Assembly: GCA_963657885.1 (NCBI GenBank) | Contig: CAVKNZ010000001.1 | Span: 55,203 to 119,202, forward strand | Reading direction: 5' to 3' | DNA from: Bacteroidaceae bacterium | Lineage (GTDB): Bacteria > Bacillota_I > Bacilli_A > RFN20 > CAG-826 | Length of the DNA: 64,000 bases | Part shown: in pieces, positions 1 through 64,000 of the stretch | How the letters are laid out: the number at the start of each line of letters is the position of its first letter | Position numbering within the stretch: position 1 is the first letter of the stretch | Position numbers and translations under genes: made by a program | Notes under the pieces: model-generated | The model's database searches: none | What the model was told of the DNA's origin: nothing | What the model saw: only the letters and a program-made list of their open reading frames with translations

Positions 1-148
1 GGGCATCGATGACCACAAATTATCAACAATTAAAGACGATGTATATTCAAAGAAAATATCACAAATTGAAAGAGTGGCATGTTTTCTGCGCTTGGTGCGA
101 ATCTTTGCCTCATTTCTTAGAATTAACTAACGCGAACAATTTATAAAT

Positions 149-1630
149 TTATTTATGGCGATGGATAAATGACATCGTCATTTTTTCTTTGCTAATTAGT
201 AGAAGCGTTAAATATACAATCACTGAAACGATAAACACGCCGGCAAGGACGATAAAATAAGATAAATCGATATAAACATTTTGGGTTAATTGATAAATCA
301 ATTTACTTCCAAAATAAGAAATAACGCCGATAATCACGCCGATAATAAGTATTTTTAAATTGTTTAAATTGAAAATCATCTTTTTAGAGTCTTCAAATGT
401 TAAAGCTATTAAGACAATCAAACATAAAGCATCGACAATCGAAGTGCCTAAGGCAACGCCGAAAGCTGGTGAATCTTTAAAGATAACTAGTGCGAATAAT
501 AGCGATAATAAAATGTTTGCGACGGCGCCACTAAGCATAACAAACAAGTAATATTTTTCTTTCTTCTTTTGGACGAGAATTTGAGTATAAATGATGTTTG
601 ACAAAGAGAAAGTAAGCATCAAAGGACATAAAGTGATTAAGACTTTACTTGCTTCATTATAACCATCTCCTCCACTTATTAAATATGTGATTGGATAAGC
701 TAATGTTGACATCATTGCGATGAAAGGTATAACAATTAAAAAGCAGATATTTGCGGAGTATTTATTTAGATTTGCATAGTTTTTCGTATCGTTTCTGCTT
801 AAATAATACGAGGCTCTAGGCATAAAAACGCTAGCTAAAGCAAGGATGATGCCGATGATAATATCGACTCCTTTCATGCCAACTGAATATGATCCAACAG
901 ATGATTTAGATTCATCAATTAAACCTAAAATGAAAGTATCTGTTTTACTATATATTGCAGTCGCAAGTGAGATAAAAAATAGAACTTTTAATATCGGGAA
1001 ATATTGTTTGAAATTATATGGTCCACTTTTTTTGAATTTAACAAGTTGAGGCAAATACACCAAGTTAGAAGCAACAGTAAATAAGGTTGTTAACGTTGTG
1101 ATAAATGTATATAAAGGAAGCCATTCTTTATATTTGATAGTTGCGAAGATGATAATATCGACTAAACCTAAAATAACAATTGAACGTATTGCTAGATAGG
1201 TGTGTTTTTCTAATGCGGTGAACACCCATTCAAAAGCAAAGACGCTGGCAAGGAAATTTAAGGAAATTAAAAAGATGATTGATTGGTTATCTCCTTCGTG
1301 AAGTGTCGGAATAGATAAAACTAATACAGTCATCAAAATGAAAGATAATAATGTCATTATTGCTTGCAGTATGAAGAATTCTTGAATTTTCATCGAAAGT
1401 TTTTCAGGATTATCTTTTACTTTCGTGCACTCTCTAACAGCAATATTTGGAATCGAAATTTTGGATAGAATTATAAAATAATATACAAATGATGTAGCCC
1501 AAGAAAATGTACCTAAGGCAGAGTCGCCAAGTATTCGGCAAACAAAAGGAAAAGTAATAAAGGACAATAAAGTCATTGCTATTGTACGAATTAAATTCAC
1601 AACAACATTAGCGTGTATATTACTTTTCAT
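149..1630 (-). CDS. Polysaccharide/oligosaccharide flippase of the MOP superfamily (Wzx-like); about 14 predicted TM helices
   Basis: 493 aa, uniformly hydrophobic with periodic TM segments. The N-terminal region (NVVVNLIRTIAMTLLSFITFPFVCRILGDSALGTFSW) is typical of Wzx/polysaccharide biosynthesis proteins. Sits next to two glycosyltransferases. Confidence 0.6.
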   Translation of the reverse strand: MKSNIHANVVVNLIRTIAMTLLSFITFPFVCRILGDSALGTFSWATSFVYYFIILSKISIPNIAVRECTKVKDNPEKLSMKIQEFFILQAIMTLLSFILMTVLVLSIPTLHEGDNQSIIFLISLNFLASVFAFEWVFTALEKHTYLAIRSIVILGLVDIIIFATIKYKEWLPLYTFITTLTTLFTVASNLVYLPQLVKFKKSGPYNFKQYFPILKVLFFISLATAIYSKTDTFILGLIDESKSSVGSYSVGMKGVDIIIGIILALASVFMPRASYYLSRNDTKNYANLNKYSANICFLIVIPFIAMMSTLAYPITYLISGGDGYNEASKVLITLCPLMLTFSLSNIIYTQILVQKKKEKYYLFVMLSGAVANILLSLLFALVIFKDSPAFGVALGTSIVDALCLIVLIALTFEDSKKMIFNLNNLKILIIGVIIGVISYFGSKLIYQLTQNVYIDLSYFIVLAGVFIVSVIVYLTLLLISKEKMTMSFIHRHK

Positions 1631-1712
1631 ATCTTTTTAAGTATAAACAATAACCTTTAAAAGTTAAGAAACTTTCTTAAAGATTTCTTAATGAAATTAT
1701 ATAATATGTGTA

Positions 1713-2906
1713 ATGCGAATCTTGCTTGTTTGTCAGTATTACTACCCTGAAAGATTCTCTTTGGTTGATATTGCTGAAGAGTTAGTTAGACGTGGACATA
1801 AAGTAACTGTTGTAACTGGCAAACCTAATTATGGTTTAAGAAAAATACTCCCTGAATATAAGAAAATTAAATATGAAATCATCAATGGAGTTGAAGTTTT
1901 TCGTGTCAAAATATATCCGCGAAAATATTCGAAAACATCGATATATTTAAATTACTTATCGTATTATTTCTCTGCGAAAAGATTTGTTAGGAGCTTTAAA
2001 CAAGAATTTGATATCGTCTTATCTTTTTCAATGTCACCGGTTATTGAAATTGCTCCAGCAATCGTCTATGCGAAAAAGCATAAAATAAAACATGTTCTTT
2101 TCTGTGAAGATCTTTGGCCTGAGTCGACAGTTATCACTCACGCCGTTAAATACAATTCTTTGATTTATAAAATTTTGTTTGCTTGGAGCAAGTCGCTATA
2201 TAAAAAATGCGATGAAATAGTTGTTTCCTCGCCTTCTTTTATTGACTATTTCCATAATGTTTTAGGCCTTAAAGATAAGAAATATGTCTATATTAATCAA
2301 CCTATCTTAGTAAGTAAAAGTCATTCTTTAGAGCCAATTATGTATAAGCATAAATACAATTTTGTTTATGCTGGCAACATCGGAAAAATTCAATTAACTG
2401 ATAATCTTGTTAAGGCGATTGATTTATTAAATAGTGAGGATGCGTGTCTTCATTTAATGGGAATGGGCAGTGAACTTGATAACATTTTAAAATTAATCGA
2501 TGAACTTAAATTGAATGATAAAGTTATCTATCACGGAGCTTTGCCAATTGAACAAGCAGAAAATTATTATGCGAACGCTGATGCTTTAATTGTTTCACTT
2601 AAAGGTGAAGGCTATGTTGGTAAAACTATACCAAATAAAGCAATTCAATATATGAAATATTCTAAACCTTTAATTGGCGTCATAAAGGGCGACGGAAAAG
2701 AACTACTATTAAAGGCAAACGGCACTTTATTTTCGGAAGAAAACCCTGATGATATCGCGAAAACTTTTGAAAAATTTATTAGCTTAAGTGAAGAAGAAAA
2801 AGCTAAATTAGGAAAAAATAATTTCACTTATTTTAACGAAAATCTAACAAGTGAAAAACTTGTCGCTTTGTTAGAAGAAGAATTGCTTAAAAACATTAAT
2901 CATTAA
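1713..2906 (+). CDS. Glycosyltransferase family 4 (GT-B fold, WcaI/RfaB-like)
   Basis: 397 aa. N-terminus MRILLVCQYYYPERFSLVDIAEELVRRGHKVTVVTGKPNY is the classic GT4 N-terminal domain. C-terminal region resembles the EX7E region (LIVSLKGEGYVGKTIPNKAIQYM). Confidence 0.75.
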   Translation: MRILLVCQYYYPERFSLVDIAEELVRRGHKVTVVTGKPNYGLRKILPEYKKIKYEIINGVEVFRVKIYPRKYSKTSIYLNYLSYYFSAKRFVRSFKQEFDIVLSFSMSPVIEIAPAIVYAKKHKIKHVLFCEDLWPESTVITHAVKYNSLIYKILFAWSKSLYKKCDEIVVSSPSFIDYFHNVLGLKDKKYVYINQPILVSKSHSLEPIMYKHKYNFVYAGNIGKIQLTDNLVKAIDLLNSEDACLHLMGMGSELDNILKLIDELKLNDKVIYHGALPIEQAENYYANADALIVSLKGEGYVGKTIPNKAIQYMKYSKPLIGVIKGDGKELLLKANGTLFSEENPDDIAKTFEKFISLSEEEKAKLGKNNFTYFNENLTSEKLVALLEEELLKNINH

Positions 2907-3981
2907 GCAACACTTTTTTATGTGCTTCAACCATCTTCTCAATGGTGTTTTCTTTTGCTACTTTTATTGCCTCTTGTTTGTCTAATGCTAAAACATCATT
3001 AAGAGCTTTATTTAATACACCCTTATCTAATGAATTAATGATAAAACCATTTTTATTTTCTTTAATTAATTTTCTTGCGGCGTTTACATTTGGAAGAGAT
3101 ATAACATTTAAGCCTTGTGACATTGCTTCATTGATAACATGGCCATAGATGTCTTCCGCACTTGGGAAGATAAAAGCATCGGATATTCTATAATATTCAA
3201 ATAATTTTTCTCTAGATAAAAAACCAAGTAATTTTATATTTTTAATGGCGTTTTGCCTCAAATAACGTTTAATTTTCTTTTCTTCTTTTCCGATTCCAGC
3301 GATTAATAGGAGTTTATTTTCATCACTAGGCCAATTCTTAATTAGATTGAAATAATTCTTTCTTTTTATAAGTTGACCGCATGAAATGTAGACATATTTT
3401 GATGCGATATTTAATTCTTTCTTTTGTTTTGCTATCTCATCCTGTGTTAGAAGATTTTTGACAATTTCATTTTCATATATTGTCGAGTAGGGGTAAGAAT
3501 AAATCCGAGATTTATCCGCGCCATAATAAACTAAATATTCATCTGAACGTTCATCAGGCGAAAAATAAAAACTAGCATGCGAAATATATTTTCGCTTTAA
3601 ATGTCTTCTAATCGGATTTTCTTTAGTTTTAATGATGCCTCCATTGATATAAAGACAATATGGAATGTTTTTTCTTATTAGATAATTTATTGCCTTCATC
3701 TCTGAGAATTGTGAATAGCCATTCATGATGATGAGGTCGTATTTATTGTTTTGAATGTGTTTACGGACATCGTTCGAGATGATGTTTTCTTTTCCGATAG
3801 CTATACCTTTAATCTTTATTGTTTTAAACAAATATGAATGTTCAAAATAGAAAGATTTGTTTCTATCGCTATTTTTATCTCGTTCAAAAATGACGTTAAG
3901 GTCGACAAATTTGGATAATTCATTTAAGAAACGCACTTTGTATGGCGCGGGATGATTAAAGACGAACAAAATTTTTTTCAT
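2896..3981 (-). CDS. Glycosyltransferase family 4 (GT-B fold)
   Basis: 361 aa. MKKILFVFNHPAPYKVRF at the N-terminus and the C-terminal motif FIFPSAEDIYGHVINEAMSQGLNVIS are typical of group-1 glycosyltransferases. Overlaps the upstream GT4 convergently by 11 nt. Confidence 0.75.
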   Translation of the reverse strand: MKKILFVFNHPAPYKVRFLNELSKFVDLNVIFERDKNSDRNKSFYFEHSYLFKTIKIKGIAIGKENIISNDVRKHIQNNKYDLIIMNGYSQFSEMKAINYLIRKNIPYCLYINGGIIKTKENPIRRHLKRKYISHASFYFSPDERSDEYLVYYGADKSRIYSYPYSTIYENEIVKNLLTQDEIAKQKKELNIASKYVYISCGQLIKRKNYFNLIKNWPSDENKLLLIAGIGKEEKKIKRYLRQNAIKNIKLLGFLSREKLFEYYRISDAFIFPSAEDIYGHVINEAMSQGLNVISLPNVNAARKLIKENKNGFIINSLDKGVLNKALNDVLALDKQEAIKVAKENTIEKMVEAHKKVLLND

Positions 3982-4053
3982 TGCTATTATTTTACTACAT
4001 ATTAATTTAGTAATAAGCAGTTCATTTAATAGTTCGTTATAATTAATTAAGTT

Positions 4054-4716
4054 ATGGATAAGTCGTGGCTAGCTTTCTTTGAAAGCATTAAAAATAAGAC
4101 ATATTATCAAACGCTTATTTCTTTTTTGAATGACGAATATTCTACAAAGATAATCTATCCTCCTAAAGAATTGTTGTTTAACGCTTTTGAATTAACGCCA
4201 GTAAATGAAATTAAAGTGGTCATTTTAGGTCAAGATCCTTATCATAACGAAAATCAAGCTATGGGATTATCGTTTTCAGTTCCTAAAGGTGAGCCTTTAC
4301 CGCCTTCTTTAAGAAATATTTTTAAAGAATTAGAAAATGATTTATCAATAACAATGTCTAATAACGGAGACTTAACATATTTAGCTAAACAGGGTGTATT
4401 TTTAATCAATGCATATTTAACTGTCGAGGAGCATAAACCTCTGTCGCATAAAAGAGAAGAATATGACTTGCTGATGGCTGATTTATTTAAATATTTAAAC
4501 GATTTAAAGCAACCGATTGTCTTTATGCTCTGGGGTGGTTTTGCTAAAAAGTATAGAAAATATCTAAATAATCCTAACCATCTAATTTTAATGAGCAATC
4601 ATCCTTCACCATTAAGCGCTAATCGAGGAGGTTGGTTTGATATGCATCAGTTTTCCACTTGCAATGCCTTTTTAGTTAGCCATCATCTTTCTTCTATTGA
4701 TTGGAAAAATAACTAA
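4054..4716 (+). CDS. ung: Uracil-DNA glycosylase (family 1 UDG)
   Basis: 220 aa. Carries the water-activating motif VILGQDPYHNENQAMGLSFSV and the C-terminal HPSPLSA leucine-loop motif, both diagnostic of Ung. Confidence 0.95.
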   Translation: MDKSWLAFFESIKNKTYYQTLISFLNDEYSTKIIYPPKELLFNAFELTPVNEIKVVILGQDPYHNENQAMGLSFSVPKGEPLPPSLRNIFKELENDLSITMSNNGDLTYLAKQGVFLINAYLTVEEHKPLSHKREEYDLLMADLFKYLNDLKQPIVFMLWGGFAKKYRKYLNNPNHLILMSNHPSPLSANRGGWFDMHQFSTCNAFLVSHHLSSIDWKNN

Positions 4717-4732
4717 TCTTATAATAATTGCA

Positions 4733-4846
4733 ACCGGAGCTTCATTGTTGAGGCTGAGAGGAATCTAATCGAGGATTCGACGGGACCTGATCCAGATAAT
4801 GCTGGCGGAGGTAATGTTTTTTCCTCCGAGGTAGGAGGACTTTTTT
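4733..4846 (+). promoter_or_regulatory. TPP (thiamine pyrophosphate) riboswitch (THI element) with an SD-sequestering expression platform
   Basis: Thi-box core seen directly: CTGAGA at 4754-4759 and ACCTGATCCAGATAATGCTGGCG at 4785-4807, matching the conserved TPP aptamer segments. Downstream, CGGAGG (4806-4811), CCTCCG (4823-4828) and TAGGAGGA (SD, 4832-4839) can form mutually exclusive hairpins. ATG of the downstream transporter is at 4847. Confidence 0.8.
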
Positions 4847-5848
4847 ATGAAAAAAATAGAAAAAGGAAAATGGTGTTTGTTTATTCCTTTGATTTGCTCG
4901 GTTGCGGTGATTTTGTCGCTTTTAGGGGTCGATATAATCTACAAAATAAAGGTTGATGAAGAATCAATTAAAACTGCTATTCATCTGTGGGATTTGTTTA
5001 ACTCCAGCTTAACTCCTTTATGGCCAATTATTGTCATTATTTCATCTATATCGCTTGGAGGTTTGCTCCCTTTGCTTTATTTAATTAGGAAGCTTGAAAA
5101 AAGCGAAAATATCTCAATTGTTTCAACTTTCCTTTTCCTAACTGGCTTATTATTTTTAATTGCGTATAAAGAACTTTTTGCCTATTTTGGCGACTCTTTA
5201 ATTGAAAATTTTAAATCCGCGGATATGGGTTATGGCATTGCTTTAGCTATTATGTTTACTTCCTTAGGTGCGATTAGCTCCTTGTTTATTTCTCCAAAGA
5301 AATATGGAGACAATGTAAAAGCGATAACGGAAGATGCAATGCTAATTGCCCTTGCCTTTGTTTTAAGTTTTGTAAAAATTCCTATCGGTTCAACAGGCGG
5401 ATCAATAAACCTTCAAATGCTTCCATTATTTATCATCGCTTTAAGGCGCGGACCATTGCATTGCTTTATTTCCAGCGGAATTATTTATGGTTTACTAGCT
5501 TGTTTAGTCGATGGTTATGGCTTTGCTACTTATCCATTTGACTATTTACTCGGCTTTGGCTCGGCAGCAATTTTGGGCTTTTTTAGGCCTCTTATTTTAA
5601 ACGAGAAAGAAAATTACGCTTATCGACTCTGCTTTATCTTTTTAGGCTGCTTATTAGCAACCTTGCTTAGATTTATTTCATCCACAGTTTCATCAGTAGT
5701 TATCTATGAATACGCCTTTGTTGCTGCCCTAGCTTATAACGCTGTTTACATTCCAGTTTCTGGAGCGGTTTCAATTGCTGTATTGATGATATTTTTTAAA
5801 CCTTTTACCTATATCAATAGACAGTATCCGGTTGGCGAGGATAAATAG
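4847..5848 (+). CDS. thiT: Thiamine ECF-transporter substrate-capture (S) component, ThiT-like C-terminal half, with an N-terminal membrane extension of about 150 aa
   Basis: 333 aa polytopic membrane protein directly downstream of the TPP riboswitch. Residues about 160-333 (EDAMLIALAFVLSFVKIPIGSTGG ... LPLFIIALRRGPLHCFISSGIIYGLLACL) resemble ThiT/ECF S-components. The N-terminal part has 3-4 extra TM helices. Confidence 0.55.
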   Translation: MKKIEKGKWCLFIPLICSVAVILSLLGVDIIYKIKVDEESIKTAIHLWDLFNSSLTPLWPIIVIISSISLGGLLPLLYLIRKLEKSENISIVSTFLFLTGLLFLIAYKELFAYFGDSLIENFKSADMGYGIALAIMFTSLGAISSLFISPKKYGDNVKAITEDAMLIALAFVLSFVKIPIGSTGGSINLQMLPLFIIALRRGPLHCFISSGIIYGLLACLVDGYGFATYPFDYLLGFGSAAILGFFRPLILNEKENYAYRLCFIFLGCLLATLLRFISSTVSSVVIYEYAFVAALAYNAVYIPVSGAVSIAVLMIFFKPFTYINRQYPVGEDK

Positions 5849-5903
5849 TTTTTATTCATTTCCTTATTAGATTGATTTGTGTTATATTCCTATAAGGAAT
5901 TAA

Positions 5904-6953
5904 ATGATGAAAAAGAATAACGAAAACCTTACTGAAGAAAACAAAAATAAAGAAGTAGTCTCTGATACTGATAACGCTCAAGCTGAGATAGTTAAAGAGG
6001 AAAAATCAGAACCACTTCATGAAAAAACTGTAGAATCATTCGAATATAGCGATGATTCTTTAAAACAAATCGAAGAAGATAGAAAAGTATTTTTAGCTAA
6101 CTACAAAAAGCAAAATATCTTTAAATGGATTGTCGGTATCATTTGCTTAGCAATTGTTGTTACAACTTGGATTTTAGTTCCAAATCTTGGCACGAATGAT
6201 GGCGTAAGAGCGGATTGGGTGATGCCTATTATGATTACAGTCATCGCTTTATGCTTGCTTGCCACTTTCACTTATAGTGTTTTGCTTAAAAAGAGTTTAA
6301 ATAAAAAGACTCGAAGTTACTTTGATGCTTATTATGAAAATATGAACAAATATGTTTTTGAAGACAGCTCTTATAGCGATGTCACGCTTCAAAAACCAGG
6401 AAAAATTGCTCCAGTAGAATTTACCGAAAATCAAATTTATCGCGATGTTATCGATGTCGGTTCTCGCGGTCTTACTGAATTTAAATACCATGATTCACTC
6501 ATGATGATTGTTGAAGCAGCCGCACAGGTAAAAACTGATAAAAGAATGACGCCTGTATTTGTTGGTAAATATTTAGTCGGACCGTCTTCTTATACTGAAG
6601 AAGAGCCAATTATTATTTACATTAAAGGTGATAAAAGAGCATTACCTCCAACAAATGTTGATGCGTTAAAAAACGTTTACGATGAAAATGATGTTTTGAT
6701 TTACTCCAACAATAGCAATTGGAAGAAGGCAGTTTCTACAAAAGCATTGAATAAAATTAAAAAAGTTAAAACTGGCGGACAATTAGTTGACGTCGCTATT
6801 TCTTTGATAAGCGGCAAAACATATGTCTGTTTAGGGTATGATGATCCAACAATGGTTCTTCCTCTTGAACACGCCTTTGATCCATCACCAATGATGGAAT
6901 TTAAAGAAGATTTGTTGGAATTTTGCCAGATAATCGAGGCATTAAACAAATGA
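5904..6953 (+). CDS. Hypothetical membrane protein: acidic N-terminal tail, two TM helices, C-terminal domain of about 220 aa
   Basis: 349 aa ORF with SD AAGGA 6 nt upstream. TM pair at about residues 75-125. No recognisable catalytic motif. Stop overlaps the start of the downstream DUF402 gene (ATGA). Confidence 0.45.
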   Translation: MMKKNNENLTEENKNKEVVSDTDNAQAEIVKEEKSEPLHEKTVESFEYSDDSLKQIEEDRKVFLANYKKQNIFKWIVGIICLAIVVTTWILVPNLGTNDGVRADWVMPIMITVIALCLLATFTYSVLLKKSLNKKTRSYFDAYYENMNKYVFEDSSYSDVTLQKPGKIAPVEFTENQIYRDVIDVGSRGLTEFKYHDSLMMIVEAAAQVKTDKRMTPVFVGKYLVGPSSYTEEEPIIIYIKGDKRALPPTNVDALKNVYDENDVLIYSNNSNWKKAVSTKALNKIKKVKTGGQLVDVAISLISGKTYVCLGYDDPTMVLPLEHAFDPSPMMEFKEDLLEFCQIIEALNK

Positions 6954-7477
6954 ATTCGCTAAGAAATCAATGGATAATTGTCCAAGCTTATAAGCATAAT
7001 GGTGAACTTCATCGACAATGGAGTCACTCATTAGTCGTGGAAGATAATTCTGATTATTTTGTCGCTGTCTCTATTCGTTCATCTGTTACCGAAAGCGATG
7101 GTAGAAAATGGCACACTAAAGAGCCTGCAGTTTTTATAATGTCTAAAAAAGAATGGTTCAATGTTATTGCGATGATAAAAGAAGACGGCGTTTGTTTCTA
7201 TGTAAATATTGCGTCGCCAACAATTTATGACAAGGGATTTTTAAAATATATCGACTATGATCTCGATGTTAAATTGTATGTCGATGGCTCAACAAGACTT
7301 CTTGATGTAAGCGAATATCATCGCCATGCGAAAGAGCAACATTATCCTGATGATATAAGACATATTTTGACAAAAACTGTCGAAAAAATGTATGTTTTAA
7401 TGAACGAAAAAAAATATCCATTCGACGCGAATGCAGTCGATAGATATTTAAAAGAATTTAAGAAAATTGTTAGTTGA
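6950..7477 (+). CDS. DUF402-family protein (YgaC/FomD-like putative nucleoside di/triphosphate hydrolase)
   Basis: ATG at 6950 (MNSLRNQW...) is preferred over the TTG at 6923 given in the ORF track. About 175 aa. The pattern (QAYKHNGELHRQWSHSLVVED...YVNIASP...IDYDLDVKLYVDGSTRLLDVSEYHRHAKEQHYPDD) is typical of Firmicute DUF402 proteins. Confidence 0.55.
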   Translation: MNSLRNQWIIVQAYKHNGELHRQWSHSLVVEDNSDYFVAVSIRSSVTESDGRKWHTKEPAVFIMSKKEWFNVIAMIKEDGVCFYVNIASPTIYDKGFLKYIDYDLDVKLYVDGSTRLLDVSEYHRHAKEQHYPDDIRHILTKTVEKMYVLMNEKKYPFDANAVDRYLKEFKKIVS

Positions 7478-8348
7478 TTTGTTTTAAAACAGCATCGACT
7501 TCTTTATTGCCAGGCATTATGCGTCTTTTCTTGTTTTCATAGACTGATGCATCGCCAACAACAAAGATATTTTTACTGCTTTGATAATTCTTATCTACTT
7601 TAAAGAAGCCATTTTCTTTTTCTAAATTAAAATCATAAGAAGATACAATGTTACCGTAGTTAACTAAAATATAGTCGACATTTATATTTAGATATTCTTC
7701 TTCATTGACTTTTTGAATTGTTAATACTTTCGCTTCGTTATTTTTTACTTTTAATTTATAAGGAACGTATGGCGTTAAAACTTCAATGTAAGATAGAACG
7801 TCTTTTAACGTATCAAAATTCCCTCTGAATTCTCTACGTCGATGAATTAAATATACTTTCTTAGCTAATTTTGCGAGTTCTTTTGCCCAATCGATAGCGG
7901 AATCTCCTCCACCTAAAATAGCGATATTTTTATCTTTTAAGAATGAATAATCACCTAGATGATACAAAATGTTTTTGCATTCATCAGCGTGCTCAATATC
8001 CAATTTCCTTGGTGTAGAAAAGCCTAGTCCTGTAGCGATGAGTAAATATTGACATTGGTATGTGTCTTTGTCTGTCTTTACTTCGATACATTCATTGTTT
8101 TCCACTGATATCACTGTTTCATTTAAGCGAACATTTTCCATTTTTATTTGCTTAACTAAATAAGCAATATAGTCTTTTGCTTTTATTTCTTTGAATAAAT
8201 CTATGTCTACGATTTCTTTTTCGGGATATAGACGAGTTAATTGTCCACCTAAGCAATTATTAGCGTCGATAAGTAGATAATCATCGAGTTTGCTCGCGGC
8301 GTATAATCCGATAGGTCCGCCACCAATAATTATTACTTTCTTTTTCAT
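7470..8348 (-). CDS. FAD/NAD(P)-binding oxidoreductase with a thioredoxin-reductase-like fold and no CxxC redox motif (ferredoxin-NADP reductase type 2 / YumC-like)
   Basis: 292 aa. N-terminal FAD dinucleotide motif VIIIGGGPIGLYAA, a second Rossmann motif IAILGGGDSAIDWA and a C-terminal GDASVY. No CxxC disulfide. Confidence 0.65.
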   Translation of the reverse strand: MKKKVIIIGGGPIGLYAASKLDDYLLIDANNCLGGQLTRLYPEKEIVDIDLFKEIKAKDYIAYLVKQIKMENVRLNETVISVENNECIEVKTDKDTYQCQYLLIATGLGFSTPRKLDIEHADECKNILYHLGDYSFLKDKNIAILGGGDSAIDWAKELAKLAKKVYLIHRRREFRGNFDTLKDVLSYIEVLTPYVPYKLKVKNNEAKVLTIQKVNEEEYLNINVDYILVNYGNIVSSYDFNLEKENGFFKVDKNYQSSKNIFVVGDASVYENKKRRIMPGNKEVDAVLKQIN

Positions 8349-8393
8349 CTTAATAAAAGTATAACAAAGTTATATAATTAACAAGCCGTAATT

Positions 8394-8873
8394 ATGAATA
8401 GTTTTACTCTTATCACCAATTCCGCTTACGAAACGCAGAAACTAGCTGCCGATTTATCGCATTTTTTTTCTATTGGTGACGTCATTTTGTTAGAAGGTGA
8501 TTTAGGCGCGGGTAAAACGACTTTTGTTGGAGGCTTTTTAAAAGAGTTGGGCTATTCAGGACACGTTATTTCTCCAACTTTTAACATTTTAAAATGCTAT
8601 TTCGAAGTTAATCCTCATGTCTATCACATTGATGCTTACCGCTTAGAAGATTCTAAGCAAGATTTAGGCTTAGAAGAATTCATTGAAGGCGACGGCATAA
8701 CGCTCATCGAATGGCCTATATTTATAAAAGATTTGATTCCAGCGAAACATTTAAATATTGCCTTATATCGAATTGATGACAATAAGCGAAAAATTGTCAT
8801 CTCAAGCGACGATGGTTTTTATAAAAATATTTTTGGCTTCTTAAAGGAAAATTATGTATCAGTTGCTTCTTGA
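8394..8873 (+). CDS. tsaE: tRNA threonylcarbamoyladenosine (t6A) biosynthesis protein TsaE (YjeE ATPase)
   Basis: 159 aa with Walker A LEGDLGAGKTTFV. First gene of a tsaE-tsaB-rimI-tsaD cluster with overlapping reading frames. Confidence 0.85.
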   Translation: MNSFTLITNSAYETQKLAADLSHFFSIGDVILLEGDLGAGKTTFVGGFLKELGYSGHVISPTFNILKCYFEVNPHVYHIDAYRLEDSKQDLGLEEFIEGDGITLIEWPIFIKDLIPAKHLNIALYRIDDNKRKIVISSDDGFYKNIFGFLKENYVSVAS

Positions 8874-9447
8874 TAGTTCAAATAAGTATTTGACAGTTGC
8901 TTTAGCAAAAAATGGTATTCTTTTCGACAAAACCTATTATGAGGCTTGGCAAAGACAAAGCGAGGTCATGGTTAGCGAAATCGATGCTATTTTAAAACGC
9001 AATAATTTAGTGAAAGAAGATCTCTCCGCCATAGTTGTTGGAGTTGGTCCTGGCTCATACACAGGTGTCCGTATTGCAATCACTATCGCTAAAATTATGG
9101 CTTATGCTTTAAAGATTAAATTATACAAAGTTAGTTCTTTATCATTATTAAAAGCTGGTAATTTACCAACAATCTGCTTATTTAACGCAAGAAGTGGTCG
9201 CTCTTATTTTGCAGTTTATGAAGGCGATAAAGCGATAGTCAATGATTGCATTTTAAATAACGACGAAGTTTTAAAATATATTGATGAACATCCATCTTAT
9301 TATCTATCAGGTGACACAAATGTTATTGGAAAAAGCAGCGTTGATTTTGATATTCCGTCTAACTTAGCTTTTTCACTTAAAGAAGAGAATTTAGTTCAAG
9401 ATATCTTTTCGCTTAACCCAATTTATTTAAAGGATCTTTTAAAATGA
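8854..9447 (+). CDS. tsaB: t6A biosynthesis protein TsaB (YeaZ, inactive Kae1 paralogue)
   Basis: 197 aa. LLLDSSNKYLTVALAKNG ... VGVGPGSYTGVRIAITIAK is typical of YeaZ. Overlaps tsaE by 20 nt. Confidence 0.85.
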   Translation: MYQLLLDSSNKYLTVALAKNGILFDKTYYEAWQRQSEVMVSEIDAILKRNNLVKEDLSAIVVGVGPGSYTGVRIAITIAKIMAYALKIKLYKVSSLSLLKAGNLPTICLFNARSGRSYFAVYEGDKAIVNDCILNNDEVLKYIDEHPSYYLSGDTNVIGKSSVDFDIPSNLAFSLKEENLVQDIFSLNPIYLKDLLK

Positions 9448-9890
9448 TTGAAATTCGAAAAGCTACTTTAAATGATTTGGACGCTATTTATGAGATTGAA
9501 CAATCTTCATTTGTCAATCCATGGAAAAAATCCGATATTGAATATGAATTAACTACTAATCCAGTTAACGTTTTTCTTGTTGCTGTTGATGATAACGCTG
9601 TTGTTGGCTATTTGGATTTTTTGATTACTTTTAATAGTGCTTCAATTGTGCAAATTGCTACAAAAAGTACTGTACGTAATAGACATATCGCGACATCTTT
9701 ATTAAATGAGATGCTTAAAATCTTGCCTTCTGAAGGTGATGAAAAAGTGGAATTTGTCACTTTGGAAGTTCGTCAATCAAACGCTATTGCGATTGAAATG
9801 TATAAAAAATTTGGTTTTGAATTTATCACCATTAAAAAGAATTATTACGCTAACGGTGAAGATGCTTTGTACATGGTTAAAAGGATATAA
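9444..9890 (+). CDS. rimI: Ribosomal-protein-alanine N-acetyltransferase (GNAT)
   Basis: 148 aa GNAT fold (LEVRQSNAIAIEMYKKFGFEF) in the conserved position between tsaB and tsaD. Confidence 0.75.
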   Translation: MIEIRKATLNDLDAIYEIEQSSFVNPWKKSDIEYELTTNPVNVFLVAVDDNAVVGYLDFLITFNSASIVQIATKSTVRNRHIATSLLNEMLKILPSEGDEKVEFVTLEVRQSNAIAIEMYKKFGFEFITIKKNYYANGEDALYMVKRI

Positions 9891-9892
9891 AT

Positions 9893-10903
9893 ATGGCTAC
9901 GATATTAGGAATAGAATCTAGTTGTGATGAAACCGCAATTGCCATCTATCGAAATGGTGAATTACTTTCAAATGTAGTTGCGACTCAAATCAAGATGCAT
10001 CAAAAGTTTGGCGGAGTCATGCCCGAACTTGCTTCAAGACTTCATGCTGAGAATATTCTTTATGTTCTTGATGAAGCTTTAACTAAAGCTAATGTAACTT
10101 TAGATGAAATCGATGCAATTGCTTTTACGCGTGGTCCTGGACTTGTTGGAGCTTTACATATTGGAATGCAAGCCGCGAAGACTTTAGCTATGCTATACAA
10201 TAAACCTCTTATTCCAGTTCACCATTTAGCCGCTCATATTTATGCAAACGAATTTGTTAAGCCTTTAACATTTCCTCTTTTATCGATTGTTGTAAGCGGC
10301 GGTAATACTGAATTTGTTTACATGAAAGAGCCTTTAAGTTTTGAAATTATTGGCGAAACCAAAGACGATGCAATTGGAGAATGTTTCGATAAAGTCGCAA
10401 GAACTTTAGGGCTTCCTTATCCTGGAGGAATTCCAATTGATAAATTATCAAAAGAAGGTAAACATACTTATAAATTGCCTTTCCCGCTTCACGATGACTC
10501 ACTTAATTTTTCTTATTCTGGACTAAAAACTGCTGTCATTAATTTAGTTAATAATGAAAAGCAAAAAGGACACGAAATAAATGTTCCGGATATGTGCAAG
10601 TCATTCCAAGATGTTGCTATTTCGATGATTATGGATCGACTCGATAAAGCGCTTAGTAGATATGATATAAAACAAGTTGTTCTCGCTGGTGGAGTTTCTG
10701 CAAATTCATATTTAAGAGAAAAAATGCATGAACGCCTTGATAATAGCGGTGTTGACTTAATTGTTCCACCTATTTGGTGCACGACTGATAACGCAGCGAT
10801 GATTGTTCGCCTCGCTTCACATTTATATGAGAAAAAATTATTCGCTAAACTCGATATTTCTTGCGATCCAAATTGGCGAATAGATGAATACGATAAATTC
10901 TAA
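9893..10903 (+). CDS. tsaD: tRNA N6-adenosine threonylcarbamoyltransferase TsaD (Kae1/YgjD)
   Basis: 336 aa. MATILGIESSCDETAIAIY ... metal-binding HH motif (PVHHLAAH) ... GGVSAN. Canonical. Confidence 0.95.
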   Translation: MATILGIESSCDETAIAIYRNGELLSNVVATQIKMHQKFGGVMPELASRLHAENILYVLDEALTKANVTLDEIDAIAFTRGPGLVGALHIGMQAAKTLAMLYNKPLIPVHHLAAHIYANEFVKPLTFPLLSIVVSGGNTEFVYMKEPLSFEIIGETKDDAIGECFDKVARTLGLPYPGGIPIDKLSKEGKHTYKLPFPLHDDSLNFSYSGLKTAVINLVNNEKQKGHEINVPDMCKSFQDVAISMIMDRLDKALSRYDIKQVVLAGGVSANSYLREKMHERLDNSGVDLIVPPIWCTTDNAAMIVRLASHLYEKKLFAKLDISCDPNWRIDEYDKF

Positions 10904-10983
10904 TTTTCATTATTTTTGTATAACCGCTTTCATTAAGTAGCCATTTTTAATGAAACTTTCTATTGCGATAATGAAAGCGAAAA

Positions 10984-12723
10984 ATGTTCTCAATAAATCA
11001 AGTAGCATTCTATACTCTAACTCTTGCTGGATTAGGACTATTTCTTTTTGGAATTTCATCTTTGTCATCGACTTTAAAAGTGATGGCTTCTTCTAAATTA
11101 GCGAAACTTATCAACAAGTTTTCTAGTAATCCAATATTTGGTTTACTATTAGGAACTGGCTTTACAGCCATTATTCAATCATCAAGTGGCACGAGTGCAT
11201 TAGCAATTGGACTTGTTCGAGCGGGCGTGATGAATTTTACTCAAGCCAGCGCGATTATCATTGGGGCTAATATCGGAACAACTATAACTTCTTTTATTGT
11301 TTCAATACCTTTTATTGAATATTTTCCTCTAGTCCTTTTTGTGGGCTCAATTATTCTTCTATTTGCTACGAAGAAAAAATGGTCAAATATTGGAAACCTT
11401 TGTTTTGCTTTCGGTGCTTTATTTTTAGGACTTTGGCTCATGGAAATAAATCTATCTTCGATTGCTGATGAGCCATTCTTTATTGCCTTTTTTACAACAT
11501 TGAATGATTCTCCTTGGTTAGGACTACTTATTGGCACAATAGCCACGATTTGCCTACAATCTTCAAGCGCAGTTATTGGTGTTGTGCAAGGATTATTCGC
11601 TTTAAGTGCCGGCTCTTCTATTTCCCTTTTTGGCATACTTCCTGTCATTTTCGGGGCTAATATCGGAACAACTTCAACAGCCTTATTTGCATCAATTGGA
11701 GGCAGTAAAGAAAGCAAGAAAGTCGCTTTGTTCCATGTCCTATTTAACGTTACTGGGGCTCTTTTATTTATGGGCGTTATCTACATCTTTAAAGGTTATT
11801 TATCTGATCCAACTAACTTTGGAACTTTGAATACTGATGGCACGATGAATTGGTATGTTTCACCGATGTTTCAAATTGCTGTTTGCCATTTAATTTTTAA
11901 CTTTGTGACCGGAGCTATTTTCTTTGCTTTACTTAAACCTATTACAAATCTAATTAATAAGATAATTCCAACCAGCAAAACTAATAAAGTGCTTAAGCCT
12001 ATTAAGCCTTTAGATTGTAAGCTTATGAAAGACTTTCCTAGCGAAGGTTTAGCAATTGCTAAAGATAGAACACTATCGATGTTTTCTTACGATTTAATTA
12101 TGTTTGAAACTATCAAAGAATATCTATTTGCATTTAAAGATGAGGATGCTGATTTTGCTTTGAATATTGAAACAAACATCGATTTGATTGATAGACAGCT
12201 TAATGAATATCTTTCAGTCTGCGACAAAAGCAATCTAAACGAAGAAGAAATCTCAACTCTATTAAGCATCTTAAAAGCTAGCAAAGATATAGAACGTATA
12301 GGCGATTACGGTGAAAACATTATAAATTTCTATATCAATTTAAAAGAGAAAAAAGATTATCTTGATGCGAAAGAAAAAGAATTTTTTGTTTCGCTTACTG
12401 ATGAAGTGATTAATTTAATTTCTAAAACAATTAATGTCTATGAAAATAGTAGCAAAGAAAAAGGCATTGAAATCATCAAAGAAAGAAGACAATTTGTCGA
12501 TAAAATTAACAAAATAATTGATGAGCATCTACTCGATGAAAGCAAAGTGGAAAATAAGATAAGCACCCGCTTTTTAGAGCTCATCTTTGTCGATGTTTTA
12601 AATTGCTATGAACGTGTGGCCTCGCATTGTAGCAACATTTGTAAAATCTTTGGTACCGATAAGGTTTATTCGATTTCTAAAGAAGATGAAATTCTTTTCG
12701 CGGAAACCGCGAATAGAAGCTAA
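10984..12723 (+). CDS. Na+/phosphate cotransporter family protein (NptA/YjbB-like) with a C-terminal PhoU-like cytoplasmic domain
   Basis: 579 aa. Duplicated Na/Pi transporter repeats (QSSSGTSALAIGLVRAG; LQSSSAVIGVVQGL). Hydrophilic C-terminal domain of about 230 aa rich in E/K, as in YjbB. Confidence 0.85.
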   Translation: MFSINQVAFYTLTLAGLGLFLFGISSLSSTLKVMASSKLAKLINKFSSNPIFGLLLGTGFTAIIQSSSGTSALAIGLVRAGVMNFTQASAIIIGANIGTTITSFIVSIPFIEYFPLVLFVGSIILLFATKKKWSNIGNLCFAFGALFLGLWLMEINLSSIADEPFFIAFFTTLNDSPWLGLLIGTIATICLQSSSAVIGVVQGLFALSAGSSISLFGILPVIFGANIGTTSTALFASIGGSKESKKVALFHVLFNVTGALLFMGVIYIFKGYLSDPTNFGTLNTDGTMNWYVSPMFQIAVCHLIFNFVTGAIFFALLKPITNLINKIIPTSKTNKVLKPIKPLDCKLMKDFPSEGLAIAKDRTLSMFSYDLIMFETIKEYLFAFKDEDADFALNIETNIDLIDRQLNEYLSVCDKSNLNEEEISTLLSILKASKDIERIGDYGENIINFYINLKEKKDYLDAKEKEFFVSLTDEVINLISKTINVYENSSKEKGIEIIKERRQFVDKINKIIDEHLLDESKVENKISTRFLELIFVDVLNCYERVASHCSNICKIFGTDKVYSISKEDEILFAETANRS

Positions 12724-12828
12724 GCGTTTAGAAATTAATTTCTAAGTCGAGAAACACTATTTCAATCTTTTTTAATATCTTTTTGTAAAAAGATTTAAGA
12801 TAATAGTTATGTTCATAAGGAGTTAGTT

Positions 12829-14229
12829 ATGGAAGAGAAGACTACTGGCGTCACTGTTAGCGATTTATATTTATTAATTAGAAACCCTGATGACGAGGAG
12901 ATGAAAAGCATCCTTGCATCATTGGATGAAGTTTTTATTCAAGGTTGGATTAGAACTAACCGCGATAATGGATCTATTGGTTTTATCGCTTTAAACGATG
13001 GGACATGTTTTAAAAACATTCAGCTTGTTTATGATGAAAATACGACTAATTATAAAGAATTAGCCCATCAAAATACCGGAGCGGCTATTTCAGCTGTTGG
13101 AAAATTTGTTTTAACTCCAGAAGCGAAACAACCTTTTGAAATTAGAGTTAAAGAATTCGAAGTTGAGGGAAGCGTTGCAAGCGATTATCCTTTGCAAAAG
13201 AAGGCCCATTCTTTGGAATTCTTACGTGATATTGCTCATCTTAGACCTAGAGCAAACACTTTTAATGCTGTCTTTAGAATGCGTAACGCGATGGCGATGG
13301 CAATTCATGAATTCTTCCAAGAAAGAGGATTTCTCTACATTCATACGCCTATCATCACCGGAAATGACGCCGAAGGCGCCGGATCAACATTTTCTGTTGT
13401 GACAGATGATAAAGAACCATTCTTTTCTAAACCTGTTTCTTTAACCGTTTCTGGTCAACTTCACGTTGAAGCCTTTGCTTTAGCATTTAGAGACGTGTAT
13501 ACATTTGGTCCAACATTCCGCGCGGAGCATTCAAACACAACTAGACATGCCTCCGAATTCTGGATGATTGAACCAGAAATTGCTTTCGCAGATTTAAATG
13601 ATGATATGGAACTTATCGAAGATTGTTTAAAACATTGCATTGATGTAGCTCTTCATGAATGTCCTGATGAAATCGAATTTTTCAACAATTTCTTCGATAA
13701 AACCTTAAGTGAAAGACTTCATCATGTCCTTCATAGCGAATTTAAACGCATCAGTTATACTCAAGCTATTGAAGAACTTAAAAAAGCTGTTAAAAACGGT
13801 CATAAATTTGTTAACAATAACATCGAATGGGGCATGGACTTACAAAGCGAACATGAACGTTACATCACTGAAACGGTCTTTAATTCACCAGTTTTCGTAA
13901 CTGATTATCCAAAAGAATTAAAAGCCTTCTATATGCGTTTAAACGACGATAATAAAACTGTCGCCGCCTGCGACTTACTTGTCCCTTATGTTGGCGAACT
14001 TGTTGGAGGTTCTCAAAGAGAAGAACGTTACGACTTATTGAAGCAACGCATGGAAGAATGTCATTGTCTAAAAGGCTTAGAATGGTATCTTGATTTAAGA
14101 AAATATGGCGGTTGTAAGCACGCTGGATTCGGCATTGGCTTTGACAGACTTTTAATGTATGTCACTGGCATTAACAATATCCGCGATGTTCAACCTTATC
14201 CGCGCACGCACGAGCCTATTAAGTATTAA
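12829..14229 (+). CDS. asnS: Asparagine--tRNA ligase (class IIb aaRS)
   Basis: 466 aa. N-terminal OB-fold anticodon-binding domain. Class II motifs [21 protein letters not shown] and [10 protein letters not shown] ... GFGIGFDRL. Confidence 0.95.
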
Positions 14230-14235
14230 TTAAAT

Positions 14236-14373
14236 ATGACCGAAGAAGAAAAATATCAATTCCAATTAGAAAAAGAGCAACGTTCAAGAAACCGCATATT
14301 TGGACTTCTTGTTGTCATTGCTTTAATTTTAGTTGCTATATTAATCTACGAAGTTATTGTTTTTGTTAAATAA
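14236..14373 (+). CDS. Possible small single-pass membrane protein (45 aa), absent from the ORF track because it is shorter than the track's minimum ORF length
   Basis: ATG at 14236. Translation MTEEEKYQFQLEKEQRSRNRIFGLLVVIALILVAILIYEVIVFVK: amphipathic N-terminus plus one hydrophobic helix. Fills the asnS-to-next-gene gap exactly. No strong SD. Confidence 0.25.
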   Translation: MTEEEKYQFQLEKEQRSRNRIFGLLVVIALILVAILIYEVIVFVK

Positions 14374-15024
14374 TTATTCCGGATTTATTGGGGCTCTTGC
14401 CACGGTGTCCGGATCGAAGTTTTCTAGCGATTTATTAAAGACTGTCTTTGATAATTTTATTAAGCGATAGAATCTAGCGATATAAGCTTGGACATCATAT
14501 AAAAACCAAATTCCTCCAGCAAGCATCCCAAAGAAGAAAATGTATGATGGAATTGCTTCATTTGACCAATGAGGTGAAGAAATAACTTCTGGCCAATCAG
14601 ATATTAACTCCATTCCAAAGAAATTGCTTCTTGGGGCGTTATCCCAGTCAAAGATGTGGAAAAGTGTACCAACGCCTTCACTTTTATAGTCAAGAATGCT
14701 AATTGCCCAATTGTTTCTTATTAGACAAGTGAATAACAACACAAGAGAGGAAGTTAGCATTATTAAAAAAGGAATCCAACTATCTTTGAATAGTTGACGA
14801 TGATTTTTCTTGATTCCAAATTTTACTAATTTTTTAGAGTCTAAAATGACACCCGTCACAACTACATCGTGAACCATATCTTCCATCTTATCGCCTTGAA
14901 TTTTCATGATCTTTTTAACCAATAAAGAAAGATAACCAACGATGATGAAAACTAAGATAAACACTAAAAGTAAGACGATGATAAGTCGTTTATCGTTTTC
15001 ACTCAATTTGATTAGATTTATCAT
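14374..15024 (-). CDS. Hypothetical membrane protein (216 aa; N-terminal TM, W-rich C-terminal domain)
   Basis: ORF with overlapping start/stop to the two upstream minus-strand genes; a three-gene operon. No recognisable domain. Confidence 0.4.
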   Translation of the reverse strand: MINLIKLSENDKRLIIVLLLVFILVFIIVGYLSLLVKKIMKIQGDKMEDMVHDVVVTGVILDSKKLVKFGIKKNHRQLFKDSWIPFLIMLTSSLVLLFTCLIRNNWAISILDYKSEGVGTLFHIFDWDNAPRSNFFGMELISDWPEVISSPHWSNEAIPSYIFFFGMLAGGIWFLYDVQAYIARFYRLIKLSKTVFNKSLENFDPDTVARAPINPE

Positions 15025-15443
15025 TGATTTTCATCCTTTTCTTCGATTAAATCAGTATTTTGTTCAATTGCGTTTTCAATAGGTTTCACATCGATTGATG
15101 GTGGAACAGCACTTTGATTTAAGCCCATCGGATTTACATTTCCATCTTTAGCAACATAATTAATTTGCGGATTATTGATGACGATATTGTTTCCTTGAGG
15201 TTGTGTTTGTGGTGGTGTCGCAGAATCCGCTAATCGTTTGGCGATTATTTCTTTAGCTTTTACATCTTCTGGCAAGTCGCCAAATGGTCTTCCACCAGAG
15301 AAATAAACAATGATAGAACGTATCGCCGTGTAGATAAAAACAATTAGGCAATATACAAAAAATAGAGCAAAAAGAGCTGCGATAAAAGGCAATAAAATTG
15401 TTATTAACATTCCTAAGAAAAATGTTTTAAAGAAACTTGCCAT
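15021..15443 (-). CDS. Hypothetical membrane protein (140 aa; two TM helices, P/Q/N-rich acidic C-terminal tail)
   Basis: ORF 4-nt overlapped with the downstream gene. Hydrophobic N-terminal half (FFLGMLITILLPFIAALFALFFVYCLIVFIY). Confidence 0.4.
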   Translation of the reverse strand: MASFFKTFFLGMLITILLPFIAALFALFFVYCLIVFIYTAIRSIIVYFSGGRPFGDLPEDVKAKEIIAKRLADSATPPQTQPQGNNIVINNPQINYVAKDGNVNPMGLNQSAVPPSIDVKPIENAIEQNTDLIEEKDENQ

Positions 15444-15447
15444 ATTT

Positions 15448-16353
15448 TTATTTTATATTTTTATCCCTTCTTTTCAAGAAGAGGAAAATTATATCGATGA
15501 TGCCGATTAATATAGGCACAATATTCAATAAAAGCAAGTTATCCTTCATCGCATCTTTTTGATTGAAAATGGCATAGAAAATAATACCGATAACTAGTGA
15601 GATTGTTATAGCAACAATTTCCCAAATTCTTTTCTCTGCAATGGCTTCGCCTACGATGAAGGTCACGAAATAGAGTTCAATAAGAAAAAACAAATACGCT
15701 AATTCAAGTGAAAAAAGAGAACTTGTCAGTGAAAAAACTGCTGAAACAATTAAAGATGAAGAAGTAACAATATCGAAATTATCATTTTCTACTTCTTCAA
15801 TTTTTAGTTTTGTTAATTCGCTAGAAATAATTAAATAGCTTAAAGACATCTCGATTAATGAAATGACAAAAATAAATGAAGGAACGATGATGTCAATGTT
15901 TGCTGAATTGTCTAACTTAAAGAAAACTTTAAAGGTGTTTACTATATCGACATCAAATAAGAAGTTGATTAAAGGAATTTCCACAATCGTTATGCTCATT
16001 TGAACTAGCGATGTAAAAAGAATCGAATAAATAGGCGGAATATTTTTCTTACTTAATAGTCCGAATAGATAGCCGGTTAATAAACTAGGCAATAAATAAA
16101 AAAGAGTAGTTTCAATATTCCATAAAGTAGCGACTAAAGCTAAACCAAGTGAGGCAAAAGCGTATATTGGATAATAACGATCTTTACAATATATTTCGAC
16201 AAGTGCGCTTAATAAGGGCAAAACTAAAATTAGAAAGATGGAAGCGACGCTAAAAAAGGCACTTGCAACGCAAATAATGATGTTTATCGCGGCAATTAAA
16301 GCCATTAAAGCTATATTTTCCGTGAGAGTCTCTCTCTTTGTGAATATTTTCAT
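15448..16353 (-). CDS. Hypothetical polytopic membrane protein (301 aa, about 8 TM)
   Basis: First gene of the minus-strand three-gene operon 16353-14374. Entirely hydrophobic. No motif recognised. Confidence 0.4.
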   Translation of the reverse strand: MKIFTKRETLTENIALMALIAAINIIICVASAFFSVASIFLILVLPLLSALVEIYCKDRYYPIYAFASLGLALVATLWNIETTLFYLLPSLLTGYLFGLLSKKNIPPIYSILFTSLVQMSITIVEIPLINFLFDVDIVNTFKVFFKLDNSANIDIIVPSFIFVISLIEMSLSYLIISSELTKLKIEEVENDNFDIVTSSSLIVSAVFSLTSSLFSLELAYLFFLIELYFVTFIVGEAIAEKRIWEIVAITISLVIGIIFYAIFNQKDAMKDNLLLLNIVPILIGIIDIIFLFLKRRDKNIK

Positions 16354-16437
16354 GAATTTATAATATCATGAAAAATAATCCACATAGTCCCAAGATTGCT
16401 CCCTCTTTCTTGAAAAGATTTTTAAAGAATATAAATT

Positions 16438-16893
16438 GTGCTTATGAAAAAGATTTTAGCATTAACTTCTTTATCCTTTCTTCTAAGCGGTTGTAGCTTC
16501 TTTTCTAAAGACAATTCATCGGTAAATAATAGCGGCATTTCTAACGAGGTTCAGCACAATTATAATGAGATAAAAAATAAAAAATTAGCCTGGAATTACC
16601 TCTTTTTTGATAGCGATACGCCATATTATGTCTATTGTTATTCTTTGACTTGTTCGCATTGTAACAAAATCAAAAATCGAGTTATTGAGCATGCATTAAA
16701 GAATCATAATTTCTACTTTTATGAAGATAGTAATTCAACATGTTTTTCTGATGAAATAGATAAAACTATAGGCATTAACGATGTCAAATATTTAGTTATC
16801 AAAGGCTTTCCTTCTTTATTAAAAATAGAAGAAAAAACGCTTCAAAAAAATCTCTGCGGTGAAGATAAAATTTTAAATGAACTTAATCTTTAA
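16438..16893 (+). CDS. Lipoprotein with a thioredoxin-like CxxC motif (putative surface thiol-disulfide oxidoreductase)
   Basis: 151 aa. Signal peptide with lipobox LLSGC at the N-terminus. YYVYCYSLTCSHCNKIK resembles the thioredoxin first strand plus a CxxC active site. Confidence 0.5.
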   Translation: MLMKKILALTSLSFLLSGCSFFSKDNSSVNNSGISNEVQHNYNEIKNKKLAWNYLFFDSDTPYYVYCYSLTCSHCNKIKNRVIEHALKNHNFYFYEDSNSTCFSDEIDKTIGINDVKYLVIKGFPSLLKIEEKTLQKNLCGEDKILNELNL

Positions 16894-16944
16894 AATCTTC
16901 TTTATGTTGTGCTAGACTATTACAAAGTAATAAAGCACACAATT

Positions 16945-21185
<4,241 letters not shown>

Positions 21186-21208
21186 TTATGTTATTATGAG
21201 GACTGCTT

Positions 21209-21505
21209 ATGAAAGAATATAACAAAGAAGTCTTAAAAGATGCGGCTCATCGCCTCTTATTTGATATGTCAGAAGAAGAATATGACACTCTTTTAGATGA
21301 ATTTAGCATCATCATTAAACAAATGAATGTTATTGGCGAACATCCTGAAATTGATAATTATGAACCAATGACTTTTCCTTTTGAATGTACGACTTCATAT
21401 TTAAGAGAAGATGTAGCTTCCACACCTTTAAGCAAAACAGAAGCTTTAAGAAACGCGAACAATAAAGTTGGCGGGCAAATTAAATTGCCGAAGGTTGTCC
21501 AATGA
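21209..21505 (+). CDS. gatC: Asp/Glu-tRNA amidotransferase subunit C
   Basis: 98 aa immediately upstream of and overlapping gatA. Position and size match gatC of a gatCAB operon. Confidence 0.85.
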   Translation: MKEYNKEVLKDAAHRLLFDMSEEEYDTLLDEFSIIIKQMNVIGEHPEIDNYEPMTFPFECTTSYLREDVASTPLSKTEALRNANNKVGGQIKLPKVVQ

Positions 21506-22956
21506 TAAAAGATTATAAAAATTTATCGATAGTCGATCTTCATAATCTTTATGTTGAAAAGAAAATCACACCTTTAGAAGTTGTTGAAGAAGTTATCGCT
21601 TTATTAAAAAAAGACAACAATAACGCGATTGAATATCTAATGGAAAAAGAAGCTCTTGATATGGCTAAAAATATCGGAGAAGTTGAAACGGATAACCTCT
21701 TATGGGGAATTCCTTTCGCGGTTAAAGACAATATTTCAATTAAAGATGTTCCTTGCACAGGCAGTAGCAACATTTTAAATGGCTATATTCCTGTTTATAG
21801 TGCGACAGTTATCAATAAATTAGTTGCTAAAAAAGCCATTCCAGTTGTTAAGACCGCTTTAGATGAATTAGCGATGGGCGGAACTGGAACTTCTGGTCAT
21901 TTAGGAACAACATTTAATCCTTATGATAAAAGTCACACTCATCTAATCGGCGGTTCATCTTCAGGAAGCGCTGCTTTAACTTCTGCTGGCATCGTTCCTT
22001 TTGCCTTAGGAAGCGATACTGGTGACTCAGTTAGAAAACCAGCGAGCTATGCTGGACTTGTTGGCTTTAAACCTACTTGGTCGAGAATTTCTCGTTACGG
22101 CTTATTCCCATTTGCCCCTTCTTTAGACACGATTGGCTATTTTACTCGTTCAGTAAGTGATGCTGCATTATTATTAGATGTTCTTGCCGGACGCGATGAA
22201 CAAGATTCAACTTCATCAAATAAAGCTATGGAAGAATGCTATAAATCTATCGATGAAGGCGTTAAAAACATGAATGTTATCATCATCAAAGAAATTGTTG
22301 ATGCTATTGATGATAAAGATATCATTGCTTCATTTAATGAAGTTATTAACAAATTAGAAAAAGATGGCATCAATGTCACTTATAAACATTTAGACGAAGA
22401 TCTATTACGTTCCTTATTTCCAACTTATTTTGTCATCTCCTGCGCGGAGGCCACAAGTAACAACGCCAATTTAGATGGTATCAAGTTTGGCCCGTATTAT
22501 GATGGTAAAACTTATGAAGATGTGATGATGAAAGCTAGAACAAAAGGTTTTAGCGAACTCATCAAAAGAAGATTTATCTTCGGTTCCTTTGCCTTAATGA
22601 GAGAAAATCAACAAGATTTGTTCTTAAGAGCTCAAAGAAATAGACGAAGAATCGTCGATTCAATTAACAATTTATTAACTGATAACGATTTTATTCTTCT
22701 TCCAGCTTCGCCAACAGTTGCTCCAACATTTGAAAGTAAGACTGATAGATTGTCTGAACAATATTTAGTCGCAGATAATCATTTAGTTATCGCTAATTTT
22801 GCTGGTCTACCTTCTATTACTTTGCCAATGGGACTTAAAGATAAATTACCTTATGGAATTTCTATCACTGGCAAAGCATTTGAAGATAGTAAAGTTCTTC
22901 GCTTTGCGAAAGTGGTTGAAGATATTACTTCCTTAAAAGGATTGCATGCAGATTGA
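21502..22956 (+). CDS. gatA: Asp/Glu-tRNA amidotransferase subunit A (amidase signature family)
   Basis: 484 aa. Amidase signature GGSSSGSAALTSAGIVPFALGSDTGDSVRKPA. Confidence 0.95.
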   Translation: MIKDYKNLSIVDLHNLYVEKKITPLEVVEEVIALLKKDNNNAIEYLMEKEALDMAKNIGEVETDNLLWGIPFAVKDNISIKDVPCTGSSNILNGYIPVYSATVINKLVAKKAIPVVKTALDELAMGGTGTSGHLGTTFNPYDKSHTHLIGGSSSGSAALTSAGIVPFALGSDTGDSVRKPASYAGLVGFKPTWSRISRYGLFPFAPSLDTIGYFTRSVSDAALLLDVLAGRDEQDSTSSNKAMEECYKSIDEGVKNMNVIIIKEIVDAIDDKDIIASFNEVINKLEKDGINVTYKHLDEDLLRSLFPTYFVISCAEATSNNANLDGIKFGPYYDGKTYEDVMMKARTKGFSELIKRRFIFGSFALMRENQQDLFLRAQRNRRRIVDSINNLLTDNDFILLPASPTVAPTFESKTDRLSEQYLVADNHLVIANFAGLPSITLPMGLKDKLPYGISITGKAFEDSKVLRFAKVVEDITSLKGLHAD

Positions 22957-22967
22957 GGTGTAGCGTT

Positions 22968-24398
22968 ATGGAATTTGAACCTATTATCGGACTTGAAATC
23001 CACGTTGAACTAAAAACTAAAAGTAAAATGTTTTCCTCTGCGCCTGTCACATATGGGGAAGATCCTAATAGCCAAGTTGCGCCTTTAGATATGGCTTTTC
23101 CTGGCACAATGCCAACGGTTAACAAAGAAGGCGTTGTTTTTGCTATAAGAGTTAGCAACGCTTTGCACATGAAAATTGATGATGAACTTCACTTCGATAG
23201 AAAGAATTATTTCTATAGCGATTTACCTAAGGGTTATCAAATTACTCAAAACCTTAGACCAATTGGCTCTGATGGATATCTAGAAATTGAAACTTCAAAT
23301 GGAATTAAAAAAATCGGCATCGAAAGACTTCATATTGAAGAAGATACCTGTAAACAAATCCACTTCAGTGACTTCACTCTTTTAAACTATAACCGCGCTG
23401 GCACGCCACTTATTGAAATCGTCTCTCGACCAGAATTAACAAGTGGTCTTGAAGCGATGAGATATGTTGAAAAAATTCGTTCGATTGTCGTCTATAGCGG
23501 TGTTAGCGATGGCAAGATGGAAGAAGGAAGTTTAAGATGCGACGTCAATATCTCACTTAAAGAAAAAGGCTCCAAAGTTTTTGGCACAAAAGTGGAAATT
23601 AAAAACATCAACTCCATCTCCTATATTCAAAATGCGATTGATTTTGAAATTGCTAGACAGACTAATTTGCTTTTAAATGGTGAGAAAGTTCGTCAAGAAA
23701 CAAGAAGATATGATTCTTCAACAAATGAAACACTTTTGATGCGCGTTAAAACTGACGCAGTTGACTATAAATATTTCCCAGAAGATAACATCACTCCGAT
23801 TAAATTAAGTAAACAGTTCATCGATGAGGCCATTGCTTCTTGCCCTGAACTCGCTGATAGTAAACGCGATCGATACATTCATAAATTCTTTTTAAGTGAA
23901 TATGATGCTTCTCTTTTACTCGCGGATAAAGATGTTTCTTCTTATTTTGATGAATTAACTAAATATACAGATTCATATAAAATAGCTGCGAACTGGTTAA
24001 ATGTTGAAGTTGCTTCTTATCTAAATAAGAACTTTATAACTATTGATAAATTCCCACTTTCTCCGAAACGATTATCTACGCTTGTAGAACTTGTCTCGAA
24101 AAAAGAAGTTAGCTCCAATCAAGCTAAAGAAATATTTGAAAAAATGGTGAAAGATAATATCGACGCGGCTGAGGCTAAAGAAGCTTTAGGTATCGCTAAT
24201 CAAATATCTGATGTCGATTTCGTAAAAAGCGTCGTCGATGAAGTATTAAAAGAAAATCCTCAAGCCATTATCGACTTTAAAAATGGTCGAGATAGAGCTC
24301 TAGGATTTTTGATTGGTTTAGTGATGAAAAAGACAAAAGGTAAAGTTAATCCTAAGATGACTAGCGATATTCTTTTAAAAGAACTCAAGGAGAGATAA
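22968..24398 (+). CDS. gatB: Asp/Glu-tRNA amidotransferase subunit B
   Basis: Start most likely MEFEPIIGLEIHVEL at 22968; the ORF track gives 22953. Conserved GatB N-terminus and the C-terminal GatB/YqeY domain. Confidence 0.95.
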   Translation: MEFEPIIGLEIHVELKTKSKMFSSAPVTYGEDPNSQVAPLDMAFPGTMPTVNKEGVVFAIRVSNALHMKIDDELHFDRKNYFYSDLPKGYQITQNLRPIGSDGYLEIETSNGIKKIGIERLHIEEDTCKQIHFSDFTLLNYNRAGTPLIEIVSRPELTSGLEAMRYVEKIRSIVVYSGVSDGKMEEGSLRCDVNISLKEKGSKVFGTKVEIKNINSISYIQNAIDFEIARQTNLLLNGEKVRQETRRYDSSTNETLLMRVKTDAVDYKYFPEDNITPIKLSKQFIDEAIASCPELADSKRDRYIHKFFLSEYDASLLLADKDVSSYFDELTKYTDSYKIAANWLNVEVASYLNKNFITIDKFPLSPKRLSTLVELVSKKEVSSNQAKEIFEKMVKDNIDAAEAKEALGIANQISDVDFVKSVVDEVLKENPQAIIDFKNGRDRALGFLIGLVMKKTKGKVNPKMTSDILLKELKER

Positions 24399-24400
24399 AA

Positions 24401-25426
24401 ATGACAAAATTTAAAAACATTCTTGTAACTGGAGGAGTTGGCTATATTGGCTCACATACCGTTATTTGCTTATTAGAAAATGGTTATAATCCTATCATTG
24501 TCGACAATCTATGCAATTCGAAATTAGAAGTGCTTAACCGCATCGAAAAGATAAGCGGTGTTCGTCCTTTATTTTATAAAGGCGATGTCCGCGATGAAGA
24601 ATTGTTAGAAAAAATCTTTAGCGAAAACAAAATTGATGCGGTCATTCACTTTGCGGGCTTAAAAGCAGTGGGCGAATCGGTGGAAAAACCAGATTTATAT
24701 TTTGATAACAATATCGGTTCCACGAAAGCATTGTTAAAAGTTATGAAAAAACACGATGTTAAAAATATCGTCTTTTCTTCCTCGGCGACAGTTTATGGAA
24801 TTGTAAAACATGTTCCTATCGTTGAAACTGATCCAATTGGCGAAGTTACTAATCCTTATGCAGACACTAAAGTGCAAATTGAATACATCCTTCAAGACTT
24901 AGCCAAGAGCGATAAAAACATGAACATCGCCATTTTAAGATATTTTAATCCTATCGGCGCCCATCAAAGTGGACTCCTCGGAGAAGATCCTAACGGCATT
25001 CCTAATAATTTAATGCCATTTATCACTCAAGTCGCAGTCGGCAAAAGAGATGAGCTTAAAGTTTTTGGAAATGATTATCCAACGCGCGATGGTACCTGCA
25101 TCCGCGACTATATTCATGTTCTAGATTTAGCTAGAGGTCACGTTTTGACACTTAAAAAGTTAGAAACAAATCCAGGTTTAGTAATTTATAATTTAGGAAC
25201 AAGTGTCGGAACAACGGTTCTTGAACTTGTAAATGCCTTTATGAAGGCAAACGATATTAAAATTCCATATACAATTGTTGGCAGAAGAGCAGGCGATATC
25301 GCCGAATGCTACGCCGATTGCTCGAAAGCTTATAAAGAAATTGGCTTTAAGTGTTTATATAATATCGTTGATGCATGTCGCGATTCGTGGAATTATCAAA
25401 AGAATAATCCAGATGGAATAAAGTGA
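24401..25426 (+). CDS. galE: UDP-glucose 4-epimerase
   Basis: 341 aa. NAD Rossmann ILVTGGVGYIGSHT. Catalytic SSSATVYG ... YADTK (YxxxK). Confidence 0.9.
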   Translation: MTKFKNILVTGGVGYIGSHTVICLLENGYNPIIVDNLCNSKLEVLNRIEKISGVRPLFYKGDVRDEELLEKIFSENKIDAVIHFAGLKAVGESVEKPDLYFDNNIGSTKALLKVMKKHDVKNIVFSSSATVYGIVKHVPIVETDPIGEVTNPYADTKVQIEYILQDLAKSDKNMNIAILRYFNPIGAHQSGLLGEDPNGIPNNLMPFITQVAVGKRDELKVFGNDYPTRDGTCIRDYIHVLDLARGHVLTLKKLETNPGLVIYNLGTSVGTTVLELVNAFMKANDIKIPYTIVGRRAGDIAECYADCSKAYKEIGFKCLYNIVDACRDSWNYQKNNPDGIK

Positions 25427-25436
25427 GGGAATAGTT

Positions 25437-26381
25437 ATGGCAAGAAACGAAATCAAATTAGATACCAAGTTCGGCGATAGTCTTTATGGTTATGCTTGGA
25501 CTATCACAAAACCTAAAGGCAATGTCATTATCGTAACTGGCATGGAAGAGTATGCGCTTAGATATGATGAATTTGCTAATTTCTTAAATAAACATGGCTA
25601 CGATGTATTTTGTATCGATCATTACGGACAAGGCTTAAATGCTAAAACCGAGGCAGAACGTGGAGTAGTTCCTTCATCATTCTTCTCAAAATCAGTTAAA
25701 AACATTGACCAAATTGTTGTCGCTTGTCGCGAATCGCTTTTACCAACAACGATTCTAGCTCACAGCATGGGTAGCTTCATGCTTCAAGATTACATTCAAA
25801 GATTTACAACTCACATCAACAAAATTGTGCTTGTTGGCACCAATGGACCAAACGCCAAAGTTACTTATAAATTTGGCAAAGCCATTGCTAAATTAACTCT
25901 TACAAAGAAGAACCGTAGCAAAAAACATTTCTTCATGGACAAGATGATTTTTGGAATGTATGGAAAACATTTTAAAGATGAAGGACCTTCAAGCTGGTTA
26001 TCGCTTGATCCTAAAAATGTTGAAAAATATAAACAAGACGAACAATGCGGATATGTTTCAACGCACGGCTTCTATTATGAATTTATGAAAGGCTGCAACC
26101 GTATCTATCAAAAGAAGTTCTTAAAGAAGATTCGTAAAGATATGAACATTCTCATCGTCTCAGGAACTGATGATCCAGTAGGTGCTTATGGAAAAGGACC
26201 TTATAAATTGTTCCAACTTTATAAAAAACTTGGACTCAACAATGTTGAACTAAAACTTTATGATGAACTTCGTCATGAATTATTAAATGAAGAAAATCGT
26301 CAAGAAGTTTACGAAGATATATTAGCCTTCTTAGATAAAGAAGTTTCTGAAGCTGAATTTTATTTCAATAACAAACATTAA
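25437..26381 (+). CDS. Alpha/beta-hydrolase (lysophospholipase / monoglyceride lipase-like)
   Basis: 314 aa. Nucleophile elbow ILAHSMGSF. Overall length and pattern (HG..E...RY) typical of lysophospholipase L2-like hydrolases. Confidence 0.7.
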   Translation: MARNEIKLDTKFGDSLYGYAWTITKPKGNVIIVTGMEEYALRYDEFANFLNKHGYDVFCIDHYGQGLNAKTEAERGVVPSSFFSKSVKNIDQIVVACRESLLPTTILAHSMGSFMLQDYIQRFTTHINKIVLVGTNGPNAKVTYKFGKAIAKLTLTKKNRSKKHFFMDKMIFGMYGKHFKDEGPSSWLSLDPKNVEKYKQDEQCGYVSTHGFYYEFMKGCNRIYQKKFLKKIRKDMNILIVSGTDDPVGAYGKGPYKLFQLYKKLGLNNVELKLYDELRHELLNEENRQEVYEDILAFLDKEVSEAEFYFNNKH

Positions 26382-28093
26382 TTGTTATCAATTTTTACTT
26401 TCTTTTTGTCCTTAATCCTTTTAATGATGAAAATTATTAAGAATATTAGAGCTATCAATAATGTCGCGCTTGCATAGCCAAGCGTATCGATGCCAACATC
26501 TATCCATCTTGCTCCTCGTTTAGGAATGAATAGTTGAATGAATTCGCTTAATCCAGCGATTGAAAAGCCAAATACTAAAGAAGCCGGGTAGATTAGATAA
26601 CGGAAATACTTTTTCTTACTATCTTTAATAAGGAAATACGCGCCTAAGGTGGTAAATATTCCATCGACAAAGAAGAGCATTAAGTGACCAATTGATTTTC
26701 TAATGATGCTAAAAAAGTCATCTTCATTCGCGGAGTTGATGATTTTTAATGGCGTTACTTCAATTTCATATTCTAGGGTTGCGCTTGGAGAATTAACCGC
26801 GTATATCGTGATTTTAGTTTTGCCTGTTTCTATTCCTTTGATGGCGACGCTACTACCGCGGGATTCGATTTCCACTAGCGAGCTATTTTCTGCTTTCCCC
26901 ATCATCTTTTTATCGCTTGCGTTGATTGGAAGATAATTTGGAGAAATGAGTAAAGTTACTCCTTTTTCAATCTGGAAGCTACTCTTTTCACTCGCGTATT
27001 TAAGCGAACTTATCATCACATCTTCGACATCGATATCAATACTAGATGATTGAGATGGATCTAATGCTGATATGGCGGTTATGGTTACTTTTCCTTTTTT
27101 ACGATATCCGCGAACAATACCAGAGCTATCGACCATCGCGATGAGAGGATTTGATGAACTGTAAGTTAGTTTACTGTCGCTAGGAGTTACTCCATTCCAA
27201 TCGACAGTTAAAGGAGTGTTATGTAATCCTACTTCGCTATAATCATTTCCATCAAAGTTCATGTCGCCGATATAGGCTTTATTAGTTTTCGATGTTAGTT
27301 TCCAATTGTTATTAGGCTTGATAACTGTTTCTGCATTATTTTTAACTGTTATTGTTTCTTTTTTAGTGACTGTTCCATTGGAGACACTTATCTCTACTGT
27401 TCCAACGCTTTTTGCAGTTATGACTCCGAGATTGTTAATCGAAGCGATGCTAGTATTTGAAGAAGTGTATTCAAGTTTTGTGCTATCGAAATAACGGACA
27501 TATTTTAAAGGATCATTTATCGATTCAATTTTACTTATCGGAGTTACATTTACTAATTCTGTTAGTCCGGTTTTTATTTCTTTATTATCTAGAGAAATAG
27601 AAAAATCTATTGGGGCGCAGTGCTCTTTTACATAGAAAGTATAGTCAGTATGGATATCGCTATCTTTTAAGTGAGCTGTAACAGTGAATGAATCAATATC
27701 TTCATTAGCTTCTATGAAGGCTCCATAGTCAACTTGGATGACGTTGATTTTATCGCTTGAGCAAGTGAAATATATATTCGCGTCAGTTGCATTTTTCGGA
27801 TTAGGTGAGGCTATTAACTTTTTAGTCGCACCTAAAGGAATTTCGTTATCTTTATAACCTTCAACTCCGTTTAATAGATACCTATCATCTAGTTTTAAAG
27901 TTATTGACTCTGTTTTTATTTCATCAACATCTTTATCTATGCCATTGATAAAAAACTTAACTATGTTAGCAATAAAGTCAGACATTTGTCCTGAAACAGT
28001 TCCTGGGATAAACGCATTAGCGATGATAAAAAGATTTACCATCAACGATAAAGAAGCAAAGGTTAAGCCAATCTTTAAATTCTTTTTGCTCAT
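26378..28093 (-). CDS. Surface protein with N-terminal signal anchor, three Big_2 (bacterial Ig-like) repeats and a C-terminal VanZ-like membrane domain
   Basis: 571 aa. Big_2-like segments (ITAKSVGTVEISVSNGTVTKKETITV; GKVTITAISALDP; GKTKITIYAVNSP). C-terminal EFIQLFIPKRGARWIDVGIDTLG matches the VanZ family signature (E.iQ.f.p.R..d..Dv..N..G). Confidence 0.6.
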   Translation of the reverse strand: MSKKNLKIGLTFASLSLMVNLFIIANAFIPGTVSGQMSDFIANIVKFFINGIDKDVDEIKTESITLKLDDRYLLNGVEGYKDNEIPLGATKKLIASPNPKNATDANIYFTCSSDKINVIQVDYGAFIEANEDIDSFTVTAHLKDSDIHTDYTFYVKEHCAPIDFSISLDNKEIKTGLTELVNVTPISKIESINDPLKYVRYFDSTKLEYTSSNTSIASINNLGVITAKSVGTVEISVSNGTVTKKETITVKNNAETVIKPNNNWKLTSKTNKAYIGDMNFDGNDYSEVGLHNTPLTVDWNGVTPSDSKLTYSSSNPLIAMVDSSGIVRGYRKKGKVTITAISALDPSQSSSIDIDVEDVMISSLKYASEKSSFQIEKGVTLLISPNYLPINASDKKMMGKAENSSLVEIESRGSSVAIKGIETGKTKITIYAVNSPSATLEYEIEVTPLKIINSANEDDFFSIIRKSIGHLMLFFVDGIFTTLGAYFLIKDSKKKYFRYLIYPASLVFGFSIAGLSEFIQLFIPKRGARWIDVGIDTLGYASATLLIALIFLIIFIIKRIKDKKKVKIDNN

Positions 28094-28471
28094 GTGAAAA
28101 TTATAAACGTTTTTCTTTTATTTGCCGACTGTCTGAAGAAGATAAGCTTTCATGCGAATTAAGTTGAGTGACTTATTTCCAAAAATAAAAGAGACGAATC
28201 ATCTAGATAAAGACCTATTTAAATCATTATTGGAATAAAAAACAATTTTTTCTCCTATGAAAATGGAAGATTTTCTTGTCTATAAGCTATAAAAAGTAAA
28301 AATCTTCACGTAGTGAACTTATTTATTTTTCTTCTTTTCGCTTAAAAATGAAAAAATCGCCGAAAAACGAAACTAATAATTTCCTTGAAAACGCTTTCTC
28401 GCGCTTTTTTAATTGTAAGTGAACAAATAGTTTCGTCCATAATTATTGGTGTCGCTTGAAAGGAAACCATT

Positions 28472-31207
28472 ATGACTACTGGTGAAAAAATTAAGAAAAT
28501 TCGCACAGATAATAATTTATCTCAAGACGAATTTGCGAAAAAATTGGATGTTACACGTGTGGCTGTTAGCAAGTGGGAATTAGGCAAATCTTATCCTAGC
28601 ATTGCTAACCTTAAAAACATGTGTACCCTTTTTAACATCTCCTTCGATGATTTACTTGAAGAAACCAATCAAGAAGAACTTATGGGCAATGAAGATGGAA
28701 CAGAGCCTCAAGCAGATGATGAAAAGAAATCAAAACTTTCCACGAGAAAGAAAATTGACATTATTGCGTTTTCTATCATCGGCTTGGTTGCTGCGGTAGC
28801 AATTTCTTTAATTACCAGCGGACTAGTTTTAACATTTAACAAAACTACATCAGCTCCCGATAACGATGTTATACTCAGTCCAATTGAATCAATATATGTG
28901 AGTGAAAAGCCAACTTATATGACTTATTTAGTTGGTCAATCATTTAACAGCGATGGCTTAGTTGTTATGGCCGTTAGAGAAGATAACAACGAAGAAGCAA
29001 TTGAAGGATGGACAATTGATGTTCCTGAAACATTTGATGCAGAAACAAAGAATGGTGCTTATACAATTTCATACACTGATAAAGATAGTGAAAAAACATT
29101 CACGACAACTTTGGATGGCGTGAATGTTTATAGTTCAATGAGAGGCGTGTTTTCTCCAAATGGTTTAATTGCTATCAAAGGACCTATTCCTCAGAAAGCC
29201 GGTACAAAATTCAATTCATCTGATTTATTGTTCCATGTCACTTATGATGTTAATGGAGAAACAATTGAAGACACTCAATACACTTATCGCATGGGTGATC
29301 AAACGTCAAACAACTCATACGATGTTATTAAATTAGCTAAAGACACTACTTTAACGGATAGTGATACAACTGTTTCTATATATTATTCACAAGGAAAATC
29401 CGCGGAAATAAAAATTGATGTCTTTGAATCAATGTCTGTGAACTATAAGAAGAGCTCATTTGATGCTTCCAAAGATAAATTCAATTTTAGCGATGTTGAA
29501 CTGCTTGGCGAAAAAAGCGATGGCAGTAAAGTATCGGTTGACCCAAATGTCTATACTTGGGTTGATAACATTGAAGATGAACTAAGTGATGGGCAAGCGC
29601 TCATATATAATGGTGACCACACAATTGTTCCTAGCAGCGGCAATATATTTAATTTATCTTTTAAATTTAAGGTTACTAACGGTGTTAACATGGGTGATGT
29701 CGATCCTAATTTAAATGAAGATTTCTATTTCTCAGAAGCTGAAAATCTTGATTTTGTTGGAAACGTTGGCACATTAGTTCAAACTGGTGAAGACTACACA
29801 AAAGACTTTAAAGCTACAAATATTACTTTGGAGAAATTTAGAGCTGCAGCTTATTTAGGCTACACTGGTCGATATGAAGCCAGCGGAAAAGGCTTTGTTC
29901 TTGGCTTTGATGTTGCTACTCCTGAACGAAGCATGTCATTTACATTTAATGCTCCTGGAGGTGGATTTGGAGATTTAATTGTACGAGGCTCTACAAACGT
30001 AGAAGACACTAGCAACAAGTATCGTTCAAAAGATTTGATAGTTACTCAAGCTGCGAAGATTTATCTAAATAATGTTGAAGTAACATCTCAACTCGACCAA
30101 ACAGCAGTTTTCGAAGGTGTTAAAAATAGCGAACCAGATGAGCAAAATAGAACAGGTACTGTCGAAGGCTATGAACTCGAAGGTCGTTATAAATTTGTTA
30201 ACTGGACAGAAGTTAATTTAGGCAAACTCAATTTAAAACGTGGTAAAAATACAATTAAGTTTGTTCCTAATAACAACTATAGAAGTGGTCAATGGGACAC
30301 TGTTAAAGTTGATATCACCCCATATAAAGATGGTGGAAGCTCTAGCGATGAAATCTCATTAAGCAAAACTGAGTCAACACTTAATGTTGGTGAAAGTGAA
30401 ACGCTCATTTGCTATAAAAGCAAAACCGGAACAGTTAATTGGACCAGTTCTGACTCAACTGTCGCTAGTGTTGATCAAGATGGCAAAGTCACAGCGATTT
30501 CTTCAGGCAACGCAACTATTACCGCTACCTTCAATGGTAAATCAGTTTCATGCACGTATGAAATCATCGATCCTGACGAAAAGCCTGATTTAAACGATGA
30601 TACATATACATTTGAATGTGAAGATATGACTTTGACTGGAAAATCATCGTATCTAAAACAAACGGGCGATGATTATACAACTGATTATGTAGACAGCAAT
30701 TGTAGCTGGCCAGCATTCCATGCGGCGGCTTATCTAGGCTATACAGGCGATTACGCCGCGAGTGGTAGAGGATTTGTTCATAACTTTGATGACGCCAGTT
30801 CAACAATGAGTCAAACATTTACTCTCCCTAGCGGAGGCGATTGTGACCTTACTATTCGGGTTTCTTCCAACTATGGTGTTGAAGGTAGCACATATAAAAC
30901 CAATGCTTTAAGAGCAAATAAGATTGCTAAATACACTCTTAACGGAGTCGATATTACAAGCATGTTTACTGATGATATGGTGACCAAAAATATCACAAGC
31001 GACACTCCTGATGCTCAAAATAGAACAGGAACAGTTACGTATAGTCTTGATGGTAGATATCGTTTTGTCTATTGGACTGATATCACAATTAAAGGTGTCA
31101 GAATGAAAAAAGGCGAAAACACCATTGTCATCACTTCCAACAATGGCTCCCAAAGCGGTCACTGGGACTGCGTGTCACTCAATTTCAAGCCTTATAAATC
31201 GAATTAA
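28472..31207 (+). CDS. Membrane-anchored XRE-family HTH protein with a large extracellular region: two CBM6/CBM35-like beta-sandwich modules plus a Big_2 domain
   Basis: 911 aa. Residues 1-65 are a Cro/C1-type HTH (KIKKIRTDNNLSQDEFAKKLDVTRVAVSKWELGKSYPSIANLKNM). One TM helix near residue 100 (IIAFSIIGLVAAVAISLI). Two paralogous modules at about aa 425-620 and 700-911 share AAYLGYTG-Y-ASG-GFV-FD...P-GG--DL-R-S-N...QNRTGTV...GRY-FV-WT. Big_2-like segment VASVDQDGKVTAISSGNATITATF. Confidence 0.6.
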   Translation: MTTGEKIKKIRTDNNLSQDEFAKKLDVTRVAVSKWELGKSYPSIANLKNMCTLFNISFDDLLEETNQEELMGNEDGTEPQADDEKKSKLSTRKKIDIIAFSIIGLVAAVAISLITSGLVLTFNKTTSAPDNDVILSPIESIYVSEKPTYMTYLVGQSFNSDGLVVMAVREDNNEEAIEGWTIDVPETFDAETKNGAYTISYTDKDSEKTFTTTLDGVNVYSSMRGVFSPNGLIAIKGPIPQKAGTKFNSSDLLFHVTYDVNGETIEDTQYTYRMGDQTSNNSYDVIKLAKDTTLTDSDTTVSIYYSQGKSAEIKIDVFESMSVNYKKSSFDASKDKFNFSDVELLGEKSDGSKVSVDPNVYTWVDNIEDELSDGQALIYNGDHTIVPSSGNIFNLSFKFKVTNGVNMGDVDPNLNEDFYFSEAENLDFVGNVGTLVQTGEDYTKDFKATNITLEKFRAAAYLGYTGRYEASGKGFVLGFDVATPERSMSFTFNAPGGGFGDLIVRGSTNVEDTSNKYRSKDLIVTQAAKIYLNNVEVTSQLDQTAVFEGVKNSEPDEQNRTGTVEGYELEGRYKFVNWTEVNLGKLNLKRGKNTIKFVPNNNYRSGQWDTVKVDITPYKDGGSSSDEISLSKTESTLNVGESETLICYKSKTGTVNWTSSDSTVASVDQDGKVTAISSGNATITATFNGKSVSCTYEIIDPDEKPDLNDDTYTFECEDMTLTGKSSYLKQTGDDYTTDYVDSNCSWPAFHAAAYLGYTGDYAASGRGFVHNFDDASSTMSQTFTLPSGGDCDLTIRVSSNYGVEGSTYKTNALRANKIAKYTLNGVDITSMFTDDMVTKNITSDTPDAQNRTGTVTYSLDGRYRFVYWTDITIKGVRMKKGENTIVITSNNGSQSGHWDCVSLNFKPYKSN

Positions 31208-31209
31208 AT

Positions 31210-34200
31210 TTGAGGTCATTAAATATGAAAAAGTTAGGAAAAATAATTTGTTCAGTTAGCATAGCTCTACTTGCTGGAGTTATGATTACCGCCGATGTTT
31301 TAAGCGTTAAATATTATGCTTTTATCGATGAAGGCATAAATGGCTCAGGTGTCAACTATAGCAATGCATCCTCGGCCCTTGCTAAAGGTGATGCCTTTGT
31401 CAAAGAAATCATGGAAGAGGGCATAACAATGCTCAAAAACACTTCCGGAAAAGCTCCTTATGCCTACGATGAATCTAATCCTTCCGCGAATCGAAAAGCC
31501 AACGTCTTTGGTTGGTCGAGTGTTGATGCTGGCTTTTTGATTTCTGGATATGGATCCGGCATTTCTCGAATTCCTGAAAACAAACGTGTTCTTTTCTATG
31601 ATGGTTTTGATAAATATAACGATATCTATCCTAAGAAAAAGATTGAATACAACGCAAACTTAAAATCTTTCTATGAAGATTGGTGTAAATCTCGGGCAGT
31701 CACTGAATCTTTAGGTGGGAACGATAAGCTTTACACCAACTATAATCCAAAAGTTGATGTTTATACCTCTGATGAGAACAAAGTAAATGGAAAAACACTT
31801 TTAGAAGATGCAAAGGAATTTTCTGATAACGCAATTGTTGTCATCTCTCGTCAATCTGGCGAAGCGCAAGATTGTCCTCAGATGTATTCATACGTTGTTA
31901 ATGAAAAAGGTGGCGCGCCTACGCGTGTAGAACGAAGTTACCTCGCCTTAACTGATGAAGAATTGGATTTAATTGATATGGTGAAAAACAATTTCTCAAA
32001 TGTCACTATACTTTTAAACTGCACAAACATGGTTGAATGTGGCGCCTTTAGCGATGAAAAAATTCAAAACGTTTACTATATTGGTGTCACCGGACAATCA
32101 GGCGCAAGAGCGATTCCATCCGTTTTAACCGGTGATGTCAACCCTTCTGGAAGAATTACGGAAACATGTGTAACCGATCATAGCGAAAATCCATCATTTT
32201 ATAATTTTGGTCGTGTCTCATCTGCATCCACAACATATGTTGAAGATATTTATGTCGGTTATAAGTTTTTTGAAACCGCAGACAAGGAAGGCTATTGGGA
32301 TGGATACACTAATTCGGATAGCAAGAAGAGCAACGGAAAAACAGGCTATGATGGAATTGTTGAATACCCTTTTGGAAGTGGCTTAAGTTATACGACTTTC
32401 TCTTATGAATTTGCTACAGATAGTGAAGAAGACGCTATTTCTCCAACTAAAGGTAGCTCAATTGACTTAGATACAAAAATTAAAATAAATGTCAAAGTAA
32501 CTAACACTGGTTCAGTTAAAGGCAAAGATGTTGTAGAAATCTATTACACCGCTCCATACACCAAAGGTGGAATTGAAAAAGCATCAATTAACCTTATGGA
32601 TTTTGGAAAAACAAAATTACTTAAACCAGGTGAAAGCGAAATTTTAAGCTTTGAATTAGATCCATATTATATGGCTAGTTATGATTGCTATGATAAAAAT
32701 AGCAACGGCTTTAAGGGTTATGAACTTGAAGCTGGAAAATACGAAATTAAATTAATGAAAAATGCTCATACGTTATTGCTTGATGGCAATGATGGAGTCA
32801 TCGAATATAACGTTGATAGCACGATTAAAATCGACAAAGATGGTGTAACTGATAATGAAGTTAAAAATCGTTTTACCGGCAGCGATGCTTTCGATGGAAC
32901 AAGCATTGATAGAGATGATCAAACATTATATCTATCAAGAAGCGACTTCAAAGGAACAATAAAAAAAGAAACAGTAGCTAACTACACGAAAGCTGGAACT
33001 GTTAAAGCGACAAGATCTTATACTTTGCTTCCTACATTTAATCAAGATAATGGTTTATATCTTTATACTGATATAGATGGCAACAAGATTACAGATAGTA
33101 ACTTACTACATTCACCAACTAGCGATAAAGTTAAAGCTAATACTGAACTTATGAAAGAACTTGGCAATGACTACAACAATGAAAAATGGAATTTGCTTTT
33201 AAATCAATTAACTTATACTGACGCGACAAATCTCATCGTTATGGGCGGCTATTCGACAATCGAAGCCGAAAGTGTAGGCAAAATTTGGATGCGAGATAAC
33301 GATGGTCCAATGGGACTTACTAGATCAAATGCTTCTGTCACCGAAACTAGCCAATGGACCTGGTTCCCGATGGCGGGTTTAATCGGCAACAGCTGGAATA
33401 AAGAGCTAGCTAAAAACTATGGAAAGACCATCGCTAATGAAGCTCAAGTTACTGGCGTAAATGGCTGGTACGCGCCTGGATGCAATATTCGTCGCTCTCC
33501 TTTCGGAGGAAGAAATAACGAATATTATAGCGAAGATCCTATGCTTTCAGGCTATATGTCCGCCTATACAGTTAAAGGCGCTCTATCTGGAAGACTTACA
33601 ACTTATGTTAAGCACTTCGCATTAAATGAATGTGAGACTAATAGAGGTGGTATCAAAACATGGACCACTGAACAGGCCTTAAGAGAAATATATCTTAGAT
33701 CCTTTGAATTAACTGTTAAGGTTGGAAAAACAAATGGTATCATGTCGGCGTTTAACTCAGTTGGAGGAACTACCGCTCGTCAAAACGGTGCTTTATTAAC
33801 TTATGTTTTGCGTGACGAATGGGGTTTTAAAGGAACTGTTGTCACTGACTGGATGGGTGGCGCTGGCGATGCAAAACAAGGCACGATGTCTGGCAATAAT
33901 TTATGGCTCAATGGTTCTCAACAAAACAATCACAACTTTGGCAGCGATTGGATGAATGATGTGCAGATGGCAAATGATATTAGAGAATCTTGCAAATCTA
34001 TTTTATACATGGTTTGCAATACACAAATCCAAACAGATGAGGTGCCAGTTATTGTTGATGTTGTTAGAAACAAACCTCTTTGGATTATGTCTGTTGTTGG
34101 AATTAACTTAGCATTATTTGATGGAATATTGCTATTAACATACTTTGCTTTCATTCGTAAAGGAAAAGAAGGCGATTCATCTACTAATCCAGTAGAAGAG

Positions 34201-34218
34201 GAGACTAAAGGAGAATAA
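31210..34218 (+). CDS. Glycoside hydrolase family 3 beta-glucosidase with circularly permuted domain order (alpha/beta sandwich domain, then Fn3-like, then catalytic TIM-barrel domain), N-terminal signal and C-terminal TM anchor
   Basis: 1002 aa. The acid/base-containing GH3 C-domain comes first (VVISRQSGEAQD), then the Fn3-like FGSGLSYTTFSYEF, then the GH3 N-terminal domain with nucleophile motif GTVVTDWMGG (KHFALNE..., SED). C-terminal hydrophobic helix LWIMSVVGINLALFDGILLLTYFAFIRKGK. Confidence 0.8.
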   Translation: MRSLNMKKLGKIICSVSIALLAGVMITADVLSVKYYAFIDEGINGSGVNYSNASSALAKGDAFVKEIMEEGITMLKNTSGKAPYAYDESNPSANRKANVFGWSSVDAGFLISGYGSGISRIPENKRVLFYDGFDKYNDIYPKKKIEYNANLKSFYEDWCKSRAVTESLGGNDKLYTNYNPKVDVYTSDENKVNGKTLLEDAKEFSDNAIVVISRQSGEAQDCPQMYSYVVNEKGGAPTRVERSYLALTDEELDLIDMVKNNFSNVTILLNCTNMVECGAFSDEKIQNVYYIGVTGQSGARAIPSVLTGDVNPSGRITETCVTDHSENPSFYNFGRVSSASTTYVEDIYVGYKFFETADKEGYWDGYTNSDSKKSNGKTGYDGIVEYPFGSGLSYTTFSYEFATDSEEDAISPTKGSSIDLDTKIKINVKVTNTGSVKGKDVVEIYYTAPYTKGGIEKASINLMDFGKTKLLKPGESEILSFELDPYYMASYDCYDKNSNGFKGYELEAGKYEIKLMKNAHTLLLDGNDGVIEYNVDSTIKIDKDGVTDNEVKNRFTGSDAFDGTSIDRDDQTLYLSRSDFKGTIKKETVANYTKAGTVKATRSYTLLPTFNQDNGLYLYTDIDGNKITDSNLLHSPTSDKVKANTELMKELGNDYNNEKWNLLLNQLTYTDATNLIVMGGYSTIEAESVGKIWMRDNDGPMGLTRSNASVTETSQWTWFPMAGLIGNSWNKELAKNYGKTIANEAQVTGVNGWYAPGCNIRRSPFGGRNNEYYSEDPMLSGYMSAYTVKGALSGRLTTYVKHFALNECETNRGGIKTWTTEQALREIYLRSFELTVKVGKTNGIMSAFNSVGGTTARQNGALLTYVLRDEWGFKGTVVTDWMGGAGDAKQGTMSGNNLWLNGSQQNNHNFGSDWMNDVQMANDIRESCKSILYMVCNTQIQTDEVPVIVDVVRNKPLWIMSVVGINLALFDGILLLTYFAFIRKGKEGDSSTNPVEEETKGE

Positions 34219-34219
34219 T

Positions 34220-36142
34220 ATGAAGAATTATTTAAAATTTCCTATTTTAATTGCATCTGTGTTAACTACTTTTAATGCATTATCTCTTGTTAACAGCAAT
34301 AGCAAAGATGCATATAGAACAGATGCATTAAGTTATAAGACACTTCAAACAATTGAAAACAAAGCAGTTATTGAATTTGAAAATGAAAATCATAATTTGC
34401 CTGAAGGTGAATCTGCGAGTGTTTCTTATAGTGGATCAGCAGTAAGTTATAAAAATAATGGACAATACACTAATGCACGTATATTTGCGGCGCGATTTTA
34501 TACTGGAAACTATTCATGCTCCCCTATAAACGAGGAAGAAAAAACAGTATTTTTAAATGGCGAAGAAAGAACTAGAACCGTTAATACTACCGGAGGATAC
34601 GTACTCTATTTTAATGGAGGCTCTAATTCTAAAGTTTCTGTGACTTATTCATCGTCAGAAGAGAGATATGCTGATTTATATGTTCGCGTATCTACTAACA
34701 AAACTTCAAATGTCACTGCTGGTGCCCCGGCTTCGTATTCTTTATCTTTAAAAAATATGATGACAATAAATCTCAATGATGAAGATTTAACTATTAATGA
34801 TAAAGCTACAGTTTTTGGGCGAAAATATCAGGATCATTCGCTTGATGATGAATTAGGATCTAAAAATGGCACGGCTGATAATTTCGCTTTAGAAAAGGGC
34901 GCCGATGGTAATTGGGATACAAAGAACACTGTTTTAAACATGTATGGTCGTTATATACCTCAAGATTGGCAAACTGTATTAGTTGGAAAAGTTTTAATAA
35001 AAAAAGGCAATAATTCGTTTGTCTATTCCGCTATAAATGGCGATTACAGCGGTCAACTTGATTGCATGATTTTAGATTATGATAAATACGACAATAAAGA
35101 TGTTTATGAATTCGAAAACGCAGACGATTTAGGAAACGCTAAGAAAATCGCTAGTTATTCCGATGGCAAAAATGATGCTTTAATTCAAGATTTCGCAACT
35201 TACAACAAAGATTATGCATGCTCAAATCATGACTTTGTTAAATATTCTTACAATGGCAACACAATAACCTTTAATAATGTTAAAAAGAATAATTTTACCA
35301 ACCCTCATTTGGTAATGAGAGTTTCTTCATTGCTTGTAAATCAAGGAACTTATGTAACTACTAGCGTTCAACCAAGTAAATATTTAGAAATCAAAATTAA
35401 TGATAACGCCATAACAATCGATGATAGTTTATATATCGAAGGTCGTAATGACTCTGCAAATAAAGATCCAGATGGTATTTCCCACGGCATACAAGGATCA
35501 TTAAATTGGAGCGATTATTATGATTCTGGTAGGGGACCTCGTTATTTATATTTGATATGGAGAACAATTGATTTTGGTCCTATCACTTTAAATGGTGACG
35601 TTGATGGCGTGGGCTCAAATAAGTTTGAATTTACGACCATTAATGGAGCGGCCAATACTGAATACATTGGCTTTGACTATTTCTCTATTGTAGATGTTGA
35701 AGATGATCGTTACGCTGCAACAGCATTTGCTAATACATATGTCGGTTTATTTGCAAATACATGCAAGCCAGATGGCAACACAAATGTTTCTACATTAAAG
35801 ACAGTTTGGACATCTATGAGAAGCGACTACAATAATTTAACTACTGCATCTCAAACCATTATTTTAAATAGCTCAGCAAGTAGCGTCTCTCTTGATCCTA
35901 TCGAAAGATTATTGGAACGTTATGACTATATCGGTGGTAAATATAACACTCAACTTGTCGATGATGGAAACTGGAACTTCTTTGGACGTACTGTAAGTGC
36001 AACAAGTTCATATCCATTGCCATATATGTCGATGACAAATAACAACTATCTCTTGTTATTGATAATTATTATTGGATCAACGCTATCTATAACTGCGTTT
36101 ATTGTTATCTATAAAAAAAGTAAATATAAAAGACAAAAATAA
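34220..36142 (+). CDS. Secreted, C-terminally membrane-anchored surface protein of unknown function (possible glycan-binding beta-sandwich protein)
   Basis: 640 aa. Signal peptide MKNYLKFPILIASVLTTFNALSLVNS. S/T/N-rich body. C-terminal TM plus basic tail LLLLIIIIGSTLSITAFIVIYKKSKYKRQK. Translationally coupled to neighbours. Confidence 0.4.
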   Translation: MKNYLKFPILIASVLTTFNALSLVNSNSKDAYRTDALSYKTLQTIENKAVIEFENENHNLPEGESASVSYSGSAVSYKNNGQYTNARIFAARFYTGNYSCSPINEEEKTVFLNGEERTRTVNTTGGYVLYFNGGSNSKVSVTYSSSEERYADLYVRVSTNKTSNVTAGAPASYSLSLKNMMTINLNDEDLTINDKATVFGRKYQDHSLDDELGSKNGTADNFALEKGADGNWDTKNTVLNMYGRYIPQDWQTVLVGKVLIKKGNNSFVYSAINGDYSGQLDCMILDYDKYDNKDVYEFENADDLGNAKKIASYSDGKNDALIQDFATYNKDYACSNHDFVKYSYNGNTITFNNVKKNNFTNPHLVMRVSSLLVNQGTYVTTSVQPSKYLEIKINDNAITIDDSLYIEGRNDSANKDPDGISHGIQGSLNWSDYYDSGRGPRYLYLIWRTIDFGPITLNGDVDGVGSNKFEFTTINGAANTEYIGFDYFSIVDVEDDRYAATAFANTYVGLFANTCKPDGNTNVSTLKTVWTSMRSDYNNLTTASQTIILNSSASSVSLDPIERLLERYDYIGGKYNTQLVDDGNWNFFGRTVSATSSYPLPYMSMTNNNYLLLLIIIIGSTLSITAFIVIYKKSKYKRQK

Positions 36143-36145
36143 AAT

Positions 36146-37180
36146 ATGATTCTCCTTTCCTTTGTTGTTCCCTCTTTTAATGCTGAAAAGTATTTAGATA
36201 AAGTTATTCCTTCTCTTTTAGTAGGAGGAAACGATATTGAAATCATCATTGTTAACGATGGTTCTAAAGATAAAACTTTAGAAAAAGCTAATCAGTATAA
36301 AGAGAAATGTCCTGATATTGTTAAAGTCATCGATAAAGAAAATGGGGGACATGGGTCAACCATCAATGAAGCTATAAAAGTAGCTCAAGGTTTGTATTTT
36401 AAATGTGTAGACGCGGATGATTGGTTAGACAAGGATGCGCTTTTAAAATTGTTAGCAAAGATTAAATATCATCACTCTGTAAATAATTTGCCTGATTTAT
36501 ATCTAACTAACTTTGTCTATGAAAATGTTTCATCAAATCAAAGCCATGTTTTTTCATTGATGGATTATTTTCCTAAAGATGAAAGTGTTATTGGTTGGGA
36601 TAAAGTAAAGAATTTTAAGTGCAAAGACTTCTTTATGATGCATAGTCTTGTTTATCGGTTAGATATTCTTAAAAGATGTAAATTGCATCTACTTGAACAT
36701 ACATTTTATGTTGATAACATCTTTGTTTATGAGCCTTTATATTTTGTTAAAAGTATTTGCTATTTAAATATTGATTTATATCGATATTACATTGGTCGAA
36801 TTGATCAATCAGTATCTGTAAGTAGCATGGATAAGAACTACGCACATCAATTCCGCGTCTTTAAAGAAACAATGCTTTATTATTCATTGGATGATTTAAA
36901 GAAACTTAATAAAAACCACTTTAAGCATATGATACATGCACTATTTTCTATATTTGTGTTAACAACTTATTATTCAACGATTGGTGACACAAAAAAGAAA
37001 AGAAAAGAATTAAATGAGTTGCTTATAGAATTCAAAACTAAGAATAAAGATTTATATAGATTTTTAACGAGAAAGACATTGATTGTTCTTTATTATTATC
37101 AACCTTTCTTTATAAAGAAATTTATGGCTAACTTTGTTCATAATTTATTAAACAAAAAGACAGAATGGAACGCCTCATGA
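36146..37180 (+). CDS. Glycosyltransferase family 2 (GT-A fold)
   Basis: 344 aa. LSFVVPSFNAEKYLDKVIPSLLVGGNDIEIIIVNDGSKDKT and the DAD motif (KCVDADDWL) are diagnostic of GT2. Confidence 0.8.
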   Translation: MILLSFVVPSFNAEKYLDKVIPSLLVGGNDIEIIIVNDGSKDKTLEKANQYKEKCPDIVKVIDKENGGHGSTINEAIKVAQGLYFKCVDADDWLDKDALLKLLAKIKYHHSVNNLPDLYLTNFVYENVSSNQSHVFSLMDYFPKDESVIGWDKVKNFKCKDFFMMHSLVYRLDILKRCKLHLLEHTFYVDNIFVYEPLYFVKSICYLNIDLYRYYIGRIDQSVSVSSMDKNYAHQFRVFKETMLYYSLDDLKKLNKNHFKHMIHALFSIFVLTTYYSTIGDTKKKRKELNELLIEFKTKNKDLYRFLTRKTLIVLYYYQPFFIKKFMANFVHNLLNKKTEWNAS

Positions 37181-39621
37181 AACATAAAGAAATAGTTGAT
37201 TCACTAACATTAGAAGAGAAAGCTAGTTTAACAACTGGCAAAAACTTTTGGGAATCAAAAGATATTTTAGAAAAAGGCATTCCTTCTTTATTTTTCTCTG
37301 ATGGACCGCATGGTATTAGAAAGCAAGCCGCGGCCGCTGATCACTTAGGATTAAACGAATCACTTAAGGCAACATGCTTTCCGCCGGCCGCGACGATGGC
37401 CTCTTCTTGGGATATTTCATTAGGCGAAGTAATGGGTAAGGCCTTAGCTCAAGAAGCACTGGCTCAAAAAGTTAATGTTTTGTTAGGACCAGGACTAAAT
37501 ATAAAAAGAAATCCTCGATGTGGACGTAACTTTGAATATTTTAGCGAAGATCCTTGTCTTTCTGGCAAGATGGCTGCCTCTTACGTAAAAGGCATTCAGA
37601 GTTTAGGCATCTCTGCTTGCTTAAAACATTTTGCTTGCAATAACCAAGAAGAAAAAAGAATGACTATAGATACGATTGTCGATGAAAGAGCGTTAAGAGA
37701 AATATATTTAACTGGATTTGAGATAGCCATTAAAGAATCTCATCCAAGAACAATTATGTCTTCTTACAATATGCTTAACGGAGTTCACACGAATGAAAAT
37801 CCTCATCTTATGAAGATTCTTCGCGATGAATGGCAATATGAAGGCGTTCTTGTTACCGATTGGGGCGGAGAAAACGATAGAGTTAAAGGTTTTAATTTAG
37901 GTAACGAAATAGAGATGCCTGGTTCAGGGAAAGATGGTGTCAACGAAATTGTCAATGCTTATAAGGAAGGAAAAATAAGTAAAGAAGTTTTAGATAACAA
38001 CACTGATAGATTGCTTGACTTAATAATTGAGACCTCTAAGCCGTTTAAAGGTGAAAAGAGTTATTCTCCAGAATATGAAGAACATCATAAGCTCGCCATT
38101 AGATGCGCGGAAGAATCAATGGTACTTCTTAAAAATGAAAATAACATCTTACCTCTTAAGAGCGAAACTAAAGTTTGCCTATTAGGTGATTTCGCAGGTA
38201 GAATGCGTTATCAAGGCGCGGGAAGCTCGGTAGTTAACGCTTATAAGTTAGAAACTCCTTTAGAAGTAATTAAGGATTATAACTTAGATTTTATAGGCTA
38301 TGAAAAAGCCTTTCACCGCTTCGGTAGAAAAAGTAAAAAACTCTTAAATAAAGCAGTTAATTTAGCTAAAAAGGCTGACGTTGCTCTTGTATATTTGGGC
38401 CTAGATGAAGCGATAGAAGCCGAAGGATTAGATCGAAATAATATCAAAATTAATGAAAATCAAATTATCTTATTAAAGGCTTTGAAAAAAGAAGGCATAA
38501 AAGTAGTTAGTATTCTTCATGCTGGAAGTGTTGTGGAAATGGGCTGGGCAGATGATTGCGATGCCTTATTAAATGCTTATTTACCTGGACAAGGTGGCGC
38601 ACGCGCTGAACTCAACATCCTTTGTGGCTTAGTCAATCCTAGTGGCAAATTAGCGGAAACCTATCCTTTTAGCTATGAAGACACTCCGACGCATAAATAT
38701 TTCCCGGGAAAAGAGGTAAACACTCAATATCGCGACTCCATTTTTGTTGGATATCGGTACTTCTCTACTATTGGCAAGAAAGTTCGTTTTCCTTTTGGTT
38801 ATGGGCTTTCTTATAGCAATTTCTCTTACAACAGTTTAAACATTACTCCTAAAGGTGTTTCTTTTAAAATCAAAAATATCTCTAATGTTGATGGCAAAGA
38901 AATTGCCCAACTATATATTTCCAAAAAAGAATCAACTGTTTTTAGAGTGAAGATAGAATTGAAAGGCTTTATTAAGGTTTTCCTTAAAGCCGGTGAAGAA
39001 AAAGAAGTATTTATTCCATTTGATGAATATACATTTAGATATTGGAACTTACTTCTAAATAGATGGTCAGTTGAGAAAGGCAGATATGAAATATTAGTGG
39101 CCTCCTCCTCGGAAGATATCCGCCTTTCTTCTGAATACACTATCGAAGGAGAAAATCTAGATAGAGATTCTTTTATAGTTCAAGAAGAGATACCTAACTA
39201 TTTCTTTGGAAAGATTGATGATATATCTACTGATGAATTTGAAAAAATATATCTTTCTAAAGTTCCTTCAGAAAAATACTCTTTTATTAAAAAGAATCGT
39301 TTAGTTGTTCATTACAATACGACGATAAATGAACTTAAATATGCAAAAGGCTTTGCTGGTAGAGCCTTCTCTGCGCTTATTAAATTTGCTATTAAGTTCC
39401 TTCGCATTTTTGGTGATTACAAAACTTCAAACACTCTAATAATGGGTGTATTGCACGCCCCTATGAGAAGTTTAGCGAAGATGACTGGTGGAGCAATAAC
39501 AACTAAACAGTTAGACGGACTAATTATGATGTTTAATGGTCACTTCTTTAAAGGACTTCATTACTTTAATAAAAATAAAGAACGTAAAACGAAAAAAGGG
39601 AAGAAAAATGGAAGAGATTGA
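37165..39621 (+). CDS. Glycoside hydrolase family 3 beta-glucosidase/beta-hexosaminidase, canonical domain order, cytoplasmic (no signal peptide)
   Basis: 818 aa. N-terminal catalytic domain with GVLVTDWGG (nucleophile Asp). C-domain with LGLDEAIEAEGLDR. Fn3-like FGYGLSYSNFSY. Extra basic C-terminal tail of about 120 aa. Alternative start ATG at 37177. Confidence 0.9.
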   Translation: MERLMKHKEIVDSLTLEEKASLTTGKNFWESKDILEKGIPSLFFSDGPHGIRKQAAAADHLGLNESLKATCFPPAATMASSWDISLGEVMGKALAQEALAQKVNVLLGPGLNIKRNPRCGRNFEYFSEDPCLSGKMAASYVKGIQSLGISACLKHFACNNQEEKRMTIDTIVDERALREIYLTGFEIAIKESHPRTIMSSYNMLNGVHTNENPHLMKILRDEWQYEGVLVTDWGGENDRVKGFNLGNEIEMPGSGKDGVNEIVNAYKEGKISKEVLDNNTDRLLDLIIETSKPFKGEKSYSPEYEEHHKLAIRCAEESMVLLKNENNILPLKSETKVCLLGDFAGRMRYQGAGSSVVNAYKLETPLEVIKDYNLDFIGYEKAFHRFGRKSKKLLNKAVNLAKKADVALVYLGLDEAIEAEGLDRNNIKINENQIILLKALKKEGIKVVSILHAGSVVEMGWADDCDALLNAYLPGQGGARAELNILCGLVNPSGKLAETYPFSYEDTPTHKYFPGKEVNTQYRDSIFVGYRYFSTIGKKVRFPFGYGLSYSNFSYNSLNITPKGVSFKIKNISNVDGKEIAQLYISKKESTVFRVKIELKGFIKVFLKAGEEKEVFIPFDEYTFRYWNLLLNRWSVEKGRYEILVASSSEDIRLSSEYTIEGENLDRDSFIVQEEIPNYFFGKIDDISTDEFEKIYLSKVPSEKYSFIKKNRLVVHYNTTINELKYAKGFAGRAFSALIKFAIKFLRIFGDYKTSNTLIMGVLHAPMRSLAKMTGGAITTKQLDGLIMMFNGHFFKGLHYFNKNKERKTKKGKKNGRD

Positions 39622-40648
39622 AATTAAACCTTATTCAAATAATAAGCTTGTTGCATTAGTTCAGCGAATTGCTCGTTGGTGGCTTGCTCATTGGTATTCT
39701 TTTAGCGATAAACATCCAAAATTTGCCAGTCTTTTATATAAAATAAGCTTCTTTTTCATCTTTTCAATGGCGGTTACTTTATGGCAATTTCTCATCATGG
39801 TTTTCTTGCCATATGCCTTTGAAGGTATTTGGAATGTACCATTTTGTTTTCCACGTATTTCATTAGGACTTAAAGATGCTTTAGGTAATGATTTATATTT
39901 TGGGATTTTTAATGAGCCTGCGCAGGTGATGGTTGGCAACACTTTATCGCAAGCTTATACATCTAACGATGTCGATGTTTTATTAGCTCAAGGAGGAGTT
40001 GTTAAAGTTGGCGGACTTGGTAATTTCATTGCTTTTGAAATTGCTGTTTTTACCGCCCAATGCATTAACTTTCCGCTTCAAAGAAACATCACTTATAAAT
40101 CTAAAGGCAACCCTTATTTTCAAGCCTTTATGTATTTTGTCGGGTGGATCTTTGTTTCTTTATTCACTAATGCCTTATGGGGAATAGCTAATCCATTATT
40201 ATTATCTTGGCAAGTAAATGATGTCGTCATCGGTTTATTAAAGACTGTTCTTACCGGCGGTGTATCCATGTTTATTTTCTTCTTTATCTTTTTGCTTATT
40301 TTCCCCGACTTAAATAAAAGTGCGGAGAAAGCAGCGAAAAGATATAAAAAAGCCGAAAATAAAAATGCTGATGAAAAGAAGAAAGCTGAGCTATTTAAAA
40401 AGATGGTGGATGCGACTAATAAAGCTAAGATTGAAAATGCTCGTTTGAAGGCTATTCAATGCGAATCGCTATATAATGGAAAAGCAATTTCTTATCATTC
40501 TTATTTAGAAAAAGCGAAGAATCCAAAGCTTGCTGATGAAGAAGTAAATGAATTAAATGATATTGTTTCCAAGAAATATGAAGAAGCTATTAAAGCTAAA
40601 GAGAATATGCTTTTAGCAAAAAGCGAATATGAAAGAATTAAAAGATAA
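39608..40648 (+). CDS. Hypothetical membrane protein (about 5 TM) with a K/E-rich C-terminal coiled-coil tail
   Basis: Start taken as ATG 39608 (MEEIEIKPYS), overlapping the GH3 stop by 14 nt; the ORF track gives 39536. Hydrophobic core. The last 100 aa, KAAKRYKKAENKNADEKKKAELFKKMVD..., are predicted coiled-coil. Confidence 0.45.
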   Translation: MEEIEIKPYSNNKLVALVQRIARWWLAHWYSFSDKHPKFASLLYKISFFFIFSMAVTLWQFLIMVFLPYAFEGIWNVPFCFPRISLGLKDALGNDLYFGIFNEPAQVMVGNTLSQAYTSNDVDVLLAQGGVVKVGGLGNFIAFEIAVFTAQCINFPLQRNITYKSKGNPYFQAFMYFVGWIFVSLFTNALWGIANPLLLSWQVNDVVIGLLKTVLTGGVSMFIFFFIFLLIFPDLNKSAEKAAKRYKKAENKNADEKKKAELFKKMVDATNKAKIENARLKAIQCESLYNGKAISYHSYLEKAKNPKLADEEVNELNDIVSKKYEEAIKAKENMLLAKSEYERIKR

Positions 40649-41765
40649 TAAATATGATTTCTTAATTGTTGGGGCGGGGCTATTTGGCTCAACTGTCGCT
40701 AATAGACTAACTAGTTTAGGAAAAAAAGTTTTAGTAATTGATAAAAATCCCTTTGTTGGAGGAAATATTTATACTGAACAAATCGAAGGAATTCATGTTC
40801 ATAAATTCGGCGCGCACATTTTTCATACGTCTAATAAAAAAATATGGGATTATGTGAATTCATTTATGGACTTTATTCCTTTTGTTAATTCACCAATTGC
40901 TAATTATAAAGGCGAATTATACAACCTTCCTTTCAATATGAATACGTTCATAAAGATATTTCCTGAAGCTAAATCAATAGATGAAGTTAAGCAATGCATT
41001 GAGCAAGAAAAAAAGAAAGCAAACATAACATCTATCAATAATTTAGAAGATCAAGCCATTTCAATGGTGGGAACTTCTATTTATGAAATATTAATTAAAG
41101 GCTATACCGAAAAGCAATGGGGAAAATCAGCGAAAGATTTGCCTGTATCTATCATTAAAAGAATCCCTTTAAGATTCACATTTGATAACAATTATTTTAA
41201 TGATACTTATCAAGGAATACCGAAAGATGGTTATACAAACTTTATCAAAGCTTTACTTAATGGAAGTGATGTTAAACTTAATGCGAATTTCTTTAAAAAT
41301 GAAGACGAGTATTTAAAGATTGCTAATAATGTTATCTATAGTGGAAGGATTGATGAATTCTTTGATTATAAATTTGGAAAACTAGAATATCGAAGTGTTG
41401 ATTTTAAAACCAGTGTTCTTGATAGAGAAGTTTTTCAAGGTGTCGCGGTGATGAATTTCACTGATAGAGAAACTCCATATACACGCATTATTGAGCACAA
41501 GTTTTTTGATCGCTTTAACAATTCAAAAAAGACAGTTATATCTTATGAATATCCTTCATTAGATAATGAAAATAATAATCCATGTTATCCATTAAATGAT
41601 AAAAAGAACAATGATATTTATTCGCTTTATTTAGCTGAATCTAAAAAGCTTAAAAATGTTTACTTCGGAGGAAGATTAGCATTATATAAATATTTTGATA
41701 TGGATGATGTCATTGAAGAAGCTTTTAAACTTATAGACGAACTAATAAAAAGCAAAGTAGTTTGA
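40629..41765 (+). CDS. glf: UDP-galactopyranose mutase (flavoenzyme; galactofuranose precursor)
   Basis: 378 aa. YDFLIVGAGLFGSTVANRL FAD motif. GGNIYTE ... HVHKFGAHIFHT ... YSGRIDEFFDYKFGKLEYRS are conserved Glf signatures. Confidence 0.9.
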   Translation: MKELKDNKYDFLIVGAGLFGSTVANRLTSLGKKVLVIDKNPFVGGNIYTEQIEGIHVHKFGAHIFHTSNKKIWDYVNSFMDFIPFVNSPIANYKGELYNLPFNMNTFIKIFPEAKSIDEVKQCIEQEKKKANITSINNLEDQAISMVGTSIYEILIKGYTEKQWGKSAKDLPVSIIKRIPLRFTFDNNYFNDTYQGIPKDGYTNFIKALLNGSDVKLNANFFKNEDEYLKIANNVIYSGRIDEFFDYKFGKLEYRSVDFKTSVLDREVFQGVAVMNFTDRETPYTRIIEHKFFDRFNNSKKTVISYEYPSLDNENNNPCYPLNDKKNNDIYSLYLAESKKLKNVYFGGRLALYKYFDMDDVIEEAFKLIDELIKSKVV

Positions 41766-41788
41766 TATTTAAATATTAGTAAATTCTT

Positions 41789-41925
41789 ATTGGTGCATTT
41801 TGGTGCATTTTTTGGTGCAAATAACAGCATTTAATCTTACATCGCAATACAAAAATAACGATAATATCGAAGTAATTTAGCATATATATTTATTGGTGCA
41901 CTTTGGTGCATTTTTTGGTGTAAAT
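41789..41925. repeat. Two copies about 100 bp apart of a 33-34 bp element, each made of three tandem TGGTGCA heptamers spaced 10-13 bp, in the promoter region of the downstream AlbA_2 gene
   Basis: Copy 1 at 41789-41822: TTGGTGCATTTTGGTGCATTTTTTGGTGCAAAT. Copy 2 at 41892-41925: TTGGTGCACTTTGGTGCATTTTTTGGTGTAAAT. Gene ATG at 41969. Confidence 0.7.
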
Positions 41926-41968
41926 TGTTTATTAATATGATAATATAAAGCTGCAGAAAGGAGCATTT

Positions 41969-43393
41969 ATGGCCTTACCAACAAATATAAATACAATTCT
42001 AAACCCTAATATTGTCGAAAGCGTTCGCATTGAACTTAAAGAAGGCTTCAACGTTGAAAGTATTATGCATACAATATGTGCTTTCGCTAACGATATCGAT
42101 AATTTTTGTGGCGGTTACATCATCATCGGAATTAGCGATAAAAATGAAGTAATTGGTTTTCCTCGAGATAAATTTGATAGTTTACAAAAAGAAGTATTTA
42201 GATATTCAAAAAAATGCATAGAGCCATCATATGTTCCTCAAATTGAATTAGTTAACTATGACGATAAAGATGTCGTTGTTATTTGGTGTCCTTCTGGAGA
42301 AGAGAAGGCTTATAAATGCTACGAGCATGTTTTCAAAGAAAAGAAGGAAACAAGATATCTATGCTATATTCGTAAAGGATCTTTAACAGTTGTTGCTTCT
42401 AGAGAAGAAGAAAAAGAATTATATAATCTTGCTAGTTATACTCCTTTTGATGATCGCGTAAATTATAAATACGATTTAACTGTCATTAATCGAAATATTT
42501 TAAAAGACTATTTGATGGAAACTCAATCTCATCTATTGTCTAATTTTGATAATCAAAGCACTGAAGATTTGCTTTTAGATTTAAGAGTTATTGGAGGCCC
42601 TAAGGAGGATTATCGTCCAAAAAATATCGCTTTATTGATGTTTACTGATAAGCCTTCAAATTTTATTCCCTATTCTTATATAGAATTAACGATTTTAAAA
42701 GATAAAGAAGGGGACGAAATCATTGAAAAAACTTTTGATTCTCCCTTATACAAACAATATATCGATTGCATGGATTATATCAAAAATAAAATCATTGAAA
42801 AAAAGACAATTAAGGTCGAAGGAGATTTTAAATCGACTGTTGTTTATAACTACTCTTATGAAGTGCTTGAAGAAGTTATCGCCAATGCGATTTTGCATAA
42901 GTCATATCAAATAAATGAGCCAGTTTCTGTAAGAGTGGAATCGGACAAGATTGAAATCACCAATGTTCCGGGCTTTGATAGAACGATAAGCGACTCTTCT
43001 ATTCAAGAACTTAAACCTAAATCAAAACGCTACACCTCTCGTCGAATTGCTGAATTCTTAAAAGAATTAGGCATTGTCGAAGCTAAAAATACTGGTTATC
43101 CGCGCATCGTAAAACGAAGCAAAGAAAATGGCTCCCCCTTACCTATCATAGAAATGAATAAAGAACGTGATTATGTCACAGTTATCATTCCTATACATAA
43201 AGCTTTCTTAAACGAAAATTTATCATTACGGGACCGTATTATTGACTATTTAAATGAAAAAGATATGAGCAAGACTGAACTTGCTAATGCGCTTGGCTAT
43301 CCGCGAGTTACAAATTCTTTGACGTATCAGTTAAATAAGTTAATTGATGAAAAGAAGGTTGCTGTTCATAATCGAAAATATTATCTTTGTTAA
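41969..43393 (+). CDS. AlbA_2 (Schlafen-like, 'divergent AAA/AAA-4') domain protein with HATPase_c_4 domain and C-terminal winged HTH; putative transcriptional regulator / 'ATP-binding protein'
   Basis: 474 aa. N-terminal ESVRIELKEGFNVESIMHTICAFANDIDNFCGGYIIIGISDKNEVIGF (AlbA_2). Central EEVIANAILHKSYQINEPVSVRVESDKIEITNVPGF (HATPase_c_4-like). C-terminal HTH (MSKTELANALGYPRVTNSLTYQLNKLIDEKKV). Confidence 0.7.
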   Translation: MALPTNINTILNPNIVESVRIELKEGFNVESIMHTICAFANDIDNFCGGYIIIGISDKNEVIGFPRDKFDSLQKEVFRYSKKCIEPSYVPQIELVNYDDKDVVVIWCPSGEEKAYKCYEHVFKEKKETRYLCYIRKGSLTVVASREEEKELYNLASYTPFDDRVNYKYDLTVINRNILKDYLMETQSHLLSNFDNQSTEDLLLDLRVIGGPKEDYRPKNIALLMFTDKPSNFIPYSYIELTILKDKEGDEIIEKTFDSPLYKQYIDCMDYIKNKIIEKKTIKVEGDFKSTVVYNYSYEVLEEVIANAILHKSYQINEPVSVRVESDKIEITNVPGFDRTISDSSIQELKPKSKRYTSRRIAEFLKELGIVEAKNTGYPRIVKRSKENGSPLPIIEMNKERDYVTVIIPIHKAFLNENLSLRDRIIDYLNEKDMSKTELANALGYPRVTNSLTYQLNKLIDEKKVAVHNRKYYLC

Positions 43394-43403
43394 TCTTAAT
43401 TAG

Positions 43404-45611
43404 TTAATTAAAATACAATAACGTATCTCGATGCAGTAGATATTCGCTTTGTTCAAACAGTGAATAGTTTATCTTTATATCAGTTGCTGAATCATATATT
43501 TCTTTTGTTGGATACAATGCTTTTATTTGACTGATAGTTTTTATGTTGTTGTCTTTATCTTTTAGTTCAGTTGTTTCACTTATAAGAGTATGAGTTTCAA
43601 CAGTTAATATGCCTAAGAAAGACGAATCATTTTTCAATGCATTTAAATCTGAATATGAATAATAACTTAAAGCGGGTTTACTAGAGAAAAGCATCAAAGT
43701 GAAATTTGATTTTGATAGGCGATAGCTAACTTGGATGCTATTTGGTTCGCCATTTTCTAAATCAATATAGAAAAGTAATTCATAACGGTTTGCTTCATTA
43801 ACAGTTAGTTTCTTGTTACTAGAATCAGCTTTTATAGAAATTGGTTTATCATCACCTATTGGATAAACTTGGTTGTCGTTATTTATAACTCCATTTCCGT
43901 TTGCGATTTGATTATTTAGAAAATCAATTAACGTTGATTCCATCGGAGTGAAGGTAAACGAAACTGTTGATGAGGTGACAAACTTAGAATATAAAAGCGA
44001 TAAAGTTTCGTCTTCTTCTAAAGAGGTATCGCGAGTGAAATAAAATGTTTTAGATTCTGTTACTGTTACAAAATTATGCCTATAGATGATTGATTCTGAG
44101 GCATCTTCATATTTATCTAATGAACCGCTTAAATGGGTGCCGGCTAAGCGATATTCATATTGTTTTCTAATGCCGATAACATAGACAAGAGGATAGCCGT
44201 TAATTGTGGCGTAGCCATATTCATCTGCGGTGTTTTTAGAGCCTATTACTTTTATATATTTATTTGTCGCATTAAAGGAGTTGACGGCATTTGTGACATT
44301 TGTTGTAGCTATAGTTTTATCATAGTCATCATGCGCGTGAGCAAAATATAGATCAAAGCCATAATAGCCTTCCTCTAATGACAAGTTCTTTATCGCTTGA
44401 TTGTCTAACAAGCTAGTCCAATTGCCTGACCAAGAGCCATTATAGTCTAAAGGGTCAACATCCAATTGGATTGAGAACGTTTCATCACTACTTATATAAA
44501 CGTTATTTGTGAAATAGTTTATCCCTCCAACAGTGTTATTACTTGTTTGTTCTAAAGGGATTGTATATCTATTTGGATAAGAAATTTCATCGTCTTGCTT
44601 CTTATTATAATTAGTTCCTGGATTAACTCTAAATTTCATAAAGGAGGTATACATATTATTAATAAGTTGAGGCTTTCCGCTGTTTTTCGAGGCAAAAACT
44701 GGATAAAGATAGATGGTGTTATCATTTAAGCTTGATCCATCGATCGCTATAGAAGTGCTTCCGGTCGCGGTTAAGTTATCAACATAAGATAGTGACGTTG
44801 AAGAAGTTATAACTTGATCGGTGGTGACATCTTGTACGCCGTAATCGCCAATTTTATAAGGCGTTCCGCTTATCGCGGCTCCGCCTTGCCCAACAAGAGT
44901 GCCACTTGTTTCTGTTTCATATTTATCCCATATGGTATAACGACTTCTTTCTTCCGCTAAAGCTTTATCATAGGTCCAACCGATAAATTCTGGACCAAAG
45001 CCAAGATAGTCTTTATATACTGATTGAGCAATTATTTTTGATAATTTTGAGATAGGGATGTTGTTTTCAGCTTCTATCATCACGTATTTGCTAGTTTCAA
45101 CGATATTTAACTCTTCATTAGGAAGAATATAACCTGTCCATCTTCTTTTTGGATGACGTTTTATAAGTTCAGTATCGTTATTATTAAAACTTAAATTCGC
45201 ACCTGTTGAAGATTCTACCGATAGATAATAATAAGATACATCTGTCCATGGATATTGAGGATTGTAGGTGACATTGCTAAAATCAGCTCCGCTTTCATTA
45301 GAATGTCTTAAGCAATAAGGCTCTTCGCTATTGTAGGGATTATCAACGTGCTCTGCGATTTCTAATGGATCAGTGACTGTGCTTCCATCTTCTTTTATTA
45401 ATTCTGAACCTGTTGAATAATATGGTGAAGCAAAGAAATAGACGCGGAAGACATTACTTTTATCGACGCTATTAAGATGGGCGTTTTGCCCATATGTATC
45501 GATATTTTCTTTCTTCACCTCTTTTTCAGGAAAAACAAACAAAGAAAAAGCTACTGATGGAACAGTTAGTAATAGTAGTGATGCTAATGTTAACAGTATG
45601 TATTTCTTCAT
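43404..45611 (-). CDS. Large secreted/surface protein of unknown function, carrying the shared N-terminal motif; last gene of the SipW-like operon
   Basis: 735 aa. N-terminus MKKYILLTLASLLLLTVPSVAFSLFVFPEKEVKKEN shares the F[AS]x[FW]VF...E[VI]K..N motif with the two upstream paralogous N-termini. S/T/N/Y-rich, consistent with a beta-rich extracellular protein. Confidence 0.5.
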   Translation of the reverse strand: MKKYILLTLASLLLLTVPSVAFSLFVFPEKEVKKENIDTYGQNAHLNSVDKSNVFRVYFFASPYYSTGSELIKEDGSTVTDPLEIAEHVDNPYNSEEPYCLRHSNESGADFSNVTYNPQYPWTDVSYYYLSVESSTGANLSFNNNDTELIKRHPKRRWTGYILPNEELNIVETSKYVMIEAENNIPISKLSKIIAQSVYKDYLGFGPEFIGWTYDKALAEERSRYTIWDKYETETSGTLVGQGGAAISGTPYKIGDYGVQDVTTDQVITSSTSLSYVDNLTATGSTSIAIDGSSLNDNTIYLYPVFASKNSGKPQLINNMYTSFMKFRVNPGTNYNKKQDDEISYPNRYTIPLEQTSNNTVGGINYFTNNVYISSDETFSIQLDVDPLDYNGSWSGNWTSLLDNQAIKNLSLEEGYYGFDLYFAHAHDDYDKTIATTNVTNAVNSFNATNKYIKVIGSKNTADEYGYATINGYPLVYVIGIRKQYEYRLAGTHLSGSLDKYEDASESIIYRHNFVTVTESKTFYFTRDTSLEEDETLSLLYSKFVTSSTVSFTFTPMESTLIDFLNNQIANGNGVINNDNQVYPIGDDKPISIKADSSNKKLTVNEANRYELLFYIDLENGEPNSIQVSYRLSKSNFTLMLFSSKPALSYYSYSDLNALKNDSSFLGILTVETHTLISETTELKDKDNNIKTISQIKALYPTKEIYDSATDIKINYSLFEQSEYLLHRDTLLYFN

Positions 45612-45615
45612 TTAT

Positions 45616-46383
45616 TTATACCTTTGCTAGGAAAAAGGAAATATCGATAGATGAGTTATTGATAGCCTCGATGTTACTTTTCATCTTCTCATTTAGCATC
45701 TTTTCTGAATGGAAATATGAAGGAGAAAAGGAGCCAGAATAATTCCTGGAGTTATATACTCCGTTAAATCGAGAATATTTAAAATCGATGGAAAAATGGT
45801 GATAGCTGACTAATTGTCCTCCTAATGGAGTGAATTCTAAAATCTTATTTGTGTAGACAATGTTATTTACGTTATCGACTTTTTCGATAAATGATGATGA
45901 TGAATCAGTGTCCAAGTTAGTTACTTGTTTAGGCGAGATTATATCTAAAATTGATGATGATTTAGGATAAGGAATCTCTTCTCCAGCAATTGGAATGAGA
46001 TTTACCCCGCGAGTATCACTATCTTTTAAAGTTAATTGTAAGTAAATCGCAAGCGGACCATTTTCATACATTGTAGGAGAAGTATATTCGATGATGAAAT
46101 TTCTTTTCTTTGTTGGATTATCGCTTCTAGCTAAATCGATGCTTTCATAACCAAGCTCCAAATGCGTTTTTAAACTTGTCTCCTCTATTTCATCTTTATA
46201 TGTTCCATTATCTAAATAGACAAGGCGCATTTCTCCATAGTCTTGGTTCTTTTCGATTTCTATATTGACTATATTGTTTGCCTTAACTTCTGTGTTTTTA
46301 AAAACAAATATCGCAAAACCACTTCCAATAAGAAGGACAGGAACAAGCAAGAAGTATAACGTTAACAAGATTTTCTTTCTCAT
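45616..46383 (-). CDS. Secreted protein of unknown function with the shared IGSGFAIFVF N-terminal motif
   Basis: 255 aa. N-terminus MRKKILLTLYFLLVPVLLIGSGFAIFVFKNTEVKANN. 4-nt start/stop overlap with the upstream signal peptidase gene. Confidence 0.5.
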   Translation of the reverse strand: MRKKILLTLYFLLVPVLLIGSGFAIFVFKNTEVKANNIVNIEIEKNQDYGEMRLVYLDNGTYKDEIEETSLKTHLELGYESIDLARSDNPTKKRNFIIEYTSPTMYENGPLAIYLQLTLKDSDTRGVNLIPIAGEEIPYPKSSSILDIISPKQVTNLDTDSSSSFIEKVDNVNNIVYTNKILEFTPLGGQLVSYHHFSIDFKYSRFNGVYNSRNYSGSFSPSYFHSEKMLNEKMKSNIEAINNSSIDISFFLAKV

Positions 46384-47357
46384 TTTTCTTTACCATCTTC
46401 TTCTTGAGCTATAACCTCTTTTTGCTCTATACATATCGCTTCGATATCTTTTTCTAAGATGAGCATGAAGCGGTGGTTATATGGTTTATTTAGTCGATCT
46501 AATAAGAAGGAATATAAGCCCATCATCACGAAAGCGACAAAGACAATGATGATGCCAATGTTAGACTGCATATAAGAGATGAAGTAGCCAAAGGCTAGAT
46601 TCTTTTCACCATGAAAGTGTTCGCTTTGATGGACCCCAACAATCAAATCTTTTTTAACTTTGATTTCGCCAGTTAATGATGATGAGTTTGCGTCACCTCT
46701 AAAGGTGTATAACGGTTCATTGTTTTCATCATATTCAACGTATATAAGTCGATGTACAATAGTGACATAGTTTCCTCCGTTGCTATCTTTTTGCATCTTA
46801 AAGGCGACGACATCAAATGGTTTGATGTTATTAATATATTCTTCTTTGTTGCTTATCGAAATATAGGCAAATTGAGGAATTCTATCAGCCTCATTAGGTT
46901 TACCATTTTCATCGAGAAGATAAGTGTTACCTTTATAGGCTCTTTCCATTGAATCAGTTTGAATGACTAAGACCGCCTTATCGCCTAACCACATCTGATC
47001 GCCACTAGCCTTGATGGATAAAGAGACGCCAATCATGATGGTAAAGTAGACAAATAACAAGGCGATGAGGCCATCACTGACTATTGAAATGATTCTATTT
47101 GTTCTTTTATTAGCCTTTATTTCTTTATCGATATCTACAAATGATGTCGATTTATTTTTCTTGAGTCTTTTATAGATATATTTTGATGCACTTTCTCGAA
47201 TTAGCTCATCATCAAGACCATATTCTAATGATCGTTTTTTCTCATGGAAGAAAAAGGCCGCGAGGATTATAAACGCGGCGCTGAAGAGGATAATTACCAA
47301 TATTGCGATTAGCAGTATATAAAGATTGATACCGCTAGATCTGATGAAATAGTCCAT
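46380..47357 (-). CDS. ER/archaeal-type signal peptidase I (S26B, SipW-like; Ser/His dyad) with two extra N-terminal TM helices and a C-terminal TM
   Basis: 325 aa. Box B LVIQTDSMERAY (compare SGSMEP). Box C FDVVAF (compare GDIVVF). Box D TIVHRLIYV (His, not the Lys of S26A). Box E FRGDANSS (compare KGDNN). C-terminal TM IGIIIVFVAFVMMGLYSFLL, as in SipW. Confidence 0.6.
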   Translation of the reverse strand: MDYFIRSSGINLYILLIAILVIILFSAAFIILAAFFFHEKKRSLEYGLDDELIRESASKYIYKRLKKNKSTSFVDIDKEIKANKRTNRIISIVSDGLIALLFVYFTIMIGVSLSIKASGDQMWLGDKAVLVIQTDSMERAYKGNTYLLDENGKPNEADRIPQFAYISISNKEEYINNIKPFDVVAFKMQKDSNGGNYVTIVHRLIYVEYDENNEPLYTFRGDANSSSLTGEIKVKKDLIVGVHQSEHFHGEKNLAFGYFISYMQSNIGIIIVFVAFVMMGLYSFLLDRLNKPYNHRFMLILEKDIEAICIEQKEVIAQEEDGKEK

Positions 47358-47395
47358 CTAGCTACCTCCCACGCGGCACTTTTTATTTGATGCGA

Positions 47396-48016
47396 TTATT
47401 TTGACAAGACTTCAACTTTGTATTGCACAACGCGCGTAACTGCGGCTGACACGACAGTTTTTAACGCAGTGTATTCTGCCTTCTTAGTTGGTTCTTTTCC
47501 CGTTTTATAAGCAAATGTTGCACTGTTCCAATCGAATGTTTTAGCATTTTCTCCTAGAGTAAATGTATAGACACCATTTGTGTCATCATTAGCCTTTGTT
47601 GAGCCTGCATAGTTAACATCGACATAATCATATAAATCCTTGCCGAGTGTTAACGTAACAGTCATTTGATAGTAGATTTTATCATTATCATGATCGATTG
47701 CATCAGGATCAGTTGTTTCCCTTTCCTTATACACAGTTGTTTCTTTTGCTCCAAGTTCTAAATAAATACCTTTGGCTTCAGCAGTGCTTGTAATTCCTAA
47801 TTCAGCCCTTTTAGCTGCGGTTTGATCAAAGACAATACTAAATTCGTCAGCAACTTGCTCAAACTCGCCAACATCAGCAAGCTTTGTTATCTTTGCAGAC
47901 AAGTTTTTTGTTTCAGTAATCTGCGTTCCGGAAAATACCCAAATTGAAAAACCTGATCCAATGACGGCGACTCCCGCCATAAGTGGTAATAAGCTTTTTA
48001 TTAAAGTTCTTTTCAT
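47396..48016 (-). CDS. Small secreted protein (206 aa), possible TasA-like matrix/fibre subunit; first gene of the SipW-like operon
   Basis: N-terminus MKRTLIKSLLPLMAGVAVIGSGFSIWVFSGTQITETKNLSAKI. Compare the B. subtilis TasA N-terminus LVGGGTWAAFNDIKS...ASGTLDLSAKEN. Strong SD (AAGGAGG) upstream. Confidence 0.45.
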   Translation of the reverse strand: MKRTLIKSLLPLMAGVAVIGSGFSIWVFSGTQITETKNLSAKITKLADVGEFEQVADEFSIVFDQTAAKRAELGITSTAEAKGIYLELGAKETTVYKERETTDPDAIDHDNDKIYYQMTVTLTLGKDLYDYVDVNYAGSTKANDDTNGVYTFTLGENAKTFDWNSATFAYKTGKEPTKKAEYTALKTVVSAAVTRVVQYKVEVLSK

Positions 48017-48288
48017 TTTCTAAACCTCCTTGTTTCGCTTAGTGCTCTTTTGTTTATTAAAAAAAGAAAAATCAGTCAACTATTTTGAGCTTCTATATTA
48101 ATGAAAGTCGTTTATTATCGAACTTTTTTCGCATAATTGATAGAAAAATTATGAGTCGATTTTTAGCTAAAAATATGAGCGAAAAAGACGCGATATTTAC
48201 TCATAAAACAACATTTATAAAAATAAAGAATATAATAAATGAGCAAATCATTTTGTATTAGATATTGATTTGCATTATCGTTATAGCC

Positions 48289-49128
48289 ATGAAATATATA
48301 GATGACTCATTTGAAGGCGAAAGATTGCTATTCGCATTAAAGAATTCGACGATTGATAATTGTCATTTTCTCTTTGGAGAATCTCCTTTAAAAGAGAGCA
48401 AAAATCTAAAGATAAGCAATACTACTTTCGAATGGAAATATCCGATGTGGTACGCATCTAATATTGAATGCGAAAACATCAAATTAACTAATGACGCTAG
48501 AAGCGGGATTTGGTATTGCTCAAATATAACAATTAAGAATTCGCTTATTGAAGCGCCTAAAACATTTAGAAGAGCGAAAGATGTTTACTTAGAAAATGTC
48601 GAATTTACTAATGCGAGCGAGACTTTTTGGAATTGTAAGGACATTAAAATTATCAATTCTAGCTTTAAAGGTGACTATCTATTGATGAATTCTAAAAATG
48701 TTCATATTGATAAGCTTCATCTAGAAGGAAACTACTTTTTTGATGGAGGAGAGAATTTAGAAATTTCTAATTCTTTCTTAGATAGTAAGGATGCATTTTG
48801 GAACTGTAAAAACGTAATAGTTAGAAACTCAGTCATTCATGGAGAATATATTGGTTGGAATAGCGAAAACATTACTTTTATTGACTGCGAAATCATTTCT
48901 CATCAAGGCTTTTGCTATATGAAGAATGTGAAATTAGTGAATACAAAAGTTTTAGATTCTGACCTCACATTTGAATATAGCGAAAATATCGACGCGGACA
49001 TTATTAGTAAAGTTCAATCTATAAAAAATCCATCATCTGGTGTCATCAAAGTTAAGGGAGTTGATGAACTCATTCTTGATGATAACTATGTAGACAGTAA
49101 GAAAACAAAAATCGTTATAGAACAATGA
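48289..49128 (+). CDS. Right-handed parallel beta-helix repeat protein (DUF3737-like)
   Basis: Start taken as MKYIDDSFEG at 48289; the ORF track gives 48265. Repeats about 22 aa long of the N-[IV]-x-[IV]-x-N-[ST] type (NITIKNSLI, DIKIINSSF, NLEISNSFL, NVIVRNSVI, NITFIDCEI, NVKLVNTKV). Confidence 0.5.
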   Translation: MKYIDDSFEGERLLFALKNSTIDNCHFLFGESPLKESKNLKISNTTFEWKYPMWYASNIECENIKLTNDARSGIWYCSNITIKNSLIEAPKTFRRAKDVYLENVEFTNASETFWNCKDIKIINSSFKGDYLLMNSKNVHIDKLHLEGNYFFDGGENLEISNSFLDSKDAFWNCKNVIVRNSVIHGEYIGWNSENITFIDCEIISHQGFCYMKNVKLVNTKVLDSDLTFEYSENIDADIISKVQSIKNPSSGVIKVKGVDELILDDNYVDSKKTKIVIEQ

Positions 49129-50291
49129 AATATAATTTCGATGACATCGCAAATTTAAGAGGAACAGATAGTTCTAGATATTTAAATATAAAAAATGATG
49201 AACTTAATTTAACTATCGCGGATATGGACTTTAAAGTCCTTCCTGAAATTATAAAAGCTTTAGAAGAAAGAATTTCTATTGGAGCGTTTCCTTATTCAGA
49301 AGTGCCTGAAGAATTCTTTACTTCTTTTATTTCTTATCAAAAGAAAAGACATAATAACATCATTAAACGTAGCAATCTTTTATTTTCAACATCAGTCATC
49401 GCCTCATTAGACTCAATCTTAGATGTCTATACAGATAAAGGTGATAAAGTGCTCATGTTTATGCCTATATATAACACCTTTTATAGTTGCTTAAAAAATC
49501 ATGACTTAGAAGTCGTTTCTTGTCCGTTTATTGAAAAGGGAAACGAATATCAAATTGATTTCTCTCTTTTAGAAGAATTAGTAAAAAAGAACGATATAAA
49601 AATCCTTCTTTTATGCAATCCTCATAACCCAGGAGGAAAGATATTTTCTAAAGATGAAATCGATAGAATTATAAAAATAGTAAAAGATAACAATATTCTT
49701 TTAATTAGCGATGAGATTCATAGCGGAATTACTGACCCAGATAAAGAATATTATTCACTTTGTAACTATTTTAACGATTATAAAAATATCATCATTTTAA
49801 ATTCGGCGAGCAAAGCTTTTAATCTTGCAGGAATGCAGGCATCAATTCTTATTATTTCTGATGAAGAAATTCGCGAAAAAGTTAAAAGACAATTATATAA
49901 AAATGATGTCGGTGAACCTAATTCTTTTGGATGCTATGCCTCTATTAAAGCTTGGGAATATGGACTTGAATATAACAAAGAATTAAGAACGTATTTAAAG
50001 AAAAACAAAGACTATTTATCTTCACTCTCTCTTGAAAAGAAATATTCTTTAAAGCTTATCGATGGTGGATCAACGTATCTTCTTTGGTTTAAAGTGCCTC
50101 TTATCTTTAAAGATGGTGATGAATTCGTAAAAGATTTTTACAACGAAGAAAAAATTAAAGTTTCTCCAGGTTCTATTTATGGAATTGAAGGAAAAAACTT
50201 TATCCGTATTAACACCGCGACATCTTTTAAAAACATTAAGACATTATCGGCAAAGCTAGACAATTTCCTAAGCAAAAGAGTCTCAAAATAG
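49125..50291 (+). CDS. PLP-dependent C-S lyase of the MalY/PatB family (aminotransferase class I fold; cystathionine beta-lyase-type)
   Basis: 388 aa. DMDFKVLPEIIKALEE ... LLCNPHNPGGKIFSKDEIDRIIKI ... LISDEIHSGI ... NSASKAFNLAGMQAS (PLP-lysine in SASKAFN). Confidence 0.85.
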   Translation: MKYNFDDIANLRGTDSSRYLNIKNDELNLTIADMDFKVLPEIIKALEERISIGAFPYSEVPEEFFTSFISYQKKRHNNIIKRSNLLFSTSVIASLDSILDVYTDKGDKVLMFMPIYNTFYSCLKNHDLEVVSCPFIEKGNEYQIDFSLLEELVKKNDIKILLLCNPHNPGGKIFSKDEIDRIIKIVKDNNILLISDEIHSGITDPDKEYYSLCNYFNDYKNIIILNSASKAFNLAGMQASILIISDEEIREKVKRQLYKNDVGEPNSFGCYASIKAWEYGLEYNKELRTYLKKNKDYLSSLSLEKKYSLKLIDGGSTYLLWFKVPLIFKDGDEFVKDFYNEEKIKVSPGSIYGIEGKNFIRINTATSFKNIKTLSAKLDNFLSKRVSK

Positions 50292-51665
50292 TTATTTTTT
50301 GAAATAAATATCATCGCCGTCAAAGCGGTATTTCATTTTGATTTTGTCGGTCAAAAAACCATTTATTGAGGCAAAACCAAAGCCTTTTATATCAATTTCT
50401 TTAATTGCTTTTATTTTTGCAATTTCTTCTTTTATTAGTTCATCATCTAATTTGTTTTGTAGATATTTAACTTCGATAATGTCATAGCCATTCTCTTTCT
50501 TTATAGCTATATCGAATTCTCCGTTTTTCTTATTTATTGCATCATCGTAATAGTAAGAGCCAACATTATAGATTCCTTTTAATGTTCTATTTTTAATTAA
50601 AAATGAAATGTATTGCTTCACAATATTTTCAAATCTAAAGGAGATGAATGTATTGATGCTTTTTTCGATGTAGGTTTCATAAAAAACTTCTTTCCCTAAA
50701 AGGTTAATAATGTTTTCTTTTCCATAAATATAAGTATAGTAAAATCTTAGAACATTATTTGATAGAGAATAAGATATTTTTTTATTGTCGTTTATTCGAT
50801 TTATTGGAACATTTTCTTCGATGAATTCCATTTCGAATAGATTGTTTAATTGCTTGCTTAATAAGCCGTTTTGCTTATAATGCAGTTCATTTTCTAATTG
50901 TCGATATTTGATTTTCCCGTTTCCTATTATTTTGAATATAGTTTCATAATTAAGTTTACTAGAAAGATCGCTTGTATAATTTTGACTTGCATAGTTATAG
51001 ACGGAACTTAAATTATTTAAAAGTGTCATGCATATATTTTCTTTTAGAGTTTTGCTTTCATCTAATTGAGCTAAGATGTATGGTGAACCGCCAAACACTG
51101 AATAAAAGGCAACCTTATCGTAATTAGATAAGTGAGGATAAAATTCACTCGCAGATAGATAATCGAATTCTTTCAAATTGATGATAGTTTTAAATCGTCC
51201 ATACATTGGATTCTTATCTTTTATTAAAGTTTTCATCATGCCGATGTTTGAGCCAGAAAGGATGATATTTAGATTTTTTGTATAATTAGCTAATAAATTT
51301 TGAAAAAGTGAATCTAGTTCATCCCCATTATTTCTTACATATAGATAAGGGAATTCATCTAAGGCAATCACGATGTGTTTATTTAATGTGTTCAAATAAT
51401 TAAATAAAGAAAAGAGCGAATCAAAGCTGATGTTTGATGGGACGATATTATATTGAGACAACAATTTAGCTAATTCATCTATGTTATCTTTCAATGTTGA
51501 TTTTAAGCATTCAAAATGAACAAATGTTAAACCTGATTGCTTTAATGCTTCATCGATTAATAGGCTTTTACCAACGCGACGATTTCCATAGATTAAAACA
51601 TGATTAGAAGGCTCATTTAGAGTATTTTTAATTGCTTGAATTTCTTCTTTTCTTCCGATGAACAT
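50292..51665 (-). CDS. AAA+ 'archaeal-type' ATPase (Arch_ATPase, PF01637-like) with C-terminal DUF234; 'ATP-binding protein'
   Basis: 457 aa. FIGRKEEIQAIKNTL...HVLIYGNRRVGKSLLIDE (Walker A) ... IVIALDEFPYL (Walker B). The C-terminal 120 aa (GEFDIAIKKENGYDIIEVKY) look DUF234-like. Confidence 0.7.
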   Translation of the reverse strand: MFIGRKEEIQAIKNTLNEPSNHVLIYGNRRVGKSLLIDEALKQSGLTFVHFECLKSTLKDNIDELAKLLSQYNIVPSNISFDSLFSLFNYLNTLNKHIVIALDEFPYLYVRNNGDELDSLFQNLLANYTKNLNIILSGSNIGMMKTLIKDKNPMYGRFKTIINLKEFDYLSASEFYPHLSNYDKVAFYSVFGGSPYILAQLDESKTLKENICMTLLNNLSSVYNYASQNYTSDLSSKLNYETIFKIIGNGKIKYRQLENELHYKQNGLLSKQLNNLFEMEFIEENVPINRINDNKKISYSLSNNVLRFYYTYIYGKENIINLLGKEVFYETYIEKSINTFISFRFENIVKQYISFLIKNRTLKGIYNVGSYYYDDAINKKNGEFDIAIKKENGYDIIEVKYLQNKLDDELIKEEIAKIKAIKEIDIKGFGFASINGFLTDKIKMKYRFDGDDIYFKK

Positions 51666-51744
51666 CGATTTCTCCTTTTTGTTGAAAAAATTTTCAGTGA
51701 AATAATTTTCAACTAAATAATATATCGATTATTTGCTTATAGCA

Positions 51745-51772
51745 AGAAAAAACCGATATGTTTCAATCGGTT
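51745..51772 (-). terminator. Rho-independent terminator of the 51795-52211 minus-strand gene
   Basis: On the minus strand: AACCGATTGAAACATATCGGTT stem-loop (7-bp stem) followed by TTTTTT. Seen as AAAAAACCGATATGTTTCAATCGGTT on the plus strand, 23 nt after the stop. Confidence 0.55.
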
Positions 51773-51794
51773 AATTCTTATGTAGCTAATTCTT

Positions 51795-52211
51795 TTATTT
51801 ATCTTTTGCTTCAACGTCGATGACTTCTTCTTTGGGTTCACGGCTTAGGGCAATTAAACCTAAAATGCCAGCGGCGGTGGAGAATTCCACGCCGGAAAGC
51901 ACGCCAAAGATGATGCCTAAGATATGTAACTTTTTACTTGGCTTGTTGAATGCTTTCTTTGAAACTACTAAGTTAACGATTGCAAATGCAAGCGTAAAGG
52001 CAAAGATAACTTCATAGATTACAATAGCAGCCACAAGAACTTCTCTATCGTAGGCGTTTCCAGCTGGATCAGTTAAGGTAACATCACCATTAAGAGCTGC
52101 ACCTAAGCTTGCACCGAAGATAATCATTCCTAATGCAATAAGAGCAACGTAAACAATAGAGATGATGAAGCTAACTTTGTAGAAAGTTTTCGATAATCTT
52201 TTTAAGGCCAT
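51795..52211 (-). CDS. Small hypothetical membrane protein (138 aa, 4 TM)
   Basis: ORF with SD upstream (AGGAGG), immediately downstream of pgm on the minus strand. Hydrophobic throughout. Confidence 0.45.
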   Translation of the reverse strand: MALKRLSKTFYKVSFIISIVYVALIALGMIIFGASLGAALNGDVTLTDPAGNAYDREVLVAAIVIYEVIFAFTLAFAIVNLVVSKKAFNKPSKKLHILGIIFGVLSGVEFSTAAGILGLIALSREPKEEVIDVEAKDK

Positions 52212-52215
52212 TCTT

Positions 52216-53901
52216 TTAGTCCTCCTTTATTAAATTGTCAATAATTTTAGTATACGTATCTAGATTATTTTTACCATAAGCAAATATATAAGCTTTTAAT
52301 TTTGGTTCAGTTCCGCTTGGACGGATGGTGATTGTTTCGCCATCTTTAAGGAAGAACTTAATGACATTGCTCTTTGGCAGATTTGTTGGTTCATCATGAT
52401 CTTTATAATGAATCTTCTGTTCTAGATAATCGCCTAAATGGTCAATATTTGGAATCTTTTCTTTAATTGATTTATCTTTAAAATCGGACATGATTTTTTC
52501 GATGTGAGCTTTACCCGTTAAACCTTTAAATTCATAGGCATGAGTCGCGGTTTTATAATCACCAAATTCTTGGTATATTTCCATCAAACGATCGTAAACT
52601 GTCATGTTTTTATGCTTGTAGTAGTTTGCTAATTCAGACATGAGTAGCGAAGCATTTACTGCATCTTTATCGCGAATTTCCGGATTTGTTAAATAGCCAC
52701 AGGACTCTTCATAACCGAAGATAAATCTATTAGTTTCATTTTTCTTTTCTAGGAAGAGAATTTGCTCGCCTATATATTTAAATCCTGTTAACACTTCAGC
52801 TAGTTCAATGCCTCGCTTGTTAGCCATGATGTTTACTAAATCAGAGCTGACGATAGTTTTAACTGCGAATGGTTTTTCAGGGAGTGTGCCATTTTCTTTT
52901 CTAGCAAGATAGGCAAAATCAAATAGAAGAATGCCAACTTCGTTTCCTGTCAAAATTATTGGGGTGCCATGTTGATTTATGACTACGCCCATACGATCAG
53001 AATCAGGGTCAGTAGCAATTAAGATATCATCATTTTTTTCTATCAACAATTTGATGCCAAGAGTTAAAGCCTCTTTCATCTCTGGGTTTGGATATGGGGC
53101 GGTTGGGAAATTGCCATCTGGATCTTTTTGCTCTTTAACAACATCAATGTTTTTAAAGCCATCCATCTTCAAGATACTTGTGACACATTTATAGCCTGCT
53201 CCATTAAGAGGAGTGTAGGCAATATTGAGTATCTTTTCTTCTTTAACAAGAGATTGTTTAAGAGTGGACTCTAAATATTTTTGTTTTACATCTTCAGAAA
53301 TTGTTTCGATTAAACCTTCTTTTCTTAAAGATTTTTCATCTGCATATTTAATGTCAAACATGTCTAATTTTTCAATTTCTTGATAGACATCTGAGGCATT
53401 TTTATCAGTCATTTGACAGCCATCATTGCCGTAACATTTATAACCGTTATATTCTTTTGGGTTGTGTGATGCAGTTACAACAATTCCTCCATCGCATTTT
53501 AAATATCTTACTGCGAAGGACAAGGTTGGCGTGGGCATCAGTTCATCGTAAATATAAGCTTTTACACCATTCGAAGCTAAAACAATCGCTGCTTCATTAG
53601 CGAAAAATTTAGAATTATTTCTTGAATCGTAGGCGATGGCCACTTTCGGATTTGAAGTTTTCTTTAATAAGTAATTTGCTAGCCCTTGCGTAGCATGACG
53701 AATGACATATTTATTCATTCTATTGCTACCTAGAGCCATAATACCTCTTAGCCCGGCGGTGCCAAATTCTAAATCAGCGATGAAACGGTCGATGATTTCT
53801 TTTTCATTATCTTTAATGGCTTCTAATTCCGCTTTTTCATCTTTACTTAGTGATGAAGAATTAAGCCAACTTAAATATTTATTTAATATTTTTTGATCCA
53901 T
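52216..53901 (-). CDS. pgcA: Phosphoglucomutase / phosphomannomutase (alpha-D-phosphohexomutase superfamily)
   Basis: 561 aa. Active-site phosphoserine loop VVTASHNPKEYNGYK, metal-binding DPDSDR and sugar-binding GYEESCG loops. Confidence 0.9.
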   Translation of the reverse strand: MDQKILNKYLSWLNSSSLSKDEKAELEAIKDNEKEIIDRFIADLEFGTAGLRGIMALGSNRMNKYVIRHATQGLANYLLKKTSNPKVAIAYDSRNNSKFFANEAAIVLASNGVKAYIYDELMPTPTLSFAVRYLKCDGGIVVTASHNPKEYNGYKCYGNDGCQMTDKNASDVYQEIEKLDMFDIKYADEKSLRKEGLIETISEDVKQKYLESTLKQSLVKEEKILNIAYTPLNGAGYKCVTSILKMDGFKNIDVVKEQKDPDGNFPTAPYPNPEMKEALTLGIKLLIEKNDDILIATDPDSDRMGVVINQHGTPIILTGNEVGILLFDFAYLARKENGTLPEKPFAVKTIVSSDLVNIMANKRGIELAEVLTGFKYIGEQILFLEKKNETNRFIFGYEESCGYLTNPEIRDKDAVNASLLMSELANYYKHKNMTVYDRLMEIYQEFGDYKTATHAYEFKGLTGKAHIEKIMSDFKDKSIKEKIPNIDHLGDYLEQKIHYKDHDEPTNLPKSNVIKFFLKDGETITIRPSGTEPKLKAYIFAYGKNNLDTYTKIIDNLIKED

Positions 53902-54058
53902 ACTTTCTTCCTTTCATTTTTATCGTTTTAATTCTAGCACATCGCTTCAACGTTTATCTTTGATAAGCTTAATAATATTAAATGCTTTCTCATTAACAAT
54001 GAAAATAATATAATATTTTCGTTATTTATTTGATATTTTCTTACACTTATTTATCACA

Positions 54059-55177
54059 ATGGTCGAACTTAAAGAAATAATCCTTAAAGATAAGAAATGG
54101 AGACAGACGCCGGTTAACCTTTCTTTTAATAATGGCTATAACGAACTTGACTATTCTAAGAAAGCTGTCTTTAAAAGTTTATCTTTAAAGGAAGATTCTT
54201 TCCTCGATGGCACGTTTATCGTCGATGGAATTACTTTTTTACCTAATAACATCAATAGCGAAGAAACTCTATGCGTTTTAGCTATTTCTTCACAAGTTTT
54301 TTGCTTGACTCTTTCTTTTGTAACTAGCAAAAAAGAAAAGAAAGCTTTTATTGAAGATGTTCAAAATAAATTCATCGAACTTAAGGACATGCCTTTAGAG
54401 ACATTTATTGATAAAGATAATAAGATAAAGAAAATTATTGAAACTACCCTAAATGTAAAACCTAGCTATGTTTTGATCGATTATAACGATGAAATTAATG
54501 CTCTTTATTCTAGAATCATCGATAAAACCATTAAGTCTCACTCTGACGAATTAACCTTTATCATCTTGAAAAAAGAAGAAAAAGAAGCACTGTTTTCGAC
54601 AATTGATATCGTTAATAGCGATGAATCAGTAAGCACAGATAAAAAGGAAAAAAGCGAGAAAAAGACTAAGAAAATAAATCTATTTAATTCAGCTAGAGGC
54701 AAATTATTCTTAGACATCTTAAAGAAAGAATATACATCCTATCTTCTCATTGCTTTTGAAGTGATGTTTGGGGTTTTCTCATCTTTATTATTTCCATCAT
54801 ACTTTACAAATGAAGAAATCTTTTGGGGTGTCATTTTAATCATTGTTTCTGTCTTATGTATATTTACCGAAATCATCTTCGTTTCTTTATCCATTGAGCC
54901 TTATTTAAAAAAGGATAAAAAAGACGACCTCATTATTTCTTTATCCTTATTAGGAGCCTTTACTCTTATCGCCATTGGACTAGCTTATTTATTATTTGTG
55001 ATTTTGATGAACAATAACGTTTTGGTGGAACATGAAAAATATGAAGGCGTGATGTTTATTCCTTCAGTTGTTATAAGCGTTCTTTCACTAGCGATTATTG
55101 GCCTAATTAAATATGTTTCTAAACCATATTTTTGGATTCGAAAAAAGTTGTTCCCTCCTAAGAATAAAGACAAATAA
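54059..55177 (+). CDS. Hypothetical protein with a soluble N-terminal domain and 4 C-terminal TM helices
   Basis: 372 aa ORF with no convincing SD at the annotated ATG, so the start is uncertain. K/E-rich linker, then hydrophobic C-terminal third. Confidence 0.35.
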   Translation: MVELKEIILKDKKWRQTPVNLSFNNGYNELDYSKKAVFKSLSLKEDSFLDGTFIVDGITFLPNNINSEETLCVLAISSQVFCLTLSFVTSKKEKKAFIEDVQNKFIELKDMPLETFIDKDNKIKKIIETTLNVKPSYVLIDYNDEINALYSRIIDKTIKSHSDELTFIILKKEEKEALFSTIDIVNSDESVSTDKKEKSEKKTKKINLFNSARGKLFLDILKKEYTSYLLIAFEVMFGVFSSLLFPSYFTNEEIFWGVILIIVSVLCIFTEIIFVSLSIEPYLKKDKKDDLIISLSLLGAFTLIAIGLAYLLFVILMNNNVLVEHEKYEGVMFIPSVVISVLSLAIIGLIKYVSKPYFWIRKKLFPPKNKDK

Positions 55178-55211
55178 GATTAAAAATTTGTTGTTACTTA
55201 TAAAAAATAAT

Positions 55212-55232
55212 GCCGAATATATCGGCTTTTTT
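55212..55232 (+). terminator. Candidate short rho-independent terminator after the 54059-55177 gene
   Basis: GCCGAATATATCGGC hairpin (5-bp GC-containing stem) followed by TTTTTT at 55227-55232. A-run on the 5' side could make it bidirectional. Confidence 0.4.
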
Positions 55233-55313
55233 AAAAATAATAGACTCTGATTTGGAAATGAAGTCCAAAATAGATAGTAAATTTATCTTATTTTTCACAA
55301 AGGAGCTTATTTT

Positions 55314-56642
55314 ATGGCTAAGTACACTAAGAAGCAAATCCTAAAAATTGCGGAAACGCAGAATGTTCACTATGTTAGACTGCAATTTACCGACATGCTC
55401 GGCGTCATCAAAGCGGTGGAAATTCCTGTTGCAAAACTAGAATCTGCGTTAAACGGCGAGATCATGTTTGATGGTAGTTCTATTGAAGGCTTTGTTCGCA
55501 TCAAAGAAGCGGATATGTATTTAAAACCTGATTTAGATACATGGCTTATTCTTCCTTTTGAAGATAGTTCATTTGGCAAAGTTGCAAGATTAATTTGCGA
55601 TGTCTATACGCCTTATGGCAAGCCATTTAAAGGCGATCCTCGTTATATTCTTAAAAGAGCTATTAAAAGATTGAAAGATGCTGGCATCGAACAGATGAAC
55701 GTTGGCTTTGAACCAGAATTTTATTTACTTAAAGATGATAATGGCAACATTAAAGTCACCGATCAAGGTTCTTATTTTGATTTATCACCAATCGATAATG
55801 GTAATTCCATTAGGCGAGAAATCGCTCTCGAACTTGAACGATGTGGTTTTGTCGTGCAAACTGCCCATCACGAAGTAGGCAATGGTCAACAAGAAATCAA
55901 TTTTAAATATGCGGATGTCTTAACCGCGTGCGACAATCTTCAATCGTTTAAACATATCGTTAAATCAGTTGCGAGGAAAAATAACTTCATCGCCACCTTC
56001 ATGCCAAAACCATTTATGGATTTACCAGGCTCAGGTATGCACACAAACATTTCCATTCAAGATAAAGAAGGAAATAACCTTTTCTATGATGAAAAGGAAA
56101 GCATGAAATTATCCAAGCTTTGCAAGCAATTTATATATGGAATCTTAAAACATTCACGTTCTATGAGCGCGGTTACTAACCCAATTGTTAACTCTTATAA
56201 GCGACTTATATCCGGCTTTGAAGCTCCGTGCTACGCCTGCTGGAGCGATGCCAACCGTTCATCGATGATTCGCATTCCCGCCGTTAGAGGAGAAGCAACG
56301 CGAGCGGAAATCCGTAACGTTGATCCTTACGCCAATCCATATCTCGCGTTAGCGGTCATCATTAATGCTGGACTTGATGGAGTACTTAACCCTGATAAAG
56401 TTCCAGTCGTGCCTCCAGTGTATGACAACATCTTCTCTTTGACTCGCGAAGAAAGAGAAGCTAAAGGTATTCCAAATTTGCCTGAGAATTTAAAAGACGC
56501 ATTAAAAGAAATGGTTAACGACCCTCTTTTGAAAGAGACGCTTGGCGACCACACTTATGGAAAATATTTAGAAGCTAAAAAACTTGAATGGGCCGAATTT
56601 TCTCGCATGGTTAGCAAGTGGGAAGTCGATAGATATTTATAA
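55314..56642 (+). CDS. glnA: Glutamine synthetase type I
   Basis: 442 aa. Conserved GS regions MFDGSSIEGF, ATP-binding KPFMDLPGSGMHTNIS and NVGFEPEFYL. SD AAAGGAG upstream. Confidence 0.95.
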   Translation: MAKYTKKQILKIAETQNVHYVRLQFTDMLGVIKAVEIPVAKLESALNGEIMFDGSSIEGFVRIKEADMYLKPDLDTWLILPFEDSSFGKVARLICDVYTPYGKPFKGDPRYILKRAIKRLKDAGIEQMNVGFEPEFYLLKDDNGNIKVTDQGSYFDLSPIDNGNSIRREIALELERCGFVVQTAHHEVGNGQQEINFKYADVLTACDNLQSFKHIVKSVARKNNFIATFMPKPFMDLPGSGMHTNISIQDKEGNNLFYDEKESMKLSKLCKQFIYGILKHSRSMSAVTNPIVNSYKRLISGFEAPCYACWSDANRSSMIRIPAVRGEATRAEIRNVDPYANPYLALAVIINAGLDGVLNPDKVPVVPPVYDNIFSLTREEREAKGIPNLPENLKDALKEMVNDPLLKETLGDHTYGKYLEAKKLEWAEFSRMVSKWEVDRYL

Positions 56643-56689
56643 AAGAGCTACTTTCTAATATTATATTTAATATTTAGAGGTGCACTTTT

Positions 56690-57901
56690 ATGGACAATGA
56701 AATTTTTAGCTTAATTGAACAAGAAACTATTAGACAAAACGAAGGCATTGAGCTCATCGCAAGTGAGAACTATGTTAGCAAAGATGTCCGCTTGGCCGCG
56801 GGTTCAATTTTAACGAATAAATACGCGGAAGGCTATCCAAATAAAAGATATTACGGAGGTTGCGAATTCGTCGACAAAATCGAAGAAATCGCCATTGAAA
56901 GAGCTAAAAAATTATTTAACGTAAAATTTGCCAATGTTCAGCCTCATTCGGGTTCACAGGCTAACGCCGCGGCCTATCGAGCACTGCTTCCTGATGGAGG
57001 CAAGATTTTATCATTAACGCTTAACGATGGAGGACATCTAAGTCATGGAAGTCCGGTGTCATTTTCATCACATTTTTATAATTTCGTTTTCTATCCTTTA
57101 GGAAAAGATGCTCATCTAGATTATGACCTTCTTCTAGAAGTGGCGAAAAAAGAAAAACCGGATCTCATCCTTGCTGGTTACAGTGCCTATCCATTTACAA
57201 TCGACTTTAAACGCATCAAAGAAATATGCGATGTTGTCAGAGCGAAATTTATCGTTGATATGGCTCATATCGCAGGACTTGTTGCCTCAAACGAGCATCC
57301 TAGCCCAATTGGCTACGCCGATGTGGTGACATCTACAACACATAAGACCTTAAGAGGCCCTCGAGGCGGACTTATTCTTACTAACGATGAAGAATTAGCA
57401 AAAAAGATAAATTCCGCAGTGTTTCCATTCTATCAAGGAGGACCGCTTGAACACATAATTGCTGCGAAAGCGGTGTGCTTTAAAGAAGCTCTAGAACCAA
57501 GTTTTAAAGAATATATAAAAAATGTGAAAGAGAACACTCTTGCATGTGCGAAAACTTTTATATCATTAGGCGATAAAGCTTCACTTAGTGAAAATCATCT
57601 ATTTTTATTAAACACTCTTGAATCATTTAACCTTACAGGCTTGGACGCCCAGAAAAAGCTTGAAGAAATTGGCATAACTACGAATAAAAATATGCTACCT
57701 AATGACACATTAAAGCCAAATAAAACTTCTGGACTTCGCATCGGTTTCGCTGCGACTACAACTCGCGGAGCTACAAAAGAAGATGCGATTAAAATTGCTA
57801 CCTTAATACATAATTATTTAAAAGATTTAATAACTAAAGAAGAAGCTCAATCTATTGTTAAAGAAATAACTTCTTCTTGGAAAAAGATTGAAGAAATCTA
57901 G
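56690..57901 (+). CDS. glyA: Serine hydroxymethyltransferase
   Basis: 403 aa. LIASENYVS, PLP-lysine motif VVTSTTHKTLRGPRGG. Confidence 0.95.
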   Translation: MDNEIFSLIEQETIRQNEGIELIASENYVSKDVRLAAGSILTNKYAEGYPNKRYYGGCEFVDKIEEIAIERAKKLFNVKFANVQPHSGSQANAAAYRALLPDGGKILSLTLNDGGHLSHGSPVSFSSHFYNFVFYPLGKDAHLDYDLLLEVAKKEKPDLILAGYSAYPFTIDFKRIKEICDVVRAKFIVDMAHIAGLVASNEHPSPIGYADVVTSTTHKTLRGPRGGLILTNDEELAKKINSAVFPFYQGGPLEHIIAAKAVCFKEALEPSFKEYIKNVKENTLACAKTFISLGDKASLSENHLFLLNTLESFNLTGLDAQKKLEEIGITTNKNMLPNDTLKPNKTSGLRIGFAATTTRGATKEDAIKIATLIHNYLKDLITKEEAQSIVKEITSSWKKIEEI

Positions 57902-57915
57902 CAAGGAACGAAATC

Positions 57916-58122
57916 ATGAAAATCATCAAAGAAGCTAAAAACCCAACATTTAGAATCACCTGTGAATACTGCGGAACGATATTTGAATATCAGCAAAATG
58001 AATTAGGCTATCGACCTTGGTATCGTCATGGATTCATTTATTGCCCGCATTGTCATCGCCCTCTTAGACACGATCCAATCAATCGCGTCGACGATGTCAT
58101 CGATATTGAAGAACATAAATAA
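57916..58122 (+). CDS. Small zinc-ribbon protein (68 aa), C-x2-C...C-x2-C
   Basis: CEYCGTIF...YCPHCHRPL four-Cys ribbon. SD AAGGA upstream. 14 nt downstream of glyA. Confidence 0.4.
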   Translation: MKIIKEAKNPTFRITCEYCGTIFEYQQNELGYRPWYRHGFIYCPHCHRPLRHDPINRVDDVIDIEEHK

Positions 58123-58259
58123 TTATCTTTTTAATTACATTATTATTTTTAAAAAACATTGATTTAAACGATATTTTTTATTTACAAATTCCAAAAAATA
58201 CTAAAAATAGTTGAAATTGGAATTTTTCTTTTTCATATAATGATTTTAGATAAAAACAT

Positions 58260-59497
58260 ATGATATACAAAAGAACAATATTAGAATCAGTTATAAATTC
58301 AATAAATGAATATCCTGTAACCTTAATAACAGGAGCACGGCAAGTTGGTAAAACCACTTTAGTCTCATACTTTTTTGATAAAGGAATCGTTATCTATCTT
58401 TAGACGATTCTTCTTTATGTTATGAAGCTAAATCAAATCCAAAACTATTCTTAGAAAAGTATGGTAATCATTTGATTATTGACGAAATTCAAAAGGCTAA
58501 GGAATTATTTCCAGAAATTGAGCATTTAGTTAACAAAAAAAGATTAGAAGAAGGTTCTATAAAAGCTAATGGGATGTTTATTCTAACTGGCAGTCAAAAA
58601 TTTTCTTTTATGCGAGGCGTAAGTGAATCTCTTTCCGGAAGAGTAGGAATTATTGAATTAGAACCTTTATCTCAAGCGGAAATAAGAGGATGGAATGAAA
58701 TTCCTTTTATAGCTAATAACAATGAACTATTTAAAAAAAGTGAAGAAAGAGAATTAACTAATGACCAGTTATATTTATCCATACTTAGAGGCTTTTATCC
58801 TGCTAGATGGGAAATAGAAGATAAACCAATTCATAATTTTTTCTCTAACTATGTTAAGACTTATATTGAAAGAGACGTAGTTGAGTTAATCGCAATTAGA
58901 GATTTAACTAAATTTGAAAACTTTTTAAAGGCTATCGCTTCGTTAACTGGCGAAGAATATAACCCTAATGCAATTTCAAAAACAATCGGAATTGATAACA
59001 AAACCGTTGATGCGTGGCTTAATATTTTGATCGCTTTAAACTTAGTAACAATCTTAAATCCTTATTACGAAGATTCAATAAATAAGCGGATTGTCAAAAG
59101 CAAAAAGCTTTATTTCAACGATACCGGATTAGCTTGTTATTTAATTGGCGTCGATTCAGTAAGAACACTCAAAGCCTCATCTTTTAAAGGAAGGCTCGTG
59201 GAAACTTACATTCATAACGAAATTAGAAAATCGTTTATCAATAACTCAGTTTCCGCCCAGATGTTTTTCTATCGCGATAACAATCAAAACGAAATTGATT
59301 TTATCATCCTTAAAGATGGTGAATTATCGCTTGTAGAAGCAAAGTCTGGAAAACAATATGGTGTTAATGATGTAAAAAGTTTCAGACAATTAACAAATAG
59401 TAAATACAATATCGCTGGGCAGTGCATCGTTTGTAGAACAGATGATATTTATCGAATCAATTCATTGGTTTATGCTTATCCGATAAAATGCATCTAA
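58260..59497 (+). pseudogene. Frameshifted AAA_14/DUF4143 ATPase paralogue (1-nt deletion in a T-run near 58398-58401)
   Basis: Frame A from ATG 58260 encodes MIYKRTILESVINSINEYPVTLITGARQVGKTTLVSYFFDKGIVIY (Walker A) and hits TAG at 58401. Frame +2 continues YLSLDDSSLCYEAKSNPKLFLEKYGNHLIIDEIQKAKE... to 59497. It is co-linear with the intact paralogue at 62635-63873 (YVTLDDYSNRLL...LIIDEIQKAVE). Confidence 0.55.
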
Positions 59498-59521
59498 ATA
59501 TTAATTAAATGTAAAACGATA

Positions 59522-59563
59522 AAATGTCGCTTTATTTGTCGCTTTAAATGTCGCTTTATTTTT
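59522..59563. repeat. 42-bp element: three 12-bp-period tandem TGTCGCTTTA units. Direct-repeat copy A, abutting the stop of the AlbA_2 gene
   Basis: AAATGTCGCTTTATTTGTCGCTTTAAATGTCGCTTTATTTTT. Identical copy at 60957-61000 on the other side of the gene. Confidence 0.75.
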
Positions 59564-60911
59564 ATATGCTTTTAAGAACTTGCCAACTGCCTGTTTTCTT
59601 TGAACCTGTTCTACTGACCGCCCCGATTGAAATAAGTTTTTTTAAGCATCTTTGAACTGTTCTTCGATTGATATTTCCTTTTTCGGCGAGTTCTATCTGC
59701 GTTTGTTTAGGGTTTTCTTTTAAAGAGTTTAAAACCTTGGTTTCAGTTTTAGATAATTTATCTTTTATGGTATTATCGGTTTTTTTATTTCCACTTTTTC
59801 CTTTTCGATAGAAGATAAAGGAAAAGCCATCGCTATAAGTTGTATAACTTGTTTTGACGTTATTGGCTTTGCAAGCTGCATATACCTTTTTAAATCCGCT
59901 TCCAAACATCTCCACATCTTTGCATTTATATAATGTATTGAGGATCAATTTGTTTCTAGGTTGGCTTTTTCTATTTGAATTAACAAACATATCAGGATTT
60001 AAATTCGCTGGGAATTCACCAGGATTATAGATTTCTATCATCGTGGGTGTTATATCTATTTCGTTTTCAGTTACTCCTCGATAATTCGCGTGAGCGAATG
60101 AATTAACAACTATTTCTCTTATCGCTTCAACTGGTACTTCTGGGATTTCTTTTCTTGCGATGTTTTCACCTAGTTCGACCCGCCAATCCATTTTCTCTTT
60201 TATGTATGAATTGGCATAACGTATAAGGTTATAGATGTTATCTTCCACTCTTCTTATATCTGAGAAATTAATCCTTTCATCGCTAACGTATGTGGCGATT
60301 TTTAATACGACAGGTTTTTTGCTCGAGAAAAGATAAAACCCCGCGTTAGTTAAAAAGTTATTTTCTAATAAGCCTAGACCAGTTAATAGAGCTTCTTCAT
60401 CATATATGCTCAATTCATCTAATCGACCGCAGGAAGTAGCTTCATCGTAAAATGAACGCAAAGCGATATGATCAACACTTTCTAAGCCGTATTTAGTTAA
60501 ATTGTTTTCCCATTTTGATGAAAAGTCTGTTGAAAACAAAATGCTTCTTAGCTCATCAGGAGTCATTCTTTCCGATCTATCAACAACTCGTTTGTAATAT
60601 ATTCCAAAGGATGAGTATGGTTTTTCTGAGCCGTTAAAATCAACTTTTATGCACATCTTATTATCTAGCGTTACTTCTTTGATTGTTGGATAAATTATTG
60701 GCAGTATAGCTTCTTTGCAAGTTCTAGCGATATCATCTAAGGTATGAGAGCCAATTTCTTGGCCACATACATCACCATTGGGCTTAACTCCAAAATAAAG
60801 CGTGCCAGATCCATGCTTATTTAAAATCGCGCATATATCATCCATTGCTTCTTTTATTTCACTCGTGGATTTTTTAAATTCAAGTTGTTCGTTTTCTCGT
60901 CCTAAGTTCAT
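59562..60911 (-). CDS. AlbA_2 (Schlafen-like) + HATPase_c_4 + C-terminal winged-HTH protein; paralogue of 41969-43393
   Basis: 449 aa. ENEQLEFKKSTSEIKEAMDDICAILNKHGSGTLYFGVKPNGDVCGQEIG (AlbA_2). REIVVNSFAHANYRGVTENEIDITPTMIEIYNPGEF (HATPase_c_4-like). C-terminal HTH TQIELAEKGNINRRTVQRCLKKLISIGAV. SD AGGAGA upstream. Confidence 0.7.
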   Translation of the reverse strand: MNLGRENEQLEFKKSTSEIKEAMDDICAILNKHGSGTLYFGVKPNGDVCGQEIGSHTLDDIARTCKEAILPIIYPTIKEVTLDNKMCIKVDFNGSEKPYSSFGIYYKRVVDRSERMTPDELRSILFSTDFSSKWENNLTKYGLESVDHIALRSFYDEATSCGRLDELSIYDEEALLTGLGLLENNFLTNAGFYLFSSKKPVVLKIATYVSDERINFSDIRRVEDNIYNLIRYANSYIKEKMDWRVELGENIARKEIPEVPVEAIREIVVNSFAHANYRGVTENEIDITPTMIEIYNPGEFPANLNPDMFVNSNRKSQPRNKLILNTLYKCKDVEMFGSGFKKVYAACKANNVKTSYTTYSDGFSFIFYRKGKSGNKKTDNTIKDKLSKTETKVLNSLKENPKQTQIELAEKGNINRRTVQRCLKKLISIGAVSRTGSKKTGSWQVLKSI

Positions 60912-60956
60912 ATTAAACTGTTCTCTCCTGCATTTATTATAGCGCGATGAAAAGAA

Positions 60957-61000
60957 AAATGTCGCTTTATTTGTCGCTTTAAATGTCGCTTTATTTTTTC
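60957..61000. repeat. Direct-repeat copy B of the 3x TGTCGCTTTA element, about 45 bp upstream of the AlbA_2 gene start (its promoter region)
   Basis: AAATGTCGCTTTATTTGTCGCTTTAAATGTCGCTTTATTTTT, identical to 59522-59563 in the same orientation. Confidence 0.75.
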
Positions 61001-61080
61001 CTTTTCTCTATCTCGTTAAAAACAGTAGACATCTAATGCTATCAGTGTGGTTTGTTTACAGTCTTCTTTCAATCAGATTA

Positions 61081-62436
61081 TTAAAAGTCGTCGTTATTAT
61101 GCTCTAAGGCAAAAGTTAGATAATGGGGAATAGTAATTATTCCGTTTTCTTCTCCGATGTTATATTCGCCTATTTTTATCAATTTCACTTTCCCATAATG
61201 ATCAGGATGTTTCATGATGGTTTTGCTCGATTTTGTATTTCCGGTTGTAGATTTAGCTTCAATTAGAGTTGCATAGCCATCATAAGATATAACAAAATCA
61301 ATTTCCAAACCGCTTTCTTTCGCGTAATAGTAAGCGTCAATATCTGCTTTATATAGCGAATCGAAAACTATAGCTTCATAGATTGCACCTTTGCCTTGAC
61401 CTAAATTGTTATTTAATATCGCTCTTATTGTATCTATTCCATACATCGATGTGACTATTCCTATGTCTGTTGGAAATAGTTTAAATTGTGACGTTATTGC
61501 TTCACCGAATAATGGTAGAGAAGGCACTTCAACGTTGTAGACTTTTTTAACAATATGAGCTTGTCTTAAATATTCGATTGCGTCATTTTTATCATATTGT
61601 TTGCCAGTTTGAATTTTGCTGACAATATATCTTTTATTTTCTTTAGCTAAAAAGACTGGCATTAAATCGAAAGCATTTTCGATTCTAGCCATCTCACTTT
61701 TGTTAAAAATAGGCTTACCATCCTTACTTTTTCTTCTTCCGAAATCTGTTTTCATTTCAAAAACGATATTGTTAAGGACTTTATAAGCCTCTTTTATGCT
61801 CTTTGTTTCTAAATATGTGGCAATTACTTTTGGGAAGCCACCTATTGAAGCGTATTTTAAAAATAATTCTTTATATAAATTGTGTATGTTAGGATCTATT
61901 TTTTCTCTATTAGCAAAACAATTTATTAGATATTCAATTTGCTTTTCATCATAGCCATTTGCCCAAAGAAATTCTTCGAAGTCCATTGTTTTCATCTCAT
62001 ATATATCTTCTGAACCTGTTGGCGCGGGGCTATTATCACCTTTTACGTAGCTGTTTATGCCTAAAAGCGATCCGCTGGCGATGACAGAATAACGGCCATC
62101 TTCTTTGAATGATTTCAAAGACAATCTCGCTTTTGGACAGTCTTGTATTTCATCGAAAAATATCAACGTTGTCTCTGGTTTTATATTAGAATGCGGAAAT
62201 CTCAATGAAATATTTGATATGAGATCGTCGACATCTAAACTTTTTTCAAAATCAGCGGAATATTCTGGGTGCGTCCAAAAATTTATCATTATTAGTTTGA
62301 GATTATTTCGCTTAGCGAATTCCTTAATGCTTTCAGTTTTTCCACATTGCCTAATGCCGACAATCAAAGCAGGTATTTTGTCTTTTTTCTTTAACCAAGC
62401 ATCTAACTGCCTGTCTATTTTTCTACGGTAATACAT
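61081..62436 (-). CDS. AAA_14 ATPase with C-terminal DUF4143 domain ('ATP-binding protein')
   Basis: 451 aa. Walker A ALIVGIRQCGKTES. Walker B TLIFFDEIQD. C-terminal DUF4143-like region (KLFPTDIGIVTSMYG). Confidence 0.7.
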   Translation of the reverse strand: MYYRRKIDRQLDAWLKKKDKIPALIVGIRQCGKTESIKEFAKRNNLKLIMINFWTHPEYSADFEKSLDVDDLISNISLRFPHSNIKPETTLIFFDEIQDCPKARLSLKSFKEDGRYSVIASGSLLGINSYVKGDNSPAPTGSEDIYEMKTMDFEEFLWANGYDEKQIEYLINCFANREKIDPNIHNLYKELFLKYASIGGFPKVIATYLETKSIKEAYKVLNNIVFEMKTDFGRRKSKDGKPIFNKSEMARIENAFDLMPVFLAKENKRYIVSKIQTGKQYDKNDAIEYLRQAHIVKKVYNVEVPSLPLFGEAITSQFKLFPTDIGIVTSMYGIDTIRAILNNNLGQGKGAIYEAIVFDSLYKADIDAYYYAKESGLEIDFVISYDGYATLIEAKSTTGNTKSSKTIMKHPDHYGKVKLIKIGEYNIGEENGIITIPHYLTFALEHNNDDF

Positions 62437-62490
62437 TTAGCGAACCCTTTCTGAAAGTATTAGTTTTCTACTTAAAATATAAGAAAAACG

Positions 62491-62607
62491 AAAGGACTTT
62501 TCAAGCAATTTGTAAGAAATTCCGAGGGACTTTTCAGCCTGTTTGTAAGAATTTCCGAGCGACTTTCGACCCACTTTGTAAGAAATTCCGAGGGACTTTT
62601 TACTCTG
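62491..62607. repeat. About 3.5 tandem copies of a 33-bp direct repeat in the promoter region of the 61081-62436 gene
   Basis: Full units at 62509-62541 (TTTGTAAGAAATTCCGAGGGACTTTTCAGCCTG), 62542-62574 (TTTGTAAGAATTTCCGAGCGACTTTCGACCCAC) and 62575-62607 (TTTGTAAGAAATTCCGAGGGACTTTTTACTCTG). Partial unit at 62491-62508. Contiguous, no spacers. Confidence 0.75.
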
Positions 62608-62634
62608 AATTTTAAGATAAAAGTTTTTTAACTT

Positions 62635-63873
62635 TTAAATACTTTTCACTGGTACAATTAGCACATTTTCTGACAATGCACTTAAAGATTCAGAGGTGCA
62701 GACAATGCATCCTCTTCCTAATTCACAATGGCTACATTCTAGTTCTTTGAAGCTTGAAACATCGTTTAACGTATGCGTATCTCCGTATTTAGCTTCAACT
62801 GCATATAGCTTTCCTTGTTTAATGAAAACTAAATCAATTTCATGTTGATAGTAGTCACGGTAATAGTAAAATTGGGTTTCATCGCCGGCGTTATCGTAAC
62901 TCTTTTTGATTTCGTTTATGACAAATGTTTCAAATAATCTTCCTTTTAGGAAACTACGTGCTAACGTTTGCTTAGAATCTATACCAAGAAGATAGCAAGC
63001 AACCCCGGTGTCAAAGAAGTAAACTTTTGGAGTTCTTACAACTCTTTTAGTCCAGGAATATTCATAGTAGGGATAAATTAGATGGATGATTCCAGTTTTT
63101 ATCATTATGGAAATCCAAGTTTTTATACTCGTTGAAGATATGCCAATTTGCTTGGCGAGATTATCATAGTTTAGCTCTTGGCCTGTTAATGAGGCTATAA
63201 GGACTAAGAGATTATAAAATTTTGTTTCATCTTTTAATTCGATTAACTCTCTTACATCTTTTTGCAAATATGTTGAAACATAAGATGAATAAAAAATAGA
63301 TCTTTTTAAACCTTCATCATCGAATAATTCAGGCAGTTGCCCTTTTAGGATTAAATCAAGGACATCGCTTTGACTAAAAGATAGATGTTCACTTCTTTGA
63401 TGTATTTTTATTGGATCTGGTAAAAATGGAATATTATCTCTAGAAAAAATTTCGCTCATTGATAAAGTCGACATTTCTAATAAAGCAGCTCTTCCAGCGA
63501 GCGACTCTTTAGCTCTTTCCAATAAATCTTTGCGGCTTGAGCCAGAAAGAATATACATTCCGTTCGCAGCTTTATTGCCTTCAAGTCGGCGTTTTTCATT
63601 TACGATAAATTCGATTTCTTCAAATAACTCTACTGCCTTTTGGATTTCATCGATAATTAATGGAGCAGGGTGATTTGCTAAAAATGATCTAGGATCGCTT
63701 TGAGCTAACAATCTATTAGAATAATCATCCAATGTAACATAACAGAAGCCTTGCTTTTCATATATTTCAGTCAACAACGTCGTTTTACCAACTTGTCTAG
63801 GTCCGGTTAAAATCACGCAAGGGAAGTGCTTTAGCGAATAATCAATTACTTCTTTTATATGCCTTTTTATCAT
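62635..63873 (-). CDS. AAA_14 ATPase with C-terminal DUF4143 domain ('ATP-binding protein'); intact paralogue of the frameshifted 58260-59497 copy
   Basis: 412 aa. Walker A CVILTGPRQVGKTTLL. Walker B LIIDEIQKAVE. DUF4143-like C-terminus with KVYFFDTGVACYLLGI. Confidence 0.75.
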   Translation of the reverse strand: MIKRHIKEVIDYSLKHFPCVILTGPRQVGKTTLLTEIYEKQGFCYVTLDDYSNRLLAQSDPRSFLANHPAPLIIDEIQKAVELFEEIEFIVNEKRRLEGNKAANGMYILSGSSRKDLLERAKESLAGRAALLEMSTLSMSEIFSRDNIPFLPDPIKIHQRSEHLSFSQSDVLDLILKGQLPELFDDEGLKRSIFYSSYVSTYLQKDVRELIELKDETKFYNLLVLIASLTGQELNYDNLAKQIGISSTSIKTWISIMIKTGIIHLIYPYYEYSWTKRVVRTPKVYFFDTGVACYLLGIDSKQTLARSFLKGRLFETFVINEIKKSYDNAGDETQFYYYRDYYQHEIDLVFIKQGKLYAVEAKYGDTHTLNDVSSFKELECSHCELGRGCIVCTSESLSALSENVLIVPVKSI

Positions 63874-63881
63874 TTTTCAAA

Positions 63882-63925
63882 CCTCAACTTCGGAATTTCC
63901 AAAGTTCAACTTCGGATTTTCATAA
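63882..63925. repeat. Two tandem copies of a 21-22-bp direct repeat (CAACTTCGGAWTTTC core) immediately upstream of the 62635-63873 gene
   Basis: TCAACTTCGGAATTTCCAAAG / TTCAACTTCGGATTTTCATAAG at 63882-63925. The window ends at 64000, so the array may be incomplete. Confidence 0.4.
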
Positions 63926-64000
63926 GTAGTATATTATTTTTTACCTTCAAAAGTGAAAAAATTCATCGCGATGTTAGTTAAAGACAGAGATGAATATTTC

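Follow-up and report, generated by a model that had tools for sequence, protein, structure and literature searches.

The minus strand of the 64-kb window (the whole stretch of DNA analysed here) carries a cassette of four open reading frames that encode proteins of 206, 325, 255 and 735 amino acids (Table 1), at the coordinates given by the first-pass annotation, an earlier reading of this DNA. The 325-aa product is a signal-peptidase homologue, and the other three are referred to as cargo A, cargo B and cargo C. The four genes form a compact, operon-like cassette. The peptidase and cargo B genes share 4 nt (ATGA), where the start codon of the latter overlaps the stop codon of the former, a 4-nt gap separates the cargo B gene from the cargo C gene, and genes on the opposite strand flank the cassette on both sides. 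The N-terminus of cargo A is conserved in its homologues, which backs the annotated start; a public gene call makes this protein too short, at 194 aa. None of the four proteins is matched by a Pfam or NCBIfam model. Related loci (n = 47) all come from uncultured gut Bacilli or 'Mollicutes' MAGs, and the host genomes are small (~1.06-1.17 Mb).

Table 1. Features of the cassette, with positions in the window. The arrow marks the predicted scissile bond.
Feature	Position	Strand	Basis
AAGGAGG ribosome-binding site, 8 nt upstream of cargo A ATG	48025..48031	-	read from sequence
Cargo A (206 aa), leading gene of the cassette	47396..48016	-	ORF, ribosome-binding site, conserved start
Cargo A cleavage-region motif, I19-G-S-G-F-S↓I-W-V-F28	47933..47962	-	conserved in homologues
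S26B-like signal-peptidase homologue, 325 aa, membrane-bound	46380..47357	-	ORF, model, profiles
TM1, residues ~3-40, extra helix relative to SipW/Sec11	47238..47351	-	hydropathy, AF2 helices
TM2, residues ~88-118, counterpart of the S26B N-terminal anchor	47004..47096	-	hydropathy, AF2 helices
Catalytic domain, residues 119-256	46590..47003	-	boxes B-E
TM3, residues ~258-289, SipW-style C-terminal anchor	46491..46586	-	hydropathy, AF2 helices
Cargo B, 255 aa	45616..46383	-	ORF
Cargo B cleavage-region motif, I19-G-S-G-F-A↓I-F-V-F28	46300..46329	-	sequence, homologue counts
Cargo C, 735 aa, large, acidic, secreted	43404..45611	-	ORF
Cargo C degenerate cleavage-region motif, P18-S-V-A-F-S↓L-F-V-F27	45531..45560	-	sequence, orthologue comparison

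The predicted peptidase has three hydrophobic segments. Its parts follow in the order TM1, K/R-rich cytoplasmic helices, TM2, a putatively extracytoplasmic catalytic domain, TM3 and a cytoplasmic tail. Hydropathy and AF2 helices put the K/R-rich loops on the membrane side opposite the catalytic domain, and it is from the positive-inside rule that the catalytic domain would face away from the cytoplasm. The first-pass annotation had described a SipW-style C-terminal TM helix, which stands, together with two extra N-terminal TM helices, which are really one extra TM helix and a cytoplasmic helix. After TM1 comes a putatively cytoplasmic, invariant G-[LI]-[ED]-D motif (D50), F29 is invariant too (36 homologues), and the cytoplasmic helix after TM3 has an invariant R296. 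All four catalytic boxes named in the first-pass annotation are present: box B is T134-x-S136-M-E (DSME), box C is DVVAF, box D is V-H202-R-L-I (VHRLI) and box E is R-G-D222-A-N (RGDAN). Between boxes B and C lies an insertion of ~20 aa in which N144 and Y146 are invariant.

Residues T134, S136, M137, H202, R203, G221, D222, N224, S227 and E231 are invariant in the 36 peptidase homologues, and Lys is invariant at no position. Because Ser, His and Asp are invariant and Lys is nowhere so, the 325-aa protein is an S26B-like (Ser136/His202/Asp222) signal-peptidase homologue and not a Ser/Lys enzyme. This assignment, already made at first pass from the boxes, is borne out by the AlphaFold model, which shows the S24/S26 (LexA/signal peptidase) catalytic fold, and by profile matches to human SEC11A/C. 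The three best matches of the catalytic-domain profile to PDB sequences are SEC11C/A (E 4e-4 to 7e-4); the SEC11 matches are modest (E ~1e-3 to 1e-4) and span boxes C-E only. The hmmsearch alignment pairs ivHRLI with IVHRVI/IVHRVL and rGDaN with KGDNN of SEC11C/A. A comparison by hhalign with SEC11A (91% probability) pairs S136/H202/D222 with S56/H96/D116; it used a SEC11A sequence that is approximate in part, its N-terminal region included, and the alignment of box B rests on it. The curated models to which the first-pass annotation had looked for recognition of the enzyme stayed silent. In Pfam and NCBIfam, neither Peptidase_S24/S26 nor TIGR02228 matched the window protein at E<=1, and nor did any other peptidase model. 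The Pfam peptidase models matched 0/36 members of the family, and none of the 58 peptidase homologues has a precomputed Pfam domain.

The cargo proteins begin with an n-region and an h-region of ~13 residues, followed ~20-23 residues from the protein start by the motif [VI]-G-[ST]-G-[FY]-[SA]↓x-[WF]-x-F. The cleavage sites of A, B and C are predictions, and the predicted removed length is 23-26 residues. Among the positions that the search pattern did not constrain, V/I occupies P6 in 65/70 cases and G occupies P5 in 62/70; P2' is W in 49/70 and F in 20/70, an aromatic residue having been demanded there by the pattern itself. The G-x-[SA] stretch also meets the ordinary -3/-1 rule, and a general peptidase could in principle cut there. 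A scan of the window together with 660 kb of related loci, covering the 614 ORFs that are 90 aa or longer, found the motif in 76 ORFs, of which 75 are same-strand neighbours of the peptidase gene. Seen from the other side, the peptidase gene adjoins one to three motif-bearing genes in 45 of the 47 related loci, in keeping with the conservation in orthologues that the first-pass annotation had anticipated. The sharing of the motif is far beyond chance. Cassette gene order is permuted in several loci, so that the order held to mirror tapA-sipW-tasA is not a fixed one, and the flanking genes differ between genomes. Single MAGs can carry two separate cassettes (L039/L053, L037/L051, L027/L052), with each peptidase paralogue beside its own cargo. 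An additional conserved gene, such as a sortase gene, was not seen in the cassettes of the related loci. The remaining secreted proteins and lipoproteins of the window lack the motif and have ordinary signal peptides or lipoboxes.

The genomic linkage supports the view that the peptidase is genetically dedicated to the neighbouring secreted proteins that share the motif. It makes it improbable that the 325-aa protein instead serves these Bacilli, with their small genomes, as general type I signal peptidase and is co-transcribed with neighbours that are ordinary Sec substrates: adjacency holds in 45/47 loci despite permuted order and unrelated flanks, single MAGs have two paralogous peptidase genes each by its own cargo, the motif is confined to cassette neighbours, and the remaining exported proteins of the window have ordinary export signals. 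A housekeeping role would fit the small genomes and the suitability of G-x-S/A for the usual -3/-1 rule. The 660 kb of related loci showed no LepB-type gene, but as they amount to only ~1% of each genome this absence says nothing.

Cargo A is likely the major secreted subunit. In 62 homologues G20, F23, S24, W26 and F28 of its motif are invariant and G22 is nearly so; the predicted signal peptide comprises residues 1-24, with cleavage at GFS24↓I25W. Cargo B has a predicted signal peptide of the same residues, with cleavage at GFA24↓I25F. The first-pass annotation had given all three cargo proteins the motif IGSGF[SA]I[WF]VF, which is indeed common to the 206-aa and 255-aa proteins but degenerate in the 735-aa protein (PSVAFSLFVF), whose orthologues show SAFAYF, SGFAFY, TAFSLWYF and similar motifs. 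A second element, [TE][VI]K..N, fits the 255-aa and 735-aa proteins and fails in the 206-aa protein, and the positions concerned (P5'-P14') vary among homologues. A perceived echo of SGTLDLSAK in the 206-aa protein shrinks to a 4-residue match, LSAK, in an unconserved column.

The 104 homologues of cargo A have no Pfam domain. In its AF2 model (pLDDT 81.7 overall, >90 in the body and low in residues 1-40), the mature body folds as a beta-sandwich that includes two helices, and residues 25-45 are unpacked in the monomer. Structure comparison found neither a TasA-like structure nor any other close solved structure, and the fold resembles no known fibre subunit. Cargoes A and B resemble each other only in the first ~30 mature residues (hhalign E 8.5e-5). 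In divergent loci the proteins at the B position group with the cargo A family, and A-type genes are duplicated in some loci. Cargo C has neither a C-terminal anchor nor an LPXTG signal, and its homologues in other loci bear CBM77, Big_2 or InlB B-repeat modules. LPXTG signals and C-terminal anchors are absent from all 76 cargo ORFs.

We consider it probable that the locus is a self-contained secretion and processing cassette, in which a dedicated S26B-like peptidase cleaves its cognate cargo and the subunits then assemble. Sec would export cargoes A, B and C by way of their ordinary n- and h-regions. The c-region and early mature region, with the motif described above, are unusual, and the co-encoded peptidase with its three TM helices would cleave there, most likely after the small residue 24 (P3 = G, P1 = S/A). 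In TasA, it is the aromatic residues at P2 and P2' that render the protein a poor LepB-type substrate and dependent on SipW. This would account for the presence of a dedicated enzyme alongside its substrates. Cleavage would expose a conserved aromatic N-terminus followed by ~25 residues common to A and B, and this segment may mediate non-covalent assembly, for example by donor-strand insertion. Cargo A would be the major subunit, cargo B a paralogous minor subunit and cargo C a large distal or adhesive component, and together they would form a fibre or matrix at the cell surface for gut attachment. We infer the scissile bond, the dependence on the peptidase, polymerisation and these roles; hints of assembly are that residues 25-45 of cargo A are unpacked, A and B share only their early mature part, A-type genes are duplicated in some loci, homologues of C bear the modules named above and anchors are lacking.

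Of similarly small probability as a housekeeping role is an arrangement in which the hydrophobic N-termini of A, B and C stay in the membrane uncleaved, with the G-S-G-F-S-x-W-x-F belt at the interface, and the peptidase-like protein serves as a chaperone or assembly platform in the manner of SipA/LepA. The invariance of Ser/His/Asp in 36/36 aligned homologues speaks for catalysis, neither a sortase gene nor an LPXTG signal occurs in the cassette, and an h-region of ~13 residues with the motif at a fixed position (20-23) is typical of cleaved signal peptides. Streptococcus pyogenes SipA lacks catalytic residues and works with a sortase and LPXTG pilins. The present family keeps its invariant Ser/His/Asp and has no such partner, and it does not fit the SipA/LepA-type sortase-pilus homologues, given these intact residues, LPXTG signals in 0/76 cargo ORFs and the absence of any sortase among the genes seen. 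SipA/LepA itself is described in the title of PDB 4N31 as a signal-peptidase homologue essential for pilus polymerisation.

Cleavage in the cassette would resemble that of Bacillus TasA. TasA is cut at VGGGTWA↓AF and depends on the ER-type SipW, and none of 143 verified LepB substrates has an aromatic P2' (PMC10269814). At the predicted scissile bond, a Gly-rich stretch, an aromatic P2, a small P1 and an aromatic P2' would recur here in a different pattern (VGSGFS↓xWxF). The likening of the motif to the SipW site in the first-pass annotation holds as regards this logic, in which P2 and P2' are aromatic and P3 and P1 small. As in tapA-sipW-tasA, the gene of an S26B-type (Ser/His) peptidase is embedded among presumed substrate genes, the peptidase has a C-terminal TM helix as SipW does, and the cargo is without a sortase signal. 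SipW lacks the additional N-terminal TM helix, the cytoplasmic helix and the ~20-aa insertion between boxes B and C that set the present peptidase apart, and the latter is undetected by Pfam and NCBIfam models. The motif is one residue shorter than that of TasA between G-x-G and the aromatic residue. The SipW-cognate model TIGR04088, also brought into play at first pass, matched 0/10 cargo N-termini (window and diverse loci) even at E<=10, nor did it match the full-length proteins. There is a third, very large cargo, and the hosts are uncultured gut Bacilli with ~1 Mb genomes. The cargoes are not homologues of TasA or TapA by sequence or predicted fold. As candidates for TasA/camelysin (PF12389, Peptidase_M73), cargoes A, B and C gave no Pfam match, and their profiles found nothing among PDB sequences at E<=0.3. 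The AF2 model of cargo A is not the TasA-type jelly roll (PDB 5OF1), and the kinship of the 206-aa protein with TasA/camelysin raised in the first-pass annotation has to be given up for fold and sequence alike.

It is very improbable that the cassette is a divergent true orthologue of the tapA-sipW-tasA operon in which A and B are TasA/TapA homologues past sequence recognition, for all that small secreted proteins surround an S26B-type peptidase gene in both, the cleavage-site logic is alike and locus L045 has an intermediate, TasA-like variant (VGGVYA↓TF). That the enzyme is a membrane-tethered S24-type autoprotease like LexA, cI or UmuD can practically be dismissed, since those use Ser/Lys and here the box D His is invariant and Lys nowhere is, the sequence profile matches SEC11 only, the domain lies between two TM helices opposite the K/R-rich loops, and a DNA-binding domain is absent. 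The findings point to the SipW principle in a new form, a dedicated peptidase with cognate cargo, rather than to a TasA/TapA homologue. By analogy, saying that the cassette may work like tapA-sipW-tasA is reasonable; saying that it is a TapA-SipW-TasA system is not. From the TapA-SipW-TasA-like fibre or matrix system proposed at first pass, a peptidase with cognate cargo remains and the TapA/TasA identity falls away, while the fibre or matrix is something that we infer.

To our knowledge, no accessory subunits are known for the 325-aa peptidase family, unlike the SEC11 signal peptidase complex. SEC11A/SEC11C (PDB 7P2P/7P2Q) and archaeal Sec11-type S26B enzymes have one TM helix against the three predicted here. 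They also differ in that the present family has the insertion with invariant N144 and Y146, is linked genetically to particular substrates and would not serve as a general enzyme. Firmicutes loci in which a SipW-type peptidase is encoded with secreted, polymer-forming substrates include Clostridium perfringens sipW-bsaA (BsaA matrix polymer) and Bacillus cereus sipW-tasA-calY (PMC7395162, PMC4292775, PMC11580942). Their substrates are TasA/camelysin-family proteins or isopeptide-linked polymers, to which the present cargoes are unrelated by detectable similarity. The archaeal bundling pili AbpA/AbpB (TasA-like, TapA-like) have beta-rich subunits that polymerise through an N-terminal donor strand exposed by signal-peptide removal (PMC9245690), the mechanism that may also operate here. 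AbpA is a TasA homologue cut by a generic peptidase without a dedicated gene nearby (PMC9245690), in contrast to the predicted dedicated peptidase and the subunits unlike TasA of the present cassette.

The cassette would be a TasA-operon-like arrangement built from unrelated proteins, with a previously unannotated peptidase relative, in an uncultured gut bacterium. A bolder proposal, which we regard as rather unlikely as a whole, is that it represents a new appendage class of genome-reduced, largely sortase-less gut Bacilli (RFN20/RF39-like). Subunits of a new fold would be freed by an ER-type peptidase with three TM helices, the extra TM helix and cytoplasmic motif would couple cleavage to polymerisation, and cargo C would be a carbohydrate-binding tip adhesin. 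If this were true, the peptidase would be processing enzyme and assembly platform in one, like the prepilin peptidase and the platform proteins of the type IV pilus.

An ORF listing confirmed the four cassette genes at the coordinates first claimed for them, head to tail on the minus strand: a putative peptidase gene, whose product is a membrane protein, and the adjoining genes of three secreted cargo proteins, A, B and C. The peptidase and B genes are joined by an ATGA overlap, and 4 nt separate the B stop from the C start. The sequence reads AAGGAGG upstream of A and GGGAGG upstream of the peptidase gene. The cassette is bounded on both sides by opposite-strand genes: a Schlafen/AlbA_2-HATPase_c_4 gene runs convergently towards C, and upstream of A a DUF3737 gene points the other way. 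The operon boundaries are drawn from gene orientation only, and a promoter and terminator consensus scan gave nothing exceeding the shuffled expectation. The G+C content of the window is ~33%, and an Rfam scan of its whole length gave no matches. Logan contig L001 holds an identical cassette copy in which the first gene is called 12 codons too short; the 206-aa start of A is favoured because of its ribosome binding site and an N-terminus conserved among homologues.

Genes of the cassette and their positions in the window
Gene	Position	Strand	Product
A gene	47396-48016	-	206 aa ORF
Peptidase gene (putative)	46380-47357	-	325 aa ORF
B gene	45616-46383	-	255 aa ORF
C gene	43404-45611	-	735 aa ORF

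The expected HMM match of the peptidase did not materialize: no peptidase model of Pfam or NCBIfam matched it at E ≤ 1, and scans of all four cassette proteins against both collections returned nothing relevant. Pfam placed 0/36 members of its family in any peptidase family, precomputed Pfam domains are absent from all 58 homologues found through a word index, and the NCBI label of one member is 'hypothetical protein'. The peptidase is placed in S26 by three independent lines, which include conservation and sequence profiles. In an alignment of 36 homologues, with identities down to 26%, invariant residues include T134, S136, M137, N144, Y146, H202, R203, G221, D222, N224, S227 and E231, and there is no invariant Lys. 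A PDB search with the peptidase as a single sequence returned chance matches only, and a full-length profile brought sodium channels to the top via transmembrane (TM) and low-complexity regions, with SEC11C/A ranking below them (E 0.002-0.004). After the alignment was cut back to the catalytic domain, the best three PDB sequences were SEC11C, SEC11A and a second SEC11A sequence (E 4e-4 to 7e-4). In the trimmed-profile alignment, ivHRLI corresponds to IVHRV[IL] and rGDaN to KGDNN of SEC11, and 4NV4, a bacterial 'signal peptidase I', reached only E 1.2. An hhalign comparison with human SEC11A, the N-terminal part of which was entered by hand, gave 91% probability over 106 columns. In this alignment, which includes the hand-entered part, S136/H202/D222 pair with S56/H96/D116 and an insertion of ~20 residues lies between boxes B and C; the C-terminal part of the SEC11A sequence used agrees with the trimmed-profile alignment. 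Because of the box D His, the Asp in GDxN and sequence matches to SEC11 alone, the peptidase is S26B-like (Ser/His, ER-type) and not S26A (Ser/Lys, LepB-type), as had been proposed from the sequence. That the protein is instead an S24 autoprotease is less likely.

Hydropathy and a structural model give three long helices (residues ~3-40, 88-118 and 258-289). Relative to SipW, the dedicated ER-type peptidase of the Bacillus tapA-sipW-tasA operon, this means one extra N-terminal TM helix, where two had been claimed. TM1 and TM3 are each followed by a loop rich in K/R, from which, by the positive-inside rule, we infer that the catalytic domain would face outward. SipW and Sec11 lack both the extra helix and the invariant G-[LI]-[ED]-D after it. 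This element directly follows TM1 on the predicted cytoplasmic side (residues 42-51, window 47205-47234; D50 is invariant in the homologue alignment), and F29 inside TM1 and R296 after TM3 are further invariant residues. None of the three has a counterpart in known S26B enzymes; they may point to regulation or to a partner in the cytoplasm. An exhaustive profile search put the family at 254 clusters (50% identity) at E ≤ 1e-30 and 865 at E ≤ 1e-10; the best 150 matches listed were all family members (150/150), most of them covering the whole 3-TM architecture. Many members carry long, predicted cytoplasmic extensions C-terminal to TM3, including P0007, P0009, P0012, P0016 and P0024 (~430-450 aa), P0032, P0036, P0043 and P0044 (~407-473 aa) and P0195, P0225 and P0238 (800-1012 aa). 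One extension type is K/R-rich with a repeated G-R-[FY] (…YYRD.YGRF…RPRD.YGRY…) and another is a beta-rich domain, and some members are fused to much larger proteins.

A conserved N-terminal motif marks the genes beside the peptidase gene. Among the 614 ORFs of 90 aa or longer in 660 kb of sequence, drawn from related loci together with the window, 76 match a loose pattern of the motif, and 75 of these 76 lie next to the peptidase gene and on its strand. With variants found by eye in four more loci, motif-bearing cargo lies beside the peptidase gene in 45/47 loci, the other two being truncated; conservation of the N-terminal motif in relatives is thereby established. A housekeeping peptidase is the less likely reading of the enzyme. 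A regex for LepB-type boxes over the same 660 kb found none, a result made uninformative by low genome coverage.

Residues round the predicted cleavage site (between P1 and P1') in 70 non-identical cargo N-termini
Position	Residues	Status in the search pattern
P7	I/V/L	free
P6	V/I 65/70	free
P5	G 62/70	free
P4	S/T	loosely fixed
P3	G	fixed
P2	F/Y	fixed
P1	S 35/70, A 31/70	fixed
P1'	variable	free
P2'	W 49/70, F 20/70	fixed
P4'	F 61/70	fixed

In the cargo N-termini, a basic n-region and an h-region of ~13 residues precede the motif, and the predicted signal peptide comprises 23-26 residues. The motif had been ascribed to all three cargoes. This holds for A and B, IGSGF[SA]|I[WF]VF, whereas C has the weaker SVAFS|LFVF, and its orthologues are likewise weaker (SAFAYF, SGFAFY and similar). 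A cut two residues earlier, G-S-G|F, is a possible alternative. No other ORF of the 64-kb window has the motif, and the other exported proteins encoded there have ordinary signal peptides or lipoboxes. Two further resemblances fell away on comparison with homologues: neither the positions of a second shared motif ([TE][VI]K..N) nor an 'LSAK' echo of TasA in A are conserved. That these N-termini are anchors left uncleaved, with the peptidase homologue as a SipA-like chaperone, is less likely than that they are cleaved signals.

The ER-type peptidase SipW, a dedicated enzyme, cleaves TasA at VGGGTWA|AF (PMC10269814). In TasA, Trp at P2 and Phe at P2' hinder LepB, and an aromatic P2' occurs in 0/143 verified LepB substrates (PMC10269814). 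If cut at the predicted bond, the cargo motif would follow a similar logic to this site, with a Gly-rich stretch, a small P3, an aromatic P2, a small P1 and an aromatic P2', but in a different pattern that is one residue shorter. The SipW-cognate signal model TIGR04088, which had been expected to recognize the cargo N-termini, matched none of ten even at E ≤ 10; NapE and MAG1140_fam gave weak matches only, below their cut-offs. That the cassette encodes a true TasA orthologue is less likely. A cargo beside a divergent member of the peptidase family (L045:15-650, CAVFCJ010000117.1) has the TasA-like …LTVGGVYA|TFVYA. By its sequence, this variant bridges the cargo motif and the classical SipW-cognate GGGT[WY]A|xF, and such an intermediate form suggests a continuum of cognate signals.

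Residues 4-49 of B (window 46237-46374) weakly match the N-terminus of NCBIfam NF045999, the 'MAG1140 family' of Mycoplasmopsis agalactiae, at an E of 0.0075, below the cut-off. A related N-terminal signal may thus occur on Mycoplasma proteins. If true, this would be interesting, as the missing signal peptidase I genes of some mycoplasmas are a long-standing puzzle.

The cargo bodies are without recognizable motif, as first reported: A, B, C and the homologues of A have no Pfam domain, and profiles of the three found nothing among PDB sequences. All three are acidic and nearly Cys-free. Profile-profile comparison of A with B aligns only the first ~30 mature residues (E 8.5e-5). In divergent loci, the proteins encoded at the B position group with the A family along 60% or more of their length, so A and B are probably old paralogues; hhalign found no homology of C to A or B beyond the motif. 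An AlphaFold model of A (pLDDT 81.7), built from an alignment of 62 sequences with database homologues, has a confident beta-sandwich with two helices as its body (residues ~45-206) and an unpacked segment at residues 1-40; the modelled fold has no close relative among solved structures. The large cargoes of other loci occasionally contain CBM77, Big_2 or InlB B-repeat modules, which are typical of surface adhesins. A C-type orthologue of 1032 aa (L015:3557-6655) has CBM77 at its C-terminal end (E 5e-13), and in the distant single-cargo branch Big_2 occurs in L048 and an InlB B-repeat in L046. This pattern suggests that the large cargoes are adhesins of modular build whose distal ends can be exchanged. 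An LPXTG signal or C-terminal anchor was found in 0/76 cargo ORFs.

A genome-collection scan gave 47 cassette loci, some of them on ~1 Mb chromosomes. Their hosts are uncultured gut Bacilli, 'Mollicutes' or 'Firmicutes CAG:449'-type MAGs, together with a few oddly named short contigs. Sources named Phocaeicola dorei, Bacteroidaceae, Treponema, Prevotella and Faecalibacterium (among L013, L015-L017, L020, L038, L041 and L044) are implausible, and most likely these contigs were mis-binned from the same Bacilli lineages and do not represent horizontal spread. The peptidase gene typically neighbours A-type (~180-275 aa), B-type (~190-465 aa) and C-type (~560-1140 aa) genes. A fixed, tapA-sipW-tasA-like order is contradicted by permutations in L022, L024, L028, L031 and L032/L004, and a distant branch (L046-L053) encodes, in the place of A, B and C, a single large protein or two such proteins (760-1040 aa). 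Three MAGs have two cassettes each. The flanking genes vary from genome to genome; the cassette is therefore either moved or retained as a whole.

Within the window, several genes round the cassette are ATPase-like or nucleic-acid-sensing-like (41969-43393, plus strand; 50292-51665, minus strand; 58472-63873), and Pfam confirms Schlafen AlbA_2 with HATPase_c_4 and ATPase_2 with DUF234 among them. More ORFs with Walker-A-like or AlbA_2-like N-terminal sequences lie at 58-64 kb. These genes may be defence- or mobile-element-related. Three large genes in a row (28472-36142, plus strand) encode proteins of 911, 1002 and 640 aa. The 911-aa protein starts with an apparent XRE-type helix-turn-helix (…NLSQDEFAKKLDVTRVAVSKWELGKSYPS…), the other two have hydrophobic signal-like N-terminal segments, and the 640-aa protein has no Pfam match. 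A multi-TM protein of 370 aa with a K/E-rich coiled C-terminal tail and no Pfam match (39536-40648, plus strand) is encoded by a gene that overlaps the start of a UDP-galactopyranose mutase gene (40629-41765) and is preceded by GT2 glycosyltransferase and GH3 genes; it possibly belongs to a galactofuranose-containing surface glycan locus.

The best-supported reading, which we hold with reasonable but guarded confidence, is that the cassette pairs a dedicated signal peptidase of S26B-like type with the Sec substrates cognate to it. More tentatively, and with the balance somewhat against it, the cargo released by the peptidase would use its conserved mature N-terminus to build a fibre or matrix. 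This proposal draws on the analogy with TasA and archaeal bundling pili (PMC9245690; see also PMC9674648 and PMC10151520), the unpacked conserved N-terminus, the paralogous small subunits and the adhesin-like large protein.

That an ER-type peptidase can be dedicated to a special class of signals is already known in principle. The 3-TM peptidase family undetected by Pfam/NCBIfam, the motif variant and all three cargo families appear undescribed; our literature search found no paper that connects RF39 or Mollicutes with SipW, and no mention of TIGR04088. The principle of a dedicated ER-type peptidase with an aromatic P2/P2' site now reaches past TasA-family cargo, and the motif [VI]-G-[ST]-G-[FY]-[SA]|x-[WF]-x-F offers a simple means of listing substrates. 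Because the family is invisible to Pfam and NCBIfam, annotation pipelines overlook both a signal peptidase and the substrates that go with it in a widespread group of uncultured bacteria from the guts of humans and animals. The host name Firmicutes bacterium CAG:449 is common, by name only, to family CAG-449 of order RFN20, in which srtA/B sortases are reported absent and reduced surface-protein display is therefore predicted (PMC10868615). A role of the cassette in surface display would then be plausible and, with the link to RFN20 by name only, the cassette is a concrete candidate for building surface or adhesive structures in RFN20-like organisms.

What the first reader, a model, noticed from the sequence alone, without database searches (positions are those of the whole stretch)
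59522..61000. Identical 42-bp direct repeats (3x TGTCGCTTTA) bracket the 59562-60911 AlbA_2 gene exactly
One copy abuts the stop codon at 59522-59563. The other lies about 45 bp upstream of the start at 60957-61000, in the same orientation. Perfect flanking direct repeats around a single gene suggest a duplicative insertion, a site-specific-recombination cassette or a repeat-mediated gene-shuffling unit. The upstream copy may also act as the gene's operator.
Basis: seen in the sequence. Interest (0 to 1): 0.6.

Follow-up and report, generated by a model that had tools for sequence, protein, structure and literature searches.

The report
Duplicated operator-like repeat array around a regulator gene
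The two identical 43-bp repeats are real, but they look like copies of a short tandem DNA signal that this family of uncharacterised DNA-binding ATPase genes always carries at its promoter, and often a second time further downstream, rather than the ends of a mobile gene cassette.

Summary
A perfect 43-nt direct repeat lies at 59521-59563 and 60956-60998. Each copy holds three 12-nt units (TAAAGCGACAww on the gene's strand). The pair brackets the AlbA_2/HATPase_c_4/wHTH gene at 59562-60911(-).

The mobile-cassette reading is not supported. Eleven independent lineages of this gene family carry 2 to at least 7 of the same units (consensus TAAAGYGACAWW) directly upstream. They range from Mycoplasmopsis to gut Clostridia and Bacilli, and include a subfamily only 24% identical in protein. 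In the window's subfamily the last unit sits on the -35 hexamer.

Several orthologs carry a second array, antisense, inside the coding sequence. There it encodes "NVTx" repeats in a disordered linker, with codon-level conservation. The window gene has lost that internal array and instead has an exact copy of its promoter array abutting the stop codon.

The recognition helix of the wHTH is invariant across the family. The best reading is an autoregulatory operator array plus a relocated distal (auxiliary) operator. Protein binding and any function of the 3' copy are inferred, not shown. No recombinase lies nearby, and no close relatives exist for an empty-site test.

The parts
60956..60998 (-). 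Promoter-proximal array. It has three 12-nt units, TAAAGCGACA plus a 2-nt spacer on the - strand. On the + strand these read TGTCGCTTTA at 60960-60969, 60972-60981 and 60984-60993.
   Evidence: Homologous arrays lie upstream of orthologs in 11 lineages.
60936..60965 (-). Predicted sigma-70-type promoter. The -35 is GCGACA (60965-60960), which is the core of the last repeat unit. An 18-nt spacer follows, then the -10 TATAAT (60941-60936). The RBS AGGAGA lies upstream of the ATG at 60911.
   Evidence: 10 of 12 consensus positions match. The same geometry, with the last core 17-18 nt before TATAAT and 47-54 nt before the ATG, is seen in the orthologs.
59562..60911 (-). Gene for a 449-aa protein. 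It has an N-terminal Schlafen-like AlbA_2 domain, a HATPase_c_4 domain with a histidine-kinase-like ATPase fold, a disordered linker (residues 372-384) and a C-terminal MarR/TrmB-like winged helix.
   Evidence: Pfam; AlphaFold model with pLDDT 84; Foldseek hits to 3LMM, Schlafen/SAMD9, histidine-kinase catalytic domains and MarR/SlyA.
59760..59798 (-). Linker-coding segment (about codons 372-384). Orthologs carry an antisense array of the same units here, encoding NVTx repeats. In the window the array is decayed (protein ...NKKTDNTIKDK...).
59521..59563 (-). Distal copy of the array: an exact 43-nt duplicate in the same orientation. It overlaps the stop codon by 2 nt. It is followed by no -10 box and no gene, only the 3' end of the convergent AAA_14/DUF4143 pseudogene (stop at 59497).

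Best explanation
The 43-mer is a three-unit array of a family-specific cis-regulatory element (consensus TAAAGYGACAWW, 12-bp period). It belongs to the promoter of AlbA_2/HATPase_c_4/wHTH genes.

The copy at 60956-60998 is the gene's native promoter array. Its last unit supplies the -35 hexamer. The most likely binding protein is the gene's own product, through its C-terminal winged helix, giving autoregulation. This binding is inferred.

The copy at 59521-59563 is a second, distal array. Many orthologs have such a distal array about 1.1-1.2 kb downstream of the promoter array, antisense, embedded in the linker-coding sequence. The window gene has lost that internal array and carries an exact copy of the promoter array just past its stop codon.

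I propose that the distal array acts as an auxiliary operator. It could cooperate with the promoter array by protein-mediated bridging or looping across the gene. Alternatively it could act as a bound-protein roadblock between the two convergent, terminator-less genes. Any function of the distal copy is inferred and is the weakest step.

What is shown: conservation, position, copy-number variation, and the DNA-level constraint on the internal arrays.

The confidence of 0.5 is for the whole chain. My estimates for the separate steps are about 0.85 that the upstream copy is a conserved cis-regulatory array, about 0.55 that it is read by the gene's own product, and about 0.35 that the 3' copy is functional.
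For: (1) Upstream arrays of 2 to at least 7 units, in the same orientation, with an 11-12-nt period and core GYGACA (GTGCCA in one lineage), occur in all 11 stand-alone lineages examined.
- Window subfamily: the window itself, L044, L045, L046, L047/48, L038-43, L071, and M. arginini L069.
- A subfamily 24% identical in protein: L022, L049-58, L059-68.
- Sources.

(2) In the window's subfamily the last core is 17-18 nt from the -10 box and 47-54 nt from the ATG.

(3) In 342 kb of fetched loci plus the window, every chain of at least 2 such units lies in one of four places: upstream of one of these genes, inside its linker, just after its stop, or in the two contig-end or locus-edge arrays L009 and L017, whose neighbouring gene could not be seen.

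(4) Internal antisense arrays at gene nt 1117-1156 occur in L046 (3 units), L047 (2) and L069 (4); L044 has one intact core there. The Val codon in these units is GTC in 13 of 14 cases, against 23% elsewhere (binomial 4.5e-8). The V and T columns have identical codons in all four orthologs in 4 of 4 cases, against 7 of 98 for conserved degenerate residues in the rest of the gene.

(5) 31 of 72 orthologs have at least 2 'VT' repeats in the linker. The linker is predicted to be disordered.

(6) Recognition-helix residues R417, T418 and R421 are invariant, and Q420 and the wing residues R434, G436, G441 and W443 are at least 90% conserved, across 48 sequences that include the distant subfamily.

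(7) The element travels with the gene across phyla. The AlbA_2 protein is 71% identical between the window and L047, while glyA is 55% identical. The only co-transferred DNA-binding protein is therefore the gene's own product.

(8) A second, about 21%-identical paralog in the same window (41969-43393) has its own motif (TTGGTGCA), also as two near-identical 3-unit arrays. A further paralog in L038 has AGGGCACATGAT arrays.

(9) Relatives embedded in type I R-M operons, without their own promoter, have no arrays.
Against: No binding experiment exists for any member, and nothing on the family's regulation was found in the searchable literature.

A distal array is not universal. L038, L045, L071, L049 and L059 show none.

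Only the window and L022 have the distal units outside the ORF and in direct orientation. The 3' copy could therefore be a neutral recent duplicate.

The core resembles a -35 hexamer, so RNA polymerase itself could be the main reader of the upstream array.

The motif variants (GCGACA, GTGACA, GTGCCA) do not visibly co-vary with the recognition helix.
Confidence: 0.5

Rival explanations
1. Mobile gene cassette. A circular [gene + one repeat] unit integrated into a resident copy of the repeat by site-specific or homologous (Campbell-type) recombination. The two 43-bp copies would then be attL/attR-like junctions, and the gene could excise again.
For: The direct repeats are perfect and sharply bounded, and they bracket a single gene exactly. 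The gene family is horizontally mobile: AlbA_2 is 71% identical against 55% for glyA. The gene lies in a cluster of candidate defence genes (three PDC-S01 matches). Arrays with no visible gene on the far side exist at L009 and L017 and could be empty sites. 43 bp is enough for rare RecA-dependent deletion.
Against: The repeat is the conserved promoter element of the gene in every ortholog, not an insertion-specific sequence. The seven other window-subfamily lineages examined show no 3' copy after the stop codon; L045's contig ends 19 nt after its stop, so little could be seen there. No integrase, recombinase or transposase lies within about 10 kb. The repeat has no inverted-repeat or hairpin architecture. 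The alternative location of the second array, inside the ORF and antisense with codon-level constraint, cannot be produced by cassette integration.
Confidence: 0.1
2. Non-functional by-product. The 3' copy is a recent, selectively neutral duplicate of the promoter array, or a relic of a rearrangement. Possible origins are template switching, gene conversion, or a tandem duplication of array plus gene followed by deletion. The upstream copy is still the conserved promoter element.
For: 43/43 identity suggests recency. The window protein ends ...VLKSI, two residues longer than P0002 and P0003, which end ...LK. This is consistent with a junction at or near the stop codon. Most orthologs manage without a 3' flanking copy. 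No -10 box and no gene follow it.
Against: A second array per gene recurs independently. Internal antisense arrays are under DNA-level constraint. L022 has units of its own motif after its stop codon. The other paralog in the window has two arrays 104 nt apart. The window gene has specifically lost the internal array that its relatives keep. The duplicated segment matches the array boundaries exactly.
Confidence: 0.25
3. The units are read by RNA polymerase or a host factor, not by the gene's product. They would be tandem -35-like (xxGACA) hexamers with A/T-rich UP-like spacers that form a strong or 'sliding' promoter. The 3' copy would be a stray or decoy.
For: The core GYGACA matches TTGACA at 4-5 of 6 positions. 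The last unit is at the correct 17-18-nt distance from TATAAT. The spacers are A/T-only.
Against: Only the last unit is in register with the -10 box. In L059 the units run into the spacer and -10 region. The GTGCCA and GGGCACATGAT variants are poor -35 boxes. Antisense arrays inside the ORF are conserved at the DNA level without a usable -10 box. The motif is specific to this gene family within 342 kb. Each paralog has its own motif.
Confidence: 0.12
4. Repeat-mediated switch. Recombination or slippage between or within the arrays turns the gene on and off. This would work by deletion between the direct copies in the window, by inversion between the upstream and internal antisense arrays in orthologs, or by changes in unit number.
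For: Unit number differs between near-identical strains: L038 has five TAAAGTGCCA units, and L042 has five plus one variant TAAAGTGTCA unit. Arrays break assemblies and scaffolds. The M. arginini homolog sits next to an hsdS shufflon with a tyrosine recombinase.
Against: Changes in unit number leave the spacing from the last unit to the -10 box constant. The 12-nt period keeps internal arrays in frame, so there is no classical phase-variation logic. The window has no recombinase nearby. No inverted or deleted variants were seen in the 24 redundant contigs of P0124 and P0202.
Confidence: 0.05

Closest known systems
Auxiliary operators and DNA looping in bacterial repressor systems (lac O1/O2, with O2 inside lacZ; gal OE/OI, with OI inside galE). 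From my own knowledge of textbook systems.
   Same: A primary site overlaps the promoter. A second copy of the same recognition sequence lies at a distance, in some cases inside the coding sequence.
   Different: Here each 'operator' is a tandem array of 2 to at least 7 direct 12-bp units rather than a palindrome. The distance is 1.1-1.4 kb. The distal site lies in the regulator's own gene or just after it. Neither binding nor looping has been shown.
Iterons and other direct-repeat sites bound by winged-helix proteins, such as plasmid Rep proteins, OmpR/PhoB boxes, and the centromere binder AspA (which appears among the fold matches, PDB 5k5q).
   Same: Short direct repeats at regular spacing, next to or overlapping a promoter, are read by a winged-helix domain. 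Copy number is variable. There are autoregulatory precedents.
   Different: The period is 12 bp, not about 11 or 22 bp. There is no replication origin or partition context. The protein also carries Schlafen-like and GHKL-like ATPase domains.
AlbA_2 (Schlafen-like)/HATPase_c_4 'putative DNA-binding' or 'RecG-like' proteins. The structural-genomics entry 3LMM (DIP2311 of Corynebacterium diphtheriae) is the only full-length solved relative.
   Same: The domain architecture and fold match. Homologs sit in type I R-M operons and next to candidate defence genes.
   Different: No function or DNA target has been reported for this family in the papers I could search. The repeat arrays described here are not part of any description I found.
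Integron gene cassettes (attC) and small integrative cassettes flanked by direct repeats.
   Same: A single gene is bracketed by identical short direct repeats in a region rich in accessory and defence-like genes.
   Different: There is no attC-type imperfect palindrome and no integrase. The gene has its own promoter. The repeat is the promoter element conserved in orthologs that lack any second flanking copy.

Membership tests
AlbA_2/HATPase_c_4/wHTH protein family | N-terminal SLFN_AlbA_2 domain (PF04326) | tested here: met
   E = 2.2e-18, residues 6-117. Schlafen and SAMD9 fold matches.
AlbA_2/HATPase_c_4/wHTH protein family | HATPase_c_4 domain (PF13749) followed by a C-terminal winged helix | tested here: met
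   PF13749 E = 2.1e-11; HTH_24 and MarR E = 3e-9 to 6e-8. Histidine-kinase catalytic-domain and MarR/SlyA fold matches.
Transcription-factor operator array (direct-repeat binding sites) | Repeated units at fixed spacing that overlap or abut the core promoter | tested here: met
   Three units with a 12-nt period; the last core is the -35, 18 nt before TATAAT.
Transcription-factor operator array (direct-repeat binding sites) | Conservation of motif and position across orthologs while the surrounding non-coding DNA is unrelated | tested here: met
   11 lineages; consensus TAAAGYGACAWW with G7, C9 and A10 invariant in 47 units.
Transcription-factor operator array (direct-repeat binding sites) | Specific binding by a cognate protein | not testable with these tools
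   Indirect only: the recognition helix is invariant, and the element co-transfers with the gene.
Auxiliary (distal) operator / looping system | A second copy of the recognition sequence at a distance from the promoter site, under selection | tested here: inconclusive
   Internal antisense arrays with codon-level constraint occur in 4 lineages. A 3' external copy occurs in the window and in L022. It is absent in 5 lineages. Cooperativity is untested.
Integron gene cassette | attC site: an imperfect inverted repeat able to fold as a hairpin at the cassette boundary | tested here: not met
   The repeat is made only of direct units. No inverted-repeat partner was found at the boundaries.
Integron gene cassette | Integron integrase and attI nearby; cassette usually promoterless | tested here: not met
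   No integrase or recombinase domain in the genes from 48 to 64 kb or just beyond. The gene has its own promoter.
Transposable element with target-site duplication | Terminal inverted repeats and a transposase, with short target-site duplications that are not conserved elsewhere | tested here: not met
   No terminal inverted repeats and no transposase. The 'duplication' is a motif conserved at orthologous promoters.
Simple-sequence contingency locus (phase-variable promoter or ORF) | Changes in repeat number alter the -35/-10 spacing or the reading frame | tested here: not met
   Unit number varies, but the distance from the last unit to the -10 box is constant, and the 12-nt unit keeps the internal arrays in frame.

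The most novel reading that the evidence does not exclude
AlbA_2/GHKL-like/wHTH proteins form a self-contained, horizontally travelling autoregulatory unit. The protein would bind 12-bp-period arrays at its promoter and at a second array written antisense into its own linker-coding sequence, so that the operator doubles as codons for NVTx repeats. In this genome the second array has been relocated to just after the stop codon. ATP-dependent dimerisation of the GHKL-like domain would bridge the two arrays and enclose the gene in a loop. This would be a previously undescribed regulatory architecture for a widespread, defence-island- and R-M-associated family of unknown function.
Probability: 0.3. 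Interest if true: 0.7.

Novelty: new variant of a known kind. Interest (0 to 1): 0.5.

Why it matters
AlbA_2/HATPase_c_4 proteins are very common in gut Firmicutes, mycoplasmas and many other bacteria. They sit in type I restriction operons and next to candidate defence genes, and no function is known for them.

A conserved, easily recognised DNA target gives the first concrete handle for experiments on the family: EMSA, DAP-seq and reporter fusions. The target is TAAAGYGACAWW arrays at the promoter, with paralog-specific variants.

The antisense arrays inside the ORF are a clean example of a coding sequence constrained by a DNA signal. The amino-acid repeat NVTx is probably a by-product of an operator.

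There is also a practical lesson. Perfect direct repeats around such genes should not be read as evidence of mobility. They also fragment short-k assemblies, which explains why many of these genes sit alone on roughly 1.5-kb contigs.

Tried and rejected
- **Whole-collection scans for the motif.** The genome-contig scan gave 13 chance hits and one real hit, L009. The metagenome-contig scan gave L017 and L022; the other hits were coding repeats in unrelated organisms. The viral-contig scan gave nothing relevant. The window's exact 43-mer was found nowhere else.
- **Empty-site test.** This was impossible. The AlbA_2, glyA and AAA proteins of the window are each the only member of their 90% cluster. 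The only other assembly of this organism (Logan SRR13434591, L015 and L016) breaks 30 nt into each repeat, as a k=31 graph must, so it is uninformative.
- **Exact look-up of the AlbA_2 protein's contig.** This failed twice.
- **The search for related loci in viral contigs.** No relatives were found.
- **Extended homology outside the 43 nt.** None was found.
- **Terminator function.** Rejected. There is no hairpin at either copy, and only one terminator-like site was found in 58.1-64 kb, inside the gene on the other strand.
- **Promoter function of the 3' copy.** Rejected. There is no -10 box at the right distance and no downstream gene.
- **Rfam and tRNA scans.** Nothing was found in the window.
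- **Recombinant 3' end of the gene.** The C-terminal part is more diverged (46-57% against 75-80%), but the same gradient holds among all orthologs, so there is no evidence for it.
- **Covariation between recognition helix and motif variant.** No signal with these few lineages.
- **Literature.** Nothing was found on the regulation or DNA targets of this family.
Full report
**Observation.** The window contains the 43-mer AAAATGTCGCTTTATTTGTCGCTTTAAATGTCGCTTTATTTTT twice, at 59521-59563 and 60956-60998. The copies are identical and in the same orientation. Shuffled sequence gives no matches. Each copy is three units with a 12-nt period. On the strand of the enclosed gene the units read TAAAGCGACA plus a two-base A/T spacer. 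Six of the seven exact TGTCGCTTTA 10-mers in the 64 kb lie in these two copies. Similarity ends abruptly at the 43 nt: flanks in register are 24-27% identical. The enclosed ORF, 59562-60911 on the minus strand, encodes a 449-aa protein with SLFN_AlbA_2, HATPase_c_4 and a C-terminal winged helix. One copy overlaps its stop codon by 2 nt. The other ends 44 nt before its ATG.

**Surroundings.** The gene lies among three AAA_14/DUF4143 genes: 58260-59497 on the plus strand, which is split by a frameshift, and 61081-62436 and 62635-63873 on the minus strand. The two intact ones match the PADLOC candidate defence family PDC-S01 at E = 1e-99 to 1e-116; the split copy was not scanned against PADLOC. 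Upstream are housekeeping genes (glnA, glyA). No integrase, recombinase or transposase domain was found in the genes from 48 kb to just past the end of the window. There is no Rfam family or tRNA in the window. The region has no intrinsic terminator between the convergent genes.

**The upstream copy is a conserved promoter element.** A consensus scan places a promoter with -35 GCGACA (60965-60960, the core of the last unit), an 18-nt spacer and -10 TATAAT (60941-60936). I collected homologous loci through the protein database, exact-protein look-ups, plasmid records and whole-collection motif scans.

- Every stand-alone homolog has the same kind of array directly upstream, in the same orientation.
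- The window's orthologs (57-76% protein identity) have the following unit counts:
  - L044: 2 units
  - L045: 5 units
  - L046: 4 units
  - L047/48: 3 units
  - L038-43: 5-6 units (core GTGCCA)
  - L071: at least 6 units, interrupted by a scaffold gap
  - Mycoplasmopsis arginini L069: 4 units
- In these loci the last core is 17-18 nt before TATAAT and 47-54 nt before the ATG.
- A subfamily only 24% identical to the window protein has GCGACAT arrays too: L022 with at least 4 units, and L049 and L059 with 3-4.
- Over 47 units the consensus is TAAAGYGACAWW, with G7, C9 and A10 invariant.
- Unit number differs between near-identical strains: L038 has five TAAAGTGCCA units, and L042 has five plus one variant TAAAGTGTCA unit.
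- In 342 kb of fetched DNA, chains of such units occur only next to or inside these genes, or in two contig-end or locus-edge arrays whose neighbour is unseen (L009, L017).
- Relatives that sit inside type I R-M operons without a promoter of their own have no arrays.

**A second array is a recurrent feature.** The same scan found arrays of the same unit on the antisense strand inside the coding sequence, at gene nt 1117-1156. L046 has 3 units, L047 has 2 and L069 has 4; L044 has one intact core there.

- On the sense strand the units read AAT GTC ACT nnn, that is N-V-T-x repeats. They lie in the linker between the ATPase-like domain and the winged helix.
- The AlphaFold model predicts this segment to be disordered: pLDDT is below 50 for residues 372-384, and the overall pLDDT is 84.
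- The constraint is on the DNA. The Val codon is GTC in 13 of 14 units, against 23% of Val codons elsewhere (binomial P = 4.5e-8).
- In a four-way codon alignment the V and T columns of the linker use identical codons in all four orthologs in 4 of 4 cases. Conserved degenerate residues in the rest of the gene do so in 7 of 98 cases.
- At the protein level, 45 of 72 alignable orthologs have at least one linker 'VT', and 31 have two or more, spaced four residues apart in the examples listed.
- The window gene has no such array; its linker reads KGKSGNKKTDNTIKDKL. Instead it carries the exact copy of its promoter array about 230 nt further on, just past the stop codon.
- L022 likewise has two units of its own motif after its stop, followed by a different GGTGACAT array.
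- Independently, a second paralog in the same window (41969-43393, about 21% identical, AlbA_2 + HATPase_c_4) has its own motif, TTGGTGCA. This too occurs as two near-identical three-unit arrays 104 nt apart, with the proximal one at the promoter.
- A further paralog in L038 has AGGGCACATGAT arrays.
- A distal array is not universal. L038, L045, L071, L049 and L059 lack one.

**Who reads the array?** This step is inferred.

- The element moves with the gene between very different hosts. AlbA_2 is 71% identical between the window and L047, while glyA is 55% identical. Homologs are named from Clostridia, Bacilli, Synergistota and Negativicutes and from Mycoplasmopsis.
- The only DNA-binding protein that moves with the element is the gene's own product.
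- In an alignment of 48 sequences spanning both subfamilies, the recognition-helix residues R417, T418 and R421 are invariant. Q420 and the wing residues R434, G436, G441 and W443 are at least 90% conserved. They are among the most conserved positions of the protein.
- The fold search matches the C-terminus to MarR/SlyA and to the centromere binder AspA, the middle to histidine-kinase catalytic (GHKL-type) domains, and the N-terminus to Schlafen and SAMD9 nucleic-acid-binding domains. The only full-length relative is the uncharacterised 3LMM.
- From general knowledge of GHKL ATPases, nucleotide-dependent dimerisation could bridge two arrays. This is speculation.

**Most likely mechanism.** The promoter array is an operator that overlaps the -35 and is bound by the gene's product, giving autoregulation. 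The distal array is an auxiliary site that cooperates with it, or acts as a bound-protein roadblock. In most relatives the distal array is inside the ORF. In this genome it has been relocated to the 3' end as a fresh copy of the promoter array. The shown steps are conservation, position, paralog-specific motifs, and DNA-level constraint on the internal arrays. The inferred steps are binding by the wHTH, the direction of regulation, and any function of the 3' copy.

**Rivals.**
- *Mobile cassette.* Disfavoured. The repeat is the native promoter element, orthologs lack a 3' copy, there is no recombinase or att-like structure, and internal antisense arrays cannot arise by integration. It is not excluded, because no empty site could be sought, and the only second assembly breaks in the repeats for purely technical reasons.
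- *Neutral recent duplication of the array.* This remains a serious alternative for the 3' copy alone.
- *Tandem -35/UP modules read by RNA polymerase.* This fits the upstream geometry but not the paralog-specific motifs or the constrained antisense arrays.
- *A repeat-mediated switch.* Unlikely. Changes in unit number preserve both the promoter spacing and the reading frame.

**Comparison with known systems.** The arrangement works like an operator plus an auxiliary operator (lac O2 and gal OI lie inside coding sequence), and like direct-repeat sites read by winged-helix proteins (iterons, OmpR/PhoB boxes). It is not an integron cassette or a transposon, because the defining features were tested and not met. 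I found no paper describing a DNA target or regulation for this protein family in the searchable library. That library is incomplete, so 'undescribed' is provisional.

**Verdict.** The repeat is real and non-random. The wider pattern is modestly novel and directly testable. That pattern is family-wide 12-bp arrays, paralog-specific motifs, and a second array often written antisense into the gene's own linker.

Noticed in passing
window 41788-41923 and gene 41969-43393 (+): A second, very distant AlbA_2 + HATPase_c_4 paralog (474 aa, about 21% identical to the finding's gene) has its own tandem motif. There are two near-identical three-unit arrays, ATTGGTGCATTTTGGTGCATTTTTTGGTGCAAA and ATTGGTGCACTTTGGTGCATTTTTTGGTGTAAA, 104 nt apart in direct orientation. 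The proximal array lies just before a TAATAT box and the ATG.
   Followed up: partly
window 62480-62600 and 63874-63927: The two intact AAA_14/DUF4143 (PADLOC PDC-S01) genes also have tandem direct repeats in their upstream regions. One set is 33 nt x 3.7 copies (AAGTCCCTCGGAATTTCTTACAAA core). The other is 22 nt x 2.2 copies (TCCGAAGTTGA core). Both motifs are confined to those spots in the window.
   Followed up: partly
window 58260-59497 (+): The AAA_14/DUF4143 gene convergent with the AlbA_2 gene is split into a 47-aa N-terminal ORF (58260-58403) and a 341-aa ORF (58472-59497). It is probably a frameshifted pseudogene. The same split is present in the independent Logan contig L015.
   Followed up: partly
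L069 / L070 (Mycoplasmopsis arginini NZ_LR215046 and NZ_LR215045); L072 (Francisella); L073 (Pseudanabaena): Homologs of this protein family sit inside type I restriction-modification loci. In M. arginini the gene lies directly upstream of hsdR, next to an hsdS shufflon with a tyrosine recombinase. In the Francisella plasmid it lies between hsdM and hsdS; in the Pseudanabaena plasmid it directly follows hsdM. In L070 the gene is broken into three ORFs.
   Followed up: partly
L038 7534-8931 (-) and its upstream region about 8932-9100: A neighbouring 465-aa AlbA_2/HATPase_c_4 paralog, convergent with the P0006 gene, has yet another 12-nt tandem motif (AGGGCACATGAT, about 5 units in two blocks) upstream of its start.
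   Followed up: no
L009 1-140 (Bacilli MAG CAKOSH010000004.1): An array of at least 7 TAAAGCGACAT units runs into the hairpin terminator of ruvB; the last unit forms part of the stem. The array points at the 3' end of ruvB. The other side of the array lies outside the fetched locus.
   Followed up: no
L015 / L016 (Logan SRR13434591) versus window: Both flanking genes of the finding are on record from this Logan assembly. The AlbA_2 protein itself is on record only from NCBI, although the roughly 1.45-kb inter-repeat contig should have contained the whole gene. The cause is unknown; the segment may be polymorphic or fragmented in that sample.
   Followed up: partly
window 50292-51665 (-): A further STAND-like ATPase (ATPase_2 + DUF234) lies about 8 kb from the finding. 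It adds to the concentration of defence-like NTPase genes at this end of the window.
   Followed up: no
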